From a virus (Duplodnaviria > Caudoviricetes): a DNA stretch of 58,007 nt. Shown here in pieces: positions 1 through 58,007 of this stretch (positions are counted from its first letter, which is position 1; the number at the start of each line of letters is the position of its first letter). The stretch spans positions 1-58,007 of the IMG/VR virus record IMGVR_UViG_3300028588_000795; one strand, given 5' to 3'. The notes beneath the pieces are model-generated. The model saw only the letters and a list, made by a program, of their open reading frames with translations. It made no database searches and was not told the origin of the DNA. The translations under genes and the position numbers were made by a program.

Positions 1-1059
1 TCACTTTGTCGGCTTTACGACTTCGCCAGCACGGCGATAAACTCGCTTTGTAATCTGCGTGTCGGTGTGACCAAGCAGGCTGCTTGCGTCCGCCAGGCTG
101 GCCATTTCGCTGGCAGCTTTCGGGCGAATGTCGCGGAACTGGAACGCTTTGATCCGTTTCTCCAGGTCCGTCTTCCTGGCCTTCTCGGCTGCCGTCGCCG
201 CTTCCTTTCGGGCCGCTTCGAAGCGGTCGCGCAGCATCTTCTGCGTGAGCGGCTGTCCGCGCTCGGCGCACACCAGCTCTCCGCTCATCGACTGCAGTGG
301 GCGAGCCAAGAGCCGATCAACGCACGCGCCCAGTTCCGTCGGCTGGCCATCGACATGCAGGCGGATCCGCAGCACGTGCTGGGTCTTGTTCTGCCTGACG
401 TGCAGCTCGTCGTTCCGGATATCGTGCTTGCTCATCTTCAGGACGTCGGCCGGCCGCTGGCCCGACAGGTAGGCCAGGTCCATCGCGTCACGCAGCACCT
501 GACCGCCGGCCTTGTACACCGCATCCCAGACGTCAGCCTCGGCGTAGTAGTCGCGCGGCGCCTCTTTGTTCTTGCGCACGCCGCGGCACGGGTTGTCCCG
601 CTTCGTGAATCCCCACTCGCGCGCCATGTTGAACACATGGGAGAGCAGGGCGATCTCGCGGTTCGCGCGCACCGGCGCCGACCGGGCGTCACGGTACTGC
701 GCGATGTCCTGCGGTCGGATCGCCTCGATCGGCGCGCTGTCAAATGCTGGGCGCAAGTGCCTCAGTGCTTTCATGTTCTCGCGCTGCGTTGATGGTTTCT
801 TCTTAGGCAATATGTCGCGCTCGTACTGGTCAAACGCGTACTTCATCAGCGAGGCATCTGGCGGCACTTCCTTGCCCTCGAGCTCGGCCCACTTCACCTT
901 GGCTTTCTGCAGGTCGGTGCCGAGCGGAATCTCCTGGCGCCTCCCGCTCTCATCGCGGCCGTTGTAGTAATAGCCGGTCCATACTTCGCCGGATTTCAGC
1001 GTTCGCTTCCGCGCGATCATGCGCGGCGGTAGCTTTTTCCCGCTCGTCTTCGGTCGCAT
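1..1059 (-). CDS. int: Tyrosine recombinase / phage integrase
   Basis: GQRPADVL (catalytic R), QNKT (K), FRDIRPKAAS, LLGH, C-terminal VYRR (Y); N-terminal arm-binding region (GYYYNGRD...IPLG). Confidence 0.95.
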   Translation of the reverse strand: MRPKTSGKKLPPRMIARKRTLKSGEVWTGYYYNGRDESGRRQEIPLGTDLQKAKVKWAELEGKEVPPDASLMKYAFDQYERDILPKKKPSTQRENMKALRHLRPAFDSAPIEAIRPQDIAQYRDARSAPVRANREIALLSHVFNMAREWGFTKRDNPCRGVRKNKEAPRDYYAEADVWDAVYKAGGQVLRDAMDLAYLSGQRPADVLKMSKHDIRNDELHVRQNKTQHVLRIRLHVDGQPTELGACVDRLLARPLQSMSGELVCAERGQPLTQKMLRDRFEAARKEAATAAEKARKTDLEKRIKAFQFRDIRPKAASEMASLADASSLLGHTDTQITKRVYRRAGEVVKPTK

Positions 1060-1069
1060 CGCCTACCTG

Positions 1070-1327
1070 TTATTGAACTTTTGATACATCCAGCCGCCAG
1101 CCGCTTGCCTCTGGCGCGGCCATCGACGCGGTGTTGATGCCGGCCAGCTTGAGCCTGGCGTAGAGGCGGCCGATCACCGGTGCGCCGGCGCGGTTCTGGA
1201 AGAACACCCAGCCGTTCTTCTTGAGCCACTCTATCTGATCGCCGATGCGGCTGCAGCCGGCAATCTTGCTGACCTCGTCCGGATCCAGGGTTTCCGAGGT
1301 CAGAGGCAGTTCGAACATTGCGCTCAT
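1070..1327 (-). CDS. DUF4224-like excisionase/recombination directionality factor
   Basis: Small HTH-like ORF directly upstream of the integrase; QIEWLKKNGWVF..NRAGAPVIGR motif. Confidence 0.75.
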   Translation of the reverse strand: MSAMFELPLTSETLDPDEVSKIAGCSRIGDQIEWLKKNGWVFFQNRAGAPVIGRLYARLKLAGINTASMAAPEASGWRLDVSKVQ

Positions 1328-1418
1328 TCGTTGTTTCCCTTCTGGTAATTATTGCTCGGCGCCGGCTGCCACAGATGCAGCCACATCCACCATGTGATCT
1401 GTGCAAAGGCGAGGAGAC

Positions 1419-1658
1419 TCATTGCGACGTCTTCGCTTCAAAACACGATCCCTCCGCGATGCGGTAAGTGACGTTCATGTTTGACGTCACGGCCATCTGG
1501 TGGCGGCTGCAAATTGAGCCGCCGACCACCCGTTTATACTGGCCACAGTCCCGACATTCGCGCTCGTCCACGGCGTACACTTTGACCCCGCAGGCGCGAC
1601 ACCAGGAGCCCGTCTCGCCCGGTCGCCCCTGGGTGATAGTGTGATTACAGTCGCTCAC
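1419..1658 (-). CDS. Cys-rich hypothetical protein
   Basis: CxxC pairs; 4-nt overlap with the upstream gene. Confidence 0.6.
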   Translation of the reverse strand: MSDCNHTITQGRPGETGSWCRACGVKVYAVDERECRDCGQYKRVVGGSICSRHQMAVTSNMNVTYRIAEGSCFEAKTSQ

Positions 1659-2041
1659 TTCGCGCCTCCCTTCTTGTCGTCATCCAGAGCATGGGGAGAT
1701 GCCTCCGCCCGCAGCGCGTCGATTGCACGCTGAGGCACTGTATAGCCCAGTGCGCGTAGCGCTTCCAGCCGATCCGCGCATTCCCCGGCGGCGTCGTCCG
1801 AGAACGACTTGCCAGCGTGCGGCAGGTCGATCGGCTTATGCTCGGCGGTGGCCATAAAGGTCCGCTGCGCGCGGTAGGCCTTAAGCCATTCGTCTTTGTT
1901 GTCGCCTGTAAAGCGAGGGATCTCCGGCACGTCGCCGACGACGCGGTTGCCAGCGACATGCGTGACAAAGCCGCCACCGCACGCCTCGTACACGTAGACG
2001 TCGCAACTGAAGTTGTCGCTGCTGAATCGGCAGTAGCTCAC
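1655..2041 (-). CDS. Hypothetical phage protein (MSYCRFS-type)
   Basis: 4-nt overlaps with both neighbours. Confidence 0.7.
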   Translation of the reverse strand: MSYCRFSSDNFSCDVYVYEACGGGFVTHVAGNRVVGDVPEIPRFTGDNKDEWLKAYRAQRTFMATAEHKPIDLPHAGKSFSDDAAGECADRLEALRALGYTVPQRAIDALRAEASPHALDDDKKGGAK

Positions 2042-2898
2042 GATCCGCTCCCTTCCGCGCTTTCCTTGGCGCCCTTGGCGGATTGCATGGTGGCGATCTG
2101 GGCATCGATGGCATCATCCACGGTTTCACGCGCGAACTTGACGTCTTTGAAGGCCTGGCCGACCGACAGGTAGAAGGCGCAGACTCCCGGCTCGCTCTTG
2201 TCACGCAGCCATCGATACCGCGCCGCCTCCCGCTCCAGCTTTGCCAGGTACGTGCGGCCCATGCGCCTGCCGCCGAGCACGATCCATTTGCGCCCATCGT
2301 CGGCCGGCTGCGCGGTATTGCCAGGAGCAGGAGCGGCGAGAAATTTCTCGACAACTTTACGAATGGTCGATACGGTGGTTCGCACTTGCAATTCCTCGAA
2401 CCCGTATTTGCTCGGCTCAGAATCGACGCCCATCGAAGCGAGGACTTCGACGATTCTGGCATTCGTTACATCGCCCGCCGCTGTTGGCTGCTGTACGGCT
2501 CCCGCTGCGGGAACGCTGGCGCGCGCCTGGGATGCGATGACGGCCTGTTCGACGGCCCGGCCGAATGCGATGCGGCGTTCGCCCGGCTTGGCGGTATCGG
2601 CATGCTTTGCCCACAGCGCTTCGATCTGGCCATTCGTGAGACGCGGCGGCAGTTCTTCCGCTACAGCTTCGGGCATGGAGCGGCGGTTCCAGTCCTCGGC
2701 AATCTGGATCAGGTAGCCAGGCTGTGCCGGGTACATCAAGGCATGGTCGTCAGCGTCGAAAACGCACTCATCATCGTGGGCAGCGAAGATCCGGTGCCAG
2801 TCTCGATTGCTTTCGATGCGGGCCGCGCCGCCGCAAAACGGGCACGGCAGCAACTCGACTTCGGCGCCCTTGTCAGGGCGGGGTTGGGTCGACATCAT
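2038..2898 (-). CDS. Lar (restriction alleviation)-family zinc-finger domain protein, mosaic
   Basis: N-terminal LLPCPFCGG...WNRR motif; ATGA coupling. Confidence 0.7.
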   Translation of the reverse strand: MMSTQPRPDKGAEVELLPCPFCGGAARIESNRDWHRIFAAHDDECVFDADDHALMYPAQPGYLIQIAEDWNRRSMPEAVAEELPPRLTNGQIEALWAKHADTAKPGERRIAFGRAVEQAVIASQARASVPAAGAVQQPTAAGDVTNARIVEVLASMGVDSEPSKYGFEELQVRTTVSTIRKVVEKFLAAPAPGNTAQPADDGRKWIVLGGRRMGRTYLAKLEREAARYRWLRDKSEPGVCAFYLSVGQAFKDVKFARETVDDAIDAQIATMQSAKGAKESAEGSGS

Positions 2899-3923
2899 GC
2901 GTCCTCCTGCTTGGTGGCCGACATAGCGGCGTCGATGGCTTCGCGGATTGGCTTGCCACCCATGATGATCGAGCGCACCGACAGGTTGCCGACCGGCGCC
3001 GCGCCGATTTCCCAGCCCATACGGAACCGGTGCACGTTCGTGTCGAGGAAGTCGAGCCGCGCCGCATCCTCCGCATCATCTGCTGGCTGCTCGACTGCCT
3101 GCGATACTGGCGCTGCTGCGGCGACCAGCGGGACGAACTTGAGCACGGCGGCCCATGTCTGCTTGACGCGCTCGTGGTCATCGCTCTGCCAGTAGTCGCG
3201 CGCCGCCATCCACTCGCCTATCGCGGCTTCGAAGCCGGCTGGCGCTGCTGCTGGCTGTGCTTGCGCATCGCTTACGCTTGCCGTGGTATCCGCCTCGCCC
3301 GCGCTGGTGGCGTCGGCATCGGCGCTGGAGCGTCCAACCCATCGAATGAAATCCTTGTGCTGCCCGAAATTCTCGATGTCGATGCCGCGCGCCAGCATCA
3401 GCACCCTCATGCCGGGGTTAGCCGACGACCAGAACTCGCCAACGCGCCACTCGTCTTGCTCGGTGGTATCCGCCTGTGCAGCTACAGGCGCAGCGAGAGC
3501 GGCACCATTATTGCCGTACTCCAACCAAGCGCGAATGTGCTTGCGGTATTCGTCTTGGCGCAGATGGTCATCGAGCGACGACGACAGCCACAGTGAAAGC
3601 CGGTCGGCGATGTCGTGGTTGCTCGTCACTACTGGCTGCGCAGCGAGGCGAGCCTGAGCGATGTCAGCTTCGGCGAGTAACGCGTAGCACCACCCGCATT
3701 TTGGGCAAGCCGCCGCCATGCAATTAGTCTCCGCGCATCCAGGGCAGTGATCCTCTGCGGGTGTCGCGCCAGTCCATTCGCAGTTATGGCACGCGGCCTG
3801 CGTATCGCTGCTGTCGTTAATGCCGATATGCCCGCACCGCGCGCATTCGCGGCATTCGACATAAACCTTGTCCAGTTCTTCCGCTGATAGCGGGGCGATG
3901 GCTGGGGTATTGGTGGTGTTCAT
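2895..3923 (-). CDS. Mosaic hypothetical protein with Cys-rich N-terminus
   Basis: Multiple CxxC; ATG at 3923 overlaps the upstream stop (ATGA); DAARLDFL motif typical of left-arm phage proteins. Confidence 0.7.
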   Translation of the reverse strand: MNTTNTPAIAPLSAEELDKVYVECRECARCGHIGINDSSDTQAACHNCEWTGATPAEDHCPGCAETNCMAAACPKCGWCYALLAEADIAQARLAAQPVVTSNHDIADRLSLWLSSSLDDHLRQDEYRKHIRAWLEYGNNGAALAAPVAAQADTTEQDEWRVGEFWSSANPGMRVLMLARGIDIENFGQHKDFIRWVGRSSADADATSAGEADTTASVSDAQAQPAAAPAGFEAAIGEWMAARDYWQSDDHERVKQTWAAVLKFVPLVAAAAPVSQAVEQPADDAEDAARLDFLDTNVHRFRMGWEIGAAPVGNLSVRSIIMGGKPIREAIDAAMSATKQEDA

Positions 3924-4381
3924 GCTGTTTGCTCCCAAAGTAATTTCTGGCCACGCAAAGCGGCGTCAGTATCGATCCGTGGACGTGCTGGAGTGTTCCA
4001 GTTGCCGCCGCCGCGCTGCCCTAGAAGTTTCCATCCTGCACCGCGCAGGCTTGCTCCGCCTTCGGACGGCAGCGTGTAGGTAATCAGGCGTCGGTAGCCC
4101 AATGCGCTGGCCGCGCGCCACGCCGCGCCATACAGCATCGAACATGCGTTCGGGGCGCCATCCGTACAGCAGCGACTAACCTCTAGCGTCCAGCCGTCAT
4201 CGTTGCCGCGCGCGACTGGGCGGCCGACGATGGCCACGCCGCGCACTTTCTCACCCTCGGCCACGGCGATGCTGAATTTGTGGCCGACTACGGGCTGATG
4301 GTGGCGATGACGCGCCTGCACGAATGCGTTTGCCTCATCCAGCGAAATTGGCACCACATCAAGTCGCACGGCTCGCCCCAT
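3920..4381 (-). CDS. XF1762-family / Mom-like GNAT-fold protein
   Basis: EANAFV..HRHH, GVAIVGRPVAR, LEVSRCCTDG..NACSMLY, ITYTL..EGGASLRGAGW. The start is either ATG 4381 or GTG 4369. Confidence 0.75.
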   Translation of the reverse strand: MGRAVRLDVVPISLDEANAFVQARHRHHQPVVGHKFSIAVAEGEKVRGVAIVGRPVARGNDDGWTLEVSRCCTDGAPNACSMLYGAAWRAASALGYRRLITYTLPSEGGASLRGAGWKLLGQRGGGNWNTPARPRIDTDAALRGQKLLWEQTA

Positions 4382-4997
4382 CAGTGGCGGCCTGATCGCC
4401 CTTGCTGGCGGTGCGCAGGGCGCGGATAGCGAATGCACTGTGCGTGATCGCGTTGTTGTAGGCGATGTCTATGCGATTGCCTGTATCCTCAACGCGCTCG
4501 TTTTCGCAAGCCTGCGCCGCTTCTTCCAGCGCATGGTCCCGCACCTCGGATGGATTGAGTGCTGGAGCGGCGAGGTAGGCGCGGGCGCGCACTACCAAGC
4601 AGTCGCCGGTGTGCGCATCGCCGTCCGCCCAGCTGGTTTGGCAGTCGATGCAGTACAGGGTTTCGCCGTCGTATCCTCGCTCCCCGTAGCCTATCGACAC
4701 GGCTTTGACGCACTCCATCACGACCGGGTCCGCGGCACCCGCCGTGCTCTGCGCCACTGGAGCGGCGACGAACGATTCGATGACACGATCTGCGTTGTTC
4801 GGTGGCGCTTGGTCCATGTAGCGCCACGGGTTGCCCTGTCCGCGCGAGTCCACCCATTTCCAGCGCCAGAGCGTAGGGGCGGCACCCGCCGTGCTCGGGT
4901 TATCTGCCGATGCAGGGGCGGCCGTCCTGCTCTCTTCGCTCCAGTCCAACTCGCCGGGCGCGCGCACTTCTTTGATGCGGCGGTTCTGTTCAGTCAT
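4359..4997 (-). CDS. Hypothetical protein
   Basis: ATG with GGAG upstream; RDHALEEAAQAC...AIRAL motif common in phage early genes. Confidence 0.65.
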   Translation of the reverse strand: MTEQNRRIKEVRAPGELDWSEESRTAAPASADNPSTAGAAPTLWRWKWVDSRGQGNPWRYMDQAPPNNADRVIESFVAAPVAQSTAGAADPVVMECVKAVSIGYGERGYDGETLYCIDCQTSWADGDAHTGDCLVVRARAYLAAPALNPSEVRDHALEEAAQACENERVEDTGNRIDIAYNNAITHSAFAIRALRTASKGDQAATDGASRAT

Positions 4998-5187
4998 GGT
5001 TCTGATCTCCTTGGGGTTCGCGTTGTTCTTGGGCTGGCGCCGGCTCGTTCGCCGCGGCTGCCGCGCGCTTTGCCGCAGCCAACTGCGCGTGGTACTGGTC
5101 GTCGAGGTCATCGAGCGCGCGGCGCTGCGCCCGGGTCGACGCGCCGCCATAGGCGACGGCGGCGGCATAGCTACGGCGGCGCTTCAT
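4990..5187 (-). CDS. Small hypothetical protein
   Basis: ATGA overlap with the rdgC stop. Confidence 0.5.
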   Translation of the reverse strand: MKRRRSYAAAVAYGGASTRAQRRALDDLDDQYHAQLAAAKRAAAAANEPAPAQEQREPQGDQNHD

Positions 5188-6083
5188 GCTTTTGCCTCGC
5201 CGCCCAGGGCTTCGACCAAGTCGGCCAGCATCTTGGCCAGCTCGCCCGTCATCAGCATGATGTCGTTGTCGAAGCGCTCGTCGTCGTTGTAGGTGACGGC
5301 CTGGCCTTCCTTGATCACGTCCAGCGGCTTGATGCTCTTGATCGCCAGCTGCTCGGTCAGCACGAAGGAGATGCGGCTGTTCCAGGTCATGGCCAGGCGG
5401 GTGCACTGCTTGCCGCCCGCGATGTGGCGGCGCATATCCTCGGGGTCCAGGCTGTGACGTTTGTAGCCGACCTCGGCCTTGCTCTCGCCGGTGGCGCGCA
5501 GCGTGGCATTCTGGTCGACCGTGAAGCCGGCCGGCGCCTCGTCGCTGTCCAGCCAGGCCGTCATCATCGCCACCGGCGAGCTCTGAACGCGCAGCGATTC
5601 GAGCGGCATGCGGTCGACCGCTTTGAGCAGCAGCTTGATGACGTCGTCGGCGCGGCTCGGGCTCGACGTGTCGATGACCAGCCACCCGTTCTTCGGATCG
5701 ATCCATGCCCAGATGCTGGAGCGGACTGACAAGGCGCGCGGCAGCAGCTCGTCGAGCGCGCGCTCCTTCAGCTCCTTCATCGCCTTCTTGCCTGGGCGGA
5801 AGCCTTGCTGCTTCTCGAGCTCGTCGGCCATGGAGTTCGCGCGCTGAGCCACCGCCTTCGCCGGCAGGATCTTCTTCTCGGTCGCCAGCTTGAGCAGGAA
5901 CTGGCCGGCCACGGCGTGCACCAGCGGCATGCCGGCACCGCGCGGCGGCTCCCAGCCCTGGCGCATCAGCTCGTTGCTCGACGCCGGCGAGAAGCGCTGC
6001 GGCTCGAGCAGGGCCGCCAACTGGTCGGCGATCATCAGGTACGGCGCCGGCAGGCGGTAAATCGACAGATTCTTGAACCACAT
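5184..6083 (-). CDS. rdgC: Recombination-associated protein RdgC
   Basis: MWFKNLSIYRL start, EKKILPA, LLPRA, ISFVLTEQLAIK, LVEALGGE end; 299 aa. Confidence 0.95.
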   Translation of the reverse strand: MWFKNLSIYRLPAPYLMIADQLAALLEPQRFSPASSNELMRQGWEPPRGAGMPLVHAVAGQFLLKLATEKKILPAKAVAQRANSMADELEKQQGFRPGKKAMKELKERALDELLPRALSVRSSIWAWIDPKNGWLVIDTSSPSRADDVIKLLLKAVDRMPLESLRVQSSPVAMMTAWLDSDEAPAGFTVDQNATLRATGESKAEVGYKRHSLDPEDMRRHIAGGKQCTRLAMTWNSRISFVLTEQLAIKSIKPLDVIKEGQAVTYNDDERFDNDIMLMTGELAKMLADLVEALGGEAKA

Positions 6084-6120
6084 CTCTTGGATTCCTTGTT
6101 TTGGTTGGGGGCGCTCGGCG

Positions 6121-6228
6121 CTACTGCGAGACTTCGACGGCCGGCGCATCGTCTACGCGCTGCACTTCGGCCACCAGGATCAGGAAGGCGAAAACGAACA
6201 CCACGGTCCAGCCGATCGAGCGGATCAC
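6121..6228 (-). CDS. 35-aa single-TM peptide
   Basis: GTGA coupling; hydrophobic IGWTVVFVFAFLILVA. Confidence 0.5.
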   Translation of the reverse strand: MIRSIGWTVVFVFAFLILVAEVQRVDDAPAVEVSQ

Positions 6229-6338
6229 GTCGGCACCCCGGTAATCGCCAGGACAATCATCGAGATCACGCCCAGGGCCATCAGGCCGGCCAGCTTGACC
6301 TTCGCCGCGAGGAGCTCTCGCTCGGTCACGCGGGTCAC
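6225..6338 (-). CDS. 37-aa single-TM peptide
   Basis: GTGA coupling on both sides; hydrophobic LAGLMALGVISMIVLAITGV. Confidence 0.5.
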   Translation of the reverse strand: MTRVTERELLAAKVKLAGLMALGVISMIVLAITGVPT

Positions 6339-6454
6339 AGCGCACGCTCCATCGCCGCATTCAGCAGCAGCAACGCACCCATGGCGGCGAACATCAGGCC
6401 GGGGTGGCGGTCGGTCCATTCGATACGGTGCAGCAAGGGGAAGCGCAGCATCAT
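6335..6454 (-). CDS. 39-aa single-TM peptide
   Basis: GGAG RBS before ATGATG; hydrophobic LMFAAMGALLLLNAAM. Confidence 0.5.
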   Translation of the reverse strand: MMLRFPLLHRIEWTDRHPGLMFAAMGALLLLNAAMERAL

Positions 6455-6694
6455 GTTCTCCAGGTGGTTGTCGGGTACCGCTTCAGTGCCAAAGCCCCGT
6501 CGTGCGGGGCTTGTGATGATCCTGTTTCGCGCTTGCCGGGATGCCGCCCAACAAGCGCATCTACTAGCCGTACTCGAGTTGTTCCGGCCTTGCGGCACCG
6601 CGCGCTGAGTCTTGCCTCCCGTCGGCATACGGGGCTGGCATGAGCCAGTAGAGACAGCGATAGCGGCATGCCGCGATGAGCATTAAAAGGAACT

Positions 6695-7138
6695 TCAGCA
6701 TCCGGCGCGGGCTTCGAGCTCCTGGATCGCGGCGCGCACGATGGCCGCGAAGGTCGCCGCATCCTGATCCGGGTGATCCTGGTAGCGCTCCGTCACGTTG
6801 CGTCGACGGTTGCCGGCGCCGGCCGATACCGTGCCTTCTTCCGGGTCATGAGTGACCGTCAGGCCCAGCAGGTAGCCCAGCGGGCCAGCCGCATCCCAGC
6901 TGCGCCGCCAGCAAGGCGGAGCGGACGGCTGCGGCCCGGAGAAGGTCAGCCGGGACATGCCAGCGCTCATGAGGCCAGCGCCCTTGCGTGCGGCGGGCAG
7001 GATCGGCGCCTCGCGGGCCCACGCGGCCGGCGCGGTGTAGCGGCGGCGGAACAGCGGGTGTAGGAAGGCGAGGGTGATTTCGTCAGCTACGCACTCGCGG
7101 AGGTATTCCTCGGACCAGGGCTTCGGGATCATGTTCAT
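6695..7138 (-). CDS. Hypothetical protein
   Basis: ATG 7138 overlaps the upstream stop. Confidence 0.55.
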   Translation of the reverse strand: MNMIPKPWSEEYLRECVADEITLAFLHPLFRRRYTAPAAWAREAPILPAARKGAGLMSAGMSRLTFSGPQPSAPPCWRRSWDAAGPLGYLLGLTVTHDPEEGTVSAGAGNRRRNVTERYQDHPDQDAATFAAIVRAAIQELEARAGC

Positions 7139-7395
7139 TCCGGCTTTTCCTTGTTGCTGTCGGCCGCGTCGAGCAGCGGGTTTTCGTTGCGCATGACGAT
7201 CTTCCGGAAGTCGCCGATCTGCACCTCGAGGGCCGGGTCGGCTTTGCCCATCGATGCTGCGAGTGAGCACAAAAAGGCATCCATGCGAGCCCATTGGCGG
7301 CCGAACTCGTAGCCGCGGCTGACATAGTCAACATCCCTCTCGTTTGCGAACTCGAAGGCATCAGAAAAGGCGTCGCGCAGCTGTTTCTTGTTCAT
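7135..7395 (-). CDS. Hypothetical protein
   Basis: GAGGAG RBS; coupled to the downstream gene. Confidence 0.65.
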   Translation of the reverse strand: MNKKQLRDAFSDAFEFANERDVDYVSRGYEFGRQWARMDAFLCSLAASMGKADPALEVQIGDFRKIVMRNENPLLDAADSNKEKPE

Positions 7396-7406
7396 GCTCA
7401 GACTCC

Positions 7407-7514
7407 TCAGAAAGAAACCGCCAATGCCACAACCAGGCAGCCAGCGCAGAAGCTCATCAGGCTGTAGACGATCACGTCGTCTCGGGTGTATTGGCGGGTG
7501 GTGGTGTTGCTCAT
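7407..7514 (-). CDS. 35-aa peptide with C-terminal TM segment
   Basis: AGGAG RBS; MSNTTTRQYTRDDVIVYSLMSFCAGCLVVALAVSF, read manually. Confidence 0.55.
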   Translation of the reverse strand: MSNTTTRQYTRDDVIVYSLMSFCAGCLVVALAVSF

Positions 7515-7530
7515 CGTTTGCTCCTGCACT

Positions 7531-7851
7531 TCATTTCCCTTGTTCGATCCACTGCTTGCGCGCCAGGATCAGCTCGGCCGGTTGCCACTTGGCCCAGTCG
7601 GTCAGCTGGGCGACCAGCTTCGCCTTCGGCACGCGCAGCTTTGCGGCCTTCGCATCGAGCAGGCCCGGCGCGGCCTTGATGTCGGCCAGCGCCTGCTTTG
7701 CCTCTGCCTTCAATTCGCGCAACCTGGCGGCCTTCGCTTTTCGATCGCCCATCGCTATAGCGGTCTGTTCGCGCTTGTAGCGGTCCAGCTGGGCGTCGAT
7801 GTCGCCGCGCTTGCTCAGTGGCGTGTTCAAGATTCCGTGGTCCAAGCTCAT
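7531..7851 (-). CDS. Basic hypothetical protein, first clear gene of the PL operon
   Basis: GGAG RBS; Lys/Ala-rich helical sequence. Confidence 0.7.
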   Translation of the reverse strand: MSLDHGILNTPLSKRGDIDAQLDRYKREQTAIAMGDRKAKAARLRELKAEAKQALADIKAAPGLLDAKAAKLRVPKAKLVAQLTDWAKWQPAELILARKQWIEQGK

Positions 7852-8044
7852 CGTTTGCTCCGTTCCGTGTTCGCGCGCCCTGCCTCAACCAAGTGCCAGC
7901 CCAACTGGCGCCGAATTTCTTCCAGGCTCGGCGGCGGCCTGTTCTCTTCCTGCCGCTGGAGCATCCAGCTACGCACCACTTGTCGGTCGGGCTTGCTGGT
8001 CTGCGGCATCGCTGGCTCCTGGTTGAGTTCGCTGCGTTGAGATC

Positions 8045-8073
8045 ATTATTAGGCATAACCTTAATCAATGCAA
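8045..8073 (-). promoter_or_regulatory. PL-like leftward early promoter
   Basis: Minus-strand TTGCAT-17bp-AATAAT with an operator in the spacer. Confidence 0.7.
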
Positions 8074-8106
8074 GGCTAAACCTAAATTTATTTTCAGGTT
8101 TAGCCT
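8051..8106. promoter_or_regulatory. OL: three repressor operators AGG-N5-CCT (8051-8061, 8073-8083, 8096-8106)
   Basis: AGGCATAACCT, AGGCTAAACCT, AGGTTTAGCCT at 22-23 bp spacing; the same motif occurs three times between cI and cro. Confidence 0.85.
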
Positions 8107-8121
8107 AAGTTGGGTTATGAT
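8093..8121 (+). promoter_or_regulatory. Rightward promoter overlapping the third OL operator
   Basis: TTCAGG-17bp-TATGAT; predicted start ~8127 coincides with a hairpin. Confidence 0.55.
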
Positions 8122-8126
8122 GCGTT

Positions 8127-8395
8127 GTCAGCCGAGTTCGGTTGACCGCTCTACCTGCAGAAAACACACAGGGGTAGGGGGATAGGTGAGACTGCGACCT
8201 GGTGAAAGAAACGGGGGGGCAAGGGTGAGACTCACACAGGGTGGCGAAGAGAGAGCCCTGTACCCGAAAGTCTGTCGGATGGTGCCTCGGGCGCTCACGC
8301 GCTTGTCGAGCTAACACCTGAAGGAAGCGACCACGCACGCGCTCGCGTTCGCACGCGTATTAGGTACTGTTTGGGGCTGGGGGCTAGAGAAAAAG
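8127..8395 (+). ncRNA. Candidate structured non-coding RNA (possible replication pre-primer)
   Basis: Stem-loops with G-U pairs (8127-8146; ACAGGGT..GCCCTGT; CCCGA..TCGGG), G-tracts at 8171-8181, 8213-8219 and 8373-8383, A-run at 8390-8394; no credible ORF. Confidence 0.45.
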
Positions 8396-8423
8396 AAAAG
8401 CTAACAAGCAGGAAATAAAAACC

Positions 8424-8490
8424 GGCAAGCGCAAGCTTGCCAGCATTACGAAGTAATGCGGCAGCAAGCGAAGCGCGCAGCGAAGCGGAG
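8424..8490 (+). other. Candidate primosome assembly site / single-strand initiation signal
   Basis: Hairpins GGCAAGC-GCAA-GCTTGCC and GCATTAC-GAA-GTAATGC, two GCGAAGC mini-hairpins, and GAAGCGG at 8482-8488. Confidence 0.45.
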
Positions 8491-8586
8491 GCAGTAGATG
8501 CGTGATTGATTAGGTAACAGATGCGTTATCTAAATTCTGAGCATGAGTTATCTAATACGCGCGAGGGCGCAGGAAGGCTGGAGGCG

Positions 8587-8778
8587 ATGACCAAACTGAA
8601 TGTGCCGTACGCGGAAAAAGACGAGGCTCGCCGCCTGGGCGCCAGGTGGGATGGGGAGCGGAAGACCTGGTATGCGCCAGCTGGGTCGATGCTCACGACG
8701 TTTGAGCGCTGGCTACCGAAGTTCGACATGAAGGCGCCGCGTGGCGCACGCAAGCCGAGGAAGCGCCGATCGAGGTAG
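8587..8778 (+). CDS. Stand-alone DUF5710-domain protein
   Basis: LNVPYAEKDEARRLGARWD..RKTWY motif; GGAGG RBS before ATG 8587. Confidence 0.8.
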   Translation: MTKLNVPYAEKDEARRLGARWDGERKTWYAPAGSMLTTFERWLPKFDMKAPRGARKPRKRRSR

Positions 8779-8823
8779 GCCGGGCCCAGCGATACCGCAC
8801 GCGCAAGTCAGCGCCTTGGGCGT

Positions 8824-8852
8824 AAAAAAGCCCGCTCGGGGCGGGCTTCTTT
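8824..8852. terminator. Bidirectional intrinsic terminator
   Basis: AAAAAAGCCCGC-TCGGG-GCGGGCTTCTTT between convergent genes. Confidence 0.8.
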
Positions 8853-8863
8853 GAATACAACTT

Positions 8864-9385
8864 TTATTCAACTGCCTTGAAGGGGTAAATTTGGCGGTAC
8901 CGGTTTTCGAGGGCCATGACTAAGCTAACGCCTGCGGAGCTTACCCCGCGGAGGGCCGAGTTTAGCTTGTCTCCGCTCGGGATTGCCGCAGTAGGGCCAG
9001 CAGCGGCCTTGTCAGTAACAGCCTGGCGGTACGCAACCAGGCTTCGCTGAATCTCCGGAGTGTTGAAAGGGGCGCACGCAACTACGGAGGCGTTCACTTG
9101 TTTTACCCCGAAAAATACTGTCCAGTAGCTCGCGGACGTGGCTCCTTCAGCTGACGTAAGATAAGACACAATGTCCGACTCTACGTTTCGCAAAGTGGAG
9201 GCGACTCCATTGATTTGGTCGCGCAGTTCCTTGCGCTCGTCGCGCTCTCCATTCTGCCTTCGAGACTCCTTCCATCCTTTGAAGACAAAAGTCCAAGTGA
9301 TGATGTAACCCAACACTTGAATAGTGACCTTCGCAACTTCCCACCAGTCGATTCCGCTAGCGGCGCTTGTTGTCGCGGCAGGCAT
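8864..9385 (-). CDS. Single-TM membrane protein with helical domain (third gene of the kinase-STAS operon)
   Basis: TM VTIQVLGYIITWTFVF followed by a charged coiled segment; overlaps the STAS gene end; start uncertain (9385 or 9445). Confidence 0.7.
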   Translation of the reverse strand: MPAATTSAASGIDWWEVAKVTIQVLGYIITWTFVFKGWKESRRQNGERDERKELRDQINGVASTLRNVESDIVSYLTSAEGATSASYWTVFFGVKQVNASVVACAPFNTPEIQRSLVAYRQAVTDKAAAGPTAAIPSGDKLNSALRGVSSAGVSLVMALENRYRQIYPFKAVE

Positions 9386-9695
9386 CAGCAATGTATCCCA
9401 GGGTTTCTTGCAGGTAGCTTTGATCGACGGGGTCATCGTCTGCAACTAGGAGTAATCTTTTCCGAACGTCTTCTTCGGTAAAGTTGAACTTGCGGACGAC
9501 CCCGCCGAATGACTCGTCGAGGAACGAGGACCCGAAGCCCTCTGTTCCACTAAGGTCAACCTTTAGATTCTCGCCAGCCGCAAGCGGCGGCTCCAAAAAT
9601 TGCTCTCTAAACCTCTGGCCGCTGTCGGGCCCATCGTCGTGGAAGCGCCCGACAGGATATGGCGAAAACTCTTTCGCGATGTGTATCACTTTCAT
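9357..9695 (-). CDS. STAS-like domain protein (DUF4325)
   Basis: GRFHDDGPDSGQRFRE...VDLSGTEGFGSSFLDESFGG. Confidence 0.85.
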   Translation of the reverse strand: MKVIHIAKEFSPYPVGRFHDDGPDSGQRFREQFLEPPLAAGENLKVDLSGTEGFGSSFLDESFGGVVRKFNFTEEDVRKRLLLVADDDPVDQSYLQETLGYIADACRDNKRR

Positions 9696-10810
9696 TTTTC
9701 CTCAGTCCCGCTCTCGTCTAAAGTTAAGAACGGCAATATTGCATCGAGTGGAATTGTCCACTCTACGAGTGTACCATTCAGCGCCAAATCGTGACCTTGA
9801 GCAAGCGAAACAGATTTGCCGTTACGGACACGATACACGTACTCCCCCTTTTTGCTCAAAATTCGTAAGGTGCCAGCTTGGCATAGGTCAATGATCTGCT
9901 TTAAGTCGTTCAAACCTTTCCCGCGATGAGTCTGGCCCATTCGAGATCTGCCAACCTCCATGGCAGCATGAATCATTGCCCCGTCACTGGCGTCGAGCTT
10001 CAGCGCGGCCAGCAGCATGGGGATCACGTCCTTGTGCGTGCGTGGGAGGCTGCGTGGGATTCCAATTCCTTGGTCGACGATCATGATCTTCAGTTCTTTC
10101 CTGAGCTTGTTGATGTGCCCAAGCATCCACCAACCTTTTTTGATGACCTTGATTGCTCCTACATCCCAGTCTTCCGGATATGCATGCTGAGAGACGTTGG
10201 TCATAGCTTCCGTCAGGCCTCGGAAGAATGACCCCTTTTTATCTTTAGGGAGCTGCTCTTCGTGCGGACCAAAGAGGGCCCGGCGAAGCTCTACTGCCAA
10301 TCGGCCGTCAGCTTGCGTCCCGCTTTGTACCTTTATGTACTCCAGCGGGAAGACCTTAGGTGCAACATCTAAAGAAGCCTTCACGCCAAGGGCATCGAAG
10401 AATCCGCTATCGCGCATTTGGCGATGGAGGCGTCTGTCACGTGGGTATGTTCCCGATAGCATTCTTACCCCAGAAACTTTGCGGCACCTGTCAATTTCTG
10501 CCACCAAGTACAGAATAGCGGCAGAGGAAATGAGCTTGGTGTCGCTGAAGTCAAGCACTGTTGGCTTTCGAGCGACGAGACAGTTCATTCGGCAGGCCGC
10601 TGCAAGTTCAAGCGTCGCATTGCGATTTGCTGTCAGGTCTAGTTCAGGTGGCACGGGCACGACTAACCGCTGATCTTTCCAGCTGTATTCACCGACCGCG
10701 TTGTGCTCAATACGCCGCTTCGCGTGCAGAAATGCCTTCCGTCTGTTGCGCGTGTAAGTTGTTCTCTGCTCGCGTATACGCTGTAGAGTGTCGTTTGGTA
10801 TGTTTGACAT
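9692..10810 (-). CDS. STAS-like + GHKL (HATPase_c) ATP-binding protein, RsbW/SpoIIAB-like kinase architecture
   Basis: N box EAMTNVSQHAY, G1 DQGIGI, G2 RGKGL, G3 GTLV; N-terminal LDFSDTKLISSAAILYL; no HisKA segment recognised. Confidence 0.8.
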   Translation of the reverse strand: MSNIPNDTLQRIREQRTTYTRNRRKAFLHAKRRIEHNAVGEYSWKDQRLVVPVPPELDLTANRNATLELAAACRMNCLVARKPTVLDFSDTKLISSAAILYLVAEIDRCRKVSGVRMLSGTYPRDRRLHRQMRDSGFFDALGVKASLDVAPKVFPLEYIKVQSGTQADGRLAVELRRALFGPHEEQLPKDKKGSFFRGLTEAMTNVSQHAYPEDWDVGAIKVIKKGWWMLGHINKLRKELKIMIVDQGIGIPRSLPRTHKDVIPMLLAALKLDASDGAMIHAAMEVGRSRMGQTHRGKGLNDLKQIIDLCQAGTLRILSKKGEYVYRVRNGKSVSLAQGHDLALNGTLVEWTIPLDAILPFLTLDESGTEEK

Positions 10811-10912
10811 GTCGACAATGGGGCGGAACTAGGCTGGCCTCGAATCTGCCGCACACCCAAGGGTGAACGTCCAGCCTCGACCACAGTTCATGGTTGTGCT
10901 ATTCCAGCAAAT

Positions 10913-11266
10913 CTATTTGGCTGCGGACTCAAATTCCGAACATACGTCGATCCAATGCGAATCCATCTTCCATGACTCGTCGTCACCGTTGTCCAGCATC
11001 ACGCGGTCGGACTCGACGATGTAGCGCTTGAAGCCGCCGTAGCCGCCGTAGCTGTTCTTGGCGTTCACGAAGCCGCACACGGCGCCGTCGCGTGCGACGA
11101 ACTCGCTGCGGAAGCGCGCGGACTCCGGATCCTTCAGGATGTCCTTCACGCGCTCGTGGGCCAGCGCGATGGGGTCTGGTTTCGCAGGCTGTACGGGCTT
11201 TGCTTTCGGTGCCGCGTGCGCCGCGACCGTCGCAGCGATCAGGGTAATGGCGAGTGCTGTCCGCAT
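10913..11266 (-). CDS. Secreted/periplasmic hypothetical protein
   Basis: Signal peptide ending AHA; LKDPESARF...VCGFVNAKNSYGGYGG motif common in prophage immunity regions. Confidence 0.75.
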   Translation of the reverse strand: MRTALAITLIAATVAAHAAPKAKPVQPAKPDPIALAHERVKDILKDPESARFRSEFVARDGAVCGFVNAKNSYGGYGGFKRYIVESDRVMLDNGDDESWKMDSHWIDVCSEFESAAK

Positions 11267-11309
11267 ATTGGTATGGTTTGTTGGCGGCATCCAGGCGTGC
11301 CGTAGCGCC

Positions 11310-11759
11310 TCAAAGTCTTCCGGTGACAATCCGGCCGGGCTGGTACACCATGCGCCCGACGACACTCATCTTGCCGCTGCGCACGTTGATCGGCCTGAAG
11401 GCCGGATTGAGATAGTTGAGATACCACTGTCCACCGCGCTGCACGAGCTGCTGAAGGCAGGCCTCGCCGTTCCAGTTCACTGCGTACACCTCGCCGCTTC
11501 GGAGTTGCGTGTCGCTGGTGTCGATCACGGCCCAGTCGTCCTCGAACAACATTGGCTCCATGCCTTGGTCGCGGACCTGCAGCGCAAGCAGCGCGGCCGG
11601 GTCAACCTTCAGCTGCGAAACCTCGGCAGCCGGCACCGCAACTACATCACCACCATCCATGGCTGGTTCGGTTTCGAAGCCCGAGATGCCGGCACGCAGT
11701 CGCAGCCGGACCCGTCGAACGAACTTAAAGTCGAGCGCGGTATTGCTGAGTGTCGTCAT
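11310..11759 (-). CDS. S24 peptidase-like domain lacking the HTH and catalytic residues
   Basis: RAG site, VRDQGMEP (Ser absent), CLQQL (Lys absent), VVGRMV; ATGA overlap with the cI stop. Confidence 0.8.
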   Translation of the reverse strand: MTTLSNTALDFKFVRRVRLRLRAGISGFETEPAMDGGDVVAVPAAEVSQLKVDPAALLALQVRDQGMEPMLFEDDWAVIDTSDTQLRSGEVYAVNWNGEACLQQLVQRGGQWYLNYLNPAFRPINVRSGKMSVVGRMVYQPGRIVTGRL

Positions 11760-12442
11760 ACGCTCGGCCGGAACGCCGCTTTCGGGATGTGGCCGAGAAC
11801 CAGGTGCATCTTCAGGATGTCCTCGCAGTCGATCACGATGTTCGGGAAGTCCTTGTTCACCGATTCAAAGCAGGCCTGCTTGTCCCGCACCCACAGCAGT
11901 CGCTTGATCATGCGCCGGCCGTCATGCATCAGAACGATCACCTCGTCGCTGGGCAGCACTTCCGCGCACGGATCCACGCCGACGAATTCACCCGGCAGGT
12001 AGCGCGGGCTCATGCTCTCGCCACGGACCCGCAGGGCGTACGCCTCAACGCATGAGGTGTACCAGGCCATGTAGCCATCGAGGTTATCGGAGGGTGAGTC
12101 ATCTACGTGCAGGAGTCCATCAGGACCGGCCTGGACGCGCCCAACAACTGGAATTAGACGAGGCGTTCCTAGAATTTCGGGCGCATCCTCCACCTCGTCA
12201 GCAGATCCGTCATTTGAGTCCGGTCGATGCGCGTCAGTAGGCGGTGGGGTTTCACCCATCAACTCGGAAAGAGATATGCGCAAGCGCTTGGCGAGGGCTG
12301 GCAATCTCGTCGCCTCCGGCATCCCTTTGCCATTCTCCCACGCCGACACATTAACGGACTTGATGCCCCAAATGTCGGCAATGTTCTGCTGGGTAAGTCC
12401 GAGCTCGCGGCGTCTTTTTCTTAGTATTTCGGAAAATTTCAT
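11756..12442 (-). CDS. cI: CI-like repressor (XRE HTH + S24 autopeptidase)
   Basis: RRRELGLTQQNIA..VSAWENG HTH; VQAG cleavage site; GESMSP and IKRL catalytic dyad. Confidence 0.93.
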   Translation of the reverse strand: MKFSEILRKRRRELGLTQQNIADIWGIKSVNVSAWENGKGMPEATRLPALAKRLRISLSELMGETPPPTDAHRPDSNDGSADEVEDAPEILGTPRLIPVVGRVQAGPDGLLHVDDSPSDNLDGYMAWYTSCVEAYALRVRGESMSPRYLPGEFVGVDPCAEVLPSDEVIVLMHDGRRMIKRLLWVRDKQACFESVNKDFPNIVIDCEDILKMHLVLGHIPKAAFRPSV

Positions 12443-12443
12443 A

Positions 12444-12502
12444 AGGCTAAGCCTAACAAAAATAATTTAGGTTTAACCTTGACTTGTTATTAGGTTTAAC
12501 CT
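12444..12502. promoter_or_regulatory. OR: three operators (12444-12454, 12469-12479, 12492-12502)
   Basis: AGGCTAAGCCT, AGGTTTAACCT, AGGTTTAACCT between divergent cI and cro. Confidence 0.85.
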
Positions 12503-12508
12503 GATACT
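12479..12508 (+). promoter_or_regulatory. PR-like promoter
   Basis: TTGACT-18bp-GATACT, 7 nt before the cro ATG. Confidence 0.75.
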
Positions 12509-12515
12509 GTTAGCC

Positions 12516-12806
12516 ATGAGCACTCACATCAAAGAAGCGATGGAGCGGGCCGGCGGGGTGGCGGCCGTTGCATCCCATTTCGGCATCAGCCCTGTATCGG
12601 TCTACGAGTGGATCAAGCGCGGGATGGTGCCGGCCGAAAAATGTCCTGAGATCGAAAAGCTCTCGGGAGGCGCTGCGCTCTGCGAGGACATGAACGATCG
12701 CGTCGACTGGGGGTATGTCCGCTCGCGGTCGCTCGAAGCTGACGCCAAGGGATGCGACTCAACATCAAGTGCAGGCAGAGGCGTCGCTAAGTCACCTAGC
12801 AGTTGA
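12516..12806 (+). CDS. cro: Cro/YdaS-like repressor
   Basis: AGGVAAVASHFGISPVSVYEWIKRGMVPAEKCPEIEK; divergent from cI. Confidence 0.85.
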   Translation: MSTHIKEAMERAGGVAAVASHFGISPVSVYEWIKRGMVPAEKCPEIEKLSGGAALCEDMNDRVDWGYVRSRSLEADAKGCDSTSSAGRGVAKSPSS

Positions 12807-12978
12807 CTCGCCCGGCGAGCGCCGCAGTAGATCGTGACCGCGGCGCCGCCCACCTGGAGCGGCGCAGCGATCAGATCAAGGTTCATCAGTACGAAAGCTT
12901 GGGTAGCGGGCATTTGTTGGGCCTCGAATGTTGTCGAAATTCAGTGTTGCCAGATTAAGTTATAAAAAGGAAACAGTC

Positions 12979-13566
12979 ATGAAACATGAGCCTCAATTTC
13001 ACTCTCCCGTCGCGATCCTCCGCGCTGAGATCGAGGCATGGCGCACTGCTGGCCGCATGAGCCGTGAGGCTGTGGCGATCGCCATCGTCGAGAAGCACAA
13101 GGCGAGCGGCGCCGACCTGGCGACTGAGCTGTCCTTTGACTACGAGGGCAGCGACACCTTCGCCCGGGCCCGCAAGTCGGCGCAGAAGATCTTCCGCTGG
13201 CTGGACGAAGGCAACCTGCCAGCCAACATGATCCCGTCGATCCTGTCCGCGCTCCCGTCCGATGTGCAGCTGCGCGCCCTGAACCAGATGCTGTGCCCGA
13301 TGGGTATCTCCGCGCGCGCCGCGGACTGCGCGCCGGTGCCGAGCATGGATGTCTCGACCCACCTGCGCGCCGTCATGAAGGAAGCCGGCGAGGCGCAGCT
13401 GGCCCTGGTCGGCCTGGGCCCTGATGCATCTGACTCCGAATTGCTGGGCGCGCATAAGGAACTAGTCGAGGCCGCGCAGGCCTGCGAAAACGCGGCGCGC
13501 GATGCGATGGCGACCGTTGCTGCCCGCCAGGCCGTGGCCCGCGCAAGCGAATCAGCTTCGAAGTAG
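12979..13566 (+). CDS. CII/YdaT-like regulator
   Basis: Position after cro; QKIFRWLD..LPANMIPSILSALP..KEAGEA pattern; AAGGA RBS. Confidence 0.65.
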   Translation: MKHEPQFHSPVAILRAEIEAWRTAGRMSREAVAIAIVEKHKASGADLATELSFDYEGSDTFARARKSAQKIFRWLDEGNLPANMIPSILSALPSDVQLRALNQMLCPMGISARAADCAPVPSMDVSTHLRAVMKEAGEAQLALVGLGPDASDSELLGAHKELVEAAQACENAARDAMATVAARQAVARASESASK

Positions 13567-13622
13567 GTAAGACCCAGGCGGCGGGGCGCGTCGCCACCAA
13601 CACCAACAGGGAGAAGAAAGAG

Positions 13623-13844
13623 ATGAGCGGTTCAAGTCTGGTCGACAAGCTGCGCGCGCGCCTCAACGCAAAAAACGACGCGGAGCTGTCGCGAATCATG
13701 GAAGTCGACCCGCCGGTGATCAGCAAGTTGCGCGGCGCCGGGGTGGTGGGGCCAACGATGCTGATCCGGATCCACGAGTGCACGGACTGGCCGATCAAGC
13801 AGATCCGCGACCTGGTGGCCGAGCAGCCCGCGCCCCACCAATAA
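13623..13844 (+). CDS. Small HTH protein
   Basis: KNDAELSRIMEVDPPVISKLR. Confidence 0.75.
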   Translation: MSGSSLVDKLRARLNAKNDAELSRIMEVDPPVISKLRGAGVVGPTMLIRIHECTDWPIKQIRDLVAEQPAPHQ

Positions 13845-13884
13845 CACGATATCTCGGCGCCAGTCCGCAACTCTGCGCGCCGTC

Positions 13885-14238
13885 ATGAAAGGAGGTCACT
13901 TGAATCAAGCAACGAAGCCGGCCAAGCCGACCGCTGCTGAGCGAAACGAGAAGGTGCGAAAAGTGCTGCTCGCGGCAAGCGCGCCCCTCGACTCGATCCA
14001 TATCGCAGAAATCATTGGTGAGGACTGGTGCATGTGGAACGGGATCGGCCGCGGCTCGGAGATTACGCCGGCACTACGGCAGATCGGCGCCAGGAGCAGC
14101 AAAGGCAAATGGTCGCTGGAAGAGCCCGAGCGCGCGGCCGACATCGGCCCGACCGGAAATCTGGATCTGATGCCGCACCACGTGATGCCGCTCGACAGCT
14201 GGAAGCGCATCAAGGAAGGGCTGAAGCAGCGGGCATGA
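13885..14238 (+). CDS. Hypothetical protein (possible winged helix)
   Basis: ORF in the operon; alternative TTG start near 13900 after GGAGG. Confidence 0.6.
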   Translation: MKGGHLNQATKPAKPTAAERNEKVRKVLLAASAPLDSIHIAEIIGEDWCMWNGIGRGSEITPALRQIGARSSKGKWSLEEPERAADIGPTGNLDLMPHHVMPLDSWKRIKEGLKQRA

Positions 14239-14297
14239 CAAAAAGCCCAGCGGGAACTGGGCTTCTTGAAACAACGGTAAAACTTTTGGAGGAACGA

Positions 14298-14624
14298 ATG
14301 TTAGCAGAAAAATCCATGCCGGCGGCGCACGCCGGTGAAGATCAGTCTTCGCCCGAGTTCGCGGCTCGCCTCGCGCACCACTGCAAGACCATGCAAGGCA
14401 TCCAGGCCGCCAGGCTCGAAGTCGTCACCGATTCGGTGATCGCGCAGGCTTGGTCGACCAAGCTGCCGGCCATCGACAACGCGCCGCTCACCGCGGTGAT
14501 CCTGCGCCAGGCCCACAAGCCGGCCGTGGGCGACGTCGTCTACGTCACGGAGGTCCGCCGCCACGTCGTGACCAATGATGACCTGAATGCGGCCGCGCAC
14601 GCCGTGATTGGTGGTGCGGCATGA
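14298..14624 (+). CDS. Hypothetical protein
   Basis: GGAGG RBS; ATGA coupling downstream. Confidence 0.6.
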   Translation: MLAEKSMPAAHAGEDQSSPEFAARLAHHCKTMQGIQAARLEVVTDSVIAQAWSTKLPAIDNAPLTAVILRQAHKPAVGDVVYVTEVRRHVVTNDDLNAAAHAVIGGAA

Positions 14625-15130
14625 TCGCCTACGAAGCCATGCAGTTTGCGCGCCGCGTGCATGCCACTCAAGTCCGCAAGTACACCGGCAACCCCTACGC
14701 CGACCACCTGGCCGAAGTTACCGGCATTGCGATGTCCGTCGGCTGGCATCTGCCGTGGCCGCACCCTGACGAGTTCATGGCCACCTGCTGGCTGCACGAC
14801 TGCGTCGAGGATCAGAAAATCGGCATCGATGAGCTCCTGGCGCGCTTCGGCACGAACGTTGCCGGCGCCGTAATCCTGCTGTCCGACATGGAGGAGGGCA
14901 ACCGCGCTGAGCGTAAGGCGCAGTCCCGTGCGCGCCTTGCCGGAGCGCCGGCCTGGGTGCAGACCATCAAGGTGGCGGACCTGATCAGCAACACCTCATC
15001 CATCGTCCAGCACGACCCGAAGTTCGCGGTCGTCTACCTGGAAGAAAAGCGACTGCTGCTCGATGCGCTGACGCGCGCCGACGAGCGCCTGGTCGCGGTA
15101 GCCCGCGCACAGATCGGCGGTGCCGCATGA
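14621..15130 (+). CDS. HD-domain small alarmone hydrolase-like protein (Mesh1/SpoT-HD)
   Basis: FARRVHATQVRKYTGNPYADH, WLHDCVED, IKVADLISN. Confidence 0.85.
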   Translation: MIAYEAMQFARRVHATQVRKYTGNPYADHLAEVTGIAMSVGWHLPWPHPDEFMATCWLHDCVEDQKIGIDELLARFGTNVAGAVILLSDMEEGNRAERKAQSRARLAGAPAWVQTIKVADLISNTSSIVQHDPKFAVVYLEEKRLLLDALTRADERLVAVARAQIGGAA

Positions 15131-15420
15131 AAGTCTTTAAGGTAACCGCGCAGATCGAGTTCGTCGTAGTCGCCGAGAGTGAATTCGATGCGCTGCAGGT
15201 CGCGGACAGCTACGCGATCGACGCGGCCCGCGACTCCGGCCTGGATGCGGACTGGGCGCAGGAGATCGCGGCCGCCGACCAGCTGCCGGCCGGTTGGAAG
15301 GAATCCGACCTGCCGTACGGCGGCGATGGCGACCAGAGCATCAAAGCGATCCTCGACAGCGCGCCGCCGCTCGTGGTGCGCGACGCCTTCACAATTGACA
15401 TGTTCCAGGTGATGCAATGA
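15127..15420 (+). CDS. Hypothetical protein
   Basis: Coupled on both sides. Confidence 0.65.
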   Translation: MKVFKVTAQIEFVVVAESEFDALQVADSYAIDAARDSGLDADWAQEIAAADQLPAGWKESDLPYGGDGDQSIKAILDSAPPLVVRDAFTIDMFQVMQ

Positions 15421-15875
15421 CCCGCTCCCGCTATGTAACCCCCGGCCGCACCGCCGAGCGCATGGAGAAGATCCGCAAGCTGATCACCGCGCTGCAGGAG
15501 GAGGGCTACCTGATGCGCGACGAGATCGGCCCGATGTTGGGCTTGGGCCCGTCGGGCGTGCGCAAGTACCTCGCGGACCTGCGCGGCCAGGTCGAGGCAT
15601 CCTGGGATCGCGGCCACATCACCGTGCGCCTGACGATGTCCTCGAGCCAGACCGGGGCGTTCCTCAAGCGCCTCGCGGCCACCGCGCCGGCGCGCCCGAC
15701 TGGTATCTCGATGACGCCTGCGCGCATCGCGGCGGCAGAACCTGGTCGCCACTTCCACATCCTGGCCGACGACACGCACTACGCAATCCGCGTGAGCCGC
15801 GCGCCGGTTGCTCGTGATCCGATGGTTGCTGCGCTGTTCGGCGCCGGGCCGGCCAGGATGGAGGTACGCGCGTGA
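15417..15875 (+). CDS. Hypothetical protein with N-terminal HTH
   Basis: RDEIGPMLGLGPSGVRKYLADL; coupled. Confidence 0.65.
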   Translation: MTRSRYVTPGRTAERMEKIRKLITALQEEGYLMRDEIGPMLGLGPSGVRKYLADLRGQVEASWDRGHITVRLTMSSSQTGAFLKRLAATAPARPTGISMTPARIAAAEPGRHFHILADDTHYAIRVSRAPVARDPMVAALFGAGPARMEVRA

Positions 15876-17101
15876 ATCAGATCGATATTTTCGCTGGCGG
15901 TGCGCGGCGGTTGCAGATGACGGAATCGATCGAGCTGACGATCCAGTCGCTGCAGGCCTACGGCGCCGACCACGATCACTGGGGCGTGGCCTGGTCTGGC
16001 GGCAAAGACAGCTCGGCCACGCTGACGCTGCTCATTTACTTGCTGGACACCGGCAAGATCCCGCGCCCAAAGACACTGACCGTCTTTTACGCCGATACGC
16101 GCCAGGAGCTGCTGCCGCTCGCCGCATCGGCGAACCAGATCATGGATGAGTTGGCTGAGCGTGGCATCAAAGTCGAAGTCGTGATGGCGCCGCTGGACGA
16201 CCGCTTCATGGTCTATATCCTCGGCCGCGGCGTGCCGCCGCCGAACAACAACACGCTTCGCTGGTGCACTGGCCAGATCAAAATCGAACCGATGGAGGAG
16301 GCGCTTCGTCGCCACGTCGATCAGTTGGACGGCCAGATCCTGATGATTACCGGCGTGCGCCAGGGCGAGAGCGCGATCCGCGATCGCCGCATTGAGATGA
16401 GTTGCGGGAAGGACGGCGCCGAATGTGGCCAGGGCTGGTATCAGCAGGTCCTGCCGAATGCAAAGGGCCTACGCGGCCGGCTGGCTACCCTTGCGCCGCT
16501 GCTGCACTGGCGTGTGTGCCACGTGTGGGAGTGGCTCAAGCATTGGGCGCCGAGCGCGGAATTCGGCGACTGGAGCACGGCCGCAATCGCGGACGCATAC
16601 GGTGGTGACGAGGCCGAAGAGATCAATGCGCGCACTGGCTGTGTCGGATGCCCGCTCGCCCAAGAGGATTCGGCGCTCGACACCATCCTCAAGAACCCGC
16701 ATTGGACCTATCTGGCGCCGATGAAGGGCGTCAAGGTGCTGTGGCGAGAGCTGCGCGAGCCGCACAACCGCCTGCGCAAGTCCGGTGCCGAGCGCCTCAA
16801 AGACGGCAGCATCGGCAAGAACCCGCAGCGCATGGGGCCGTTGACGCTCGAAGCGCGGCTCATGGGGCTCGAGCGGCTGCTTGCGATCCAGGCCGAGGTG
16901 AACGAAGCGGCGGTCCGACTCGGCCGGCCGAAGGTCGACATGATCAATGCCGAAGAAGAGGCGCGCATTCGCGAGCTGATCGCCCTGAAGACCTGGCCGA
17001 ACAAATGGGACGGGAGCGAGCCGGTCGCGACCACGATCATGGATACCGTCTACCAGAACGGCGCCGTGCAGCCCCGGCTGTTTTCGGAGACCGAGCTATG
17101 A
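15872..17101 (+). CDS. PAPS-reductase family protein (DndC-like)
   Basis: PP-loop WSGGKDSS, RWCTGQIKIEP, GVRQGES..R, RTGCVGC, GPLT. Confidence 0.88.
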   Translation: MNQIDIFAGGARRLQMTESIELTIQSLQAYGADHDHWGVAWSGGKDSSATLTLLIYLLDTGKIPRPKTLTVFYADTRQELLPLAASANQIMDELAERGIKVEVVMAPLDDRFMVYILGRGVPPPNNNTLRWCTGQIKIEPMEEALRRHVDQLDGQILMITGVRQGESAIRDRRIEMSCGKDGAECGQGWYQQVLPNAKGLRGRLATLAPLLHWRVCHVWEWLKHWAPSAEFGDWSTAAIADAYGGDEAEEINARTGCVGCPLAQEDSALDTILKNPHWTYLAPMKGVKVLWRELREPHNRLRKSGAERLKDGSIGKNPQRMGPLTLEARLMGLERLLAIQAEVNEAAVRLGRPKVDMINAEEEARIRELIALKTWPNKWDGSEPVATTIMDTVYQNGAVQPRLFSETEL

Positions 17102-17109
17102 GAGGTCAA

Positions 17110-17754
17110 TTACAGTCGATCGCTCTTAAATCCACGCGCCCTCAAAAACACGAGGCACTCGCCTTGAATGGCGCTGAGTTCTGTGACGTAAAACTGCAGC
17201 TCAGACGAGAGTACATTCCTGATGCCCAGGATGTCCCCAATGCCCAACTCGGCCTTCTCGCTAGTTCGCCGAAGAACCGCGAGTGCGGAAGTGATCTGCA
17301 CACTCAGCGACGCGAGGCGCGCAGCGGCATGATGAGGCAAGTACACAAGCGGCACGAGGTCTTCTCTCGTCCAGAGGCCAGCCCGGTCGATTGTGCTAAT
17401 GCAATCAATGAGAGCCAGTCGAGCATCATCTGGCGCACTCAAGCTACCCGGAAGGGTTTGATTCGCGATCCATATAGCGCTACGAAGATTCGTAATCCAC
17501 GTGGTCATGGACGCTGCCGCAATTATCGCCAAGTCAATCTGCTCTCGCTTCCGTTGACGCTCTGTTGCGGTCGCAAGCCAGATAGTGCCTATCAGAGTCG
17601 CGACAGTGCCGACCGAGCCGACCCACGTTCCCCAGTCGGAAATTGTCATCGGCTGCCAGTTGTGCGCTCGCACCAAGGCATTAACACCCTCGTGCAAAGC
17701 GTAAAGCAGCCAGAGGGACATGATCACAACCCCAAAACGCTCCAGAAGCTTCAT
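17110..17754 (-). CDS. Antisense moron membrane protein (2 N-terminal TM)
   Basis: Hydrophobic N-terminus, DWGTWVGSVGTVATLIGTIWLA followed by TERQRKRE; AT-richer than its flanks. Confidence 0.7.
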   Translation of the reverse strand: MKLLERFGVVIMSLWLLYALHEGVNALVRAHNWQPMTISDWGTWVGSVGTVATLIGTIWLATATERQRKREQIDLAIIAAASMTTWITNLRSAIWIANQTLPGSLSAPDDARLALIDCISTIDRAGLWTREDLVPLVYLPHHAAARLASLSVQITSALAVLRRTSEKAELGIGDILGIRNVLSSELQFYVTELSAIQGECLVFLRARGFKSDRL

Positions 17755-17903
17755 CGTGGACGGAAGTTTTTCAAAACTGAAATGTTAGCACGCGTTAGTT
17801 TCGCATTGTCGAGTCCGCGCTGCGTCGCATACGGCGCACTTCAGGGCCTGCCGCATGCCGGCGGCTGCTCACTCGCTAAATACGTAATTGGGAGGGCCAA
17901 ATA

Positions 17904-18317
17904 ATGCCCGTCATTCAAGTAACCCCGAACAAGAGCGCGACCATCTACGCCGCGGCCTCGATGCTCCACAAGCGCGGTGCGATGACGCGCGACCAACTGT
18001 TCGCCGCGATGGACTTCGGCCCGAAGGGTGGGCGCGAAGAGAAGCTGCGCCAGGCCTTCGACTTCGACTGGCTGCGCGAGACGCCGGCCGGCCAGATCGA
18101 GGTGACGGAATTCGCAGGCCGCCACTTCGACTGCAAGAAGCCGCGCGCCGCCCTGGCCGGCGAACCGACTGCGCCAGCGTACCGCGGCAACGTGTTCGCC
18201 AGCCCGGGCCTGAGCAAGCAGTACATCCCGAACCGCCGCGGCCCGCGCGCGGACGTGCCCGCCTGGTCGGTGCGCGAGAAGTTGAGCATCAAGACCATCG
18301 GCGGAGGTGAGGCATGA
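17904..18317 (+). CDS. Hypothetical protein
   Basis: GGAGG RBS; coupled downstream. Confidence 0.65.
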   Translation: MPVIQVTPNKSATIYAAASMLHKRGAMTRDQLFAAMDFGPKGGREEKLRQAFDFDWLRETPAGQIEVTEFAGRHFDCKKPRAALAGEPTAPAYRGNVFASPGLSKQYIPNRRGPRADVPAWSVREKLSIKTIGGGEA

Positions 18318-18997
18318 AAGAGCGCCCAATCCTCTTCAACGGCCCGATGGTCCGCGCCATCCTGGACGGCAGCAAGACGCAGACGCGGCGGATCCTGAAG
18401 TCGAACTGCCAGGAGATCGGCGAGCGCGACGACGGCAGCCGCTGGCCTTGGTCCGAGCACCCGGATACCGCAGCCGATCACTGGCACGCCTGTCCGCTCG
18501 GCCAGCCCGGCGACCGCCTGTGGGTGCGTGAGACCTGGCTGGAAGACCCGGAGGACGACGGCACCTGGCACTACACCCAGTACATGGGCTGCAAAGGCTC
18601 GTCGCTGTCGGAGATCCCGCGCAAGTTCCAGAAGCCCGACCACTGCATCTACCGCGAGGGCTGGGACGGGCCCGGCCTGACGTGGCGCCCGAGCATCCAC
18701 ATGCCGCGCTGGGCCAGCCGGATCCTGTTGGAGATCACCGGCGTGCGCGTCGAACGGCTGCAGGACATCAGCCGCAAGGACGCGGTCGCCGAAGGTCTGC
18801 ACCGCTACGAGCACGTGTGGCGCGACGCTGAATACCCGCTGGACGACGTCGCCTACGAACCCACGAAGGGCTGGGCGACGCGCTACTCATGCCCGGTCCA
18901 GGCGTACCACGCGCTGTGGGAGAGCATCAACGGCGCCGGCAGCTGGAACGCCAACCCGTGGGTGTGGGTGGTCGAGTTCAAGCGGGTGGCACCATGA
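18314..18997 (+). CDS. ASCH/PUA-like conserved phage protein
   Basis: MKERPILFNGPMVRAILDGSKTQTRR, GDRLWVRETW, PSIHMPRWASR, NPWVWVVEF. Confidence 0.8.
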   Translation: MKERPILFNGPMVRAILDGSKTQTRRILKSNCQEIGERDDGSRWPWSEHPDTAADHWHACPLGQPGDRLWVRETWLEDPEDDGTWHYTQYMGCKGSSLSEIPRKFQKPDHCIYREGWDGPGLTWRPSIHMPRWASRILLEITGVRVERLQDISRKDAVAEGLHRYEHVWRDAEYPLDDVAYEPTKGWATRYSCPVQAYHALWESINGAGSWNANPWVWVVEFKRVAP

Positions 18998-19008
18998 GCG
19001 CCGTCGCC

Positions 19009-19269
19009 CTACTCGTCGGGCAGATCGGCCTCGCCGATCGGTGCCGTACCGGGCCGCTCGTCGATGATCGACTTCGCAATGCGAATGGCTCTGGTTCGCG
19101 CTGCGCCGGGATTGTCGTCCGACGGTTGGACGGCAAAACGAGGCTCTGTGGCTGGCGTGCCGATCAGATTGATCTGCACAGAACAGTGCCATTTGTCGGC
19201 TCCCGACAGGGGATCGCAGTGGGACTCAATTGCGATCTCATAGCCTCGGTACGTGCCCATTCGGTCCAT
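19009..19269 (-). CDS. Small antisense moron protein
   Basis: AAGGAGA RBS 6 nt before ATG 19269; YRGYEIAI...ARTRAIRIAKSIID. Confidence 0.6.
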   Translation of the reverse strand: MDRMGTYRGYEIAIESHCDPLSGADKWHCSVQINLIGTPATEPRFAVQPSDDNPGAARTRAIRIAKSIIDERPGTAPIGEADLPDE

Positions 19270-19301
19270 TGCATATCTCCTTGCAAAAAGGACATCGTAG
19301 C

Positions 19302-19895
19302 ATGACGCGCCGCTCAACCCTCAAGCCGGGCGGCTCACTCAAGCAGCGCAAGCCCATGGCGCCCGGCAAGGGCTTCGGCCCGCGCAAGATAGCGATGTCA
19401 CGCGGCAGCGGATTCAAGACCCCGGCCGCCGGCGCCGGCCTGCTGCGCGTCGCCGCGGTCCAGGCGAAAACGGCATTCCCGCAAAACCGGGAATCGAAGC
19501 TGGCCAAGCCGCGCAGCACCATGAAATCGAAGCGCCCGAAGATGACGCCGATCCGCGCCTCGGCCCAGGGCCAGGAGTGCACGCTCCGCTTCGCCGGCAT
19601 CTGCAGCCGCAACCCGGAAACCACAGTCTGGTGCCACTCCAACCGCCTGGCGGACGGGAAGGGCATGGGCTTGAAGGCGCCCGATCACGAGGGCTGCTAC
19701 GGGTGCTCGCACTGCCATGCATGGCTGGATGGCGGGTATGCGGCCAGCGGCACGCCGCGCGCGGTGGTCGACGCGCGTTTCGATGCGGCTAGGGCTGAGA
19801 GTCAAGAAAAACTGCGGGCCCAGGGCCTGCTCGCGAATAGCGAGACCGCGACGGTTGCAGCCGGCGCGGCCTCTGAACAAATCACCGTGGAGTAA
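19302..19895 (+). CDS. DUF1364/YbcO-like zinc nuclease-fold protein
   Basis: SAQGQECTLR..GIC..NPETTVWCH..GKGMGLK..GCSHCH..LDG. Confidence 0.8.
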   Translation: MTRRSTLKPGGSLKQRKPMAPGKGFGPRKIAMSRGSGFKTPAAGAGLLRVAAVQAKTAFPQNRESKLAKPRSTMKSKRPKMTPIRASAQGQECTLRFAGICSRNPETTVWCHSNRLADGKGMGLKAPDHEGCYGCSHCHAWLDGGYAASGTPRAVVDARFDAARAESQEKLRAQGLLANSETATVAAGAASEQITVE

Positions 19896-19897
19896 TT

Positions 19898-22516
19898 ATG
19901 TCTGCCAACATTTTACAAGAATACAACGTCTTCCTTCGCGACAAGATCAAACTGGCGCCGGCGCGCGGCTTCGATGTGCCTCTCGAGCAGATCAACCCGG
20001 GCCTGAAGCCGCACACCCGCGACATCGTGCGCTGGGCGCTGCAGGGCGGCCAGCGCGCCGTCTTCGCCTCGTTCGGCTTGCACAAGACCAGCACGAACCT
20101 CGAGGTGATGCGCCAGATCGGCATCCGCTTCCCCGATATGTACCGTCTTATCGTGCTGCCGCTTGGCGTGCGCCAGGAGTTCGTGCGCGAGGTGGCGAAA
20201 CGCTTCACCGGCGATTACGCCGTCGACCTGAAGTTCATCCGGTCGGACGACGAGATCGGCGGCCCGGGCACTGTCTACATGACGAACTATGAATCCGTCC
20301 GCGAGGGCAAGATCGACGTCGCCCGCTTCGGAGCGGCATCGCTCGATGAGGCCAGCGTGCTGCGCAGCTACGGCAGCAAGACCTACCAGGAATTCTTGCC
20401 GATGTTTGACCAGGTCGAATTCAAGTTCGTGTTCACGGCCACGCCGAGCCCGAACCGGTTCAAGGAGCTGATCCACTATGCCGGCTTCCTGGGTGTGATG
20501 GACACCGGCCAGGCGCTGACGCGCTTCTTCCAGCGCGACAGCGAGAAGGCCGGGAACCTGACCCTGTACCCACACAAGGAAACGGAGTTCTGGCTGTGGG
20601 TGGCCAGCTGGGCGTGCTTCATCCGCAAGCCGAGCGACCTGGGGCATTCGGACGCCGGCTACGACCTGCCGCCGCTCGAGGTGCACTACCACGAGGTGCC
20701 GAGCGACTACGAGGCGGCCGGCGCCGAGAAGAACGGCCAGGGCCTGCTGATCCCGAATGTTGCCATGGGCCTGTCGGCCGCCGCCGGCGAGAAGCGGCAG
20801 AGCCTGGCTGCGCGCGTCGCCAAGGTGGCGGAGATCGTCGGTGCGGCGCCGGCGGACCACTTCGTGATCTGGCACGACCTCGAGGACGAGCGGCACGCCA
20901 TCCAGGCGGCGCTGCCCGAGGCGATGAGCGTGTGGGGCACGCAGGACCTGGACGTGCGGGAGCAGCGCATCGCCGGGTTCAGCGACGGCGAGTTCCGGAT
21001 CCTGTCGACGAAGCCGATCATCGCCGGCAGCGGCTGCAACTTCCAGGTGCACTGCCACCGCGCGATCTTCGCCGGCATCGGTTTCAAGTTCAACGACTTC
21101 ATCCAGGCCATCCACCGGATCCAGCGCTTCCAGCAGGCGCACCCGGTACGCATCGACATCATCCACACCGAGGTCGAGCGTGCGGTGCTGGCCGAGCTGC
21201 AAGAGAAGTGGCGCCGGCACGACGAAATGCAGGAGAAGATGGGCGAGATCATCCGCTCGTACGGCCTGGACCAGCTGTCGATGCAGGATTCCCTGGCGCG
21301 CACGATCGGTGTCGAGCGACATGTGGTCACCGGCGAGCGCTTCACCGTCGCGAACAACGACTGCGTGCTGGAAGCGCTGCAGCAGCCGGACAACTCGGTC
21401 GGCCTGATCGTCACCAGCATCCCGTTCGCCAACCACTACGAATACACGCCCAGCTACAACGACTTCGGCCACACCCAGGACAACGCGCACTTCTGGTCGC
21501 AGATGGACTTCCTGACGCCGCAGCTGCGCCGGATCCTGCAGCCAGGCCGCATCTATGCCTGCCACGTGAAGGACCGGATCAACTTCGGCAACGTGACTGG
21601 CGCCGGCGTGCCGACCGTCAGTCCGTTCCACGCCGAGGCGCTGTTCCACGGCATGAAGCACGGCTTCGACTACCTGGGCATGATTACGGTGGTGACCGAC
21701 GTGGTGCGCGAGAACAACCAGACCTATCGCCTGGGGTACAGCGAGGTGTGCAAGGACGGCACGAAGATGGGCGTGGGATCGCCCGAGTACATCTTGCTAT
21801 TCCACAAGCCGCAGACCGACCGCAGCCGCGGCTACGCCGATGAGCCGGTGACGAAGGCCAAGCCGCTGTGCCTGGGCGAGGAGGGGGCGGAGGTCCCGTT
21901 CGACCGGCGGCTGCCGCCGGTGCCCGGTACCGGCTACAGCGTCGCGCGCTGGCAGGTCGACGCGCACGCATTCTGGCGCTCGAGCGGCGACCGGTTGCTG
22001 AGCGCGCAGGAGCTGGCCAGCTACGGCCCGGCCAAGCTGGCGAAGATGTTCACCGACCTGTCGCTGGCGAACGTCTACAACTACGAGTACCACGTCGCGG
22101 TCGGCGAGCAGATGCTTGCGAACAAGACCCTGCCGGCCACCTACATGAGCCTGGCGCCGGGCAGCACCGATCCGATGGTATGGCACGACATCGTGCGCAT
22201 GCGCACCCTGAACGGTGAGCAGTCGGCGCGCGCGGTCGAAAGCCACGTCTGCCCGTTCCAGATCGACATCGTCGACCGCCTGATCCAGCGATACAGCAAC
22301 CCGGGCGACGTCGTCTACGACCCGTTCTGCGGCCTGGGCACGGTGCCGGTGCGCGCCATGAAGCTGGGCCGGCGCGGCGCCGGGTCGGAACTGAACCCGG
22401 CCTACTTCGCCGACCAGGTGCACTACTGCCGCGCGATGGAGCGTGAGGTCAGCATGCCGTCGCTGTTCGACATGGAAGCGATGGATGCGGCGCAGCCGGA
22501 GCAGGAGGCGGCATGA
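19898..22516 (+). CDS. SF2 (SNF2-like) helicase domain fused to an N4/N6 DNA methyltransferase
   Basis: FGLHKT, LDEAS, TATPSPN, QAIHRIQRFQQ; MTase TSIPF (motif IV) preceding DPFCGLGT (motif I). Confidence 0.88.
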   Translation: MSANILQEYNVFLRDKIKLAPARGFDVPLEQINPGLKPHTRDIVRWALQGGQRAVFASFGLHKTSTNLEVMRQIGIRFPDMYRLIVLPLGVRQEFVREVAKRFTGDYAVDLKFIRSDDEIGGPGTVYMTNYESVREGKIDVARFGAASLDEASVLRSYGSKTYQEFLPMFDQVEFKFVFTATPSPNRFKELIHYAGFLGVMDTGQALTRFFQRDSEKAGNLTLYPHKETEFWLWVASWACFIRKPSDLGHSDAGYDLPPLEVHYHEVPSDYEAAGAEKNGQGLLIPNVAMGLSAAAGEKRQSLAARVAKVAEIVGAAPADHFVIWHDLEDERHAIQAALPEAMSVWGTQDLDVREQRIAGFSDGEFRILSTKPIIAGSGCNFQVHCHRAIFAGIGFKFNDFIQAIHRIQRFQQAHPVRIDIIHTEVERAVLAELQEKWRRHDEMQEKMGEIIRSYGLDQLSMQDSLARTIGVERHVVTGERFTVANNDCVLEALQQPDNSVGLIVTSIPFANHYEYTPSYNDFGHTQDNAHFWSQMDFLTPQLRRILQPGRIYACHVKDRINFGNVTGAGVPTVSPFHAEALFHGMKHGFDYLGMITVVTDVVRENNQTYRLGYSEVCKDGTKMGVGSPEYILLFHKPQTDRSRGYADEPVTKAKPLCLGEEGAEVPFDRRLPPVPGTGYSVARWQVDAHAFWRSSGDRLLSAQELASYGPAKLAKMFTDLSLANVYNYEYHVAVGEQMLANKTLPATYMSLAPGSTDPMVWHDIVRMRTLNGEQSARAVESHVCPFQIDIVDRLIQRYSNPGDVVYDPFCGLGTVPVRAMKLGRRGAGSELNPAYFADQVHYCRAMEREVSMPSLFDMEAMDAAQPEQEAA

Positions 22517-22998
22517 AAAAGGCGCGGAACAAAAAATACCGTCCGCGCCCGGTCGGCATTGCCGGCGGCCTGAGTGTCATCGGCAAATGCCACGAGCGCG
22601 GACAAGATGCCGCACCTCTGAACGACGGCCAGCTGCAGGACCTGGGCCTGGCGTACTGGCTCAACCTCGAGCAGCTGCGCAGCGGCGCCGCCACCGAAGA
22701 AGCATGGTCGGTCGTCGTCACTGCGCTGAACATCGGCATGGCCCTGGTGGAGAGCGGCGTCGGCGCCGACCACGAGCAGACGTTCAACGACGCGCTGGCC
22801 GGCGCCTTCCGCGCCAAGGGCCGCAGTGTGAACGCGCGGAGCTTCCGCCTTGACGGCGACGCCATGCGGGACATCCAAGCCGCGCTGGCTGTGCACGACC
22901 GGCAGATGGAGATCGCCAGCCGCGCGCAGATCGTTGAGGCGATGAGCCTGGTGCGCCGGCGGATCGACGAAGGCCACGTCTACAAGGATGCCGCTTGA
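22513..22998 (+). CDS. Conserved phage hypothetical protein
   Basis: ATGA coupling; KKYRPRP start. Confidence 0.7.
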   Translation: MKKARNKKYRPRPVGIAGGLSVIGKCHERGQDAAPLNDGQLQDLGLAYWLNLEQLRSGAATEEAWSVVVTALNIGMALVESGVGADHEQTFNDALAGAFRAKGRSVNARSFRLDGDAMRDIQAALAVHDRQMEIASRAQIVEAMSLVRRRIDEGHVYKDAA

Positions 22999-23028
22999 CG
23001 CGGCGCCACTGTATAGAAAGGAAACGAC

Positions 23029-23817
23029 ATGGGAAGCATACTTAATTTGCAAGACAGCACGGCCGGCGCCGGCCTGATGCCTTTCCAGTTCGACGGCCTG
23101 CAGGTGCGAGTCGTCGCCGATGATGAGGGCGCGCCGTGGTTCGTGGCGCAGGACGTTTGCGCCATTCTCGACATCGGCACCGATCAAACCCGGCGCCTGG
23201 ATGAGGATGAGAAGGGTCTGCGTTCAATACAGACCCTGGGCGGCGCGCAGCAGATGGTGGCCGTCAACGAGTCGGGGCTGTATAACCTGGTGCTCGGTAG
23301 TCGAAAGCCGGAGGCGAAGGCGTTCAAGCGCTGGATCACGAAAGAGGTGCTGCCGGAGATCAGGCGCACCGGCGCCTACTCGCTTGCGCCCGCTGCAATG
23401 CCGGCGCTGCCGACGACATTCGCTGAGGCCCTGCGCCTGGCCGCCGACCAGCAGGATGTGATCACAGCCCAGGCCGCGCAGCTGGCCGCCGCCGCGCCAG
23501 CCGTTGAGTTCGTCGAGCGCTACGCAGACTCGACCGGCACGAAGGGCTTCCGCCAGGTGGCCAAGCTTCTGTGCGCGAACGAGAACCAGTTCCGCGAGTT
23601 CCTGATCGAATCGAAGATCATGTACCGCCTCGGCAGGGAGTTGACGCCCCACGCCCAGCACATCGACGCCGGCCGCTTCTGCGTGAAGGCCGGCACTGCG
23701 CAGGTCAGCGGGCATGCATGCAACGCCGCGCGCTTCACCCCAAAGGGCGTGACCTGGGTGGCGGGTGAATGGGCGAAGTGGCAGTTGAAGCAGCGCGAGG
23801 AGGGCGGCCATGCTTAG
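23029..23817 (+). CDS. BRO-N / KilA-C antirepressor-family protein
   Basis: PWFVAQDVC, VNESGLYNLVLGSRKPEAKAFKRWITKEVLPEIRRTG, FAEALRLAAD, FTPKGVTW. Confidence 0.9.
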   Translation: MGSILNLQDSTAGAGLMPFQFDGLQVRVVADDEGAPWFVAQDVCAILDIGTDQTRRLDEDEKGLRSIQTLGGAQQMVAVNESGLYNLVLGSRKPEAKAFKRWITKEVLPEIRRTGAYSLAPAAMPALPTTFAEALRLAADQQDVITAQAAQLAAAAPAVEFVERYADSTGTKGFRQVAKLLCANENQFREFLIESKIMYRLGRELTPHAQHIDAGRFCVKAGTAQVSGHACNAARFTPKGVTWVAGEWAKWQLKQREEGGHA

Positions 23818-24502
23818 CCTCGAAGCCCTGCGCCAGGCCGCCAAGGACGTGCCGGCCGTGCTGGTCCCATCCGACACCCTGAACGAGCTGCTAGACCTGG
23901 CCGAGAAGGTGAAGGCCAAGACCAAGGCGGCGAAGTCCGCCCGGGAGGTCGACCCGAACGACGAGAAATGCGCGCGCTGGCTGTTCGGCGTGGTGCAGAA
24001 GACGGCGCCCAAGGCCCGTGAGCCGAACTTCAACACCTGGGCCGATGACGTGCGCAAGATGCGCGAGCGCGACGACCGAACCCACAAGGAAATCTGCGAG
24101 TTGTTCAAGTGGGCGCACGAAGACCGCTTTTGGTGCGCGAACATCCTCTCGCCGGCGAAGCTGCGCGAGAAGTGGGACCAGCTATCGATCCTGCGCGCCA
24201 AGTCGCTCGAGCCGAAGAAGCCGGCCGGGAACTGGTGGGCGAGCGACGCCACGCGCCTGGCCAAGGCCATCGAGGTCGGTGTCGGGCCGGCGCACTTCGG
24301 CGAGTCGGCCGCCAGCTGGGAGGCGCGCATCCGGGTCGCGATCGACAACGGCGGCAAGCCGCCTGCGCCGCCGCGCCTGGCGCAGATCGTCACGCCGCCG
24401 CCCGCCGCGCCGGCGCTGGAGCAAAGCCCTGAACCGCCGCGCCGCGCCGGTCGGCCCGAAGGCCTCACGAAGATGCTGCGCGACCTAGGCCGGGCCGCAT
24501 GA
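23810..24502 (+). CDS. Replication protein O-like C-terminal domain only
   Basis: PNFNTWADDVRKMRERDDRTHKEICELFKWAHEDRFWCANILSPAKLREKWDQL resembles the lambda O C-terminus; only ~50 aa precede the conserved region. Confidence 0.8.
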   Translation: MLSLEALRQAAKDVPAVLVPSDTLNELLDLAEKVKAKTKAAKSAREVDPNDEKCARWLFGVVQKTAPKAREPNFNTWADDVRKMRERDDRTHKEICELFKWAHEDRFWCANILSPAKLREKWDQLSILRAKSLEPKKPAGNWWASDATRLAKAIEVGVGPAHFGESAASWEARIRVAIDNGGKPPAPPRLAQIVTPPPAAPALEQSPEPPRRAGRPEGLTKMLRDLGRAA

Positions 24503-24768
24503 GCACGGAACCCGGCGACATCTGCGCCCAGTGCAAGCACTTCCGCATGAAGGAATACCCGGATCACGCCCGGGTTGGCCTGGGCCGCTGCATGGGCTAC
24601 GACAAGGCCATACACCAGCTGCGCAACCCGTTCGTACCGTGGCGCACGAAGGCGTGCGTGCGCTTCGACCGGGACTGGGCCAAGAAGGCAGAGCGCGAGG
24701 ACTGGATCGAGCGGCGCCGCGCGCAAGAGCAAAACAACATCGCAGTTCAAACCGAAACGAAAGGATGA
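24499..24768 (+). CDS. Cys-containing hypothetical protein
   Basis: CAQCKHF..GRC..C; coupled. Confidence 0.65.
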   Translation: MSTEPGDICAQCKHFRMKEYPDHARVGLGRCMGYDKAIHQLRNPFVPWRTKACVRFDRDWAKKAEREDWIERRRAQEQNNIAVQTETKG

Positions 24769-24769
24769 C

Positions 24770-25129
24770 ATGCAGGCCACAGCGATGACGAGCATGGGCA
24801 TAAACAGACGCCTGGCGGAGCTACTGGGCTGGACGGAGATTGTGAATGTCGGCGGCGCTTGGCTGGGTCGGCCGCCGGGCGGATCGCCGCGATCGCGCGA
24901 TCAGGCGCTCGTGCCGGACTGGTCGGGCGACTGGGCCGCTTGCGGGCCGCTCTTGGCGCGCTACGTCCGCCGACTGCAGCTGTGGCCGCACCGCGTAATC
25001 GCCGGCGCGACCTCGCCATCGGTCGACGACTGCGACTTCATGCAGGATCGCGAGGACGGCCAGGATGATGCCGCGCTGCGCCGGGTGATCGTGGCTGCAG
25101 TGATCCGCAAGCTGGAGATGCGCGGATGA
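24770..25129 (+). CDS. NinX/DUF2591-like protein
   Basis: LAELLGW...PDWSGDWAACGPLL. Confidence 0.55.
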   Translation: MQATAMTSMGINRRLAELLGWTEIVNVGGAWLGRPPGGSPRSRDQALVPDWSGDWAACGPLLARYVRRLQLWPHRVIAGATSPSVDDCDFMQDREDGQDDAALRRVIVAAVIRKLEMRG

Positions 25130-25476
25130 CGCAACAGAAAGCACTCCAGGCGCTGGGCCGGCTCAAGGTCGGCGCCATGAACAAGACCGAGGCCGCCTAC
25201 GCCGCCACGCTAGACCAGCGGCGTGCCGCCGGCGAGGTAGCCTGGTTCAAGTTCGAGGGGCTGAAATTCCGCCTGGCCGACAACACGTTCTACACGCCGG
25301 ACTTCGCCGTTATGCTTGCCGACGGGATGCTGGAGGCGCACGAGGTCAAGGGCTTCTGGCAGGACGATGCCCGCGCCAAGATCAAGATCGCGGCCGACCT
25401 GTACCCGCTGCGCTTCGTGGCCATCCGCGCGAAGCCGAAGAAGGAGGGCGGCGGCTGGGCAGTCGAGGAGTTCTAG
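25126..25476 (+). CDS. DUF1064-like PD-(D/E)XK endonuclease / resolvase
   Basis: MNKTEAAY, YTPDF, HEVKG. Confidence 0.8.
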   Translation: MTQQKALQALGRLKVGAMNKTEAAYAATLDQRRAAGEVAWFKFEGLKFRLADNTFYTPDFAVMLADGMLEAHEVKGFWQDDARAKIKIAADLYPLRFVAIRAKPKKEGGGWAVEEF

Positions 25477-26603
25477 CGCTTCTTTATTGGGGCAGAACTT
25501 TTTACGACCCTCTCCGGTGGAGGGGGCGTGCGCGGAATCCGTTTATTAGTTAGTTCTGATAAGCGCCTTATTTTATATTTTTCAAATATTTCTTTTGTCT
25601 TTTCCTCGCCATGCTTATCAATTAATATACCTGCAAGCTGGTCACTGATGTTCCGCCAGTTTTCTTGATTTTTCTGGCTAAGAAATTTTTCAGCATCCTG
25701 ATAAAGCATGGCTGCTCGGAGAAAGCTACTTACCCCAGGCCAGTTTTTGTAATGCTTCAGGTATTCGATAATAAAATTTTCAGATAACAGGCTTTGTAAG
25801 TCCTTTAGGCTTCTGATATCAAAAGCTTTTAGCTCCTCGAATAACCCCCAAGTCAATTGATCTTGGCTGAGATTGAATCCAAACATGGCGACCACATCCG
25901 GTATGCTGAGGATTAGCTCACTGAGACCGGCGGATGTCAGCTCTACATCCCGAAAATCCCCGGATTGTACGGCCGTCTTTGTTCGTTCCTTGTGAGCATC
26001 GACCTCGCGAGCTAAGGTATTAAACTCACGGTCGACAATCTCCAAGGTTCCCGCCAAAAGGTTTAAGCGGCGTTGAATCTCCAATGGAAGCTTTCCTGAG
26101 AATTTGTAACTCCGGTCGTGCTCGATTTCAGCCCAAGCGTGTTGAAGCACAGTTCTGACCTGAACCTCGAACGTTATGCCGTTGTACTGCCTCAATTCGG
26201 GAAGTGATACTCGAGCTTTTCCGAGTTCGCAAATATAATGAACCGATCGATATCCAATCTCGTTGATTTGCAGCTCCGACGATTTATCAATGCTTTTGTC
26301 TTGATGAATTTGAAACGAGTTTGAAATTAAGGCACAAATTCTATCGACATCTGACTCTATATAAGCAATTATTCGAACTCCGCAAATGTCTGTTAGCTCC
26401 TCAGTCGTCTGGTAGCCTTTTCGCTCAAGCTTATTGAGGATGCTCTCAAGAGCTTTTGTCCGAGCATGCACGCCTAAATGGTCAATGTTTTCCGATTTAA
26501 GCAGATTCGATATGGTTGTTGTTACTACATCACTAAGGCTGCGATATATATCAGAATTTTTGCGGTACCACTCGGCTGCATTAGCTGGCGTGATTTCACT
26601 CAT
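25473..26603 (-). CDS. RelA/SpoT-domain nucleotidyltransferase (small alarmone synthetase-like) with unknown C-terminal domain; moron
   Basis: RTK..SILNKLERK, DICGVRI, GYRSVHY, EVQVRTVLQHAWAEIEHD..YK; AT-rich and antisense. Confidence 0.9.
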   Translation of the reverse strand: MSEITPANAAEWYRKNSDIYRSLSDVVTTTISNLLKSENIDHLGVHARTKALESILNKLERKGYQTTEELTDICGVRIIAYIESDVDRICALISNSFQIHQDKSIDKSSELQINEIGYRSVHYICELGKARVSLPELRQYNGITFEVQVRTVLQHAWAEIEHDRSYKFSGKLPLEIQRRLNLLAGTLEIVDREFNTLAREVDAHKERTKTAVQSGDFRDVELTSAGLSELILSIPDVVAMFGFNLSQDQLTWGLFEELKAFDIRSLKDLQSLLSENFIIEYLKHYKNWPGVSSFLRAAMLYQDAEKFLSQKNQENWRNISDQLAGILIDKHGEEKTKEIFEKYKIRRLSELTNKRIPRTPPPPERVVKSSAPIKKR

Positions 26604-26804
26604 GTTTATTCAACGTGGATGCAAGAAATTGGTTTTCTACAAGAGTACTCTCATAATATCATGACTTTTATATAACTATCATGAGAGCTTGTAATAAATA
26701 GTAATGCGCAGCTACAACACGTTGTCATTTGGAAAATGTCGGGGCAGCCCTTAAATTTCCAGGGTGCATGATAGGCTTGCTCAGCTATATAACTGGAGCC
26801 TGCC

Positions 26805-27233
26805 ATGTCGTTCGCCGTCACCCTCAATCTGCCGTATGCCGCAACTCTTCGCCGCGCACCGAAAGAGAAGCCGGCGAATCAAGCGTTTGGCCAGGTCGAT
26901 CCGTATGTCACTCTGATGGCGTGCTGGGTCGACTACATGCGCACCGATGATCGCGACCTGGGCGCCGGCGGTATGAAGCTGGCAAGCGATGCGCCGGCCG
27001 AGAAGGATGTGCACGAGCAGCAGCGCGCGGCCGACCTTAAGATCGGCGAAGCAGTCAACGCCATGGTGGACAGCCTGACGATCCAGCATCGCTGGGCGAT
27101 CTACAAGAGCCAGCGCCTGTCGGCAGTGTGGCGGTTCCCGAATGCGAACTACGACGAGGTGTTGATGGCGGCGGGCGACGAGCTTGAGCAAAAGCTGAAA
27201 AAGAACGTTGCAACTCGGCTGTACTTCTCGTAA
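26805..27233 (+). CDS. Q-like late antiterminator
   Basis: Position just before the late promoter/terminator; helical C-terminus AVNAMVDSL. Confidence 0.6.
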   Translation: MSFAVTLNLPYAATLRRAPKEKPANQAFGQVDPYVTLMACWVDYMRTDDRDLGAGGMKLASDAPAEKDVHEQQRAADLKIGEAVNAMVDSLTIQHRWAIYKSQRLSAVWRFPNANYDEVLMAAGDELEQKLKKNVATRLYFS

Positions 27234-27236
27234 ACT
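27208..27236 (+). promoter_or_regulatory. pR'-like late promoter
   Basis: TTGCAA-17bp-TAAACT at the 3' end of the Q-like gene. Confidence 0.65.
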
Positions 27237-27267
27237 GCGAGCACTGGGTGACTTCGCTCGTCCAGAG

Positions 27268-27300
27268 AAAAGCCCGAACTGTCAAACGTTCGGGCTTTTT
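27268..27300 (+). terminator. tR'-like intrinsic terminator
   Basis: AAAAGCCCGAAC-8nt-GTTCGGGCTTTTT. Confidence 0.8.
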
Positions 27301-27632
27301 GCGTTTACGGCCCACTTAGCGGATGGCTCTGGGGTGCGTGCGGCGAGCGAATCCAACCCGTCCTCATTCCACCCCACTACGGAGGCGTCATGAAAGAAGG
27401 CACCGGCATCGCTTAATTGACCTGACCTGGTCATCACATAGAAGCGCGACGAAACGCGCACGGGATCACAGTTGCCCGATGAGTGCCGGAGTTCCTGCCC
27501 GGCGATACTCAGAAGACGGCACCACACGCACACGGAATACGCCCTGGCATCGGCCAGAACAGACGAGCGCCGCCCGAGCGCGCCACGTCGCCGGACGCTG
27601 TTACCGGCAATCTCCATCAAACGAGGATCACC

Positions 27633-27770
27633 ATGCGCTACCAAGCACGCTGGAGCAACGGCTTCTGGAAGACCTTCGACCGCGAGCGCTTCATGGACGT
27701 CGAAACGCACCCGACCCAGAAGGTTGCGGAAGACGCCGTCGCTGCGATGAACGTCACCCGCCGCAAATAA
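27633..27770 (+). CDS. 45-aa hypothetical protein
   Basis: GAGGA RBS; MRYQARWSNGFWKTFD. Confidence 0.6.
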   Translation: MRYQARWSNGFWKTFDRERFMDVETHPTQKVAEDAVAAMNVTRRK

Positions 27771-27973
27771 GGACCCAGCCTGGTATATGCCAGGCGCCAC
27801 ATGGCTGCACGTTCAGCTCGACTGGTCGTCGACTTGAATTCCCTCAACTGCTGAGCGGTCAGCCATGTGGCGAGGAATGCGCGTTACGGCGCGCAGCGGA
27901 TCTGCACCGTGACTTAGCCGGCCCTTGCAACCGGCCGCCACAACCCTGTCTCCTCCAGTGAAAGCTGGATTTC

Positions 27974-28008
27974 GCCGCCTGTCGCAGCAATGCGCCGGCG
28001 GCTTTTTT
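27974..28008 (+). terminator. Intrinsic terminator
   Basis: GCCGCC...GGCGGC-TTTTTT. Confidence 0.7.
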
Positions 28009-28021
28009 ATTTGAGGTGCTC

Positions 28022-28237
28022 ATGAAGAAGGTCGTCATCAAAGCAAGCTCGCTGCCGCCACGCCTGCCGGTCACGTTTGGCGCGGTGGTCTGGCTGCTGC
28101 TGGATCGCTTCAGCGCACCCGAGTGGGCATTTGGCGCATTCTGGGCTTTGGCTGCGCTGCTCGCCGCCAGCTTCATCTATGGGCTCCATAATTCGGAACT
28201 CAAGGATGTGCCCGGTTTCGGCGAACGCAAATCATGA
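28022..28237 (+). CDS. Small 2-TM membrane protein
   Basis: GAGGT RBS; two hydrophobic segments. Confidence 0.65.
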   Translation: MKKVVIKASSLPPRLPVTFGAVVWLLLDRFSAPEWAFGAFWALAALLAASFIYGLHNSELKDVPGFGERKS

Positions 28238-28322
28238 GCGTCGAAGCCGAGTTGGCCTGGCTGCGCTTCATGGCACAGGTGCGGCACGAAGACGCGGTCG
28301 TTGATCGCATGAGGGCAGCAGC

Positions 28323-28628
28323 ATGAGCAAGATCACCAACATCTACCAAGCCGAGATCCTGCGCGCCGTGCTGGGCCCGAATGCCCATATCGGCAAGGTT
28401 GCCAACCCGACCCGCCTGCGCGAGATCGCCGAGCACCTAGCTGACAGCGAGCTGGCCCAGTCCGCGCTGCAGGCCAAAGGCTACGGGCGCGGCAGCCGGT
28501 CCTTCCTCGAGCTGACGCGCGAGGTCCCGAATAACGTCCGCAACATGATCAAGAGCCTCTTCGCCCCGCGCACGCCGGTGAGCTACCCGAGCCTGGGCGA
28601 GGCGGGCGACAGCTGGAGCGCGCAATGA
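28323..28628 (+). CDS. Hypothetical protein
   Basis: Coupled ORF. Confidence 0.65.
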   Translation: MSKITNIYQAEILRAVLGPNAHIGKVANPTRLREIAEHLADSELAQSALQAKGYGRGSRSFLELTREVPNNVRNMIKSLFAPRTPVSYPSLGEAGDSWSAQ

Positions 28629-28981
28629 AACCGATCATGGGACATCAGATCAGCAAGCAGCTAACCGAAGCGCTCGGTCTACCGCCGATGACGCGCGGCT
28701 TCACGCTGCGCTGCTACACCGGCCAGGCCGTGACAGTCGAATGCGAGTACTACCCGCATGGCAGCTTTGAGCCGGCCCTGGCGCAGTATCACCTGGTGCC
28801 GAATGCTGACGCGACGATCACGCCGCGCCTGGACTTCGACGCCATGATGCGCGACCGCACCGAGCGTGCGCACCGCGAGTTCATGCGCCGCACGTCCTGC
28901 CTGCCGGCGGGCCGTGACCTGCGCCCGACGACAGAGCAGATTGCGCGGTTCCACTGTCCTTCCATCGGCTTCGTCGACTGA
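28625..28981 (+). CDS. Hypothetical protein
   Basis: ATGA coupling. Confidence 0.6.
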   Translation: MKPIMGHQISKQLTEALGLPPMTRGFTLRCYTGQAVTVECEYYPHGSFEPALAQYHLVPNADATITPRLDFDAMMRDRTERAHREFMRRTSCLPAGRDLRPTTEQIARFHCPSIGFVD

Positions 28982-28983
28982 CC

Positions 28984-29307
28984 ATGCCCAAGCTTCAGAC
29001 TCTCAAGCCGCGCCTGCAGGCCGCAGGCAGCCGCCTGCCTGCGCTTGTGCCTACTCGGTCCGACACGGTCGAGCGCGTGCGCGGGTGGCGAGGCGTCAAG
29101 GACCGGGACCGCATTCGCGAGCGTGACTGCGGCCTGTGCCAGGAATGCCTGCGCCAAGGCCGCACGTCTGTCGGCGTGGCGGTCGACCACAAGAAGCCGC
29201 TGTGGGATTGCGGCAGCGACGACGACTCGAACAAGGAACTGCTCTGCCAGCCCTGCCATGACGCCAAGTCGGCGCGCGAGGCACGTGCACGGGCGAAGGG
29301 ATACTGA
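28984..29307 (+). CDS. HNH endonuclease (terminase-associated)
   Basis: RDCGLCQEC..VDHKKPL..N..LCQPCHDAKS, upstream of terS. Confidence 0.9.
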   Translation: MPKLQTLKPRLQAAGSRLPALVPTRSDTVERVRGWRGVKDRDRIRERDCGLCQECLRQGRTSVGVAVDHKKPLWDCGSDDDSNKELLCQPCHDAKSAREARARAKGY

Positions 29308-29592
29308 ATGCAGCCGATCAAAGTGAACACCGAACGCGTCGACAAGACCGTTCATCACGTGGCGCTGTCGCATGAGCAACTCGAAGCGCTGGTGTTGGAT
29401 GCAGTGGCCAAGGCCGCAGGCGTCACCATCGACAGGCGCATCGTCCGCGTCAGGCAATGCTATCTGAGCAGCAGGATGGGCAGCATCGGCACCGAGTTCT
29501 CGGCCACCTGCACCATCGAGGTCGATCACCAGGCTGAGCCAGTCGAGTCGGCCGCTTCGCCGCCCTGCCGCCCCGCCGCGCCGCAGGGGTAG
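29308..29592 (+). CDS. Hypothetical protein
   Basis: ORF abutting the HNH gene. Confidence 0.55.
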   Translation: MQPIKVNTERVDKTVHHVALSHEQLEALVLDAVAKAAGVTIDRRIVRVRQCYLSSRMGSIGTEFSATCTIEVDHQAEPVESAASPPCRPAAPQG

Positions 29593-29660
29593 GGGGTGTT
29601 GAAAGTCTAGCAACCTTTGCGGACCGACACCGCACTGTCTCTCACGCACAGAAAAAAGTC
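29586..29660. other. Probable cos/packaging initiation region
   Basis: GGGGTAGGGGG..AAAGTCT..GACACCGC layout between HNH and terS, typical of HK97-like cos phages; exact cut site not determined. Confidence 0.5.
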
Positions 29661-29679
29661 CCCCTGGAGGAAATTGTTA

Positions 29680-30117
29680 ATGGCTTTAACAGGCAAAAAG
29701 CGAGCCTTCGCCGATGCCGTTTTGGCCGGGTTCTCGAATAAGGAAGCGGCGATTCGCGCCGGCTTTAGTGAAAAAACTGCATCGGCTGCCGGGTCGCGAA
29801 ATGTTAAAGACCCGGATGTTAAAGCCTACCTCGACGCCCACCGGAAAAACGCCGACGGCGCCGGGTCGAAATCGCCGCCGGCGAAGTTCGTGCCACTGGA
29901 TGAGGCGATCGACATCCCTCCCACTGCCGACCCGGTTGAGTTCCTCACCAAGGTCATGAACGAGCCTGCCGCAGACCTGCGGCTCCGGATCGACGCAGCC
30001 AAGGCGATGCTGCCGTTCAAGCACAAAAAGCTGGGCGAGGGCGGTAAAAAGGATGAGAAGGATGCAGCCGCGAAGAAGGCGGCCACCGGGCGCTTTGGAC
30101 TGAGGGTCGTGTCATGA
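29680..30117 (+). CDS. terS: Terminase small subunit
   Basis: LTGKKRAFA..AAIRAGFSEKTA HTH; GGAGG RBS. Confidence 0.9.
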   Translation: MALTGKKRAFADAVLAGFSNKEAAIRAGFSEKTASAAGSRNVKDPDVKAYLDAHRKNADGAGSKSPPAKFVPLDEAIDIPPTADPVEFLTKVMNEPAADLRLRIDAAKAMLPFKHKKLGEGGKKDEKDAAAKKAATGRFGLRVVS

Positions 30118-31790
30118 CTGAGTGGACGACCGCGCTGCCTGATTGGGAGCGGCGCATTGTGGCGCGCAAGTCGCTGGTGCCCGTTAAACCGCTGTTCCCA
30201 GATGAGGCCGAGGACGCAATGAGCGTGTTCTCGGCCCTGCGCATGGTCGACGCCGACGGCAGCCCAACCATGGGCGAGGCGTGCCAGCCCTGGGTGACCG
30301 ACCTGGTGGAGGCGCTGTTCGGCGCGTATGACCGAAAGCGCAAGCGACGGCTCATCACGAACTACTTCCTGATGGTCTCGAAGAAAAATGGCAAATCGAT
30401 GATCGCGGCAGCTGTGATGCTGACCGCATTAATCCTCAACACGCGCCAGGCCGGCGAGTTCATCATTCTAGCTCCAACCAAAGAGGCGGCTGACAACGCA
30501 TACAAGCCGATCCGCGAGATGATCCTCGCCGACGGCGAGCTTGAAGATCGGTTCCAAGAGCAGCAGCACATCAAAACCGTTACGTGCCGCCTTACACGGG
30601 CAACCTTGAAGGTCGTGGCTGCCGACTCGGCGACGGTGACCGGCAAGAAGGCCATCGGCGTGTTCGTCGACGAGCTGTGGGAATTCGGCAAGCACGCCAA
30701 GGCGGCGGCAATGCTCACCGAGGCAACTGGCGGGATTACGTCGCGGCCCGAAGGCTTCGTGTTTTATTGCACAACCCAGTCCGACGCGCCGCCAGCTGGT
30801 GTCTTCCTCGACAAGCTGAGCTACGCGCGCAAGGTGCGAGACGGAATAGTCGTCGATCCGCGCTTCCTTCCCGTGATCTATGAATTCCCTGAGCGGATGC
30901 TCAAGGAAAAGGCCTATGAGGACCTTGAGAACGCATACATCACGAACCCCAATTGGGGAATCTCCGTTGATGCTGAAGTGATCGCTCAAAAGATCCAGGA
31001 GGCACAGGAGTCGGGCGAGCACGCCGTTCGGGATGTGCGCGCCAAGCACTTGAACGTCCAGATCGGAATGAGCATGCGTGCCGACCGCTGGACGGGCGCG
31101 GATTTTTGGGAAAAGCAAGCGAAGGTGCCGGGGCTGACGCTTGAGCAGCTACTTGAGCGCAGTGAGGTTGTCACCGTCGGCATTGACGGCGGCGGCCTGG
31201 ACGACCTGCTGGGGCTTGCTGCTGTGGGTCGCGAGCGCGGCACCGGTAAGTGGCTAGCCTGGACTCGCGCCTGGGCGCACCCGATTGCGATCGAGCGGCG
31301 CAAGAGCGAGGAAAGCAGATACGAAGGCTTCAGGCGGCAGGGCGACCTGGTCATCATCGAGGAGCTACCTGGCGATGTCGCCGAGGTGGCGGCCATCGTC
31401 AAGCAAATCCACGAATCCGGGCTGCTAGCCTCTGTCGGCCTGGATCCGGAGAAGACCCACAAGGTTATGTTTCAGGCATTGGTTGATGCTGGCATTCCTG
31501 AGGAGATCTGTTTTGGCATTTCGCAGGGCTGGAAGCTGATTGGCGCAATCAGCGTCGCGGAGCGAAAGCTTGCCGAGGGAATCCTCCTTCATGGCGGCCA
31601 GGATCTCATGGCCTGGTGCGTCAGTAACGCCAAGGTCGAGCCCCGGGGGAATGCGGCGCTGATCACCAAGCAAGCATCCGGCACCGGAAAGATCGATCCG
31701 CTGATGGCGCTGTTCAATGCTGTCCAATTGATGGCCCTTAATCCAGCGGCAGCTTCGAACGAAATCACCCAGGGCTTCGTCGTCCTATAA
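30114..31790 (+). CDS. terL: Terminase large subunit
   Basis: Walker A KKNGKS, Walker B FVDELW, GIDGGGLDDL, KIDPLMA. Confidence 0.95.
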   Translation: MTEWTTALPDWERRIVARKSLVPVKPLFPDEAEDAMSVFSALRMVDADGSPTMGEACQPWVTDLVEALFGAYDRKRKRRLITNYFLMVSKKNGKSMIAAAVMLTALILNTRQAGEFIILAPTKEAADNAYKPIREMILADGELEDRFQEQQHIKTVTCRLTRATLKVVAADSATVTGKKAIGVFVDELWEFGKHAKAAAMLTEATGGITSRPEGFVFYCTTQSDAPPAGVFLDKLSYARKVRDGIVVDPRFLPVIYEFPERMLKEKAYEDLENAYITNPNWGISVDAEVIAQKIQEAQESGEHAVRDVRAKHLNVQIGMSMRADRWTGADFWEKQAKVPGLTLEQLLERSEVVTVGIDGGGLDDLLGLAAVGRERGTGKWLAWTRAWAHPIAIERRKSEESRYEGFRRQGDLVIIEELPGDVAEVAAIVKQIHESGLLASVGLDPEKTHKVMFQALVDAGIPEEICFGISQGWKLIGAISVAERKLAEGILLHGGQDLMAWCVSNAKVEPRGNAALITKQASGTGKIDPLMALFNAVQLMALNPAAASNEITQGFVVL

Positions 31791-31798
31791 GGAGCACT

Positions 31799-33085
31799 AT
31801 GGAACTATTCGATGCGCTGGCCGCCACTCAGCACTGGCGGCAGGAGCCCGCGCGTCGCGAGGAGCCGCAAGTCTCTAACCAGACGCAATATCCCGCTGAC
31901 GTCATGGAGGCGTTCGGCGTCGCGCCGTCCGGCACGACCGTTTCCGCCACCTCAGCCATGCGCGTGTCGGCCGCGGCGGCCTGCGTCGCGAAAATCGCCG
32001 GCGCCCTGGTCAGCATGCCGATCAACGAATTCTCGCTCGACGGCGGCGCCATCCCGGCGATGCTGCCGCGCAACGAAACGTGGTATCTGCTGAATGAGCA
32101 GCCGAGCCCGCAATACACCGCGGCCTCGATGTGGGAGGGTGTCAGCCTGGCGCAGCTACTGCGCGGCGATGCCTTCGGCCTACTGCGCTGGCGCATGAAT
32201 GGCTCGCTACGCGAGATCTTGCCACTCCCCTGGGGATGCGTCTCACCGATTCGCACGCCTGGCGAGGGTGTTCGCTACTATGTGAACTCGCCTGCCCACG
32301 GCATCTGCACCTGGGTTGAGCCCTCGGACATCCTCCATTTTCCGGGCCTGGGCTTCGACGATTCGACCATGCGATCGATGTCGGTTATCCAGTTCGGCGC
32401 GCGCGCCGCGATTGGCAACGCGCTGGCCATGGATGAGTACAGCGGCAAGTTCTTCGAGGGCGGCGCGCACCCGTCGATCATTCTGACCTCCGACAAGAAG
32501 ATGGACGAGGGGCAGGTGAGGGCGATGCAGGCCGCGTTTGCGAGTCGTTACGCTGGCCTGGCCAATGCCCATCGTCTGCCGCTGGTGCTGACCGAGGGCG
32601 TCTCGGCCAAAGAGCTGAGCCTATCCGCCGAAGACGCGCAGCTGCTCGAGGCTCGCAAGTTCCAGGTAATGGACATCGCCCGCGCGTTCGGCGTGCCGGG
32701 CTTCATGATCAACGAATCGACCGGCTCTACCAGCTGGGGCACCGGCCTGGAGTCGATCGGTCGCGCCTTCGTCCAGTACACCCTGAACCCCTGGCTTCGC
32801 AAGATCGAGCAGGAGCTGAACCGCAAGCTCTACCCGCGGAACAACGGCCGCTTCCTCGAGTTCCAGCGCGAGGCGCTGTACGAGGGTGACATCAAGGCTC
32901 AGGCCGAGGCAGATCGCGCCGCGCTGGGCGGACCTGGCGCCGGCGACGGCTGGAAGACGATGAACGAAGTACGGCGCGCACGGCGCCTGCCGCCGATCGC
33001 CGGCGGCGACGAGATCTACCGCGCGCCGCGCGACCCCGGCAAAAAGCCCGATCAACCGCAACCCGAAGGCAAGTCAGCCGAATGA
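31799..33085 (+). CDS. HK97-family portal protein
   Basis: LLNEQP, LLRGDAF, IARAFGVP, IEQELNRKL, NEVRR. Confidence 0.95.
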   Translation: MELFDALAATQHWRQEPARREEPQVSNQTQYPADVMEAFGVAPSGTTVSATSAMRVSAAAACVAKIAGALVSMPINEFSLDGGAIPAMLPRNETWYLLNEQPSPQYTAASMWEGVSLAQLLRGDAFGLLRWRMNGSLREILPLPWGCVSPIRTPGEGVRYYVNSPAHGICTWVEPSDILHFPGLGFDDSTMRSMSVIQFGARAAIGNALAMDEYSGKFFEGGAHPSIILTSDKKMDEGQVRAMQAAFASRYAGLANAHRLPLVLTEGVSAKELSLSAEDAQLLEARKFQVMDIARAFGVPGFMINESTGSTSWGTGLESIGRAFVQYTLNPWLRKIEQELNRKLYPRNNGRFLEFQREALYEGDIKAQAEADRAALGGPGAGDGWKTMNEVRRARRLPPIAGGDEIYRAPRDPGKKPDQPQPEGKSAE

Positions 33086-33867
33086 GCAAAATTCTCCAAC
33101 TGTACCGCGACAACGCCAAGCGTTCGCCGCAGCCGGTCAACCTGGTGCGCAATGCCGGCGAGGCCTCGCTCTACATCTACGACGTGATCGATGCGTACTG
33201 GGGCGTCAGCGCCGTCAACGTGATCGACGCCGTGACCCAGGCCGGCGACGCCGAGGTCCTGCACGTCTACATCAACAGCCCGGGCGGCGACGTGTTCGAG
33301 GGTCGCGCCATCATGGCTGCGCTGGCACGCTTCAACGGCAAGACCATCGCGCACATCGACAGCCTGTGCGCGAGCGCTGCAACCAGCATCGCGCTGGCCT
33401 GCAGCGAGGTCGAGATGTCCGACGGCGCCTTCTTCATGATCCACAACGCGAGCTGCATCGCGTGGGGCGACAAGGGCGCGCTGCGCGAGCAGGCGAACGT
33501 GCTGGAAAAGATCGAAGGCGCGATCGTCGCCGACTACACCGCCAAGACCGGCAAGGACGAAGCCGAAATCGTGGCCTGGATGGATGCGGAGACCTGGTTC
33601 TCGGCCGCCGAGGCGCTCGAAAACGGCTTCGTCGATCGCGTCACCGAGGCGCCGGCCGGCAAGGCCAAGGCCAGCAACGTCTGGAACCTCGCAGCTTACT
33701 CGCGTGCGCCGGCCAATGTGGCCGCACCTGTGGCGCCGCCGAAGCCCGCGCCAGTCGCTGCACCTGAGCCGCAGCCGGTCGCTGAGCCGCCCGCGCCCGA
33801 TCCGGTCGTCAACTCAATGACCCAGGCGAACCGCAACCGCCTCGCACTGCTTCAAGCAACTTCGTAA
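33082..33867 (+). CDS. ClpP-like head maturation protease
   Basis: INSPGGDVF, CASAATSI, FMIHNA, ETWFSAAEALENGF. Confidence 0.95.
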   Translation: MSKILQLYRDNAKRSPQPVNLVRNAGEASLYIYDVIDAYWGVSAVNVIDAVTQAGDAEVLHVYINSPGGDVFEGRAIMAALARFNGKTIAHIDSLCASAATSIALACSEVEMSDGAFFMIHNASCIAWGDKGALREQANVLEKIEGAIVADYTAKTGKDEAEIVAWMDAETWFSAAEALENGFVDRVTEAPAGKAKASNVWNLAAYSRAPANVAAPVAPPKPAPVAAPEPQPVAEPPAPDPVVNSMTQANRNRLALLQATS

Positions 33868-33952
33868 CGCTTCTCGCGCTACACCCGCCGAGGCCGGACG
33901 CCTCGCCCTCCCGGGAGCCCAAGCGGCTCCCTTTTTCATTTCAAGGATACAC

Positions 33953-35152
33953 ATGACCATCCAGCAACTGCGCGAGAAGATTGCCAACCTCGCGGTCCAG
34001 GCAAACCAGCTGCTCGCCGACAAGGGCGATCAGGTCTGGACGCCGGAAGAGCAGGCCAAGTTCGACGGCTTCGCAAACCAGATCCACGACGCGAAGGCGC
34101 AAATCAAGAATCTCGAAACCATGCGCGAGCTGGAAGCCGAGAAGTACTTCAACGACGCGACCCGCAAGCCGCAGCCGGCTGCTGGCGGCGACGTCGAGAT
34201 CAGCGCCCTGGTCGCCGTCGCGCTGTACATGCGCCACGGCTCGAACGTCACCGCAGAACAGGCCGCGGCGATCCGGAACGCCATGTCGACCACCACCCCG
34301 GCGGAAGGCGGTTACACGGTGCCGGCCGAAGTCGCCAAGATGGTGATCGATCGCCTGAAAGCCTTCGGCGGCATGCGTGACGTTGCGACCGTGCTGACCA
34401 CCGAGACCGGCCACGCGATGAACTTCCCGACCAGCGACGGCACCAGCGAGATCGGCGAGATCGTGGCGGAAAACGGCTCGGCTGGCAGCGGCGACGTCAC
34501 CTTCGGCACCGTGGCGCTGCCGGTGTTCAAGTATTCGTCGAAGCAGATCGCCCTGCCGCTGGAGCTGATCCAGGACAGCGCGATCGACGTCGTCGCCTTC
34601 GTGGTCAACCGCCTGGCGACCCGCATCGCGCGTATCCAGAACATGCACCAGACCATCGGCACCGGCAGCGGCCAGCCGCTGGGTATCATTCCCGCATCGA
34701 CCGTCGGCAAGGTCGGCGCCACCGGCCAGACGGCCACCGTCACCTATGGCGACCTGGTCGACGTCAAGCACTCGGTGAACCGCGCCTACCGCGGCAGCGC
34801 CCGCTGGATGATGAATGACCTCAGCGTGGCATCGCTGTCGAAGCTGGTCGACACTGTCGGCCGTCCGATCTGGATCCCGGCGGTCACCGAAGGCGCGCCG
34901 GACCTGCTGCTGGGCAAGCCGATCGCCATCAACGACGACGTGCCCGCCATGGCGGCGAATGCCAAGTCGATCGCGTTCGGCGACCTGTCGCAGTACTTCA
35001 TCCGCGACGTGTCGAACTCGACCACCATGCGCCGCTTCGACGACTCGGCCTTCGCCCTGAAGGGCCAGGTCGGTTTCTGCGGCTGGACCCGCTCCGGCGG
35101 CAACCTGCTCGACACCGCGGCCGTGCGTCTGTACCAGAACAGCGCGACCTGA
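33953..35152 (+). CDS. HK97-fold major capsid protein with delta domain
   Basis: GGYTVP, ELIQDS, LLGKPI, FGDLSQY. Confidence 0.95.
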   Translation: MTIQQLREKIANLAVQANQLLADKGDQVWTPEEQAKFDGFANQIHDAKAQIKNLETMRELEAEKYFNDATRKPQPAAGGDVEISALVAVALYMRHGSNVTAEQAAAIRNAMSTTTPAEGGYTVPAEVAKMVIDRLKAFGGMRDVATVLTTETGHAMNFPTSDGTSEIGEIVAENGSAGSGDVTFGTVALPVFKYSSKQIALPLELIQDSAIDVVAFVVNRLATRIARIQNMHQTIGTGSGQPLGIIPASTVGKVGATGQTATVTYGDLVDVKHSVNRAYRGSARWMMNDLSVASLSKLVDTVGRPIWIPAVTEGAPDLLLGKPIAINDDVPAMAANAKSIAFGDLSQYFIRDVSNSTTMRRFDDSAFALKGQVGFCGWTRSGGNLLDTAAVRLYQNSAT

Positions 35153-35203
35153 TCGTAATCGGCGGCCGGCCGCGCGCCGGCTGCCATCACCGGAGAAGCC
35201 AGC

Positions 35204-35365
35204 ATGGCAGATGTAAAAAAAGTGAAAGCGCGAGTCCTGGTGGACGGTGCGCACGGCAAGTGCAACGACGTGATCGAGATCGACGCAGCCCAGGTCAAAG
35301 CGCTGGCCGGCGTGGTCGATGCCGACCCGGAAGCGGTCGCCTACGCAGAATCGCTCGCCAAATAA
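35204..35365 (+). CDS. Small post-capsid protein (53 aa)
   Basis: GGAG RBS; MADVKKVKARVL...AVAYAESLAK, read manually. Confidence 0.65.
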   Translation: MADVKKVKARVLVDGAHGKCNDVIEIDAAQVKALAGVVDADPEAVAYAESLAK

Positions 35366-35367
35366 TC

Positions 35368-35553
35368 ATGCGGCCCGAAACCGCATCCTGGCTCGCCAAG
35401 CTGCGCGCCGATGCGGCGCCGCCGGGCACTGCCTTCGTCATCGTTCGCGGCCCGGCCGGCGCGGTGGCGATTCCCCCTGACGAAATCGTCGGCAAGTCCG
35501 ATGAGGAGCTGCTGGTCTTCATTGGACAGCGGCTCACTGAATCACGAACCTGA
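35368..35553 (+). CDS. Small hypothetical protein
   Basis: ATG 2 nt after the previous stop. Confidence 0.5.
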   Translation: MRPETASWLAKLRADAAPPGTAFVIVRGPAGAVAIPPDEIVGKSDEELLVFIGQRLTESRT

Positions 35554-35562
35554 AAGGCCGCC

Positions 35563-35982
35563 ATGGCATCGACCGCATACGACAGCTACCTCGACGACGT
35601 CCTGGCCGGCAATATCACCAAGGGCGACACGTACTACGTGATGCTGGTCGGCTCGGGCTACACCGAGAACAAGGGCGCCCACACGAAGCGCTCGGACATC
35701 ACCAGCGAAGTGAGCGGCGCCGGCTACACCGCCGGCGGCCAGGCCATCGTGCCGACCTTCGCCAAGGACACGAGCAACCACCGGGTTGTCGTCACCTTCC
35801 CGCAGGTCGCCTGGGCCAACTCGACCATCACCGCGCGCAAGGCCGTCTACTACAAGCGGCGCGGCGGCGCGGCATCCGCCGACGAACTGGTTTGCGTCGA
35901 TGACTTCGGCGCAGATGTCACCACCAGCGCAGGTACGTTCACGCTGAGCGCTACCACCATCACCCTCAACACCCCGGCCTAA
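35563..35982 (+). CDS. Virion structural protein (fibre/decoration-associated)
   Basis: Thr-rich beta protein, EVSGAGYTAGG. Confidence 0.7.
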   Translation: MASTAYDSYLDDVLAGNITKGDTYYVMLVGSGYTENKGAHTKRSDITSEVSGAGYTAGGQAIVPTFAKDTSNHRVVVTFPQVAWANSTITARKAVYYKRRGGAASADELVCVDDFGADVTTSAGTFTLSATTITLNTPA

Positions 35983-35985
35983 AGC

Positions 35986-38250
35986 ATGAAATTCTTCGAT
36001 CGCGTAAAGACCACTACGACATCGGCCGGTACCGGCGCGATCACCTGCAGCGCGACCGCCACGTCGACCGAGTTGCGCACGCTGGCTGGCGCCGGCGCCG
36101 CGGTGGGCGATGTCTTTCCGTATGAGATCGGCATTGCTGGGTCTGCGGAATGGGAGGGCGGGCTCGGCACGATCACCGCGATCAGCTCCGGTGCCGTCAC
36201 GTTCTCGCGCACCCCGACCGCCAGCTCGAACGCCGGCGCGCTGGTCAATTTCAGCGCTGGCGCCAAGGAAGTCGTGTGCACACCGCTGGGCTCGACGCTG
36301 ACGAAGTGGGAAAACGGCACCTCGGCACGGCTGGTGTTTGCGTCGTCGCTGCTCGTGAGTGACAGCACGCTTGGCATGACGCCGTCGCCCGGCGTGGACC
36401 AGGCGGCGAAGGCTCAGGCGCTGCTCGACCTGGCTGCGAACGGCCCGTTGACTCTGATCTGGGACGTCGCCTGTAGCCTGGGCTCGACGCTGCGAGCGCG
36501 GAGCAATACGGCTGTCAAGGCGCTGCACAATTGCGGCGCCGTCATGCTCGCCAAGAGCAATGTGCCCATGTGGCGCAACTACAATCCGACGAAGTCGCCA
36601 GGCTCGATCGTCGATCAGAACATCAGTTTCGAGGGTGGTATCTGGCACGGCAACCTGGGCACGATGACCGCGAGCGACCAGGTCACGCTGTTCGACTTCT
36701 ACGGCGTGAACAACATCTCTGCCGGCGGTGGCATCGAATTCCGCAAGCCGGCAGGTTTCGCTTTCCGTGTCACAAACGCGGTGCGCATTACGGTGGACGG
36801 CTACGTGGTCGACCATGGCGTCGGCAATACGATGGTCAGTACGGACGGCATCCACGTCAACGGCCCGGCCAGCCATATCCGGATCGCCCGCGGTCGTCAC
36901 TACAACGGCGCGGACGACGGGATCGCCCTGAACGCCGATGACGGCTGGGGGGCGATCACGCCAGGACCGCTCGATGGTTCGTACGGCGCGATCACGGATG
37001 TAACGATCGATGATATCGAATTCCAGACCAATGTCTGCGGCGTTCGCCTGCTTTCGGGAGGCTCGCCCATCGACAACGTCAGCATCAGCAACATCAAGGG
37101 CAAGACCGGCGCCTATACCTTCGTGGCCGACAATTTCAATCCGGCGCAGACCCAGCAAACCGGGCCGGGCAATATCGGCACTGTTCGGCTGAGCAACGTC
37201 GCGACGGAGAACGTCCCGGTCAGCGGCTGGGGCAAGATGGCCGTGCACCTCAACTGCAAGATTGGTCAGTTCATCTTCGAGAACGTCACCAAGTCGAAGC
37301 TCAACAACGAGCTCTTCCCATCGCTGCGCATCGGCGAAAAGGCCGACATCGGCCAGCTGGTGATCGACAAGTACATCAGCCGCCCGACCAATGGCGCGAC
37401 GTACTTGACCAAGCAGATCCACTTCGTGGCTGGCTCGAAAGTTGGCCAGGTGATGGTCGCGAACTCGATGTTCTACGCGCCCTCGGCGGTGACGGGTTGC
37501 CCGATCTCCATCGAGAGCGGCGCGACCATCGACCAGATGATGCTGGTTGGCAATGTCGGTCGCAACTTCACCGATTTTGTCGAGAACGCGGGATCAGTCG
37601 GCAGCCTGAGCATGCCCGCGGCGCAGAACGTCATGAGTGCCGGTTCGAGCTGGGCATTTGAGCAGGGCTTCAGCGAGCAGTCTTCGAGCAGCATCACCTA
37701 CACCGGGTCAGGCGCGACCTTCCTCGGCGTCAAAGTTGCGCGCAAGGTGGCGAGTGACTCCTACAACGGCAACGTCCAGGTCAGCGACACCGTCACCTTC
37801 ACCGGCACCGTCCGCGAGGCGATGAACGCTGCCTTGCTGGCGCGCGGCACGAATCTGCAGCCCTACAACGGCTCGACCCGTCAAGCCTACGTCTTGGACG
37901 TGAACAAAGCCGGCAACATCGTCACGCTGCAACGCTCCATCGGCGGTAACGACACGGTGATCGGCCAGGTGACGGTCGGCGGCGCCGGGATTGAGATGGG
38001 CACAGCCTACCGGTGTTCGTTGACGGCCAAAGATACCGCCATCTCGGCTCGCATCCAGCGTGTGAGTGACGGCTATTACCTGCAGCCGAATGGCACTTTC
38101 GCTACTACCGCAGTCGATTGTTGCGCGGGTACCGATGCCGGGATCCCGGCTTCGGCCGGTCAAGCTGGCGTCTATGCGTACACGCTCAACAACGACGGCT
38201 CCGCGTCTGGCATTACGTACACCAACTTCAACGTCGCTGCGGCGCCATAA
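35986..38250 (+). CDS. Fibre/spike with pectin-lyase-like (GH28-like) beta-helix and C-terminal lectin-like domain
   Basis: Fibre N-terminus DRVKTTTT..GTG..EWE.G.GT; TDGIH, ADDGIA, GVRLLS; repetitive N/I/S beta-helix pattern. Confidence 0.75.
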   Translation: MKFFDRVKTTTTSAGTGAITCSATATSTELRTLAGAGAAVGDVFPYEIGIAGSAEWEGGLGTITAISSGAVTFSRTPTASSNAGALVNFSAGAKEVVCTPLGSTLTKWENGTSARLVFASSLLVSDSTLGMTPSPGVDQAAKAQALLDLAANGPLTLIWDVACSLGSTLRARSNTAVKALHNCGAVMLAKSNVPMWRNYNPTKSPGSIVDQNISFEGGIWHGNLGTMTASDQVTLFDFYGVNNISAGGGIEFRKPAGFAFRVTNAVRITVDGYVVDHGVGNTMVSTDGIHVNGPASHIRIARGRHYNGADDGIALNADDGWGAITPGPLDGSYGAITDVTIDDIEFQTNVCGVRLLSGGSPIDNVSISNIKGKTGAYTFVADNFNPAQTQQTGPGNIGTVRLSNVATENVPVSGWGKMAVHLNCKIGQFIFENVTKSKLNNELFPSLRIGEKADIGQLVIDKYISRPTNGATYLTKQIHFVAGSKVGQVMVANSMFYAPSAVTGCPISIESGATIDQMMLVGNVGRNFTDFVENAGSVGSLSMPAAQNVMSAGSSWAFEQGFSEQSSSSITYTGSGATFLGVKVARKVASDSYNGNVQVSDTVTFTGTVREAMNAALLARGTNLQPYNGSTRQAYVLDVNKAGNIVTLQRSIGGNDTVIGQVTVGGAGIEMGTAYRCSLTAKDTAISARIQRVSDGYYLQPNGTFATTAVDCCAGTDAGIPASAGQAGVYAYTLNNDGSASGITYTNFNVAAAP

Positions 38251-38253
38251 CCC

Positions 38254-38727
38254 ATGCTCGGATACTCGCCAATTGGAGTAGCGCCCATCGGGGCGGTGAC
38301 GGCTGCGGCGGCCAGCGGCAACGCGTCGGCTGCCGGCGCGGCCCTGATGGCGACAAGCAGCATGGCCGGCGGTTCCGCGGTCGGCCAGATCGCTGCCGTT
38401 GCTCTCGGCGCGGCACTGGTGGCAACGTCCAGCATGGCGGGCGGCCCGGCGTCCGGCGCCTCGGCTGGCGTCGCCGGCGGCGCGCAACTGGTTGCGACCA
38501 GCAGCATGGCGCCGGGTAGCGCGTCGGGCGCTAGGTCGGCGACAGCGAGCGGCGCTTCGCTGTCCGCGCTGAGCGGCATGTTGGCAGGCGCTGCGATCGG
38601 CGGATCCTCGGGCGGCACTGCTCCCTTGCCAGATGCATCAAAAATATCGTCTTTCCGTACCGTGAACTTCGGAGGCGGAACGAACCGCGTCGGATTCGAC
38701 GGCGGGACAAACAGGGTGATTTTCTAA
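38254..38727 (+). CDS. Ala/Gly/Ser-rich repeat fibre protein
   Basis: Repeats GAxLxATSSMAxG x3-4. Confidence 0.65.
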   Translation: MLGYSPIGVAPIGAVTAAAASGNASAAGAALMATSSMAGGSAVGQIAAVALGAALVATSSMAGGPASGASAGVAGGAQLVATSSMAPGSASGARSATASGASLSALSGMLAGAAIGGSSGGTAPLPDASKISSFRTVNFGGGTNRVGFDGGTNRVIF

Positions 38728-39059
38728 TGTCTGATCCAACGTTTGCAAACGGGAAGTGGACCGTCCCGAAGGACCCGGACGACATCCGGTTCTACAAATT
38801 CGGCTTCGGCAAGGACCTGGCGGATTCGAACACGACACCTCATCCGACTCGCCCGCCGATCGCGATCTGCGCTGGCGTAAGCCTTGCGACGCACCCGGAT
38901 GGCATGGCCAATCTCTCGGTGTCCGGCACTGACGTTATCGCATACCTCGGCGGCCTGGACCTGAATGCCGCCGCGGCCAACTTCTGCACGATTCGCCTGT
39001 TTTGCGCGAACGGAGAGCAGATCGACCGCACGATGTGGTTTGCGCGCGAGGACCACTGA
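38727..39059 (+). CDS. Fibre adaptor-like protein
   Basis: KDPDD..Y.F..W/L...G..IDRT pattern. Confidence 0.6.
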   Translation: MSDPTFANGKWTVPKDPDDIRFYKFGFGKDLADSNTTPHPTRPPIAICAGVSLATHPDGMANLSVSGTDVIAYLGGLDLNAAAANFCTIRLFCANGEQIDRTMWFAREDH

Positions 39060-39253
39060 TGGGCGAGCCAACCTACCCGATCAAGTACCAGAGCGCGCCG
39101 GGCGTCACGCTGGCGAAGGCGCTGGTCCCGATGCAGAACATGTCCCACGGTGAGCCGCCGGGCGCGCCGATCGAATACGCTCGCGCGCCGGCGGCGACTG
39201 GCTCTCCGCCCATCGGCGATCGGCCGCCAGCAACACAGAGGAGTACCCGATGA
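39059..39253 (+). CDS. Small Pro-rich hypothetical protein
   Basis: Coupled on both sides. Confidence 0.45.
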   Translation: MGEPTYPIKYQSAPGVTLAKALVPMQNMSHGEPPGAPIEYARAPAATGSPPIGDRPPATQRSTR

Positions 39254-39816
39254 GCTTCAGACTCGTTGAGAAACCGACCGCGCTGGCCGTGCCGATGAAG
39301 GAGGCGCAGTCGAGCGCACGCGCCGACGTCGCCGCCGACGGCACTTCAGCACTGGATGCGGACATCGTGCGCGCCATCCGGACCTATACCACGGAAGCCG
39401 AGACCGAAACGAACCGTCTCATCCTGGAGCAGACCTGGACGCTGACACTCGATGCGTTCCCGCGCGAACGATCGATCAAGCTGCACAAGCCGCCGCTGCT
39501 GGCCGTCGAACACGTGAAGTTCTACGACGTTGACGGCGTGCAGCGCATGCTGGATCCGGCAGATTTCCAAGTCGACCTCAATACCGACCCGGGCTACATC
39601 GTGCTCGCGCCCGGGCGAGCCTGGCCGACGACGGCCAACATGATCGGCGCGGTCGAGATTCGGTTCCGCTGCGGCTACGGCTCGACGCCTGACGCGGTGC
39701 CCGACGGGATTTCGGGCTTCATCCTGGCGCGCGTGCAGGAGCACTTCGAGACCGGCGGCCAGCCGAAGAACGAGTACATCAAGCGGCTGCTGTGGGGGGA
39801 GGTGTTCTACGCATGA
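39250..39816 (+). CDS. Head-tail connector (phiE125 gp8-like)
   Basis: AETETNR.I..QTW.LTLDAFP, PPL, VEIRFRCGYG..VP. Confidence 0.88.
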   Translation: MSFRLVEKPTALAVPMKEAQSSARADVAADGTSALDADIVRAIRTYTTEAETETNRLILEQTWTLTLDAFPRERSIKLHKPPLLAVEHVKFYDVDGVQRMLDPADFQVDLNTDPGYIVLAPGRAWPTTANMIGAVEIRFRCGYGSTPDAVPDGISGFILARVQEHFETGGQPKNEYIKRLLWGEVFYA

Positions 39817-40121
39817 CGATGAACCACCGATTTACTCTGCTGCAGCCGCCGGCCGGCCGGGACGCCGCGGGGCAGGTCAACGGCGACTGGACGGCGCTGC
39901 CAGAGCGCTGGGGTGACGTGCTGTTCCAGACAGGTGCCGAGACGATGCGCGCGAATACCGAGGTGGTGATCAAGCGCTGCTCGATCCGGGCGAACTACGA
40001 CCCGGCCGTCAACGAGTCCTGGCGCGCGCGGTACCTGGGCGTCGAATACGAGATCAAGTCAGCCGTGCCGGACTCGAAGGACCGCCGGAAGATGTTCCTG
40101 GTCTGCGAGAGCGTCAGGTGA
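39813..40121 (+). CDS. Head closure / head-tail adaptor
   Basis: RDAAGQ...W, YEIKSAVPD; position. Confidence 0.85.
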   Translation: MTMNHRFTLLQPPAGRDAAGQVNGDWTALPERWGDVLFQTGAETMRANTEVVIKRCSIRANYDPAVNESWRARYLGVEYEIKSAVPDSKDRRKMFLVCESVR

Positions 40122-40627
40122 TCGGGTTCGACACCTCGGACCTGCTGCGCGCCGTGCAGGACACCATCGGTCAGGTGACGCCGGACGAAAGCACGCTGCG
40201 CTCGGTGGGTGTCGCCGGTGCCGGCGTCTTCCGCGAAGAGGCGAAGCACAACGCGGCTTCGCACGCCAAGACCTGGACGATCCACCGAAACATCATCATG
40301 AAACATCTGCCGGAGGATTCCGATGGCGCCCAGCGGCAGGTCTACCTGGTCACCGTCCGGAAGGGCGGCTACGGCGGCAGCGACGCGTTCTACTGGCGCT
40401 TCGTCGAGGAGGGGCACAAGTTCGTCCCGAAAAACACGAAGATCGGCAAGCGCGGCAACAAGATCGGCTGGGCGGCGCACCGGCGTGCCGCTGAGCTGGA
40501 GTACGGCACCGCGAGCGCTCCGGCTTACCCGTTCATGCGCCCCGCATACGACAGCCGCAAGGGCGATGCGATGAATGCCATGACGCTCCAGTTGAAGGAA
40601 CAACTCGTGAGGAATGCAACCCAATGA
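40118..40627 (+). CDS. HK97 gp10-family neck protein
   Basis: FYWRFVEEG, EYGTASAPAYPFMRPAYD. Confidence 0.9.
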   Translation: MIGFDTSDLLRAVQDTIGQVTPDESTLRSVGVAGAGVFREEAKHNAASHAKTWTIHRNIIMKHLPEDSDGAQRQVYLVTVRKGGYGGSDAFYWRFVEEGHKFVPKNTKIGKRGNKIGWAAHRRAAELEYGTASAPAYPFMRPAYDSRKGDAMNAMTLQLKEQLVRNATQ

Positions 40628-40974
40628 CCGTCCACGTTGAAGTGTGCGTAGCCCTGCGCGGCCTGGCCGGCGACCGGGTGTTCCCGCTAATGGCCGATGA
40701 GGGTACACAAACACCGTACATCGTCTACCAGGTGGTGGGCGGCGACGCCCAGGAGTACCTGAGCGGCGAGAAGCCCGAGAAGAAGCAGCGCCGCGTACAG
40801 GTCAAGGTGTGGTCCAAGTCGACCATCGAGGCCGCGCAGATCGCCGAGCAGGTGGAGGACGCGCTTCGCGCTGCGGTCGACCTGCAGCCCCAAGTCCTGA
40901 CGGTACCGATCGACACCTTCGACGAGACCACAAAATATCGCGGCCAGATGCAGGACTTCTACCTGTTCTGCTGA
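40624..40974 (+). CDS. DUF3168 tail terminator
   Basis: RVFP..TPYIVYQ..RVQVKVWS. Confidence 0.85.
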   Translation: MTVHVEVCVALRGLAGDRVFPLMADEGTQTPYIVYQVVGGDAQEYLSGEKPEKKQRRVQVKVWSKSTIEAAQIAEQVEDALRAAVDLQPQVLTVPIDTFDETTKYRGQMQDFYLFC

Positions 40975-40992
40975 TCGCTCCTCCTAATTCAG

Positions 40993-41022
40993 GCCGCCCC
41001 GAGCAATCTGGGCGGCTTTTTT
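40993..41022 (+). terminator. Terminator-like hairpin
   Basis: GCCGCCC...GGGCGGC-TTTTTT. Confidence 0.65.
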
Positions 41023-41060
41023 CATGCCCGGCTTCCGGGCTCTTTACTTGAAAGGCCCAC

Positions 41061-41693
41061 ATGCAACTGCCCAATAACATCGCCTTCGCGGTGGCAAGCG
41101 CTTTCGCCATCGCGGTCAGTATCACCGCGGCGACCAACGCCTCCGAAGCCGTGTGCACCGCAACCAACACCTTCGCGAATGGCGATTTCATCGAATACAC
41201 CGGCGGCTGGAGCAAGGCCAATGGTCGCGTGTTTCGCGTGAAGGCGGTATCCGGCACCAGCTTCACCATCGAAGGCCTGGATACCACCGACACCTCGCTG
41301 TTCCCGGCCGGCGCCGGCGCGGGCTCCGTGCGCAAGGTCACCACCTGGGTGCCGATCGTCAAGGTCACCGCTGCCGACATCTCCGGCGGCGACGGCAAGT
41401 TTTCCGAGGTGCCGCTGCTGGACACCGACATGCCTGTCTCGCTGCCGGATGGCTTCACGTCGACGACTGTCGCGCTGACGATCGCCGATGAGCCGACCGC
41501 GCCGCACCACGCAGCCCTCAAGGCGATTTCGGACGGCGTCAAGCTGACCTGCCTGCGCGGTGTGCTGCCGAATGGCGGCGTGTTGCTGTACGCCGGCTAC
41601 TGCTCGTTCAACGAGTCGCCCAGCCTGGCCAAGGGCAGCGTCATGGCGGTCAAGGCCACGTTCTCGCTGCAGAACAAGGTCGTCCGCTACTGA
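41061..41693 (+). CDS. Major tail tube protein
   Basis: LPN..ITAATNA, GWSKANGRVFRV, SFNESP; position. Confidence 0.9.
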   Translation: MQLPNNIAFAVASAFAIAVSITAATNASEAVCTATNTFANGDFIEYTGGWSKANGRVFRVKAVSGTSFTIEGLDTTDTSLFPAGAGAGSVRKVTTWVPIVKVTAADISGGDGKFSEVPLLDTDMPVSLPDGFTSTTVALTIADEPTAPHHAALKAISDGVKLTCLRGVLPNGGVLLYAGYCSFNESPSLAKGSVMAVKATFSLQNKVVRY

Positions 41694-41798
41694 TCCCGTA
41701 GCTGTTTTGCCAGCTGGCGCCGAACAGTCGGTGCCAGCCTTTACGCCGCGGGGTAGCTCCTCGCGGTCTTTTTGTCCACATTCTCGAAAGACAACATC

Positions 41799-42113
41799 AT
41801 GGCAAAGAAATTCTCCCTCGTCCCATCGCCGACTTTCAAGGCATCCGTCTCGATCCAGGTCCCGGGCGGGCGCAGCGTCCAGGTCGAATTCATTTTCAAG
41901 CACCGCACGCGCGACGAATTCAAGGAATTCACCGACACCCTCGAGGGTCGCAAGGACGTCGAAATCCTGCTGGACATCGCCAGCGGCTGGGAGCTCGAAG
42001 ACGCGTTCGAAGCCAAGAACCTGCAGCAGCTGGTCGACAACTACATGGGCGCCGGCCGCGCTGTGCTCGAGACCTACATCTCCGAACTGACGGCCGCGCG
42101 CGCAAAAAACTGA
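41799..42113 (+). CDS. Tail assembly chaperone G
   Basis: PTFKASV.I.VPG, FKHR, GWEL; ends at a slippery site. Confidence 0.88.
   Translation: MAKKFSLVPSPTFKASVSIQVPGGRSVQVEFIFKHRTRDEFKEFTDTLEGRKDVEILLDIASGWELEDAFEAKNLQQLVDNYMGAGRAVLETYISELTAARAKN
42104..42110 (+). other. -1 programmed frameshift site A AAA AAC (G/GT)
   Basis: GCA AAA AAC TGA; the -1 frame stays open to 42451. Confidence 0.85.
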
Positions 42114-42451
42114 TCGACGTTGCGACGGCCCTGTACACGTCGGACCCGACCGCCGAGGAGTTGGCGGTCGCCGGGCTGACGCCAGATGATGTCGCAACGT
42201 CGATTGAAGTGTGGCCCGAGAACTTCCGGGCGCTTGAGCTGTTCCGCGGACTTAAGACGCAGTGGCGCGCCGGGATGGGTGGGCCGACCGGACTCGACTA
42301 TTACGTCGCCTACCACCGGATGGACCGGATGGGGCTGACGTCGGCCGAGTACGAGCAACTCGACCAAGACCTGCAAATCATGGAAGCGGCGGCGCTGCAG
42401 GTAATGCATGAGCAAATTGAAGAACGAGCATCAAAAAGCAAAAACCCCTGA
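42110..42451 (+). CDS. Tail chaperone T portion (DUF1799-like), expressed by frameshift
   Basis: VWPEN, TQWR.G.GG.TGLDY, LQIMEAAAL. Confidence 0.85.
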   Translation: MIDVATALYTSDPTAEELAVAGLTPDDVATSIEVWPENFRALELFRGLKTQWRAGMGGPTGLDYYVAYHRMDRMGLTSAEYEQLDQDLQIMEAAALQVMHEQIEERASKSKNP

Positions 42452-42476
42452 CGCGCAAACGTTCAGGGGCTTTTTA
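42440..42476. terminator. Bidirectional terminator-like hairpin
   Basis: AAAAACCCCTGAC...GTTCAGGGGCTTTTT. Confidence 0.65.
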
Positions 42477-42508
42477 TTTCCTCCGTACTGACCTACGAAA
42501 GAACATAG

Positions 42509-42685
42509 ATGAATGATAGCACTAAACGGCCGGGAATCAAGCTGGCTATTGATTGGTTAAAGGGTCTCAGGATGGATATCCCACATAGCAAATGGGTCAT
42601 GTTTGCGATCGGCGTCTATGTCCTCGCAGCCGCATTTGACAAGATCGCCGCGGCTGTCGGCGCGCTCGCGCCGCTGCTGAAGTAA
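42509..42685 (+). CDS. 58-aa membrane peptide (moron)
   Basis: MNDSTKRPGIKLAIDWLKGLRMDIPHSKWVMFAIGVYVLAAAFDKIAAAVGALAPLLK, read manually; not in the ORF track. Confidence 0.6.
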   Translation: MNDSTKRPGIKLAIDWLKGLRMDIPHSKWVMFAIGVYVLAAAFDKIAAAVGALAPLLK

Positions 42686-42800
42686 GCGCGCGGAGGCCCT
42701 AATCCTTCACTTATGGGCACTCCATTCGCTGCCTCTAGAAATACGGGCGGCTATTTGCGCTGGTGTAATATTCCCCTCTTGGTAACTAGCGGAGGGGATA

Positions 42801-43277
42801 ATGCGCGGGGTAGCGAAAACTTATTGTGGGCGGCCGATGCCGTGGGTGGGGTTTGTATTTGGAGTGCTGCTCGTCTCCGGGTCATGCGCTGCTCAATCGA
42901 CGGCCGGGGCCTCAATCTCCGACTTGCCGGAGATTCGGACTCAGCGGTCAGGCCCAGCAAAGCCTGTCGCAGTTTGTGATGACTTAGCTAAAGCTGTGGA
43001 GGCGGGGGTGAAGGAAATGGCTTACTTCGAGCAGTCCGCGCTCGGTACGCCTGCGTCCGAGGTGACAAATCGAAGGCTGAGCATCGTAGCGGAGGCAAGC
43101 AAGGTGCAATCGAACTTGCTTTTGATGCAGTCAAATAAATGCCCAATGCCAAAGCAGTCGATCAATTCACGAGCCTACTTTAACAACGCCTTTGCGTGTG
43201 CTCACGCAATGCCTAAAGCAGGGACAGGTCCAATCCCAGAGTGCGATCGATCTACGTGGGTCAGATCCTCTGACTAG
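42801..43277 (+). CDS. Exported moron protein
   Basis: GGAGG RBS, signal-like hydrophobic stretch, Cys residues, own terminator. Confidence 0.65.
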   Translation: MRGVAKTYCGRPMPWVGFVFGVLLVSGSCAAQSTAGASISDLPEIRTQRSGPAKPVAVCDDLAKAVEAGVKEMAYFEQSALGTPASEVTNRRLSIVAEASKVQSNLLLMQSNKCPMPKQSINSRAYFNNAFACAHAMPKAGTGPIPECDRSTWVRSSD

Positions 43278-43295
43278 AATTATTTTGAACAGATA

Positions 43296-43318
43296 AGCCA
43301 CCTTCGGGTGGCTTTTTT
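43296..43318 (+). terminator. Intrinsic terminator
   Basis: AGCCACC-TTCG-GGTGGCT-TTTT. Confidence 0.85.
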
Positions 43319-43332
43319 ATTATTGGCGCCCG

Positions 43333-46300
43333 ATGAGTGATATTGTCAACACCGCAACAATCAAAGTCGTTGCGGATGCGAGCGGGGTCGAGGCTGGACT
43401 TCGCCCCGTCGACGAAGCGGTAGCAAGGACTGGCAAGAATCTCGAGAACCTCGGGGCTACCGCGAAGACGACCGGCAAAACCATCGAAGAGGCCGGGCAG
43501 GGGGTCAACTTCCGCCCAGTCGACGATGCAGTCGAAAAGACCGGGAAGGGCCTTGATAGCCTGGGTACCACGGCGAAGACGGTCGGTAAGACGATTGAGG
43601 AAGCTGGCCGCGGGCTCGGGTTGAGCGGTGTTGGCGAGGGCGCCTCGACGGCCGCGACGAAGGTCGATCGCGCGACCAAGAACATGGCCGACTCGATCCA
43701 GCGCGCAATCCAGGCGCAGACCGCCCTGGCCGCCGGCGCCAAGGGTACTGCGGAAAACTATGCCGCCCTGGCCAATGTCCGAGGCATCAATGTCGATGCG
43801 CTTAAGCCCCTGCTTGCTCAACTGGACGACGCAAGGCGCAAGGCTGACCTTGCTGCCGAGGCTCAGCGCCGGCTCGACGATTCGACGAAGTTCCTGGCTG
43901 ATCTGAAATCGCGCGCAGACGGGATCGGCAAGACCGCATCCCAACTCGCGGAGATGCGCGCCGCACAGTTGGGTGTGGCTGATGCTGCTGGGCCGATGAT
44001 CGCGAAGTTGCGTGAGGCTGAGGAAGCGGGCGAGGGCGCTTTTGGAAAGCTTGGCGATCTGGCTGGCAAGGCAAAAGCTGGGTTGCTTGCCATTGCCGCC
44101 GCAGCTGCTGCTGCCGGGGCTGGCCTGGCAGTCATGGTCAACAGTGCGCTCGACGACCTCGGTGAGCTCGACGACATGGCTCAAAAGACGGGCGCGAGCG
44201 TCGAGAGCCTTTCGAAGATTCAAAAGGTGAATACCGTCTTTGGCCCAGGGATGGATCAGATCAGCGGCGTGCTGAACAAGTTGTCCAAAGGCATGGCAAC
44301 CGTCGACGACGAAACTAACAAGACCCACAAGGCGCTTACGGCCCTTGGGGTATCGTCGAAGGATGCATCTGGCAAGCTGCGCGATCCTGCAGAGGTGCTG
44401 GTCGATGTCGCTAAGAAGCTGCAGGGCTACAACGATGGAGCCGCAAAAGCGGCGCTGATTACGGATGCTGTAGGCAAGTCCGGCGCAGACCTGCTTCCGT
44501 TCCTGAACGACCTAGCGGAAAACTACGAAAAAATGACCGGAGTCTCGGCAGACGCGGCGAGCGCCGGTGCCGGCTTCCAGGATCAGCTCGGTTGGATGAA
44601 GCTTCGCGTCAAAGAGCTTTTTACAGCCATCACAATCGACGCCCTCCCGGCGCTCAATGATCTGGCGGGCGCATTTCTCGACGTCTACAAAAACCAGAAG
44701 GAGGTCTCGAAGCCCGACGTCAAAAACTGGGCCGATCAGATCGGTTTGGCGATCGCGCAGGCTGCCGACGCGGCTGCGATGCTCGGCCGCGGCATCACAA
44801 TCACCTGGAATAGCCTCAAGGCAGTCAGGGCCGATATCGATCTGGCATCGACGATGTTTGAAAACGCGAACCCGCTCAAGGCTGGCTATAAAGCACTAAC
44901 CGGCGGCTCGCCGAACGAGGACATCAAGAAGGCGCTTGCCGCACGCAACAAGATTGTCATCGATGCCAATAAAACCTTGGAAGAGCAGCTTTCCAGGCCG
45001 CTCCCTGAGTTCGAGAAGGCGTACTTGGCGCGACTGGCCGCGCGCGGCAAGGAGGCTGCAAAGCCAGCCGGTGAAACCAAGGACTTGATCTACGAAACGG
45101 GCAACGACCCGGCCGTAAAGGCGGCTGAAGCAGCCGCTAAGAAAGAGGAGGCTGCTTACGCCGGCGTGACGGCTGCCATTCAAGCCAAGATCGAAGAGAA
45201 CAAGCTCGAGGTCAAGGTCAGTCAGGACGCGACTGAATCTCAGAAGCTGCAGATCAAGGTCGATCAGGAGATTACTGCTGGCAAGCTGAAGCTTTCGGAC
45301 GCTCATAGAAAGGTAGTGCAGGCGAAACTTAATGAACTATCCCTGTCAGAAAAGGAGCTCAAGGCCAATCAAGCCGAGCGTGACGTGGCGAAGTACATCA
45401 CGGACAGTGTTTTAGCTCGGGCGCAGCAGTCCGCTTCGCTCGCCGTGGAATACGAGATGTATGGCAAAACCGCAGATGCGCGCGCCATCGCTATGGCCGG
45501 AGTGGAGGCTGAGACCTGGAAGGAAAAGGAGCTGGCAAAACTGCGTCAGGAAAGCAAGCCGATTTCGGCGGAAATCCTCAGCCAACTCGATGCCGAGGCC
45601 AAATCCCGCGCCGAAGTAGCGCAGGCGACGATCGGTCAAACAAGGGCACTGCAATATGCTGCTCAACTGGATGACCAAAACAAGAAATTTAACCTGCAGT
45701 ACATCGCTGACGACAAAGCGCGGGCCGCCGCCGAGCTCGCACTCGACTCCGAAGTGTGGGAAGAGCGAATCAGGAATGCTGGAGACGGTACGCTTGCACA
45801 GATGCGTATTCAGCAAAACTTCAACGAATGGTACGCAAACCAGTCGGCCAAACCATTCCTCGATGAGCAAAAGAAAACGTGGGATGGCATTGAGGCAGCG
45901 GCGCACGACACGTTCCTGAGCATCGAGAACGGAGCCAAGTCGGCGGCCGATCGGGCAAAGCAAGCCCTGAAGAACGGTCTGTACGAATGGCTCTGGCAGA
46001 TGGCACTCAAGCCAATCTACCTGGACATCCGTTCTGTATTCACATCGTCTGGCTCGGCCATTCCGGGCGTTGGCGGCACTGCGGGGTCAGCGTCGAGCGC
46101 GGTCAACTCTAACCCGCTGATAAGTGCAGCCAACGCCGCCTCGGCAGCGTACAAGGCCATCAGCGGCGGCTTCGAAGGGCTGTCCGACATGGTGGCCGGC
46201 GGCGTGCAGTCTGCAATGACGTCGATGGGCTACACCCCACTGGCATCGCAAGGTCTGGCGACGGCATCGGGGCAGGCGCTTACCCCGCTGGCAAGCTACG

Positions 46301-48132
46301 CTGGTACGGCCGCGGGCTACGGCGCCGGCCTGATCGGCGGGCACTACATCGGCAACGCTATCGCTGGCGACTACAGCGTGGCGCATGGCCAGACGGTTAC
46401 CAACGTTGCATCTGTTGTTGGTGCAATTGTGGGCGGCCCGATTGGCGGGGCGATCGGTGGCGCGATCGGCGGCCTGATCAATCGCGCATTTGGCATGGGC
46501 TCCAAGGAGACGCAGACCACCGGGATTAGCGGCATGATTTCGGGGAATGGGCTGACCGCCTCAAGCTATGCGAAATGGCATCAGGACGGCGGCTGGTTCC
46601 GGTCCGACAAAAACGGCACCGACAGCATCGCGTTCTCGGCGGACACCATCGCTGCGATCACGAATGGCCTGAACCAGATCAAGGGTGTGTCGTCGAGCTT
46701 TGCTGCGAGCCTGGGCGTGGATGCCAGCTCGATCGCCAGCTACAGCAAGCAGTTCAACATCGACCTGGGGAAAGACGGGAAGATCGAAGACGGCATCACC
46801 AAGCTGCTGACCAACGTCGGCGATGAGCTGGCCACGCAGTTGGTGCCGAACATTGCCCAGTTCGCCAAGACTGGCGAAGCGGCGGCGAGCACGCTGGAGC
46901 GCCTGGCTGGCGACTTCGATGCGACCACGCAGATGGCTCAATTGCTCGGCAAGACCGCAGCCGAGGCATTCGGCACGGCTGGCATCGCGTCGGCCGCGGC
47001 GCGCGAGCACTTGATCGACCTGGCGGGCAGCGCTTCGAATCTGACGTCCTGGGCTTCGAGCTATGCCACGAACTTCCTGACGGAAGAGGAGAAGCTGGCG
47101 CCGGTCAAGAAGGCGGTCGACGCGGCGATGGCAAGCCTTGGCTTGGCATCAGTGACCACGCGGGACCAGTTCAAGCAGGTGGTGAATTCGCTCGATCTGA
47201 CGACCGACGCCGGCGCCCGCCAGTTCACGTCGATGATGCAACTGGCCGACGCATTCGCCCAGGTTCACGCTGCGTCCGAGACACTGGCAAGCTCGGAATC
47301 GTCGATTGCGGAGGAGCGCGCAGGCCTGCAGGACCAGCTCGACCAGCTGACGATGACCTCGACGCAGTTACTGAAAAAGCAGCGCGATGCACTCAACGAG
47401 GCCAACCGCCCGCTGTTCGACATGATCCAGACGGCCCAGAAGCTGGCGGACACGGCAACCAACATGACGAAGTTCCGCGACGCCGCCAAGTCGCTGAACG
47501 ACACCATGCTGACCGGCAGCCTGTCGCCGCTCACGCCTGTGCAACAGGAGGCCGAACTGCACAGCCAGTACGAGGCGATGAAGGCTGCGGCCATGGCCGG
47601 CGACACGAAGGCGCAGGACGGCGTGTTCAATGCCCTCACCGCCTGGCTGACGGCTTCGCAAAAGCTCAACGCGGGCGATTCGACGTACCAGGCCAATTTC
47701 GCGGAAGGACAGCGCGATACCGCAGCTTTTGCGGCCTGGGCAACGAATGAGGTGGACGCGGCGCAGGCGCAGCTCGATGCGATGAACTCGCAGAACGTTG
47801 CACTGGGCACCGCGAACACCGCGCTGGCCACGGCGAACACGATCCTGGCGACGATCTCGCAGAACACCGCGCCGGTCGCTGGCGGGGCGAACGTCATCGG
47901 TACGGCGCTGTCGGTGCTCACCAGTGCCATCAACGCGCTCAAGCAGGACAACGCAAAGTTGACGGAGCAGGTCGCCGGCCTGCGCAAGGATCAGGACGGG
48001 CAGACCGGCGACTCGATGCAGGCGAACGACGACACGGCGCAGCGCGCGGCGCAAGCCATCGTCGACGGGGTAACCCAGGGCGTGTCGCAGGCTGTTTCCA
48101 AGTTGGTTTCAAAGGAATCACTTTTCGCATGA
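43333..48132 (+). CDS. Tape measure protein
   Basis: 1599 aa Ala-rich helical protein after the chaperones; GGWFRSDK motif; N-terminal 37-aa tandem duplication. Confidence 0.93.
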   Translation: MSDIVNTATIKVVADASGVEAGLRPVDEAVARTGKNLENLGATAKTTGKTIEEAGQGVNFRPVDDAVEKTGKGLDSLGTTAKTVGKTIEEAGRGLGLSGVGEGASTAATKVDRATKNMADSIQRAIQAQTALAAGAKGTAENYAALANVRGINVDALKPLLAQLDDARRKADLAAEAQRRLDDSTKFLADLKSRADGIGKTASQLAEMRAAQLGVADAAGPMIAKLREAEEAGEGAFGKLGDLAGKAKAGLLAIAAAAAAAGAGLAVMVNSALDDLGELDDMAQKTGASVESLSKIQKVNTVFGPGMDQISGVLNKLSKGMATVDDETNKTHKALTALGVSSKDASGKLRDPAEVLVDVAKKLQGYNDGAAKAALITDAVGKSGADLLPFLNDLAENYEKMTGVSADAASAGAGFQDQLGWMKLRVKELFTAITIDALPALNDLAGAFLDVYKNQKEVSKPDVKNWADQIGLAIAQAADAAAMLGRGITITWNSLKAVRADIDLASTMFENANPLKAGYKALTGGSPNEDIKKALAARNKIVIDANKTLEEQLSRPLPEFEKAYLARLAARGKEAAKPAGETKDLIYETGNDPAVKAAEAAAKKEEAAYAGVTAAIQAKIEENKLEVKVSQDATESQKLQIKVDQEITAGKLKLSDAHRKVVQAKLNELSLSEKELKANQAERDVAKYITDSVLARAQQSASLAVEYEMYGKTADARAIAMAGVEAETWKEKELAKLRQESKPISAEILSQLDAEAKSRAEVAQATIGQTRALQYAAQLDDQNKKFNLQYIADDKARAAAELALDSEVWEERIRNAGDGTLAQMRIQQNFNEWYANQSAKPFLDEQKKTWDGIEAAAHDTFLSIENGAKSAADRAKQALKNGLYEWLWQMALKPIYLDIRSVFTSSGSAIPGVGGTAGSASSAVNSNPLISAANAASAAYKAISGGFEGLSDMVAGGVQSAMTSMGYTPLASQGLATASGQALTPLASYAGTAAGYGAGLIGGHYIGNAIAGDYSVAHGQTVTNVASVVGAIVGGPIGGAIGGAIGGLINRAFGMGSKETQTTGISGMISGNGLTASSYAKWHQDGGWFRSDKNGTDSIAFSADTIAAITNGLNQIKGVSSSFAASLGVDASSIASYSKQFNIDLGKDGKIEDGITKLLTNVGDELATQLVPNIAQFAKTGEAAASTLERLAGDFDATTQMAQLLGKTAAEAFGTAGIASAAAREHLIDLAGSASNLTSWASSYATNFLTEEEKLAPVKKAVDAAMASLGLASVTTRDQFKQVVNSLDLTTDAGARQFTSMMQLADAFAQVHAASETLASSESSIAEERAGLQDQLDQLTMTSTQLLKKQRDALNEANRPLFDMIQTAQKLADTATNMTKFRDAAKSLNDTMLTGSLSPLTPVQQEAELHSQYEAMKAAAMAGDTKAQDGVFNALTAWLTASQKLNAGDSTYQANFAEGQRDTAAFAAWATNEVDAAQAQLDAMNSQNVALGTANTALATANTILATISQNTAPVAGGANVIGTALSVLTSAINALKQDNAKLTEQVAGLRKDQDGQTGDSMQANDDTAQRAAQAIVDGVTQGVSQAVSKLVSKESLFA

Positions 48133-49583
48133 CAATTTCTGATGCGCAATTCTCTGCGTGGCTCGAGGATTCGACCGCGCAGCGCGTGACCCTGTACCGC
48201 GTCGGCTGCCTGAGCGGCGAGGTGCAGGTCACGCGGCGCCTGTCGAGCAAGCCCTTCACCGGGCCGCCGGCGGCGCCGTACATCGCGGCGATCGCCAAGG
48301 GCCTGGAAATTACCCAATCGATCTCGATCGATGGCGACGCCAAGCTCTCCGCCGCCGACGTCGAGGTGTGGAACGTCAACGGCGAGCGTGACTCGTGGTT
48401 TTCCGATGTCTGGGCGAACCAGCAGGTCGAGGTCTACGTCGGCGACGCTCGCTGGGACGAGTCGGATTTCCGGCTCTCGTTCGTGGGCAACCTGGCGGAC
48501 ATCGCATACGGCAGCGGCCGCACCACCCTGGTGCTGAAGTTCCGGGATGCGCTGCAGCGGCTGAACACGCCGGTATCCGAGGCGAAGATGGCCGACGGCA
48601 CGCTGTACCCGGTGGCGCTGGGCGAGGTGCCGAACATGACGCCGAAGTACGACACGGTCACGGGCCGTTACTGCTACCACTACGGCCAGGCTGAGGGCCT
48701 GATCGAGCCGCGCACCGACGGCAAACGGCGCTCGCCGGACGTCGCGGACGACCCCAGCAATGGCAGATTCGCTTTCAACACAGCCGTCGGGCCCGGCGCT
48801 GTGACCTGCAGCGTCCAGGGCGACAAGACGGGCGGCGTCTACCGAAACCGCATCGCTCAGTTGGTCCAGCTTCTCGCCACCCAGTACGGCAAAGAATCGA
48901 CTCGCATGGCGTCGAGCGACATGGATACGGCGAACCTCACCCTGTTCGATGCCGCGAACCAGCAGCCGGTCGGCCTGGCGATCCTAGACCGCACCAACGT
49001 GCTGGCAGCGGCCGCGCAGTTGGCATCGAGCAGCGGCGCCCAGGTGATCCCGTCGATGCTCGGCAAGCTGCGGCTGATCCAGTACTCGATCCCGGCCGCG
49101 GCGACGCTGGCTATTCCGCGCTCGATGCAGATCCAGGACTCGCTGGTACCGGTGACGCGGACTACGCCGGCCGCGGCTGTGCAGATCCGGTATTGCCGCA
49201 ACTACACGGTCCAGTCAAACCTGCAAACGTCGCTGCCGGCCGAGCATAAGCAGATGTTCGCCACCGAGTGGCAGACATACACCGCCATCGACACTGCGGT
49301 GCAGGTGACTTACAGCCAGTACACCGACCCGGTGCCGATCGACACCTGCCTGCTGACGCTGGCCGACGCGAAGGCCGAGGCCGAGCGGCGCTTGGCAATC
49401 GTAAAGGTGCCGCGCACGACCTACCGCGTCGAGCTGACGCCGGGCGGGATGCTGGTCGAGCTGGGCGAGGCGCGCAACCTGTTCAGCGACCGCTTCGGCC
49501 TGGACGCCGGCAAGCCCGGCCTGGTCACCAGCCTGACCACGAACTTCGGCACCTACGCCGTCACGGCGGAAGTCACGATTTAA
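48129..49583 (+). CDS. Minor tail / hub protein
   Basis: Position after the TMP; PVALGEVPNMTP; ATGA coupling. Confidence 0.75.
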   Translation: MTISDAQFSAWLEDSTAQRVTLYRVGCLSGEVQVTRRLSSKPFTGPPAAPYIAAIAKGLEITQSISIDGDAKLSAADVEVWNVNGERDSWFSDVWANQQVEVYVGDARWDESDFRLSFVGNLADIAYGSGRTTLVLKFRDALQRLNTPVSEAKMADGTLYPVALGEVPNMTPKYDTVTGRYCYHYGQAEGLIEPRTDGKRRSPDVADDPSNGRFAFNTAVGPGAVTCSVQGDKTGGVYRNRIAQLVQLLATQYGKESTRMASSDMDTANLTLFDAANQQPVGLAILDRTNVLAAAAQLASSSGAQVIPSMLGKLRLIQYSIPAAATLAIPRSMQIQDSLVPVTRTTPAAAVQIRYCRNYTVQSNLQTSLPAEHKQMFATEWQTYTAIDTAVQVTYSQYTDPVPIDTCLLTLADAKAEAERRLAIVKVPRTTYRVELTPGGMLVELGEARNLFSDRFGLDAGKPGLVTSLTTNFGTYAVTAEVTI

Positions 49584-49590
49584 GGAACCC

Positions 49591-50904
49591 ATGGCAAATT
49601 TGCGCATCATCGCCAGCAACGCGGCGCGCCGCGCCACGCTTACCGCCAGCAGCACGGACGGTCTCCTGGCCGTCGCCAACTTGGTCGGCAACAAGAAGTC
49701 GGACGTCTGGCGCGCCACCAGCACGGTTGCCCGGATCAGCGGCACGCTGCCGGCGCCGGAACTGGCGTCGGGCGTTGCTCTGCTGGGCAACTTCTCGCCG
49801 ACGACCACGATGCGCGTGCGCCTGTCGAACGAGGCGAGCAAGACCAACCTCCTCACGTACAGCGAGGCGTTCGGCGATTCCAGTTGGGAGAAGATCGGCT
49901 TGAGCCTCGCCGGCGGCATCGCGGCACCGGACGGCACGAACAACGCGTTCGCCATGACGTCGACCGGCTCCGACCCGTATCTCGACAAGGCGCTGACGCT
50001 GGCGCCTGGCGCCTACACCTTCTCGATCTTCCTGAAGGGTGTGGGTGGAGCAGTCGGCAAAGCGCCGAACGTCTGGTTCTGGAACATCGGCAATCTGGCC
50101 GGCTTCGCGCCGGCCGTCGACGCGCGGCCACTGGCGGGTGGCTGGGTGCGCTATACCGCGACCTGCACTGTCACGACCGGCGGCAGCTACCGGGTGCGCG
50201 TCGATGCGCCGGACGTGGCGGCGGCCGGCGACGTCGTGCACATCTTCGGCGCGCAGGTAGAAAGCGGCGCGTTGTCCTCCTATTTCCCCAGCGGGACAAC
50301 GGCGGGCGTCCGGCCAGCCGGGTACATCGATGCCTGGCAGAGCTACGACTGCGATACCGGCGCCGTGCCCGCCTGCCCTGCGCCGGCGATCCAGCTGGAG
50401 GGCTGGACCGCGGCGCAGTCGGCCAGTGCGTACGCCTACGGCGGCGGCGCGTACGCGCGCGCGTGGTTCCCGGCGACCCAGTGGCGGGCGTTCGCCATTG
50501 ACCTGGTCGACACGAACAACCTGCAGGGCTACATCGAGGCGTCAAAGCTGGTGATCGGCGAGTACTGGTCGCCACCCTACGGCGTGTCCGCCACCTCGTA
50601 CACCGATGTCGACAGCGTGACGCATTACAGCACCGCTGCCGGCGACCTGCTGAGCCGCGCTTCGACAATCAGCAAAGAGGTTTCCATCGACCTCAGTGCC
50701 CTGGCGCCGGCGGATCGAGCCAGGTTCGGCGCCATCATGCGCGCGAGCCGTGCTTACCCGATCTTCGTGAGCGTGTTTGCCGGCCACGCCGACCTCGAGC
50801 TGGAGCGCGCGCATACCGTGCTCGGAAAGCGAATGAGTGATTCCGAGGTCGCGCTGCAGGCCGCAATGCGCTACGGATCGAAAATCACCGTCAGATCAAT
50901 CTGA
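49591..50904 (+). CDS. Distal-tail-like protein with inserted carbohydrate-binding module
   Basis: Insert NLLTYSEAF..W..APDGT..YTFSIFLK..FGAQVESG. Confidence 0.7.
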   Translation: MANLRIIASNAARRATLTASSTDGLLAVANLVGNKKSDVWRATSTVARISGTLPAPELASGVALLGNFSPTTTMRVRLSNEASKTNLLTYSEAFGDSSWEKIGLSLAGGIAAPDGTNNAFAMTSTGSDPYLDKALTLAPGAYTFSIFLKGVGGAVGKAPNVWFWNIGNLAGFAPAVDARPLAGGWVRYTATCTVTTGGSYRVRVDAPDVAAAGDVVHIFGAQVESGALSSYFPSGTTAGVRPAGYIDAWQSYDCDTGAVPACPAPAIQLEGWTAAQSASAYAYGGGAYARAWFPATQWRAFAIDLVDTNNLQGYIEASKLVIGEYWSPPYGVSATSYTDVDSVTHYSTAAGDLLSRASTISKEVSIDLSALAPADRARFGAIMRASRAYPIFVSVFAGHADLELERAHTVLGKRMSDSEVALQAAMRYGSKITVRSI

Positions 50905-50912
50905 GGAGCCGC

Positions 50913-53900
50913 ATGGCCACTGTAGTCAACTTCATCGACGTGACGCTGCGCGGCGCCGCGGCGCGCACGGTCAACCTGGCATCGGCCCAGATCCTGCTGA
51001 CGGCATCAGCCCCGGCCTTCCACGTGGCTGCCGATGGCGCGATCACGCCGCCATCGATTACCTTTACCGCGACCAGGATCGACGTCGATGCACCGCTGAC
51101 GTTTAACTGCACCGGCGGAACCTTGAGCGGCGCAACCGCGACTACCGTTACATTGGCCGGCGCCGACATGGTAGGTACGAGCGCAACCGTGATCGCGAGT
51201 GCCGTGGTCAATGGCGAGACCTATACTGGTCCGTGCACGATCTCCAAGTTCAAGGACGGCAAGGACGGCGTGGATGGTGATGGGGCAAACCTGACCCCGG
51301 GCGACCTGAAGGCGATCCTCGAGGGTCAACTCACGACCGACCAGCTTGACATTGGCTTGCGCTCGCGTATTGGCCTGATCGACGCCGGTACCGACACGGC
51401 CGGCAGCGTGGCCGCCCGCGTCAAGGCGGAGACGGATCAGCGCATCGCCGCGATCTCGCAGCTTACGACCGACAATCGGACCTACGTCCAGCAGTACACC
51501 TACAGCCAGCAGACCATCAACGATTCGCTGTCGGCGTTCGGGACCAACATCCAGGCCGCCTATCAGGGCTACGCCAATGGCGCGGCTGATGGCGCGCTGA
51601 CGGCGGCCAAGGCCTTCACGCAGTCGTACGGCTACAGCAAGGCAGACGCCGACGGCGCCTTGAATGCGACCGCGACCCAGCTGCGCTCGGAATTCACGAG
51701 CCTCAACCAAGGCACCGGCGCTACCGTGGCGTGGGTCCAGCAGTACACGTACAGCCGGGCCGAAGCGGATGCCGCGATCGCGTCGAGCACCCAGCAGCTG
51801 AGCACGACCGTCAACGGCCACACGACGACCTTGGAAATCCAGGCCCAGTCCATCGGCGGACTCGGGGCGCAGATCGTTAATAAGATCGACAACAACGGCT
51901 ATGTGTCCGGGTACGGGCTGGCCAGCACGCCCATCAACGGCGTGCCGCAGAGCAGCTTCATCGTCCTGGCCGACCGGTTTGCCGTGGCCCTGCCGGGGCA
52001 AGCGGCGAAATACCCATTCGTCATCGGCACCGTGAACGGGCAGACGGTGATCGGACTGCGCGGCGACGTCGTCCTCGATGGCACACTGGCCATCCGCGCC
52101 ACAGCAGGATTGTCTACAGCTATTGACGCGGCGGCCACCACCGCAACCACAGCCGGCCTAGATGCTGGTTTGGGTGCCGCCAATCTTATTGGCAAGAACA
52201 CTTTGCCGAGCGACGCAAGCACATTCACCTGTGCTGGGTCATCCGGGGTGGATTTCGAAGGCCCGGTCTATTCCGCGCCGGACAACGAGTTTGCCATCTA
52301 CTCGCCGGGCCGCAAGGGCGTGGTATTCATGCATGCCCGTGGCATTCCGCCTGCAGGAAGCAGTCTGGACATGTATTCCACGCTGACCTTTGACGTCGCG
52401 GAAACCACCCGGTACGAAGCCGGCGTTACGCTCAGCACTCACCGCTGTGAGGCGCGAGCGATCATCGTATGGCTGAATGCCAGTGGCGGGTATATCAATG
52501 AAAGCGCAGGTAACCCAGTATTGAATTCGTATTGGAACGTAGATTCCATAACCTTGCCCAGCCGTTCGGTTGTCACCGCAAATGCGCCTGCTGGAGCGAA
52601 GCGGGCCTACGTGATGGTGCGGCAGTATCACGGCGCGGCAACAACTGATAATGCCAACCCGCAGACCTTCACTTCCCAGTGGTATTCGGCATCGGCCCTG
52701 CCGAGTCAAACCGTTGGATCTCCTTGGAAGCCAAGCCCGCTGGAGGCGCAGGACTTGGCCAATGCGGCGAAAGCTGCCGCCGATGCAGCTGCGAAAGCTG
52801 CGACTGACGCTCAGCATCAGGCCGATGCAGCCTTAGCGCGCGTGCAAAGTATTTCGGACGACGGCAGACTGGATCGAAGCGAGAAGGGTGCAGCGGAGCG
52901 GGAATATAACGATATCTACCTGGAGCACGCGGGCATTGTTGCCGAGGCAAATCGGCTCGGCGTCCCGTATTCGGATTGGGAAAGTCGATACTACGAGCTC
53001 GGCAGTTATTTATCGTCCATTCCTGGCTGGGGGGATCACAGCTCGGATAGTTCGATCGACCGCGCAACATACAATGCGCGATTCGCCAACTATTACAGCG
53101 CTCGCCAGGCCCTGTTGAATAGCTTCACGGCGAAGAGCAAGGCCGATGCCAATGCCGCAGCGCTCACCTCAACGTGGGCTGGTACGTCTGGACTCGGGAA
53201 GCCGCAGGATTATGCGACGGTGGGCGCCCCTGCGGGAACGATGGTTGGCAATACCGACGCGCAAACGGTAGCGGATAGATCCTGGCTGGGATATAACGCC
53301 TACGACGCTCTGCCGGGCATCAACCAGCAGATCGCAGACAGGTTGAGCAAGACCAGCCCAAGCCAGTTGGCGGCAACCGTTACGCTGGCCACGAACGGCA
53401 CCCTGTTGGCAGGCACGCCAGACAATGGCGTGTACCTGACGCCAGTGGGGCTCTATTGCGTGCAGGGCGGCGTCATCAAGGTGATCGTCCCCATCACCGG
53501 CGACCCGACATACGCTGGAAAACTGCTTGCGGCATTCGGTACATTTGGCGCAGTTTCCATTGCGGCCGGAGGATCACTCTCGCTGCAGGCCAGTAGTTAC
53601 AACAACGATCCCGGCATCTGGTTTGGTTTCGTCGGTGGTGTGCCGAAATTCAGCATCGTGGCCGCTAATGGCGCAAAGCTGCTCTTCGATCCGTCCGACC
53701 CTAATCCGCTCCAGATTAAGAACGCCAACATCGCCAACTCGACAACGGACGCCTTCACCGGCTACCTGGGTGGCAGCGCAGGCGGCAGCTTTCCTAATCC
53801 AAGTCCGGCCGGCTCTCTGGTCGGTTTCGGCTCTCTGACTGCGAATGCGATTGGAGGAACGGGGGCGATCAACTACCAATGGATTATCACGCCAGCAGGC

Positions 53901-54080
53901 CGTGTTGCGTCAAATGCATACATGCGGCTGGAATCGTCGAGCGGAAAATCTGTCGGCGTCGTGGGCACTGGTTCGAACACCACTTTGTCGTATTCGGTGA
54001 CTTGCATCATGAGTGATCAGGGTGGACGGACAGTCATCCTTTCGACCGAAATCACTGCCTCAATGGGAACTCCAACATGA
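50913..54080 (+). CDS. Tail tip / host-specificity fibre (DUF1983/J C-terminal-like)
   Basis: KIDNNGYVSGYGL..FIVLADRFAV..PFVI; coiled-coil and beta modules. Confidence 0.8.
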   Translation: MATVVNFIDVTLRGAAARTVNLASAQILLTASAPAFHVAADGAITPPSITFTATRIDVDAPLTFNCTGGTLSGATATTVTLAGADMVGTSATVIASAVVNGETYTGPCTISKFKDGKDGVDGDGANLTPGDLKAILEGQLTTDQLDIGLRSRIGLIDAGTDTAGSVAARVKAETDQRIAAISQLTTDNRTYVQQYTYSQQTINDSLSAFGTNIQAAYQGYANGAADGALTAAKAFTQSYGYSKADADGALNATATQLRSEFTSLNQGTGATVAWVQQYTYSRAEADAAIASSTQQLSTTVNGHTTTLEIQAQSIGGLGAQIVNKIDNNGYVSGYGLASTPINGVPQSSFIVLADRFAVALPGQAAKYPFVIGTVNGQTVIGLRGDVVLDGTLAIRATAGLSTAIDAAATTATTAGLDAGLGAANLIGKNTLPSDASTFTCAGSSGVDFEGPVYSAPDNEFAIYSPGRKGVVFMHARGIPPAGSSLDMYSTLTFDVAETTRYEAGVTLSTHRCEARAIIVWLNASGGYINESAGNPVLNSYWNVDSITLPSRSVVTANAPAGAKRAYVMVRQYHGAATTDNANPQTFTSQWYSASALPSQTVGSPWKPSPLEAQDLANAAKAAADAAAKAATDAQHQADAALARVQSISDDGRLDRSEKGAAEREYNDIYLEHAGIVAEANRLGVPYSDWESRYYELGSYLSSIPGWGDHSSDSSIDRATYNARFANYYSARQALLNSFTAKSKADANAAALTSTWAGTSGLGKPQDYATVGAPAGTMVGNTDAQTVADRSWLGYNAYDALPGINQQIADRLSKTSPSQLAATVTLATNGTLLAGTPDNGVYLTPVGLYCVQGGVIKVIVPITGDPTYAGKLLAAFGTFGAVSIAAGGSLSLQASSYNNDPGIWFGFVGGVPKFSIVAANGAKLLFDPSDPNPLQIKNANIANSTTDAFTGYLGGSAGGSFPNPSPAGSLVGFGSLTANAIGGTGAINYQWIITPAGRVASNAYMRLESSSGKSVGVVGTGSNTTLSYSVTCIMSDQGGRTVILSTEITASMGTPT

Positions 54081-54676
54081 TTAGTTATTACGCCGACGTC
54101 ATGGAAGACGGCGCCGTGCGCGGGTGCTTTTCGTATGTGGCTCCGCCGACTGAAGGCTGGGCTCCGCAGATCGAAGGCGAGATGATGCCGCTAGATGAGC
54201 CGATCGATTGGTCATCCGCGCCGTCAAACACATGCACGTTGTACAGGGTCGTCGGCAAACTTGAATGGGTCGACAAGATGCCGCTGGAAGACGTCACCGC
54301 GCAGGTGCTGGACGAGATCGACACCGCCGCTGACCTGGCACGCGTTTCGGTGCTGGTAAAAACCACCAAGGCCGAGGAGTACATGCAGGCTGAGACCCAG
54401 GCGCGCGAGTGGCAGGCGGCCGGCTACCTGGGCGACGCGCCGCCCGACGTGGCCAGCTGGGCCGCGGCGAAATGGCGCGAGCAGATGACCGACCAGCAGG
54501 CCGCCGACAGCATCGTGGCCCAGGCCGACCAGTACCGCACCTTGCTGAGCGGGATCCGCGCGCTGCGCCTGAAGCACATGGAGGACGCCCGGCACGCCGC
54601 CGACGCCGCCGGCGCCCGCGCCGTCCTGGCCACCTTCACCACCAACCTCTCGAAACTGATGAAAGGAACCGCATGA
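54077..54676 (+). CDS. Tail fibre assembly-like protein
   Basis: IDTAAD..R..EY..AE..A..W..AAD.I pattern; follows the fibre gene. Confidence 0.65.
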   Translation: MISYYADVMEDGAVRGCFSYVAPPTEGWAPQIEGEMMPLDEPIDWSSAPSNTCTLYRVVGKLEWVDKMPLEDVTAQVLDEIDTAADLARVSVLVKTTKAEEYMQAETQAREWQAAGYLGDAPPDVASWAAAKWREQMTDQQAADSIVAQADQYRTLLSGIRALRLKHMEDARHAADAAGARAVLATFTTNLSKLMKGTA

Positions 54677-55215
54677 AACGTGCAGGCTACATCACGGTCC
54701 GGCTCACCAGCCGCTGGCCGTACAACCCGCTGTCGCTGGCCATCGGCGTCGCCTCGGGCTCGCGCCAGTTCTCGCACGCGATCGCCATCATCGAGGGTCG
54801 CGCCTACGAGGCGTCGATGACGCACGGCTGTCGCGCCGGCACGGTCGACCAGGTGATGGAAGGGATCGTCGTCTACCGCGACATGCAAGTGTGGGTACCG
54901 GACATCGATGCCGCGCGCGAGTTCGCCGAGGCGCAGGTCGGCAAGGGCTACGACTGGCTCGGCGCCGTCGGCATTCCGTTCACCTACAGCCAGGAGTGGT
55001 CGGACGACAGTTGCTGGTGGTGCTCCGACCTGGTCTTCGCGATCCTGCTGGCCGGCGGCGTGCGCCTGTTCGATCCCGACGTCATGCGCCGCGTGCGCCC
55101 GGTCGACCTGCAGATGGTCGACATCCCGAAAGGGCTGGTAACACGAACGGCCATCAGCAACCCCTCCAACCCGCTCCGGCGGGTTTTTTTACGCCCACCG
55201 AAAAGGCAAAAATGA
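54673..55215 (+). CDS. Permuted papain-like NlpC/P60 (YiiX/YebB-like) protein
   Basis: FSHA, QVGKGYDW, WWCSDLV. Confidence 0.8.
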   Translation: MKRAGYITVRLTSRWPYNPLSLAIGVASGSRQFSHAIAIIEGRAYEASMTHGCRAGTVDQVMEGIVVYRDMQVWVPDIDAAREFAEAQVGKGYDWLGAVGIPFTYSQEWSDDSCWWCSDLVFAILLAGGVRLFDPDVMRRVRPVDLQMVDIPKGLVTRTAISNPSNPLRRVFLRPPKRQK

Positions 55216-55415
55216 TCCAAGTAACCGCACCCGAAGCAGGGAGCTACGCCGGCGCCATCGTGGCGATCGTGTCCTCGCTCACCTTGACGCAGTGGGGCAT
55301 CGCCGTCGGCATCGTCACCGCGCTGGCGACCTTCTTCCTGAACTGGTTCTACATGCGCCGGCGCGATGCGCGCGAGGAGCTTGCGCTGCGCCTGCAGCTG
55401 GGAGCAAAGCAATGA
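55212..55415 (+). CDS. Holin
   Basis: TM segments, TFFLNWFYMRRRD basic tail. Confidence 0.8.
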   Translation: MIQVTAPEAGSYAGAIVAIVSSLTLTQWGIAVGIVTALATFFLNWFYMRRRDAREELALRLQLGAKQ

Positions 55416-55654
55416 TGGCCCGCGCCCGCGCCTGGCTACGCTCGGCCGGCGTCTGGTTCAACGCCGTGCTGCTGGCCGCATTCCCGTTCGCCGACCAGAT
55501 CATCCAAGCCGTCAACGACAACCTGCCGGCCCTGGCCCAGTACCTGCCGCCGAACGTCTACAAGGCCGTCGGCGTCGCTGTAGTCGTGTTCAACCTGGTC
55601 CGCTCCGCGCAGCGCGCGCACGCGGCCGCGCAAGTGAAGGAGTCGAGCCAATGA
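55412..55654 (+). CDS. Second 2-TM lysis membrane protein (holin/antiholin-like)
   Basis: Two hydrophobic segments; lies between holin and endolysin. Confidence 0.6.
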   Translation: MMARARAWLRSAGVWFNAVLLAAFPFADQIIQAVNDNLPALAQYLPPNVYKAVGVAVVVFNLVRSAQRAHAAAQVKESSQ

Positions 55655-56118
55655 CACCCGCCGAATTCATCGCCCAGATACTGCCCGGCGCCCAGGCCTG
55701 CCAGCGCGCCACCGGAATTCCCGCATCCATCACCATTGCCCAGGCTGCTCTCGAAACCGGCTGGGGTAAGGATGTGATGGGCAACAACCTGTTTGGCATC
55801 AAGGCTGACAAATCGTGGAAGGGGCGAACCGCCACTTTCATGACGACCGAGGAGATCAACGGCAGGAAGGTCAAGATGCTAGGCACCTTCCGCGCCTACA
55901 ACTCTTGGGCAGACGCAGTGATCGACCGTGGGCTTTTCCTTAAGCAGAACAAGCGCTACGCGGGATGCTTCAATCTCAAGACCGGCCCCGAGTGGGCGGA
56001 CGCCCTCCAGGCGGCCGGTTACGCCACGGATTCGAACTATGCCAACAGCCTGAAGGCGGTGATGCGCGGCCGGAACATGGCCCAGTATGATGTGCTGCCG
56101 AACGGGGCGAGGGCATGA
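55651..56118 (+). CDS. Endolysin, GH73 (FlgJ-like) glycosidase
   Basis: AQAALETGWG, NNLFGIKA, FRAY, GYATD..YA. Confidence 0.92.
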   Translation: MTPAEFIAQILPGAQACQRATGIPASITIAQAALETGWGKDVMGNNLFGIKADKSWKGRTATFMTTEEINGRKVKMLGTFRAYNSWADAVIDRGLFLKQNKRYAGCFNLKTGPEWADALQAAGYATDSNYANSLKAVMRGRNMAQYDVLPNGARA

Positions 56119-56423
56119 AGCGCGTCAGCTCGAAACTGTGGATGGGCGAGAGCGGCTACACGCTGTTCTTCTGCCCTGGCTGCGAACGGCCGCACGCCGT
56201 CGGCGTCAAGGGTCCTGGCGCGTGGGGCTACAACGGCGATGCTGAGCGCCCGACGTTCACGCCTTCCGTCGGCGTCAACATGGACCGCGGCGCGCCCGAT
56301 GCGCCACTGTGTCACTCGTTCGTGACCGGTGGCCGGATCCAGTTCCTGACCGATAGCGACCACGCGCTGGCCGGACAAACGGTCGACCTGCCGGACTGGC
56401 CTGAGTACTGGAGCGTGACGTGA
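56115..56423 (+). CDS. DUF6527-like Cys/His protein
   Basis: FCPGC...H, WGYNGD..RPTFTPSV, CHSFVT.G.I.FL. Confidence 0.7.
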   Translation: MKRVSSKLWMGESGYTLFFCPGCERPHAVGVKGPGAWGYNGDAERPTFTPSVGVNMDRGAPDAPLCHSFVTGGRIQFLTDSDHALAGQTVDLPDWPEYWSVT

Positions 56424-56815
56424 TCGCCGGCCTGCTGGCGCGCCTGGCGCCGTACAAGCTGCGCATCGCGGTTGGCGCCGGGCTGGCCGCCGCGGTGCTG
56501 GGCTTCGGCGCCGGCTGGGCCATCAACGGCTGGCGGCTCGGCGCCGAGCTGGCGGGCGAGAAGGCCGCGCGCGCCCAAGACCACGCAGCGCAGGCCGGCG
56601 CCGCGCTGTCCGCGCTGCAGGCCGATGCCTCGGCGATCCGCCAGGCCGCCACCGAGTACGCCGGCATCCAGTCCACCCTCGCGCCAAAGCTTACGGCGCT
56701 CACCAAGGAGCTGCGCAATGCGAAGCCTCTTCCCGCTGATTGCCGCCCTGATCCTGTGCGGGTGCGCAACCTCGACGCCGCAATCGACGCTGCCAACCAG
56801 GCCGCCGCTCGATAG
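56420..56815 (+). CDS. i-spanin (Rz-like)
   Basis: N-terminal TM, GW..NGWRL, coiled coil, C-terminal Cys. Confidence 0.8.
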   Translation: MIAGLLARLAPYKLRIAVGAGLAAAVLGFGAGWAINGWRLGAELAGEKAARAQDHAAQAGAALSALQADASAIRQAATEYAGIQSTLAPKLTALTKELRNAKPLPADCRPDPVRVRNLDAAIDAANQAAAR

Positions 56816-56963
56816 TGCGCTGGCAGCACCGTGCCCGGCTGTCGAGAAACCCGAATCGGCCGACTACGACGTGTGGCAGGCCTGGGCGATCAACCTGCTG
56901 CGCCAGTACGCCGAGTGCGCGGCGCGGCACGCCAAGACCGTGCAGGCCTGGCCGCGCAACTGA
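56718..56963 (+). CDS. o-spanin lipoprotein (Rz1-like)
   Basis: AAGGAG RBS; lipobox LCGC; Pro-rich; Y.ECAARH; overlaps the Rz end. Confidence 0.85.
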   Translation: MRSLFPLIAALILCGCATSTPQSTLPTRPPLDSALAAPCPAVEKPESADYDVWQAWAINLLRQYAECAARHAKTVQAWPRN

Positions 56964-56966
56964 TCG

Positions 56967-57158
56967 TCACTCTGGAGATGCTGCTGGCGGCGGCATTGGC
57001 CTGCGCTCGTACGGCAGCTCGAGAACGCGCATCGTCACCTCGAGCGGCACGCCACTCTGCAGTAGCGCACAAAATGCTTCTGACTTGCTCAGCATTGGCA
57101 GGAGTAGCAGGACCAGGTCGACCCGGCTGGCGGTGAGGATGTCGGTGCGTGGTTTCAT
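56967..57158 (-). CDS. Small hypothetical protein
   Basis: ORF convergent with Rz1. Confidence 0.45.
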   Translation of the reverse strand: MKPRTDILTASRVDLVLLLLPMLSKSEAFCALLQSGVPLEVTMRVLELPYERRPMPPPAASPE

Positions 57159-57252
57159 CTGGACAGATTATCGAGCGTGCCGGGTGGCATGATGAGGCCG
57201 GTCAGGCGCGCCACGCACGCAAATCAAGCTTGTCAAAAGATGAAGTTAACGA

Positions 57253-57272
57253 TACTGTATAAACATACAGTA
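57253..57272. promoter_or_regulatory. LexA (SOS) box
   Basis: TACTGTATAAACATACAGTA = CTGT-N8-ACAG, overlapping a TTGTCA-17bp-TACTGT promoter. Confidence 0.92.
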
Positions 57273-57287
57273 TTTCCATGCGACATC

Positions 57288-58007
57288 ATGAATAGCCAAT
57301 CGCTCGTCTCCAATCCCGAAGCTCTCCATCCGGCGCTCTGGCGCGCGTCGCAGCTGGGCCGCGCGGTCACGCGGTGCGTGGACACCGGGCACCCGGCGCT
57401 GTCGATGCAGCTGCCCGGCGGTGGCTGGCCGACCGGTGCGCTGACAGAGTTGCTCACGCAGCAGCCGGGCATTGGCGAGCTGCGCCTGCTGGCGCCGGCC
57501 CTGTCGAAGGTCGCCAAGCGGCGCATCGTCATGCTCGAGCCGCCGCACGCACCGCAGGCCATTGCGCTCGCCGGCCTGGGCTTGGCGCCGGCAAACCTGA
57601 TCTGGCTGCGCGCCAAGTCCACCGCGGATACGCTTTGGGCGGCCGAGCAGGTGCTGCGCAGCGGGAGCTGCGGCGCACTGCTGATGTGGCAGGCTCATGC
57701 GCGGCCGGAGGCATTGCGCCGGCTGCACCTGGCGGCCCAGGCCGGCGAGACACTGTGCTTCGTGTTCCGGCCGGTCGCCGCAGCCCAGGATGCATCGGTC
57801 GCACCGCTGCGGCTCAGCCTGCGCCCGGCACCCGGCGGGCTCGACATCGGGTTCGTGAAGAGGCGAGGGCCGAGCATCGACCAGACGCTGTTCCTGCCGA
57901 TGACGGTTGCACCAGCTGTGCGGCCGGCTACACCGCGGCGCACCGATACCGTCCGGCCCGCGCCGGTGCGGCATGTCGTCGCGAGCGTGCCGGAACTGGC
58001 TCAATGA
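57288..58007 (+). CDS. imuA: Translesion synthesis-associated protein ImuA
   Basis: LWRASQL, TGHPAL..LPGGGWP.GALTELL..PGIGELRLL.PAL, LWAAEQ.LRSG, LRRLHLAA, KRRGP; SOS box upstream. Confidence 0.92.
   Translation: MNSQSLVSNPEALHPALWRASQLGRAVTRCVDTGHPALSMQLPGGGWPTGALTELLTQQPGIGELRLLAPALSKVAKRRIVMLEPPHAPQAIALAGLGLAPANLIWLRAKSTADTLWAAEQVLRSGSCGALLMWQAHARPEALRRLHLAAQAGETLCFVFRPVAAAQDASVAPLRLSLRPAPGGLDIGFVKRRGPSIDQTLFLPMTVAPAVRPATPRRTDTVRPAPVRHVVASVPELAQ

What the first reader, a model, noticed from the sequence alone, without database searches (positions are those of the whole stretch)
8093..8520. Candidate repressor-gated, ColE1-like RNA-primed replication origin next to OL
Seen in sequence, in order on the + strand: a promoter (TTCAGG-17-TATGAT) whose -35/spacer is covered by the third OL operator; ~270 nt without a credible ORF that forms stem-loops containing G-U pairs, starting at the predicted start site; an internal GAAACGGGGGGG tract; a terminal GGGGCTGGGGGCTAGAGAAAAAG (G-tract then A-run); and 30-95 nt further a hairpin cluster ending GCGCAGCGAAGCGGA. 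Established knowledge (sequences recalled from memory): ColE1 RNA II contains GAACGGGGGG, ends at GGGGGGCGGAGCCTATGGAAAAA where RNase H makes the primer, and is followed on the same strand by a PriA pas containing GCGCAGCGA...GAAGCGGA. Inference: this phage may start replication from an R-loop primer whose transcription CI shuts off, rather than from O-bound iterons. I know of no described lambdoid phage with this arrangement.
Basis: partly seen in the sequence, partly recalled or inferred. Interest (0 to 1): 0.88.

Follow-up and report, generated by a model that had tools for sequence, protein, structure and literature searches.

The report
Repressor-gated structured RNA in prophage
Next to the prophage's left operator lies a gene for a large folded RNA from a known but unexplained phage RNA family; the phage repressor probably switches it off, and it shows no real kinship to the ColE1 plasmid replication primer.

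Summary
The ColE1 reading does not hold. Window 8147-8280 (+) matches Rfam RF02932, the Betaproteobacteria-1 RNA, at 59.3 bits against a cut-off of 49.4 (E 1.8e-8). Its function is unknown.

- **No ColE1 kinship.** blastn against 72,556 plasmids and directly against ColE1 found no kinship.
- **Repressor control.** The 11-bp operator AGGYWWARCCT occurs six times, only at OL and OR. OL3 covers the -35 and spacer of a rightward promoter. Its -10 is kept in 15 of 15 relatives, although their operator DNA differs.
- **Structure.** Covariation supports a pseudoknotted core. It also supports a 3' domain beyond the Rfam model.
- **Size in this lineage.** Here the fold runs from about 8128 to 8566, ending 20 nt before a small DUF5710 gene.
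- **Context elsewhere.** The RNA sits co-directionally in early operons, often beside Cro-like, helicase or primase genes.
- **Conventional initiator.** An O-like initiator gene lies at 23810-24502.

Best reading: a repressor-gated early structured RNA that acts as folded RNA. A link to replication is neither shown nor excluded.

The parts
8051..8061 (.). Operator OL1 (AGGCATAACCT), between the -35 and -10 of the leftward promoter PL
   Evidence: Pattern AGGYWWARCCT: 6 sites, only at OL and OR, 0.11 expected; sequence read
8073..8083 (.). Operator OL2 (AGGCTAAACCT)
   Evidence: forms a 14-nt inverted repeat with OL3 (I1)
8096..8106 (.). Operator OL3 (AGGTTTAGCCT), covering the -35 and spacer of the rightward RNA promoter
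   Evidence: Repression by CI is inferred from this geometry, about -32 to -22 relative to a start near 8128
8044..8073 (-). Leftward early promoter PL (TTGCAT at 8073-8068; TAATAA/ATAAT around 8051-8044). The first left-operon ORF starts at 8009
   Evidence: Read; same operator/promoter layout as PR (TTGACT-17-GATACT). Not found by the consensus scan
8093..8121 (+). Rightward promoter of the RNA: -35 TTCAGG (8093-8098), 17-nt spacer, -10 TATGAT (8116-8121)
   Evidence: -10 TAnnAT kept in the same column in 15 of 15 relatives despite unrelated operator DNA; below the tool's threshold
8128..8145 (+). 5' hairpin P0 at the predicted transcript start
   Evidence: Arms change in step in relatives (GUCAGCC/GGUUGAC, GUCGGCC/GGCUGAC, GUCGCG/UGCGAC), read; contains G.U pairs
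8147..8280 (+). Core of the RNA: match to Rfam RF02932 (Betaproteobacteria-1), helices P1, P2, P3. A 33-nt insertion in the P2 apex holds the G7 tract 8213-8219
   Evidence: 59.3 bits against cut-off 49.4, E 1.8e-8, model 1-120
8236..8276 (+). Pseudoknot: helix A (8236-8241 with 8256-8261) interleaved with P3 (8249-8254 with 8271-8276), around the invariant GGUGGCGAAG (8240-8249)
   Evidence: 57-sequence alignment: 89.9% of cells paired against 67.5% in shuffles (0 of 500); slid controls 34-46%
8281..8420 (+). 3' domain shared with the whole family in reduced form. It holds a hairpin at 8287-8311, UGAAGG at 8319-8324, the G-rich GGGGCUGGGGGCUAG, an A-rich tail, and the box AGCUAACA twice (8309-8316, 8399-8406)
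   Evidence: boxes read
8348..8566 (+). Long-range helix (about 8348-8363 with 8552-8566) closing a roughly 190-nt domain. Inside it is a hairpin, 8511-8517 with 8527-8533
   Evidence: RNAalifold on 13 relatives: pairs kept in all groups, both sides changed at one pair in 4 sequences, G.U/A-U/G-C swaps at others
8421..8444 (-). Hairpin followed by a T run on the - strand (terminator-like). On the + strand it lies inside the RNA
   Evidence: two compensatory changes in L076 (read by eye). Role unclear
8587..8778 (+). Small gene, 63 aa, DUF5710 domain. GGAGG at 8580-8584. The upstream ATG at 8521 is not kept in L076
   Evidence: PF18974 E 4.8e-21. Follows the RNA in 10 of the 15 aligned loci, window included
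8824..8852 (.). Two-way intrinsic terminator ending the RNA/DUF5710 unit and the convergent - strand genes
   Evidence: I3; kept in L257, L259, L277

Best explanation
The region is a small early transcription unit that diverges from PL inside the OL operator cluster. Its main product is a large structured non-coding RNA.

The RNA's 5' third is a divergent member of the Rfam family RF02932 (Betaproteobacteria-1 RNA). In this lineage the conserved fold continues to about 8566. A 63-aa DUF5710 gene and a terminator follow.

CI bound at OL3 should block the promoter, so the RNA would be made only when repression is lifted (inferred from geometry). The RNA acts as a folded molecule with a pseudoknotted core and conserved unpaired stretches. 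It is not a ColE1-type primer.

No phage protein co-occurs with it across nine RNA-bearing genomes. I therefore favour an early phage RNA that works with a host factor, or on its own transcript. That last step is inference, at roughly 0.3.
For: - Family identity: RF02932 above the curated cut-off in the window. The same family is above the cut-off in 43 of 50 pattern-selected viral records, one copy each. It is also above it in 20 of 37 pattern-selected genomes, with 1-4 matches each at E <= 0.001. By record title the positives are Burkholderiales.
- Structure of the core: P1, P2, helix A and P3 give 89.9% paired against 67.5% shuffled, and 322 against 102 double changes, both 0 of 500. U.G at one P3 pair in 47 of 57 sequences makes the fold specific to the + strand.
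- Structure of the 3' domain: P4 gives 88.9% against 57.2%. P6 has a mean stem of 8.3 against 5.9 bp, with 69 distinct stems. A long-range helix and inner hairpin are kept in 13 relatives.
- Control: 6 operator sites occur only at OL and OR. CI has HTH_3 plus Peptidase_S24 at 11756-12442. The -10 is kept in 15 of 15 relatives with different operators.
- Context: nearest recognised genes lie on the same strand in 70 of 76 loci upstream and 57 of 57 downstream. In Acidovorax phage AP1 the RNA (93.4 bits) fills an unannotated 293-nt gap starting 35 nt after the primase stop.
- Partner: no protein cluster is shared by all 9 RNA-bearing genomes.
Against: - There are no expression data. No RNA run holds the stretch, and the laid contigs were single reads of unknown kind.
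- The promoter fails the consensus scan.
- The single-sequence fold energy is ordinary.
- The window copy scores far below typical members (59 against about 90-110 bits).
- The family's function is unknown, so 'host-directed regulatory RNA' is a default, not a finding.
- The long-form fold rests on 13 sequences in about four divergence groups.
- CI could in principle activate rather than repress from OL2.
Confidence: 0.75

Rival explanations
1. One reading: a ColE1-like origin. The transcript forms an R-loop, RNase H cuts it at the G-tract/A-run near 8390, DNA polymerase I extends it, and a PriA assembly site follows.
For: - Three of the four recalled ColE1 strings exist in ColE1, and similar short strings exist here in the same order.
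- The transcript is G-rich (GC skew +0.198 for 8128-8420), which favours RNA-DNA hybrids.
- The promoter is repressor-gated.
- No iterons were seen in the O-like gene.
Against: - No plasmid of ColE1 type appears among the 14 weak hits from 72,556 records.
- There is no collinear alignment to ColE1; the best E is 0.098, outside the origin, and the spacings differ.
- No RNA I-like match or antisense promoter was found.
- The G7 tract sits in a length-variable P2 apex.
- The 'pas' hairpins are arms of helices of one large RNA fold.
- G-richness is shared by 113 of 113 family members, whatever their context.
- An O-like initiator gene is present.
Confidence: 0.04
2. A replication-linked RNA of another kind. 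The folded RNA, or transcription through it, helps to start or organise phage DNA replication, for instance by activating a nearby origin or recruiting helicase or primase-type proteins.
For: - 35 of 51 viral loci with at least 1.5 kb on both sides carry a replication-type gene within 3 kb.
- The order helicase, Toprim primase, RNA recurs in Comamonadaceae-type prophages and in phage AP1.
- The order RNA, ParB-N, helicase also occurs.
- Here the RNA precedes a DUF5710 gene, and one longer homologue (1 of 11) fuses that domain to a UvrD-type helicase.
Against: - No chance baseline for adjacency was computed, and early operons of small temperate phages are dense in replication genes.
- Downstream repeats are significant in only 5 of 113 loci, about chance.
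- In AP1 the gap holds nothing but the RNA.
- No replication protein is shared by all 9 genomes.
- In the window the O-like gene is 15 kb away.
Confidence: 0.12
3. A processive antitermination RNA in the manner of HK022 put. The nascent RNA modifies the polymerase that made it. Here that could carry transcription through the 8824-8852 terminator, antisense into the accessory genes and cI.
For: - In one common context the RNA lies directly after a Cro-like gene, where nutR and putR lie in lambda and HK022 (the positions of nutR/putR are recalled).
- It is always co-directional with downstream genes.
- No phage protein partner exists.
- There is one terminator downstream in the window.
Against: - There is only one copy per genome.
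- In many freshwater phages a hairpin plus T run stands immediately upstream of the RNA, not downstream.
- + strand terminators downstream are not consistent.
- No likeness to put was tested, because no model was at hand.
Confidence: 0.1
4. In this lineage the RNA is chiefly a 5' leader that controls translation or stability of the DUF5710 message. Alternatively it is a self-cleaving or processing element of the early transcript.
For: - The closing helix of the fold ends about 20 nt before the start codon, next to GGAGG.
- RNA, gene and terminator form one compact unit kept in 10 of the 15 aligned loci, window included.
- The family shows gene-independent placement in operons, as phage ribozymes do (the comparison is recalled).
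Against: - The flanking genes differ widely across the family.
- L258 and L267 keep the long fold without a DUF5710 gene.
- There is no terminator or start-site sequestering hairpin that recurs.
- No match to any Rfam ribozyme was found.
Confidence: 0.15

Closest known systems
Rfam RF02932, Betaproteobacteria-1 RNA motif (I recall that it was found by comparative genomics in Weinberg et al. 2017)
   Same: Full-length match above the curated cut-off. P1, P2, P3, the linker GGUGGCGAAG and the CGAAAG loop are all present.
   Different: - The score is low (59 against about 90-110 bits).
- There is a 33-nt insertion in P2.
- A 5' hairpin and about 290 nt of further conserved fold lie outside the 120-position model.
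- It has its own operator-covered promoter.
- The host is probably not among typical carriers: only trivial hits in 401 sampled Burkholderiales genomes.
ColE1 RNA II and origin
   Same: A promoter-driven, structured, G-rich non-coding transcript. A few short strings look alike.
   Different: No homology. No RNA I or antisense promoter. Different spacing. It lies in a phage early region, and it belongs to another RNA family.
DicF RNA of the Qin prophage (recalled: a small RNA inside an operon held off by the CI-like DicA)
   Same: A non-coding RNA in a lambdoid immunity or early region whose synthesis is held off by the prophage repressor.
   Different: DicF is a short antisense RNA cut from a longer message. 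This RNA is about 240 to 440 nt, pseudoknotted, and has no known target.
HK022 put RNAs (recalled)
   Same: A phage early-operon RNA that needs no phage protein. One family context is directly after a Cro-like gene.
   Different: put elements come as two sites of about 70 nt with two stem-loops. Here there is one copy, much larger. No antitermination evidence exists.
Large phage-associated structured RNAs such as GOLLD and ROOL (passages of PMC5737381 seen)
   Same: Large, conserved, complex folds carried by prophages, with function unknown when first described.
   Different: No sequence or model match. The context is early operons near replication genes, not tRNA clusters.

Membership tests
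Rfam RF02932 Betaproteobacteria-1 RNA | Covariance-model score at or above the curated gathering score over the full model | tested here: met
   59.3 bits against 49.4, model 1-120 of 120, E 1.8e-8 for the whole window
Rfam RF02932 Betaproteobacteria-1 RNA | Three hairpins, with the conserved linker GGUGGCGAAG and conserved P3 loop | tested here: met
   In the cmscan alignment six columns carry the non-standard-pair mark. The helices covary across 57 sequences including the window
Rfam RF02932 Betaproteobacteria-1 RNA | Carrier is a betaproteobacterium (Burkholderiales) or its phage | tested here: inconclusive
   The host is not known. The window-type block was not found in 401 sampled Burkholderiales genomes (3 hits of 23-36 nt). 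The best large terminase match is 62%, to a Pseudomonas phage
ColE1-type RNA-primed origin | Sequence kinship of the primer transcript and origin with ColE1/pMB1-type replicons | tested here: not met
   No such plasmid among the hits from 72,556 records. No collinear alignment to NC_001371
ColE1-type RNA-primed origin | Antisense RNA I with its promoter, opposite the 5' part of the primer | tested here: not met
   No RNA I family match at E up to 10 in 7800-8900. No promoter-like site on either strand in 7900-9000
ColE1-type RNA-primed origin | RNase H cut at the origin, extension by DNA polymerase I, PriA site downstream | not testable with these tools
   Needs mapping of RNA-DNA junctions and replication tests in polA, rnhA and priA hosts. 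Only an 8-mer (GAAGCGGA) is shared with the ColE1 region
Lambdoid operator-promoter region (OL) | Several copies of the operator that also stands at OR, next to a CI repressor gene with an HTH and an S24 cleavage domain | tested here: met
   3 + 3 sites, none elsewhere in 58 kb. CI at 11756-12442 has HTH_3 and Peptidase_S24. A Cro-like ORF starts at 12517
Lambdoid operator-promoter region (OL) | Repressor binding that shuts the overlapping promoter | not testable with these tools
   Inferred from the overlap of OL3 with the -35 and spacer. Needs footprinting and reporter assays
HK022 put-type antitermination RNA | Two-stem-loop put fold acting in cis on terminators downstream | not tested
   No model of put was available. 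Context evidence is mixed

The most novel reading that the evidence does not exclude
The Betaproteobacteria-1 RNA is in fact a pseudoknotted phage RNA of 240 nt or more (about 440 nt here), with two co-varying identical single-stranded boxes. It would be a host-factor-dependent licence for phage DNA replication. It sits beside helicase, primase or initiator genes, and in this prophage it is the first thing transcribed when CI leaves OL. Release from repression and the start of replication would thus be coupled through an RNA, though not by the ColE1 mechanism.
Probability: 0.1. Interest if true: 0.85.

Novelty: new variant of a known kind. Interest (0 to 1): 0.42.

Why it matters
**The correction.** A striking claim, a plasmid-type RNA-primed origin in a lambdoid phage, rests on short look-alike strings and should not be carried forward.

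**What the work adds to an orphan RNA family:**
- It belongs to the early operons of temperate phages, including a cultured one, Acidovorax phage AP1.
- It is about twice the size of the catalogued motif.
- Its core is a pseudoknot.
- In one lineage it grew to about 440 nt and came under direct control of the immunity repressor.

Large, intricately folded RNAs with no protein partner are few, and past examples have turned out to be ribozymes or cores of ribonucleoprotein machines. A repressor-gated copy in an inducible prophage gives a simple handle: induce, map the ends, delete, and look at replication, transcription read-through and burst size.

Tried and rejected
**Expression data.** No listed holder of the stretch is on record as RNA. 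Four runs guessed to be RNA were laid. They gave only read-sized contigs (156-313 nt) with adapter ends, covering 7876-8045, 8185-8330, 8378-8685 and 8793-8828. This says nothing about transcription.

**Iterons as a family feature.** An exact 7-mer repeat test on 350 nt downstream of 113 non-redundant copies gave 5 at p <= 0.02, about chance. In the window, the apparent 22-23-bp repeats at 8489-8558 turned out to be arms of RNA helices.

**Iterons in the O-like gene.** Only weak two-copy repeats were found.

**An own terminator for the RNA, or a consistent terminator upstream.** My simple scan found no consistent site. By eye, many freshwater phages have a hairpin plus T run just upstream.

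**A cis partner for the two identical boxes.** None was found at a consistent place. Trans targets in 8 genomes could not be judged, because the boxes are only 6-8 nt.

**A shared phage protein partner.** None exists among the 9 genomes.

**RNAalifold on MAFFT alignments.** It missed P4 and P6. I counted P4 on columns I chose. P6 was judged only per sequence, because column counts for it were poor.

**DUF5710.**
- No solved structure (3 weak hits, E >= 0.05).
- No PADLOC match for it or for 5 neighbouring proteins.
- Among 11 longer homologues, 10 carry only this domain.
- My queries began at 8584, one codon before the ATG at 8587.

**Literature.**
- 'Betaproteobacteria-1' returned 3 unrelated papers (listing only).
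- The main text of PMC5737381 has 0 occurrences of 'betaproteobacteria' (find mode). Its supplements, which probably describe the motif, are closed.
- 'DUF5710' returned one paper (listing only).
- 'Acidovorax phage AP1' returned none.

**GenBank phages.** There was no match for the window region, for a Paraburkholderia copy or for a freshwater copy. A Comamonadaceae-type copy matched 2 records.

Full report
**Setting**

The window is a whole provirus record of 58,007 bp, 62.9% G+C, rated 97% complete. Its map is lambdoid.
- A leftward operon ends at 8009. It includes an RdgC gene at 5184-6149.
- A CI-type repressor with HTH_3 and Peptidase_S24 lies at 11756-12442 on the - strand.
- A Cro-like ORF starts at 12517, behind TTGACT-17-GATACT.
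- A rightward operon follows. It holds an antirepressor-type gene at 23029-23817 and an O-like/DnaD-like initiator gene at 23810-24502 (phrog_391, E 1.6e-39).

Between PL and cI lie the region in question on the + strand, a DUF5710 gene, a two-way terminator, and four - strand accessory ORFs.

**The observation**

The operator claim is strongly supported. AGGYWWARCCT occurs at 8051, 8073 and 8096 and at 12444, 12469 and 12492, and nowhere else. Shuffles expect 0.11 matches.

PL and PR share one layout: operator, -35, operator, -10. The third left operator covers the -35 and spacer of TTCAGG-17-TATGAT.

That promoter scores only 8 of 12 and fails the consensus scan. The comparative evidence is better. 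I aligned the window with 14 related viral loci found by two window-specific patterns. The operator DNA is unrelated between groups. Even so, a TAnnAT hexamer stands in the same column in 15 of 15, five to seven bases before a conserved 5' hairpin whose arms change in step. Repression by CI at OL3 is inferred from geometry, not shown.

**What the transcript is**

A scan of the whole window with all Rfam models at curated thresholds gives one match. RF02932, the Betaproteobacteria-1 RNA, matches 8147-8280 on the + strand at 59.3 bits (cut-off 49.4, E 1.8e-8, full model). The permissive scan of 7800-8900 adds only sub-threshold noise and nothing related to ColE1 RNA I.

The family is common in phages.
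- A 15-base pattern from its core found at least 120 viral contigs.
- Of the first 50 records, 43 have one match each above the cut-off.
- Of 37 bacterial genomes reached through a stricter pattern, 20 have a match above the cut-off, with 1-4 matches each at E <= 0.001. By record title these are Caballeronia, Paraburkholderia, Variovorax, Comamonas, Xenophilus and Achromobacter.
- A cultured phage carries it too. In Acidovorax phage AP1 the RNA (93.4 bits) starts 35 nt after the primase stop, in an unannotated 293-nt gap behind ParB-like, helicase and primase genes.

**Structure**

I aligned 57 diverse copies including the window. P1, P2 and P3 covary. So does a further helix (nnnGG/CCnnn) that encloses the 5' strand of P3, which makes the core a pseudoknot around the invariant GGUGGCGAAG.
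- 89.9% of cells pair, against 67.5% in shuffles (0 of 500).
- There are 322 double changes against 102.
- Partners slid by 1-3 columns give 34-46%.
- A U.G pair in 47 of 57 sequences shows that the fold belongs to the + strand.

Conservation continues past the 120-position model.
- Helix P4: 88.9% against 57.2%, 0 of 500. A helix of at least 5 bp forms in 75 of 109 copies, against 27% with partners taken from other sequences.
- The strings GGCUCC and UGAAGG.
- Hairpin P6: mean stem 8.3 bp against 5.9 shuffled, with 69 distinct 5' arms.
- An A-rich tail.

**The long form in the window's lineage**

Here the fold is longer still. RNAalifold on 13 relatives pairs about 8348-8363 with 8552-8566 and 8511-8517 with 8527-8533. 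These pairs are kept in all divergence groups with some compensatory change.

This accounts for the 'hairpin cluster' and the TTATCTAA repeats. It puts the 3' edge of the fold about 20 nt before the ATG at 8587.

The G7 tract lies in the apex of P2, which varies in length across the family. Within the window's subfamily the tract is kept in all 15.

By itself the window sequence does not fold better than shuffles. The case for structure rests on comparison.

**The ColE1 idea**

I fetched ColE1 (NC_001371). Three of the four recalled strings are there, at 924, 1175 and 1356. GCGCAGCGA is not.

The strings in the window are similar, not identical. Their spacing is 165 and 102 nt, against 251 and 181 nt in ColE1. 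blastn with words of 7 finds no collinear alignment, and the best hit (E 0.098) maps to 5552-5579, outside the origin.

A sensitive blastn of 8040-8560 against 72,556 plasmids returns 14 records, all covering 10% of the query or less, all at E >= 0.1. They are Sinorhizobium, Herbaspirillum and Caballeronia replicons. No antisense promoter or RNA I-like element was found.

The G-richness that would favour an R-loop is real (skew +0.198). But it is a property of 113 of 113 family members, mean +0.174. Membership in the ColE1 class is therefore tested and not met. The functional idea cannot be excluded by computation, but nothing specific remains to support it.

**Context across the family**

I clustered the ORFs around 100 viral copies and named representative clusters with Pfam and PHROGs. 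Recurring orders are:
- divergent small gene, Cro/YdaS-like gene, RNA, then genes that include a replication-initiator-like protein;
- DEAD/ResIII helicase, Toprim primase, RNA;
- RusA or HNH, RNA, ParB-N protein, helicase.

Of 51 loci with at least 1.5 kb on both sides, 35 have a replication-type gene and 22 a Cro-like gene within 3 kb. The nearest recognised genes are on the RNA's strand in 70 of 76 loci upstream and 57 of 57 downstream. I did not compute a chance baseline for this adjacency.

Several tests came out negative.
- Iteron-like repeats downstream are not enriched (5 of 113).
- Terminators are not consistently placed.
- No protein is shared by all nine RNA-bearing genomes I could compare.

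The window-type long form precedes a DUF5710 gene in 10 of the 15 aligned loci, window included. Two were cut short, and L258, L267 and L270 have other or no sequence there.

**An unexplained feature**

In most copies a string of 6-11 nt in the loop of P4 recurs, identical, just after P6, and it differs from phage to phage. The longest common string is at least 6 nt in 88 of 106 copies, against 35 of 106 after shuffling. No complementary partner lies at a consistent place nearby. In the window the repeated box is AGCUAACA at 8309-8316 and 8399-8406 (read).

**Conclusion**

The region is a repressor-gated early unit for a large structured RNA of a known family, followed by a small DUF5710 gene.

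I hold the identity and the non-ColE1 verdict with high confidence. I hold the repressor control with moderate confidence. The actual role I hold with low confidence: my preference is an RNA acting with host machinery early in lytic growth.

The rivals I rate as follows:
- a replication-linked role of another kind, about 0.12;
- a leader or processing element, about 0.15;
- put-like antitermination, about 0.1;
- the ColE1-type model, about 0.04.

Two limits apply. The supplements of the paper that defined the motif were closed and may already note its phage context.

Noticed in passing
window 8309-8316 and 8399-8406; family-wide in loci such as L127, L136, L156: Two identical single-stranded boxes of 6-11 nt, one in the P4 loop and one after P6, co-vary from phage to phage. 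The longest common string is at least 6 nt in 88 of 106 copies against 35 of 106 shuffled. No complementary partner was found in cis. Unexplained.
   Followed up: partly
L297:5949-6241 (Acidovorax phage AP1, OM049504 11822-12114): The unannotated gap after the primase gene of a cultured phage holds a full RF02932 RNA at 93.4 bits. The deposited annotation does not list it.
   Followed up: yes
window 8073-8106 versus 12444-12479: The OL2-spacer-OL3 stretch resembles the OR2-spacer-OR3 stretch read on the other strand (AAATTTATTTTC against AAATTATTTTTGTT). OL therefore looks like a partial copy of OR. At OR the third operator abuts the cI start codon, which suggests a leaderless cI message.
   Followed up: no
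window 9357-10810 (-): A gene pair sits between the RNA unit and cI, in a stretch of lower G+C (52-54%). One gene is a STAS-like DUF4325 protein; the other is a 372-aa protein with weak STAS and histidine-kinase-type ATPase matches. It looks like an accessory or defence cassette, but has no PADLOC match.
   Followed up: partly
window 11310-11759 (-): A second ORF with only a Peptidase_S24 domain, and no DNA-binding domain, overlaps the end of cI by 4 bases.
   Followed up: no
window 8421-8444 (-): A 10-bp hairpin followed by TTTTTATTT on the - strand scores as an intrinsic terminator and has compensatory changes in L076. A few other family members also have a - strand terminator right after the RNA (10 of 113 in the +250 bin). 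Its meaning is unclear, since the + strand copy lies inside the RNA fold.
   Followed up: partly
L259, L261, L262, L264-L266, L257 (aligned to window 8139-8146): One group of relatives carries an insertion of about 80 nt, itself G-rich and apparently structured, between the 5' hairpin and P1.
   Followed up: no
window 23810-24502: The O-like/DnaD-like initiator gene shows no clear iteron array, only weak two-copy repeats. The conventional origin of this prophage is therefore not located either.
   Followed up: partly
window 25001-27000: A low-G+C island (54.5% and 46.7% against 63% overall), with few ORFs passing the codon-position filter. It is possibly a foreign insert.
   Followed up: no
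window 15872-17101 and 19898-22516: A PAPS-reductase-domain protein and an 872-aa protein with an N6/N4 DNA methylase domain lie in the early right operon.
   Followed up: no
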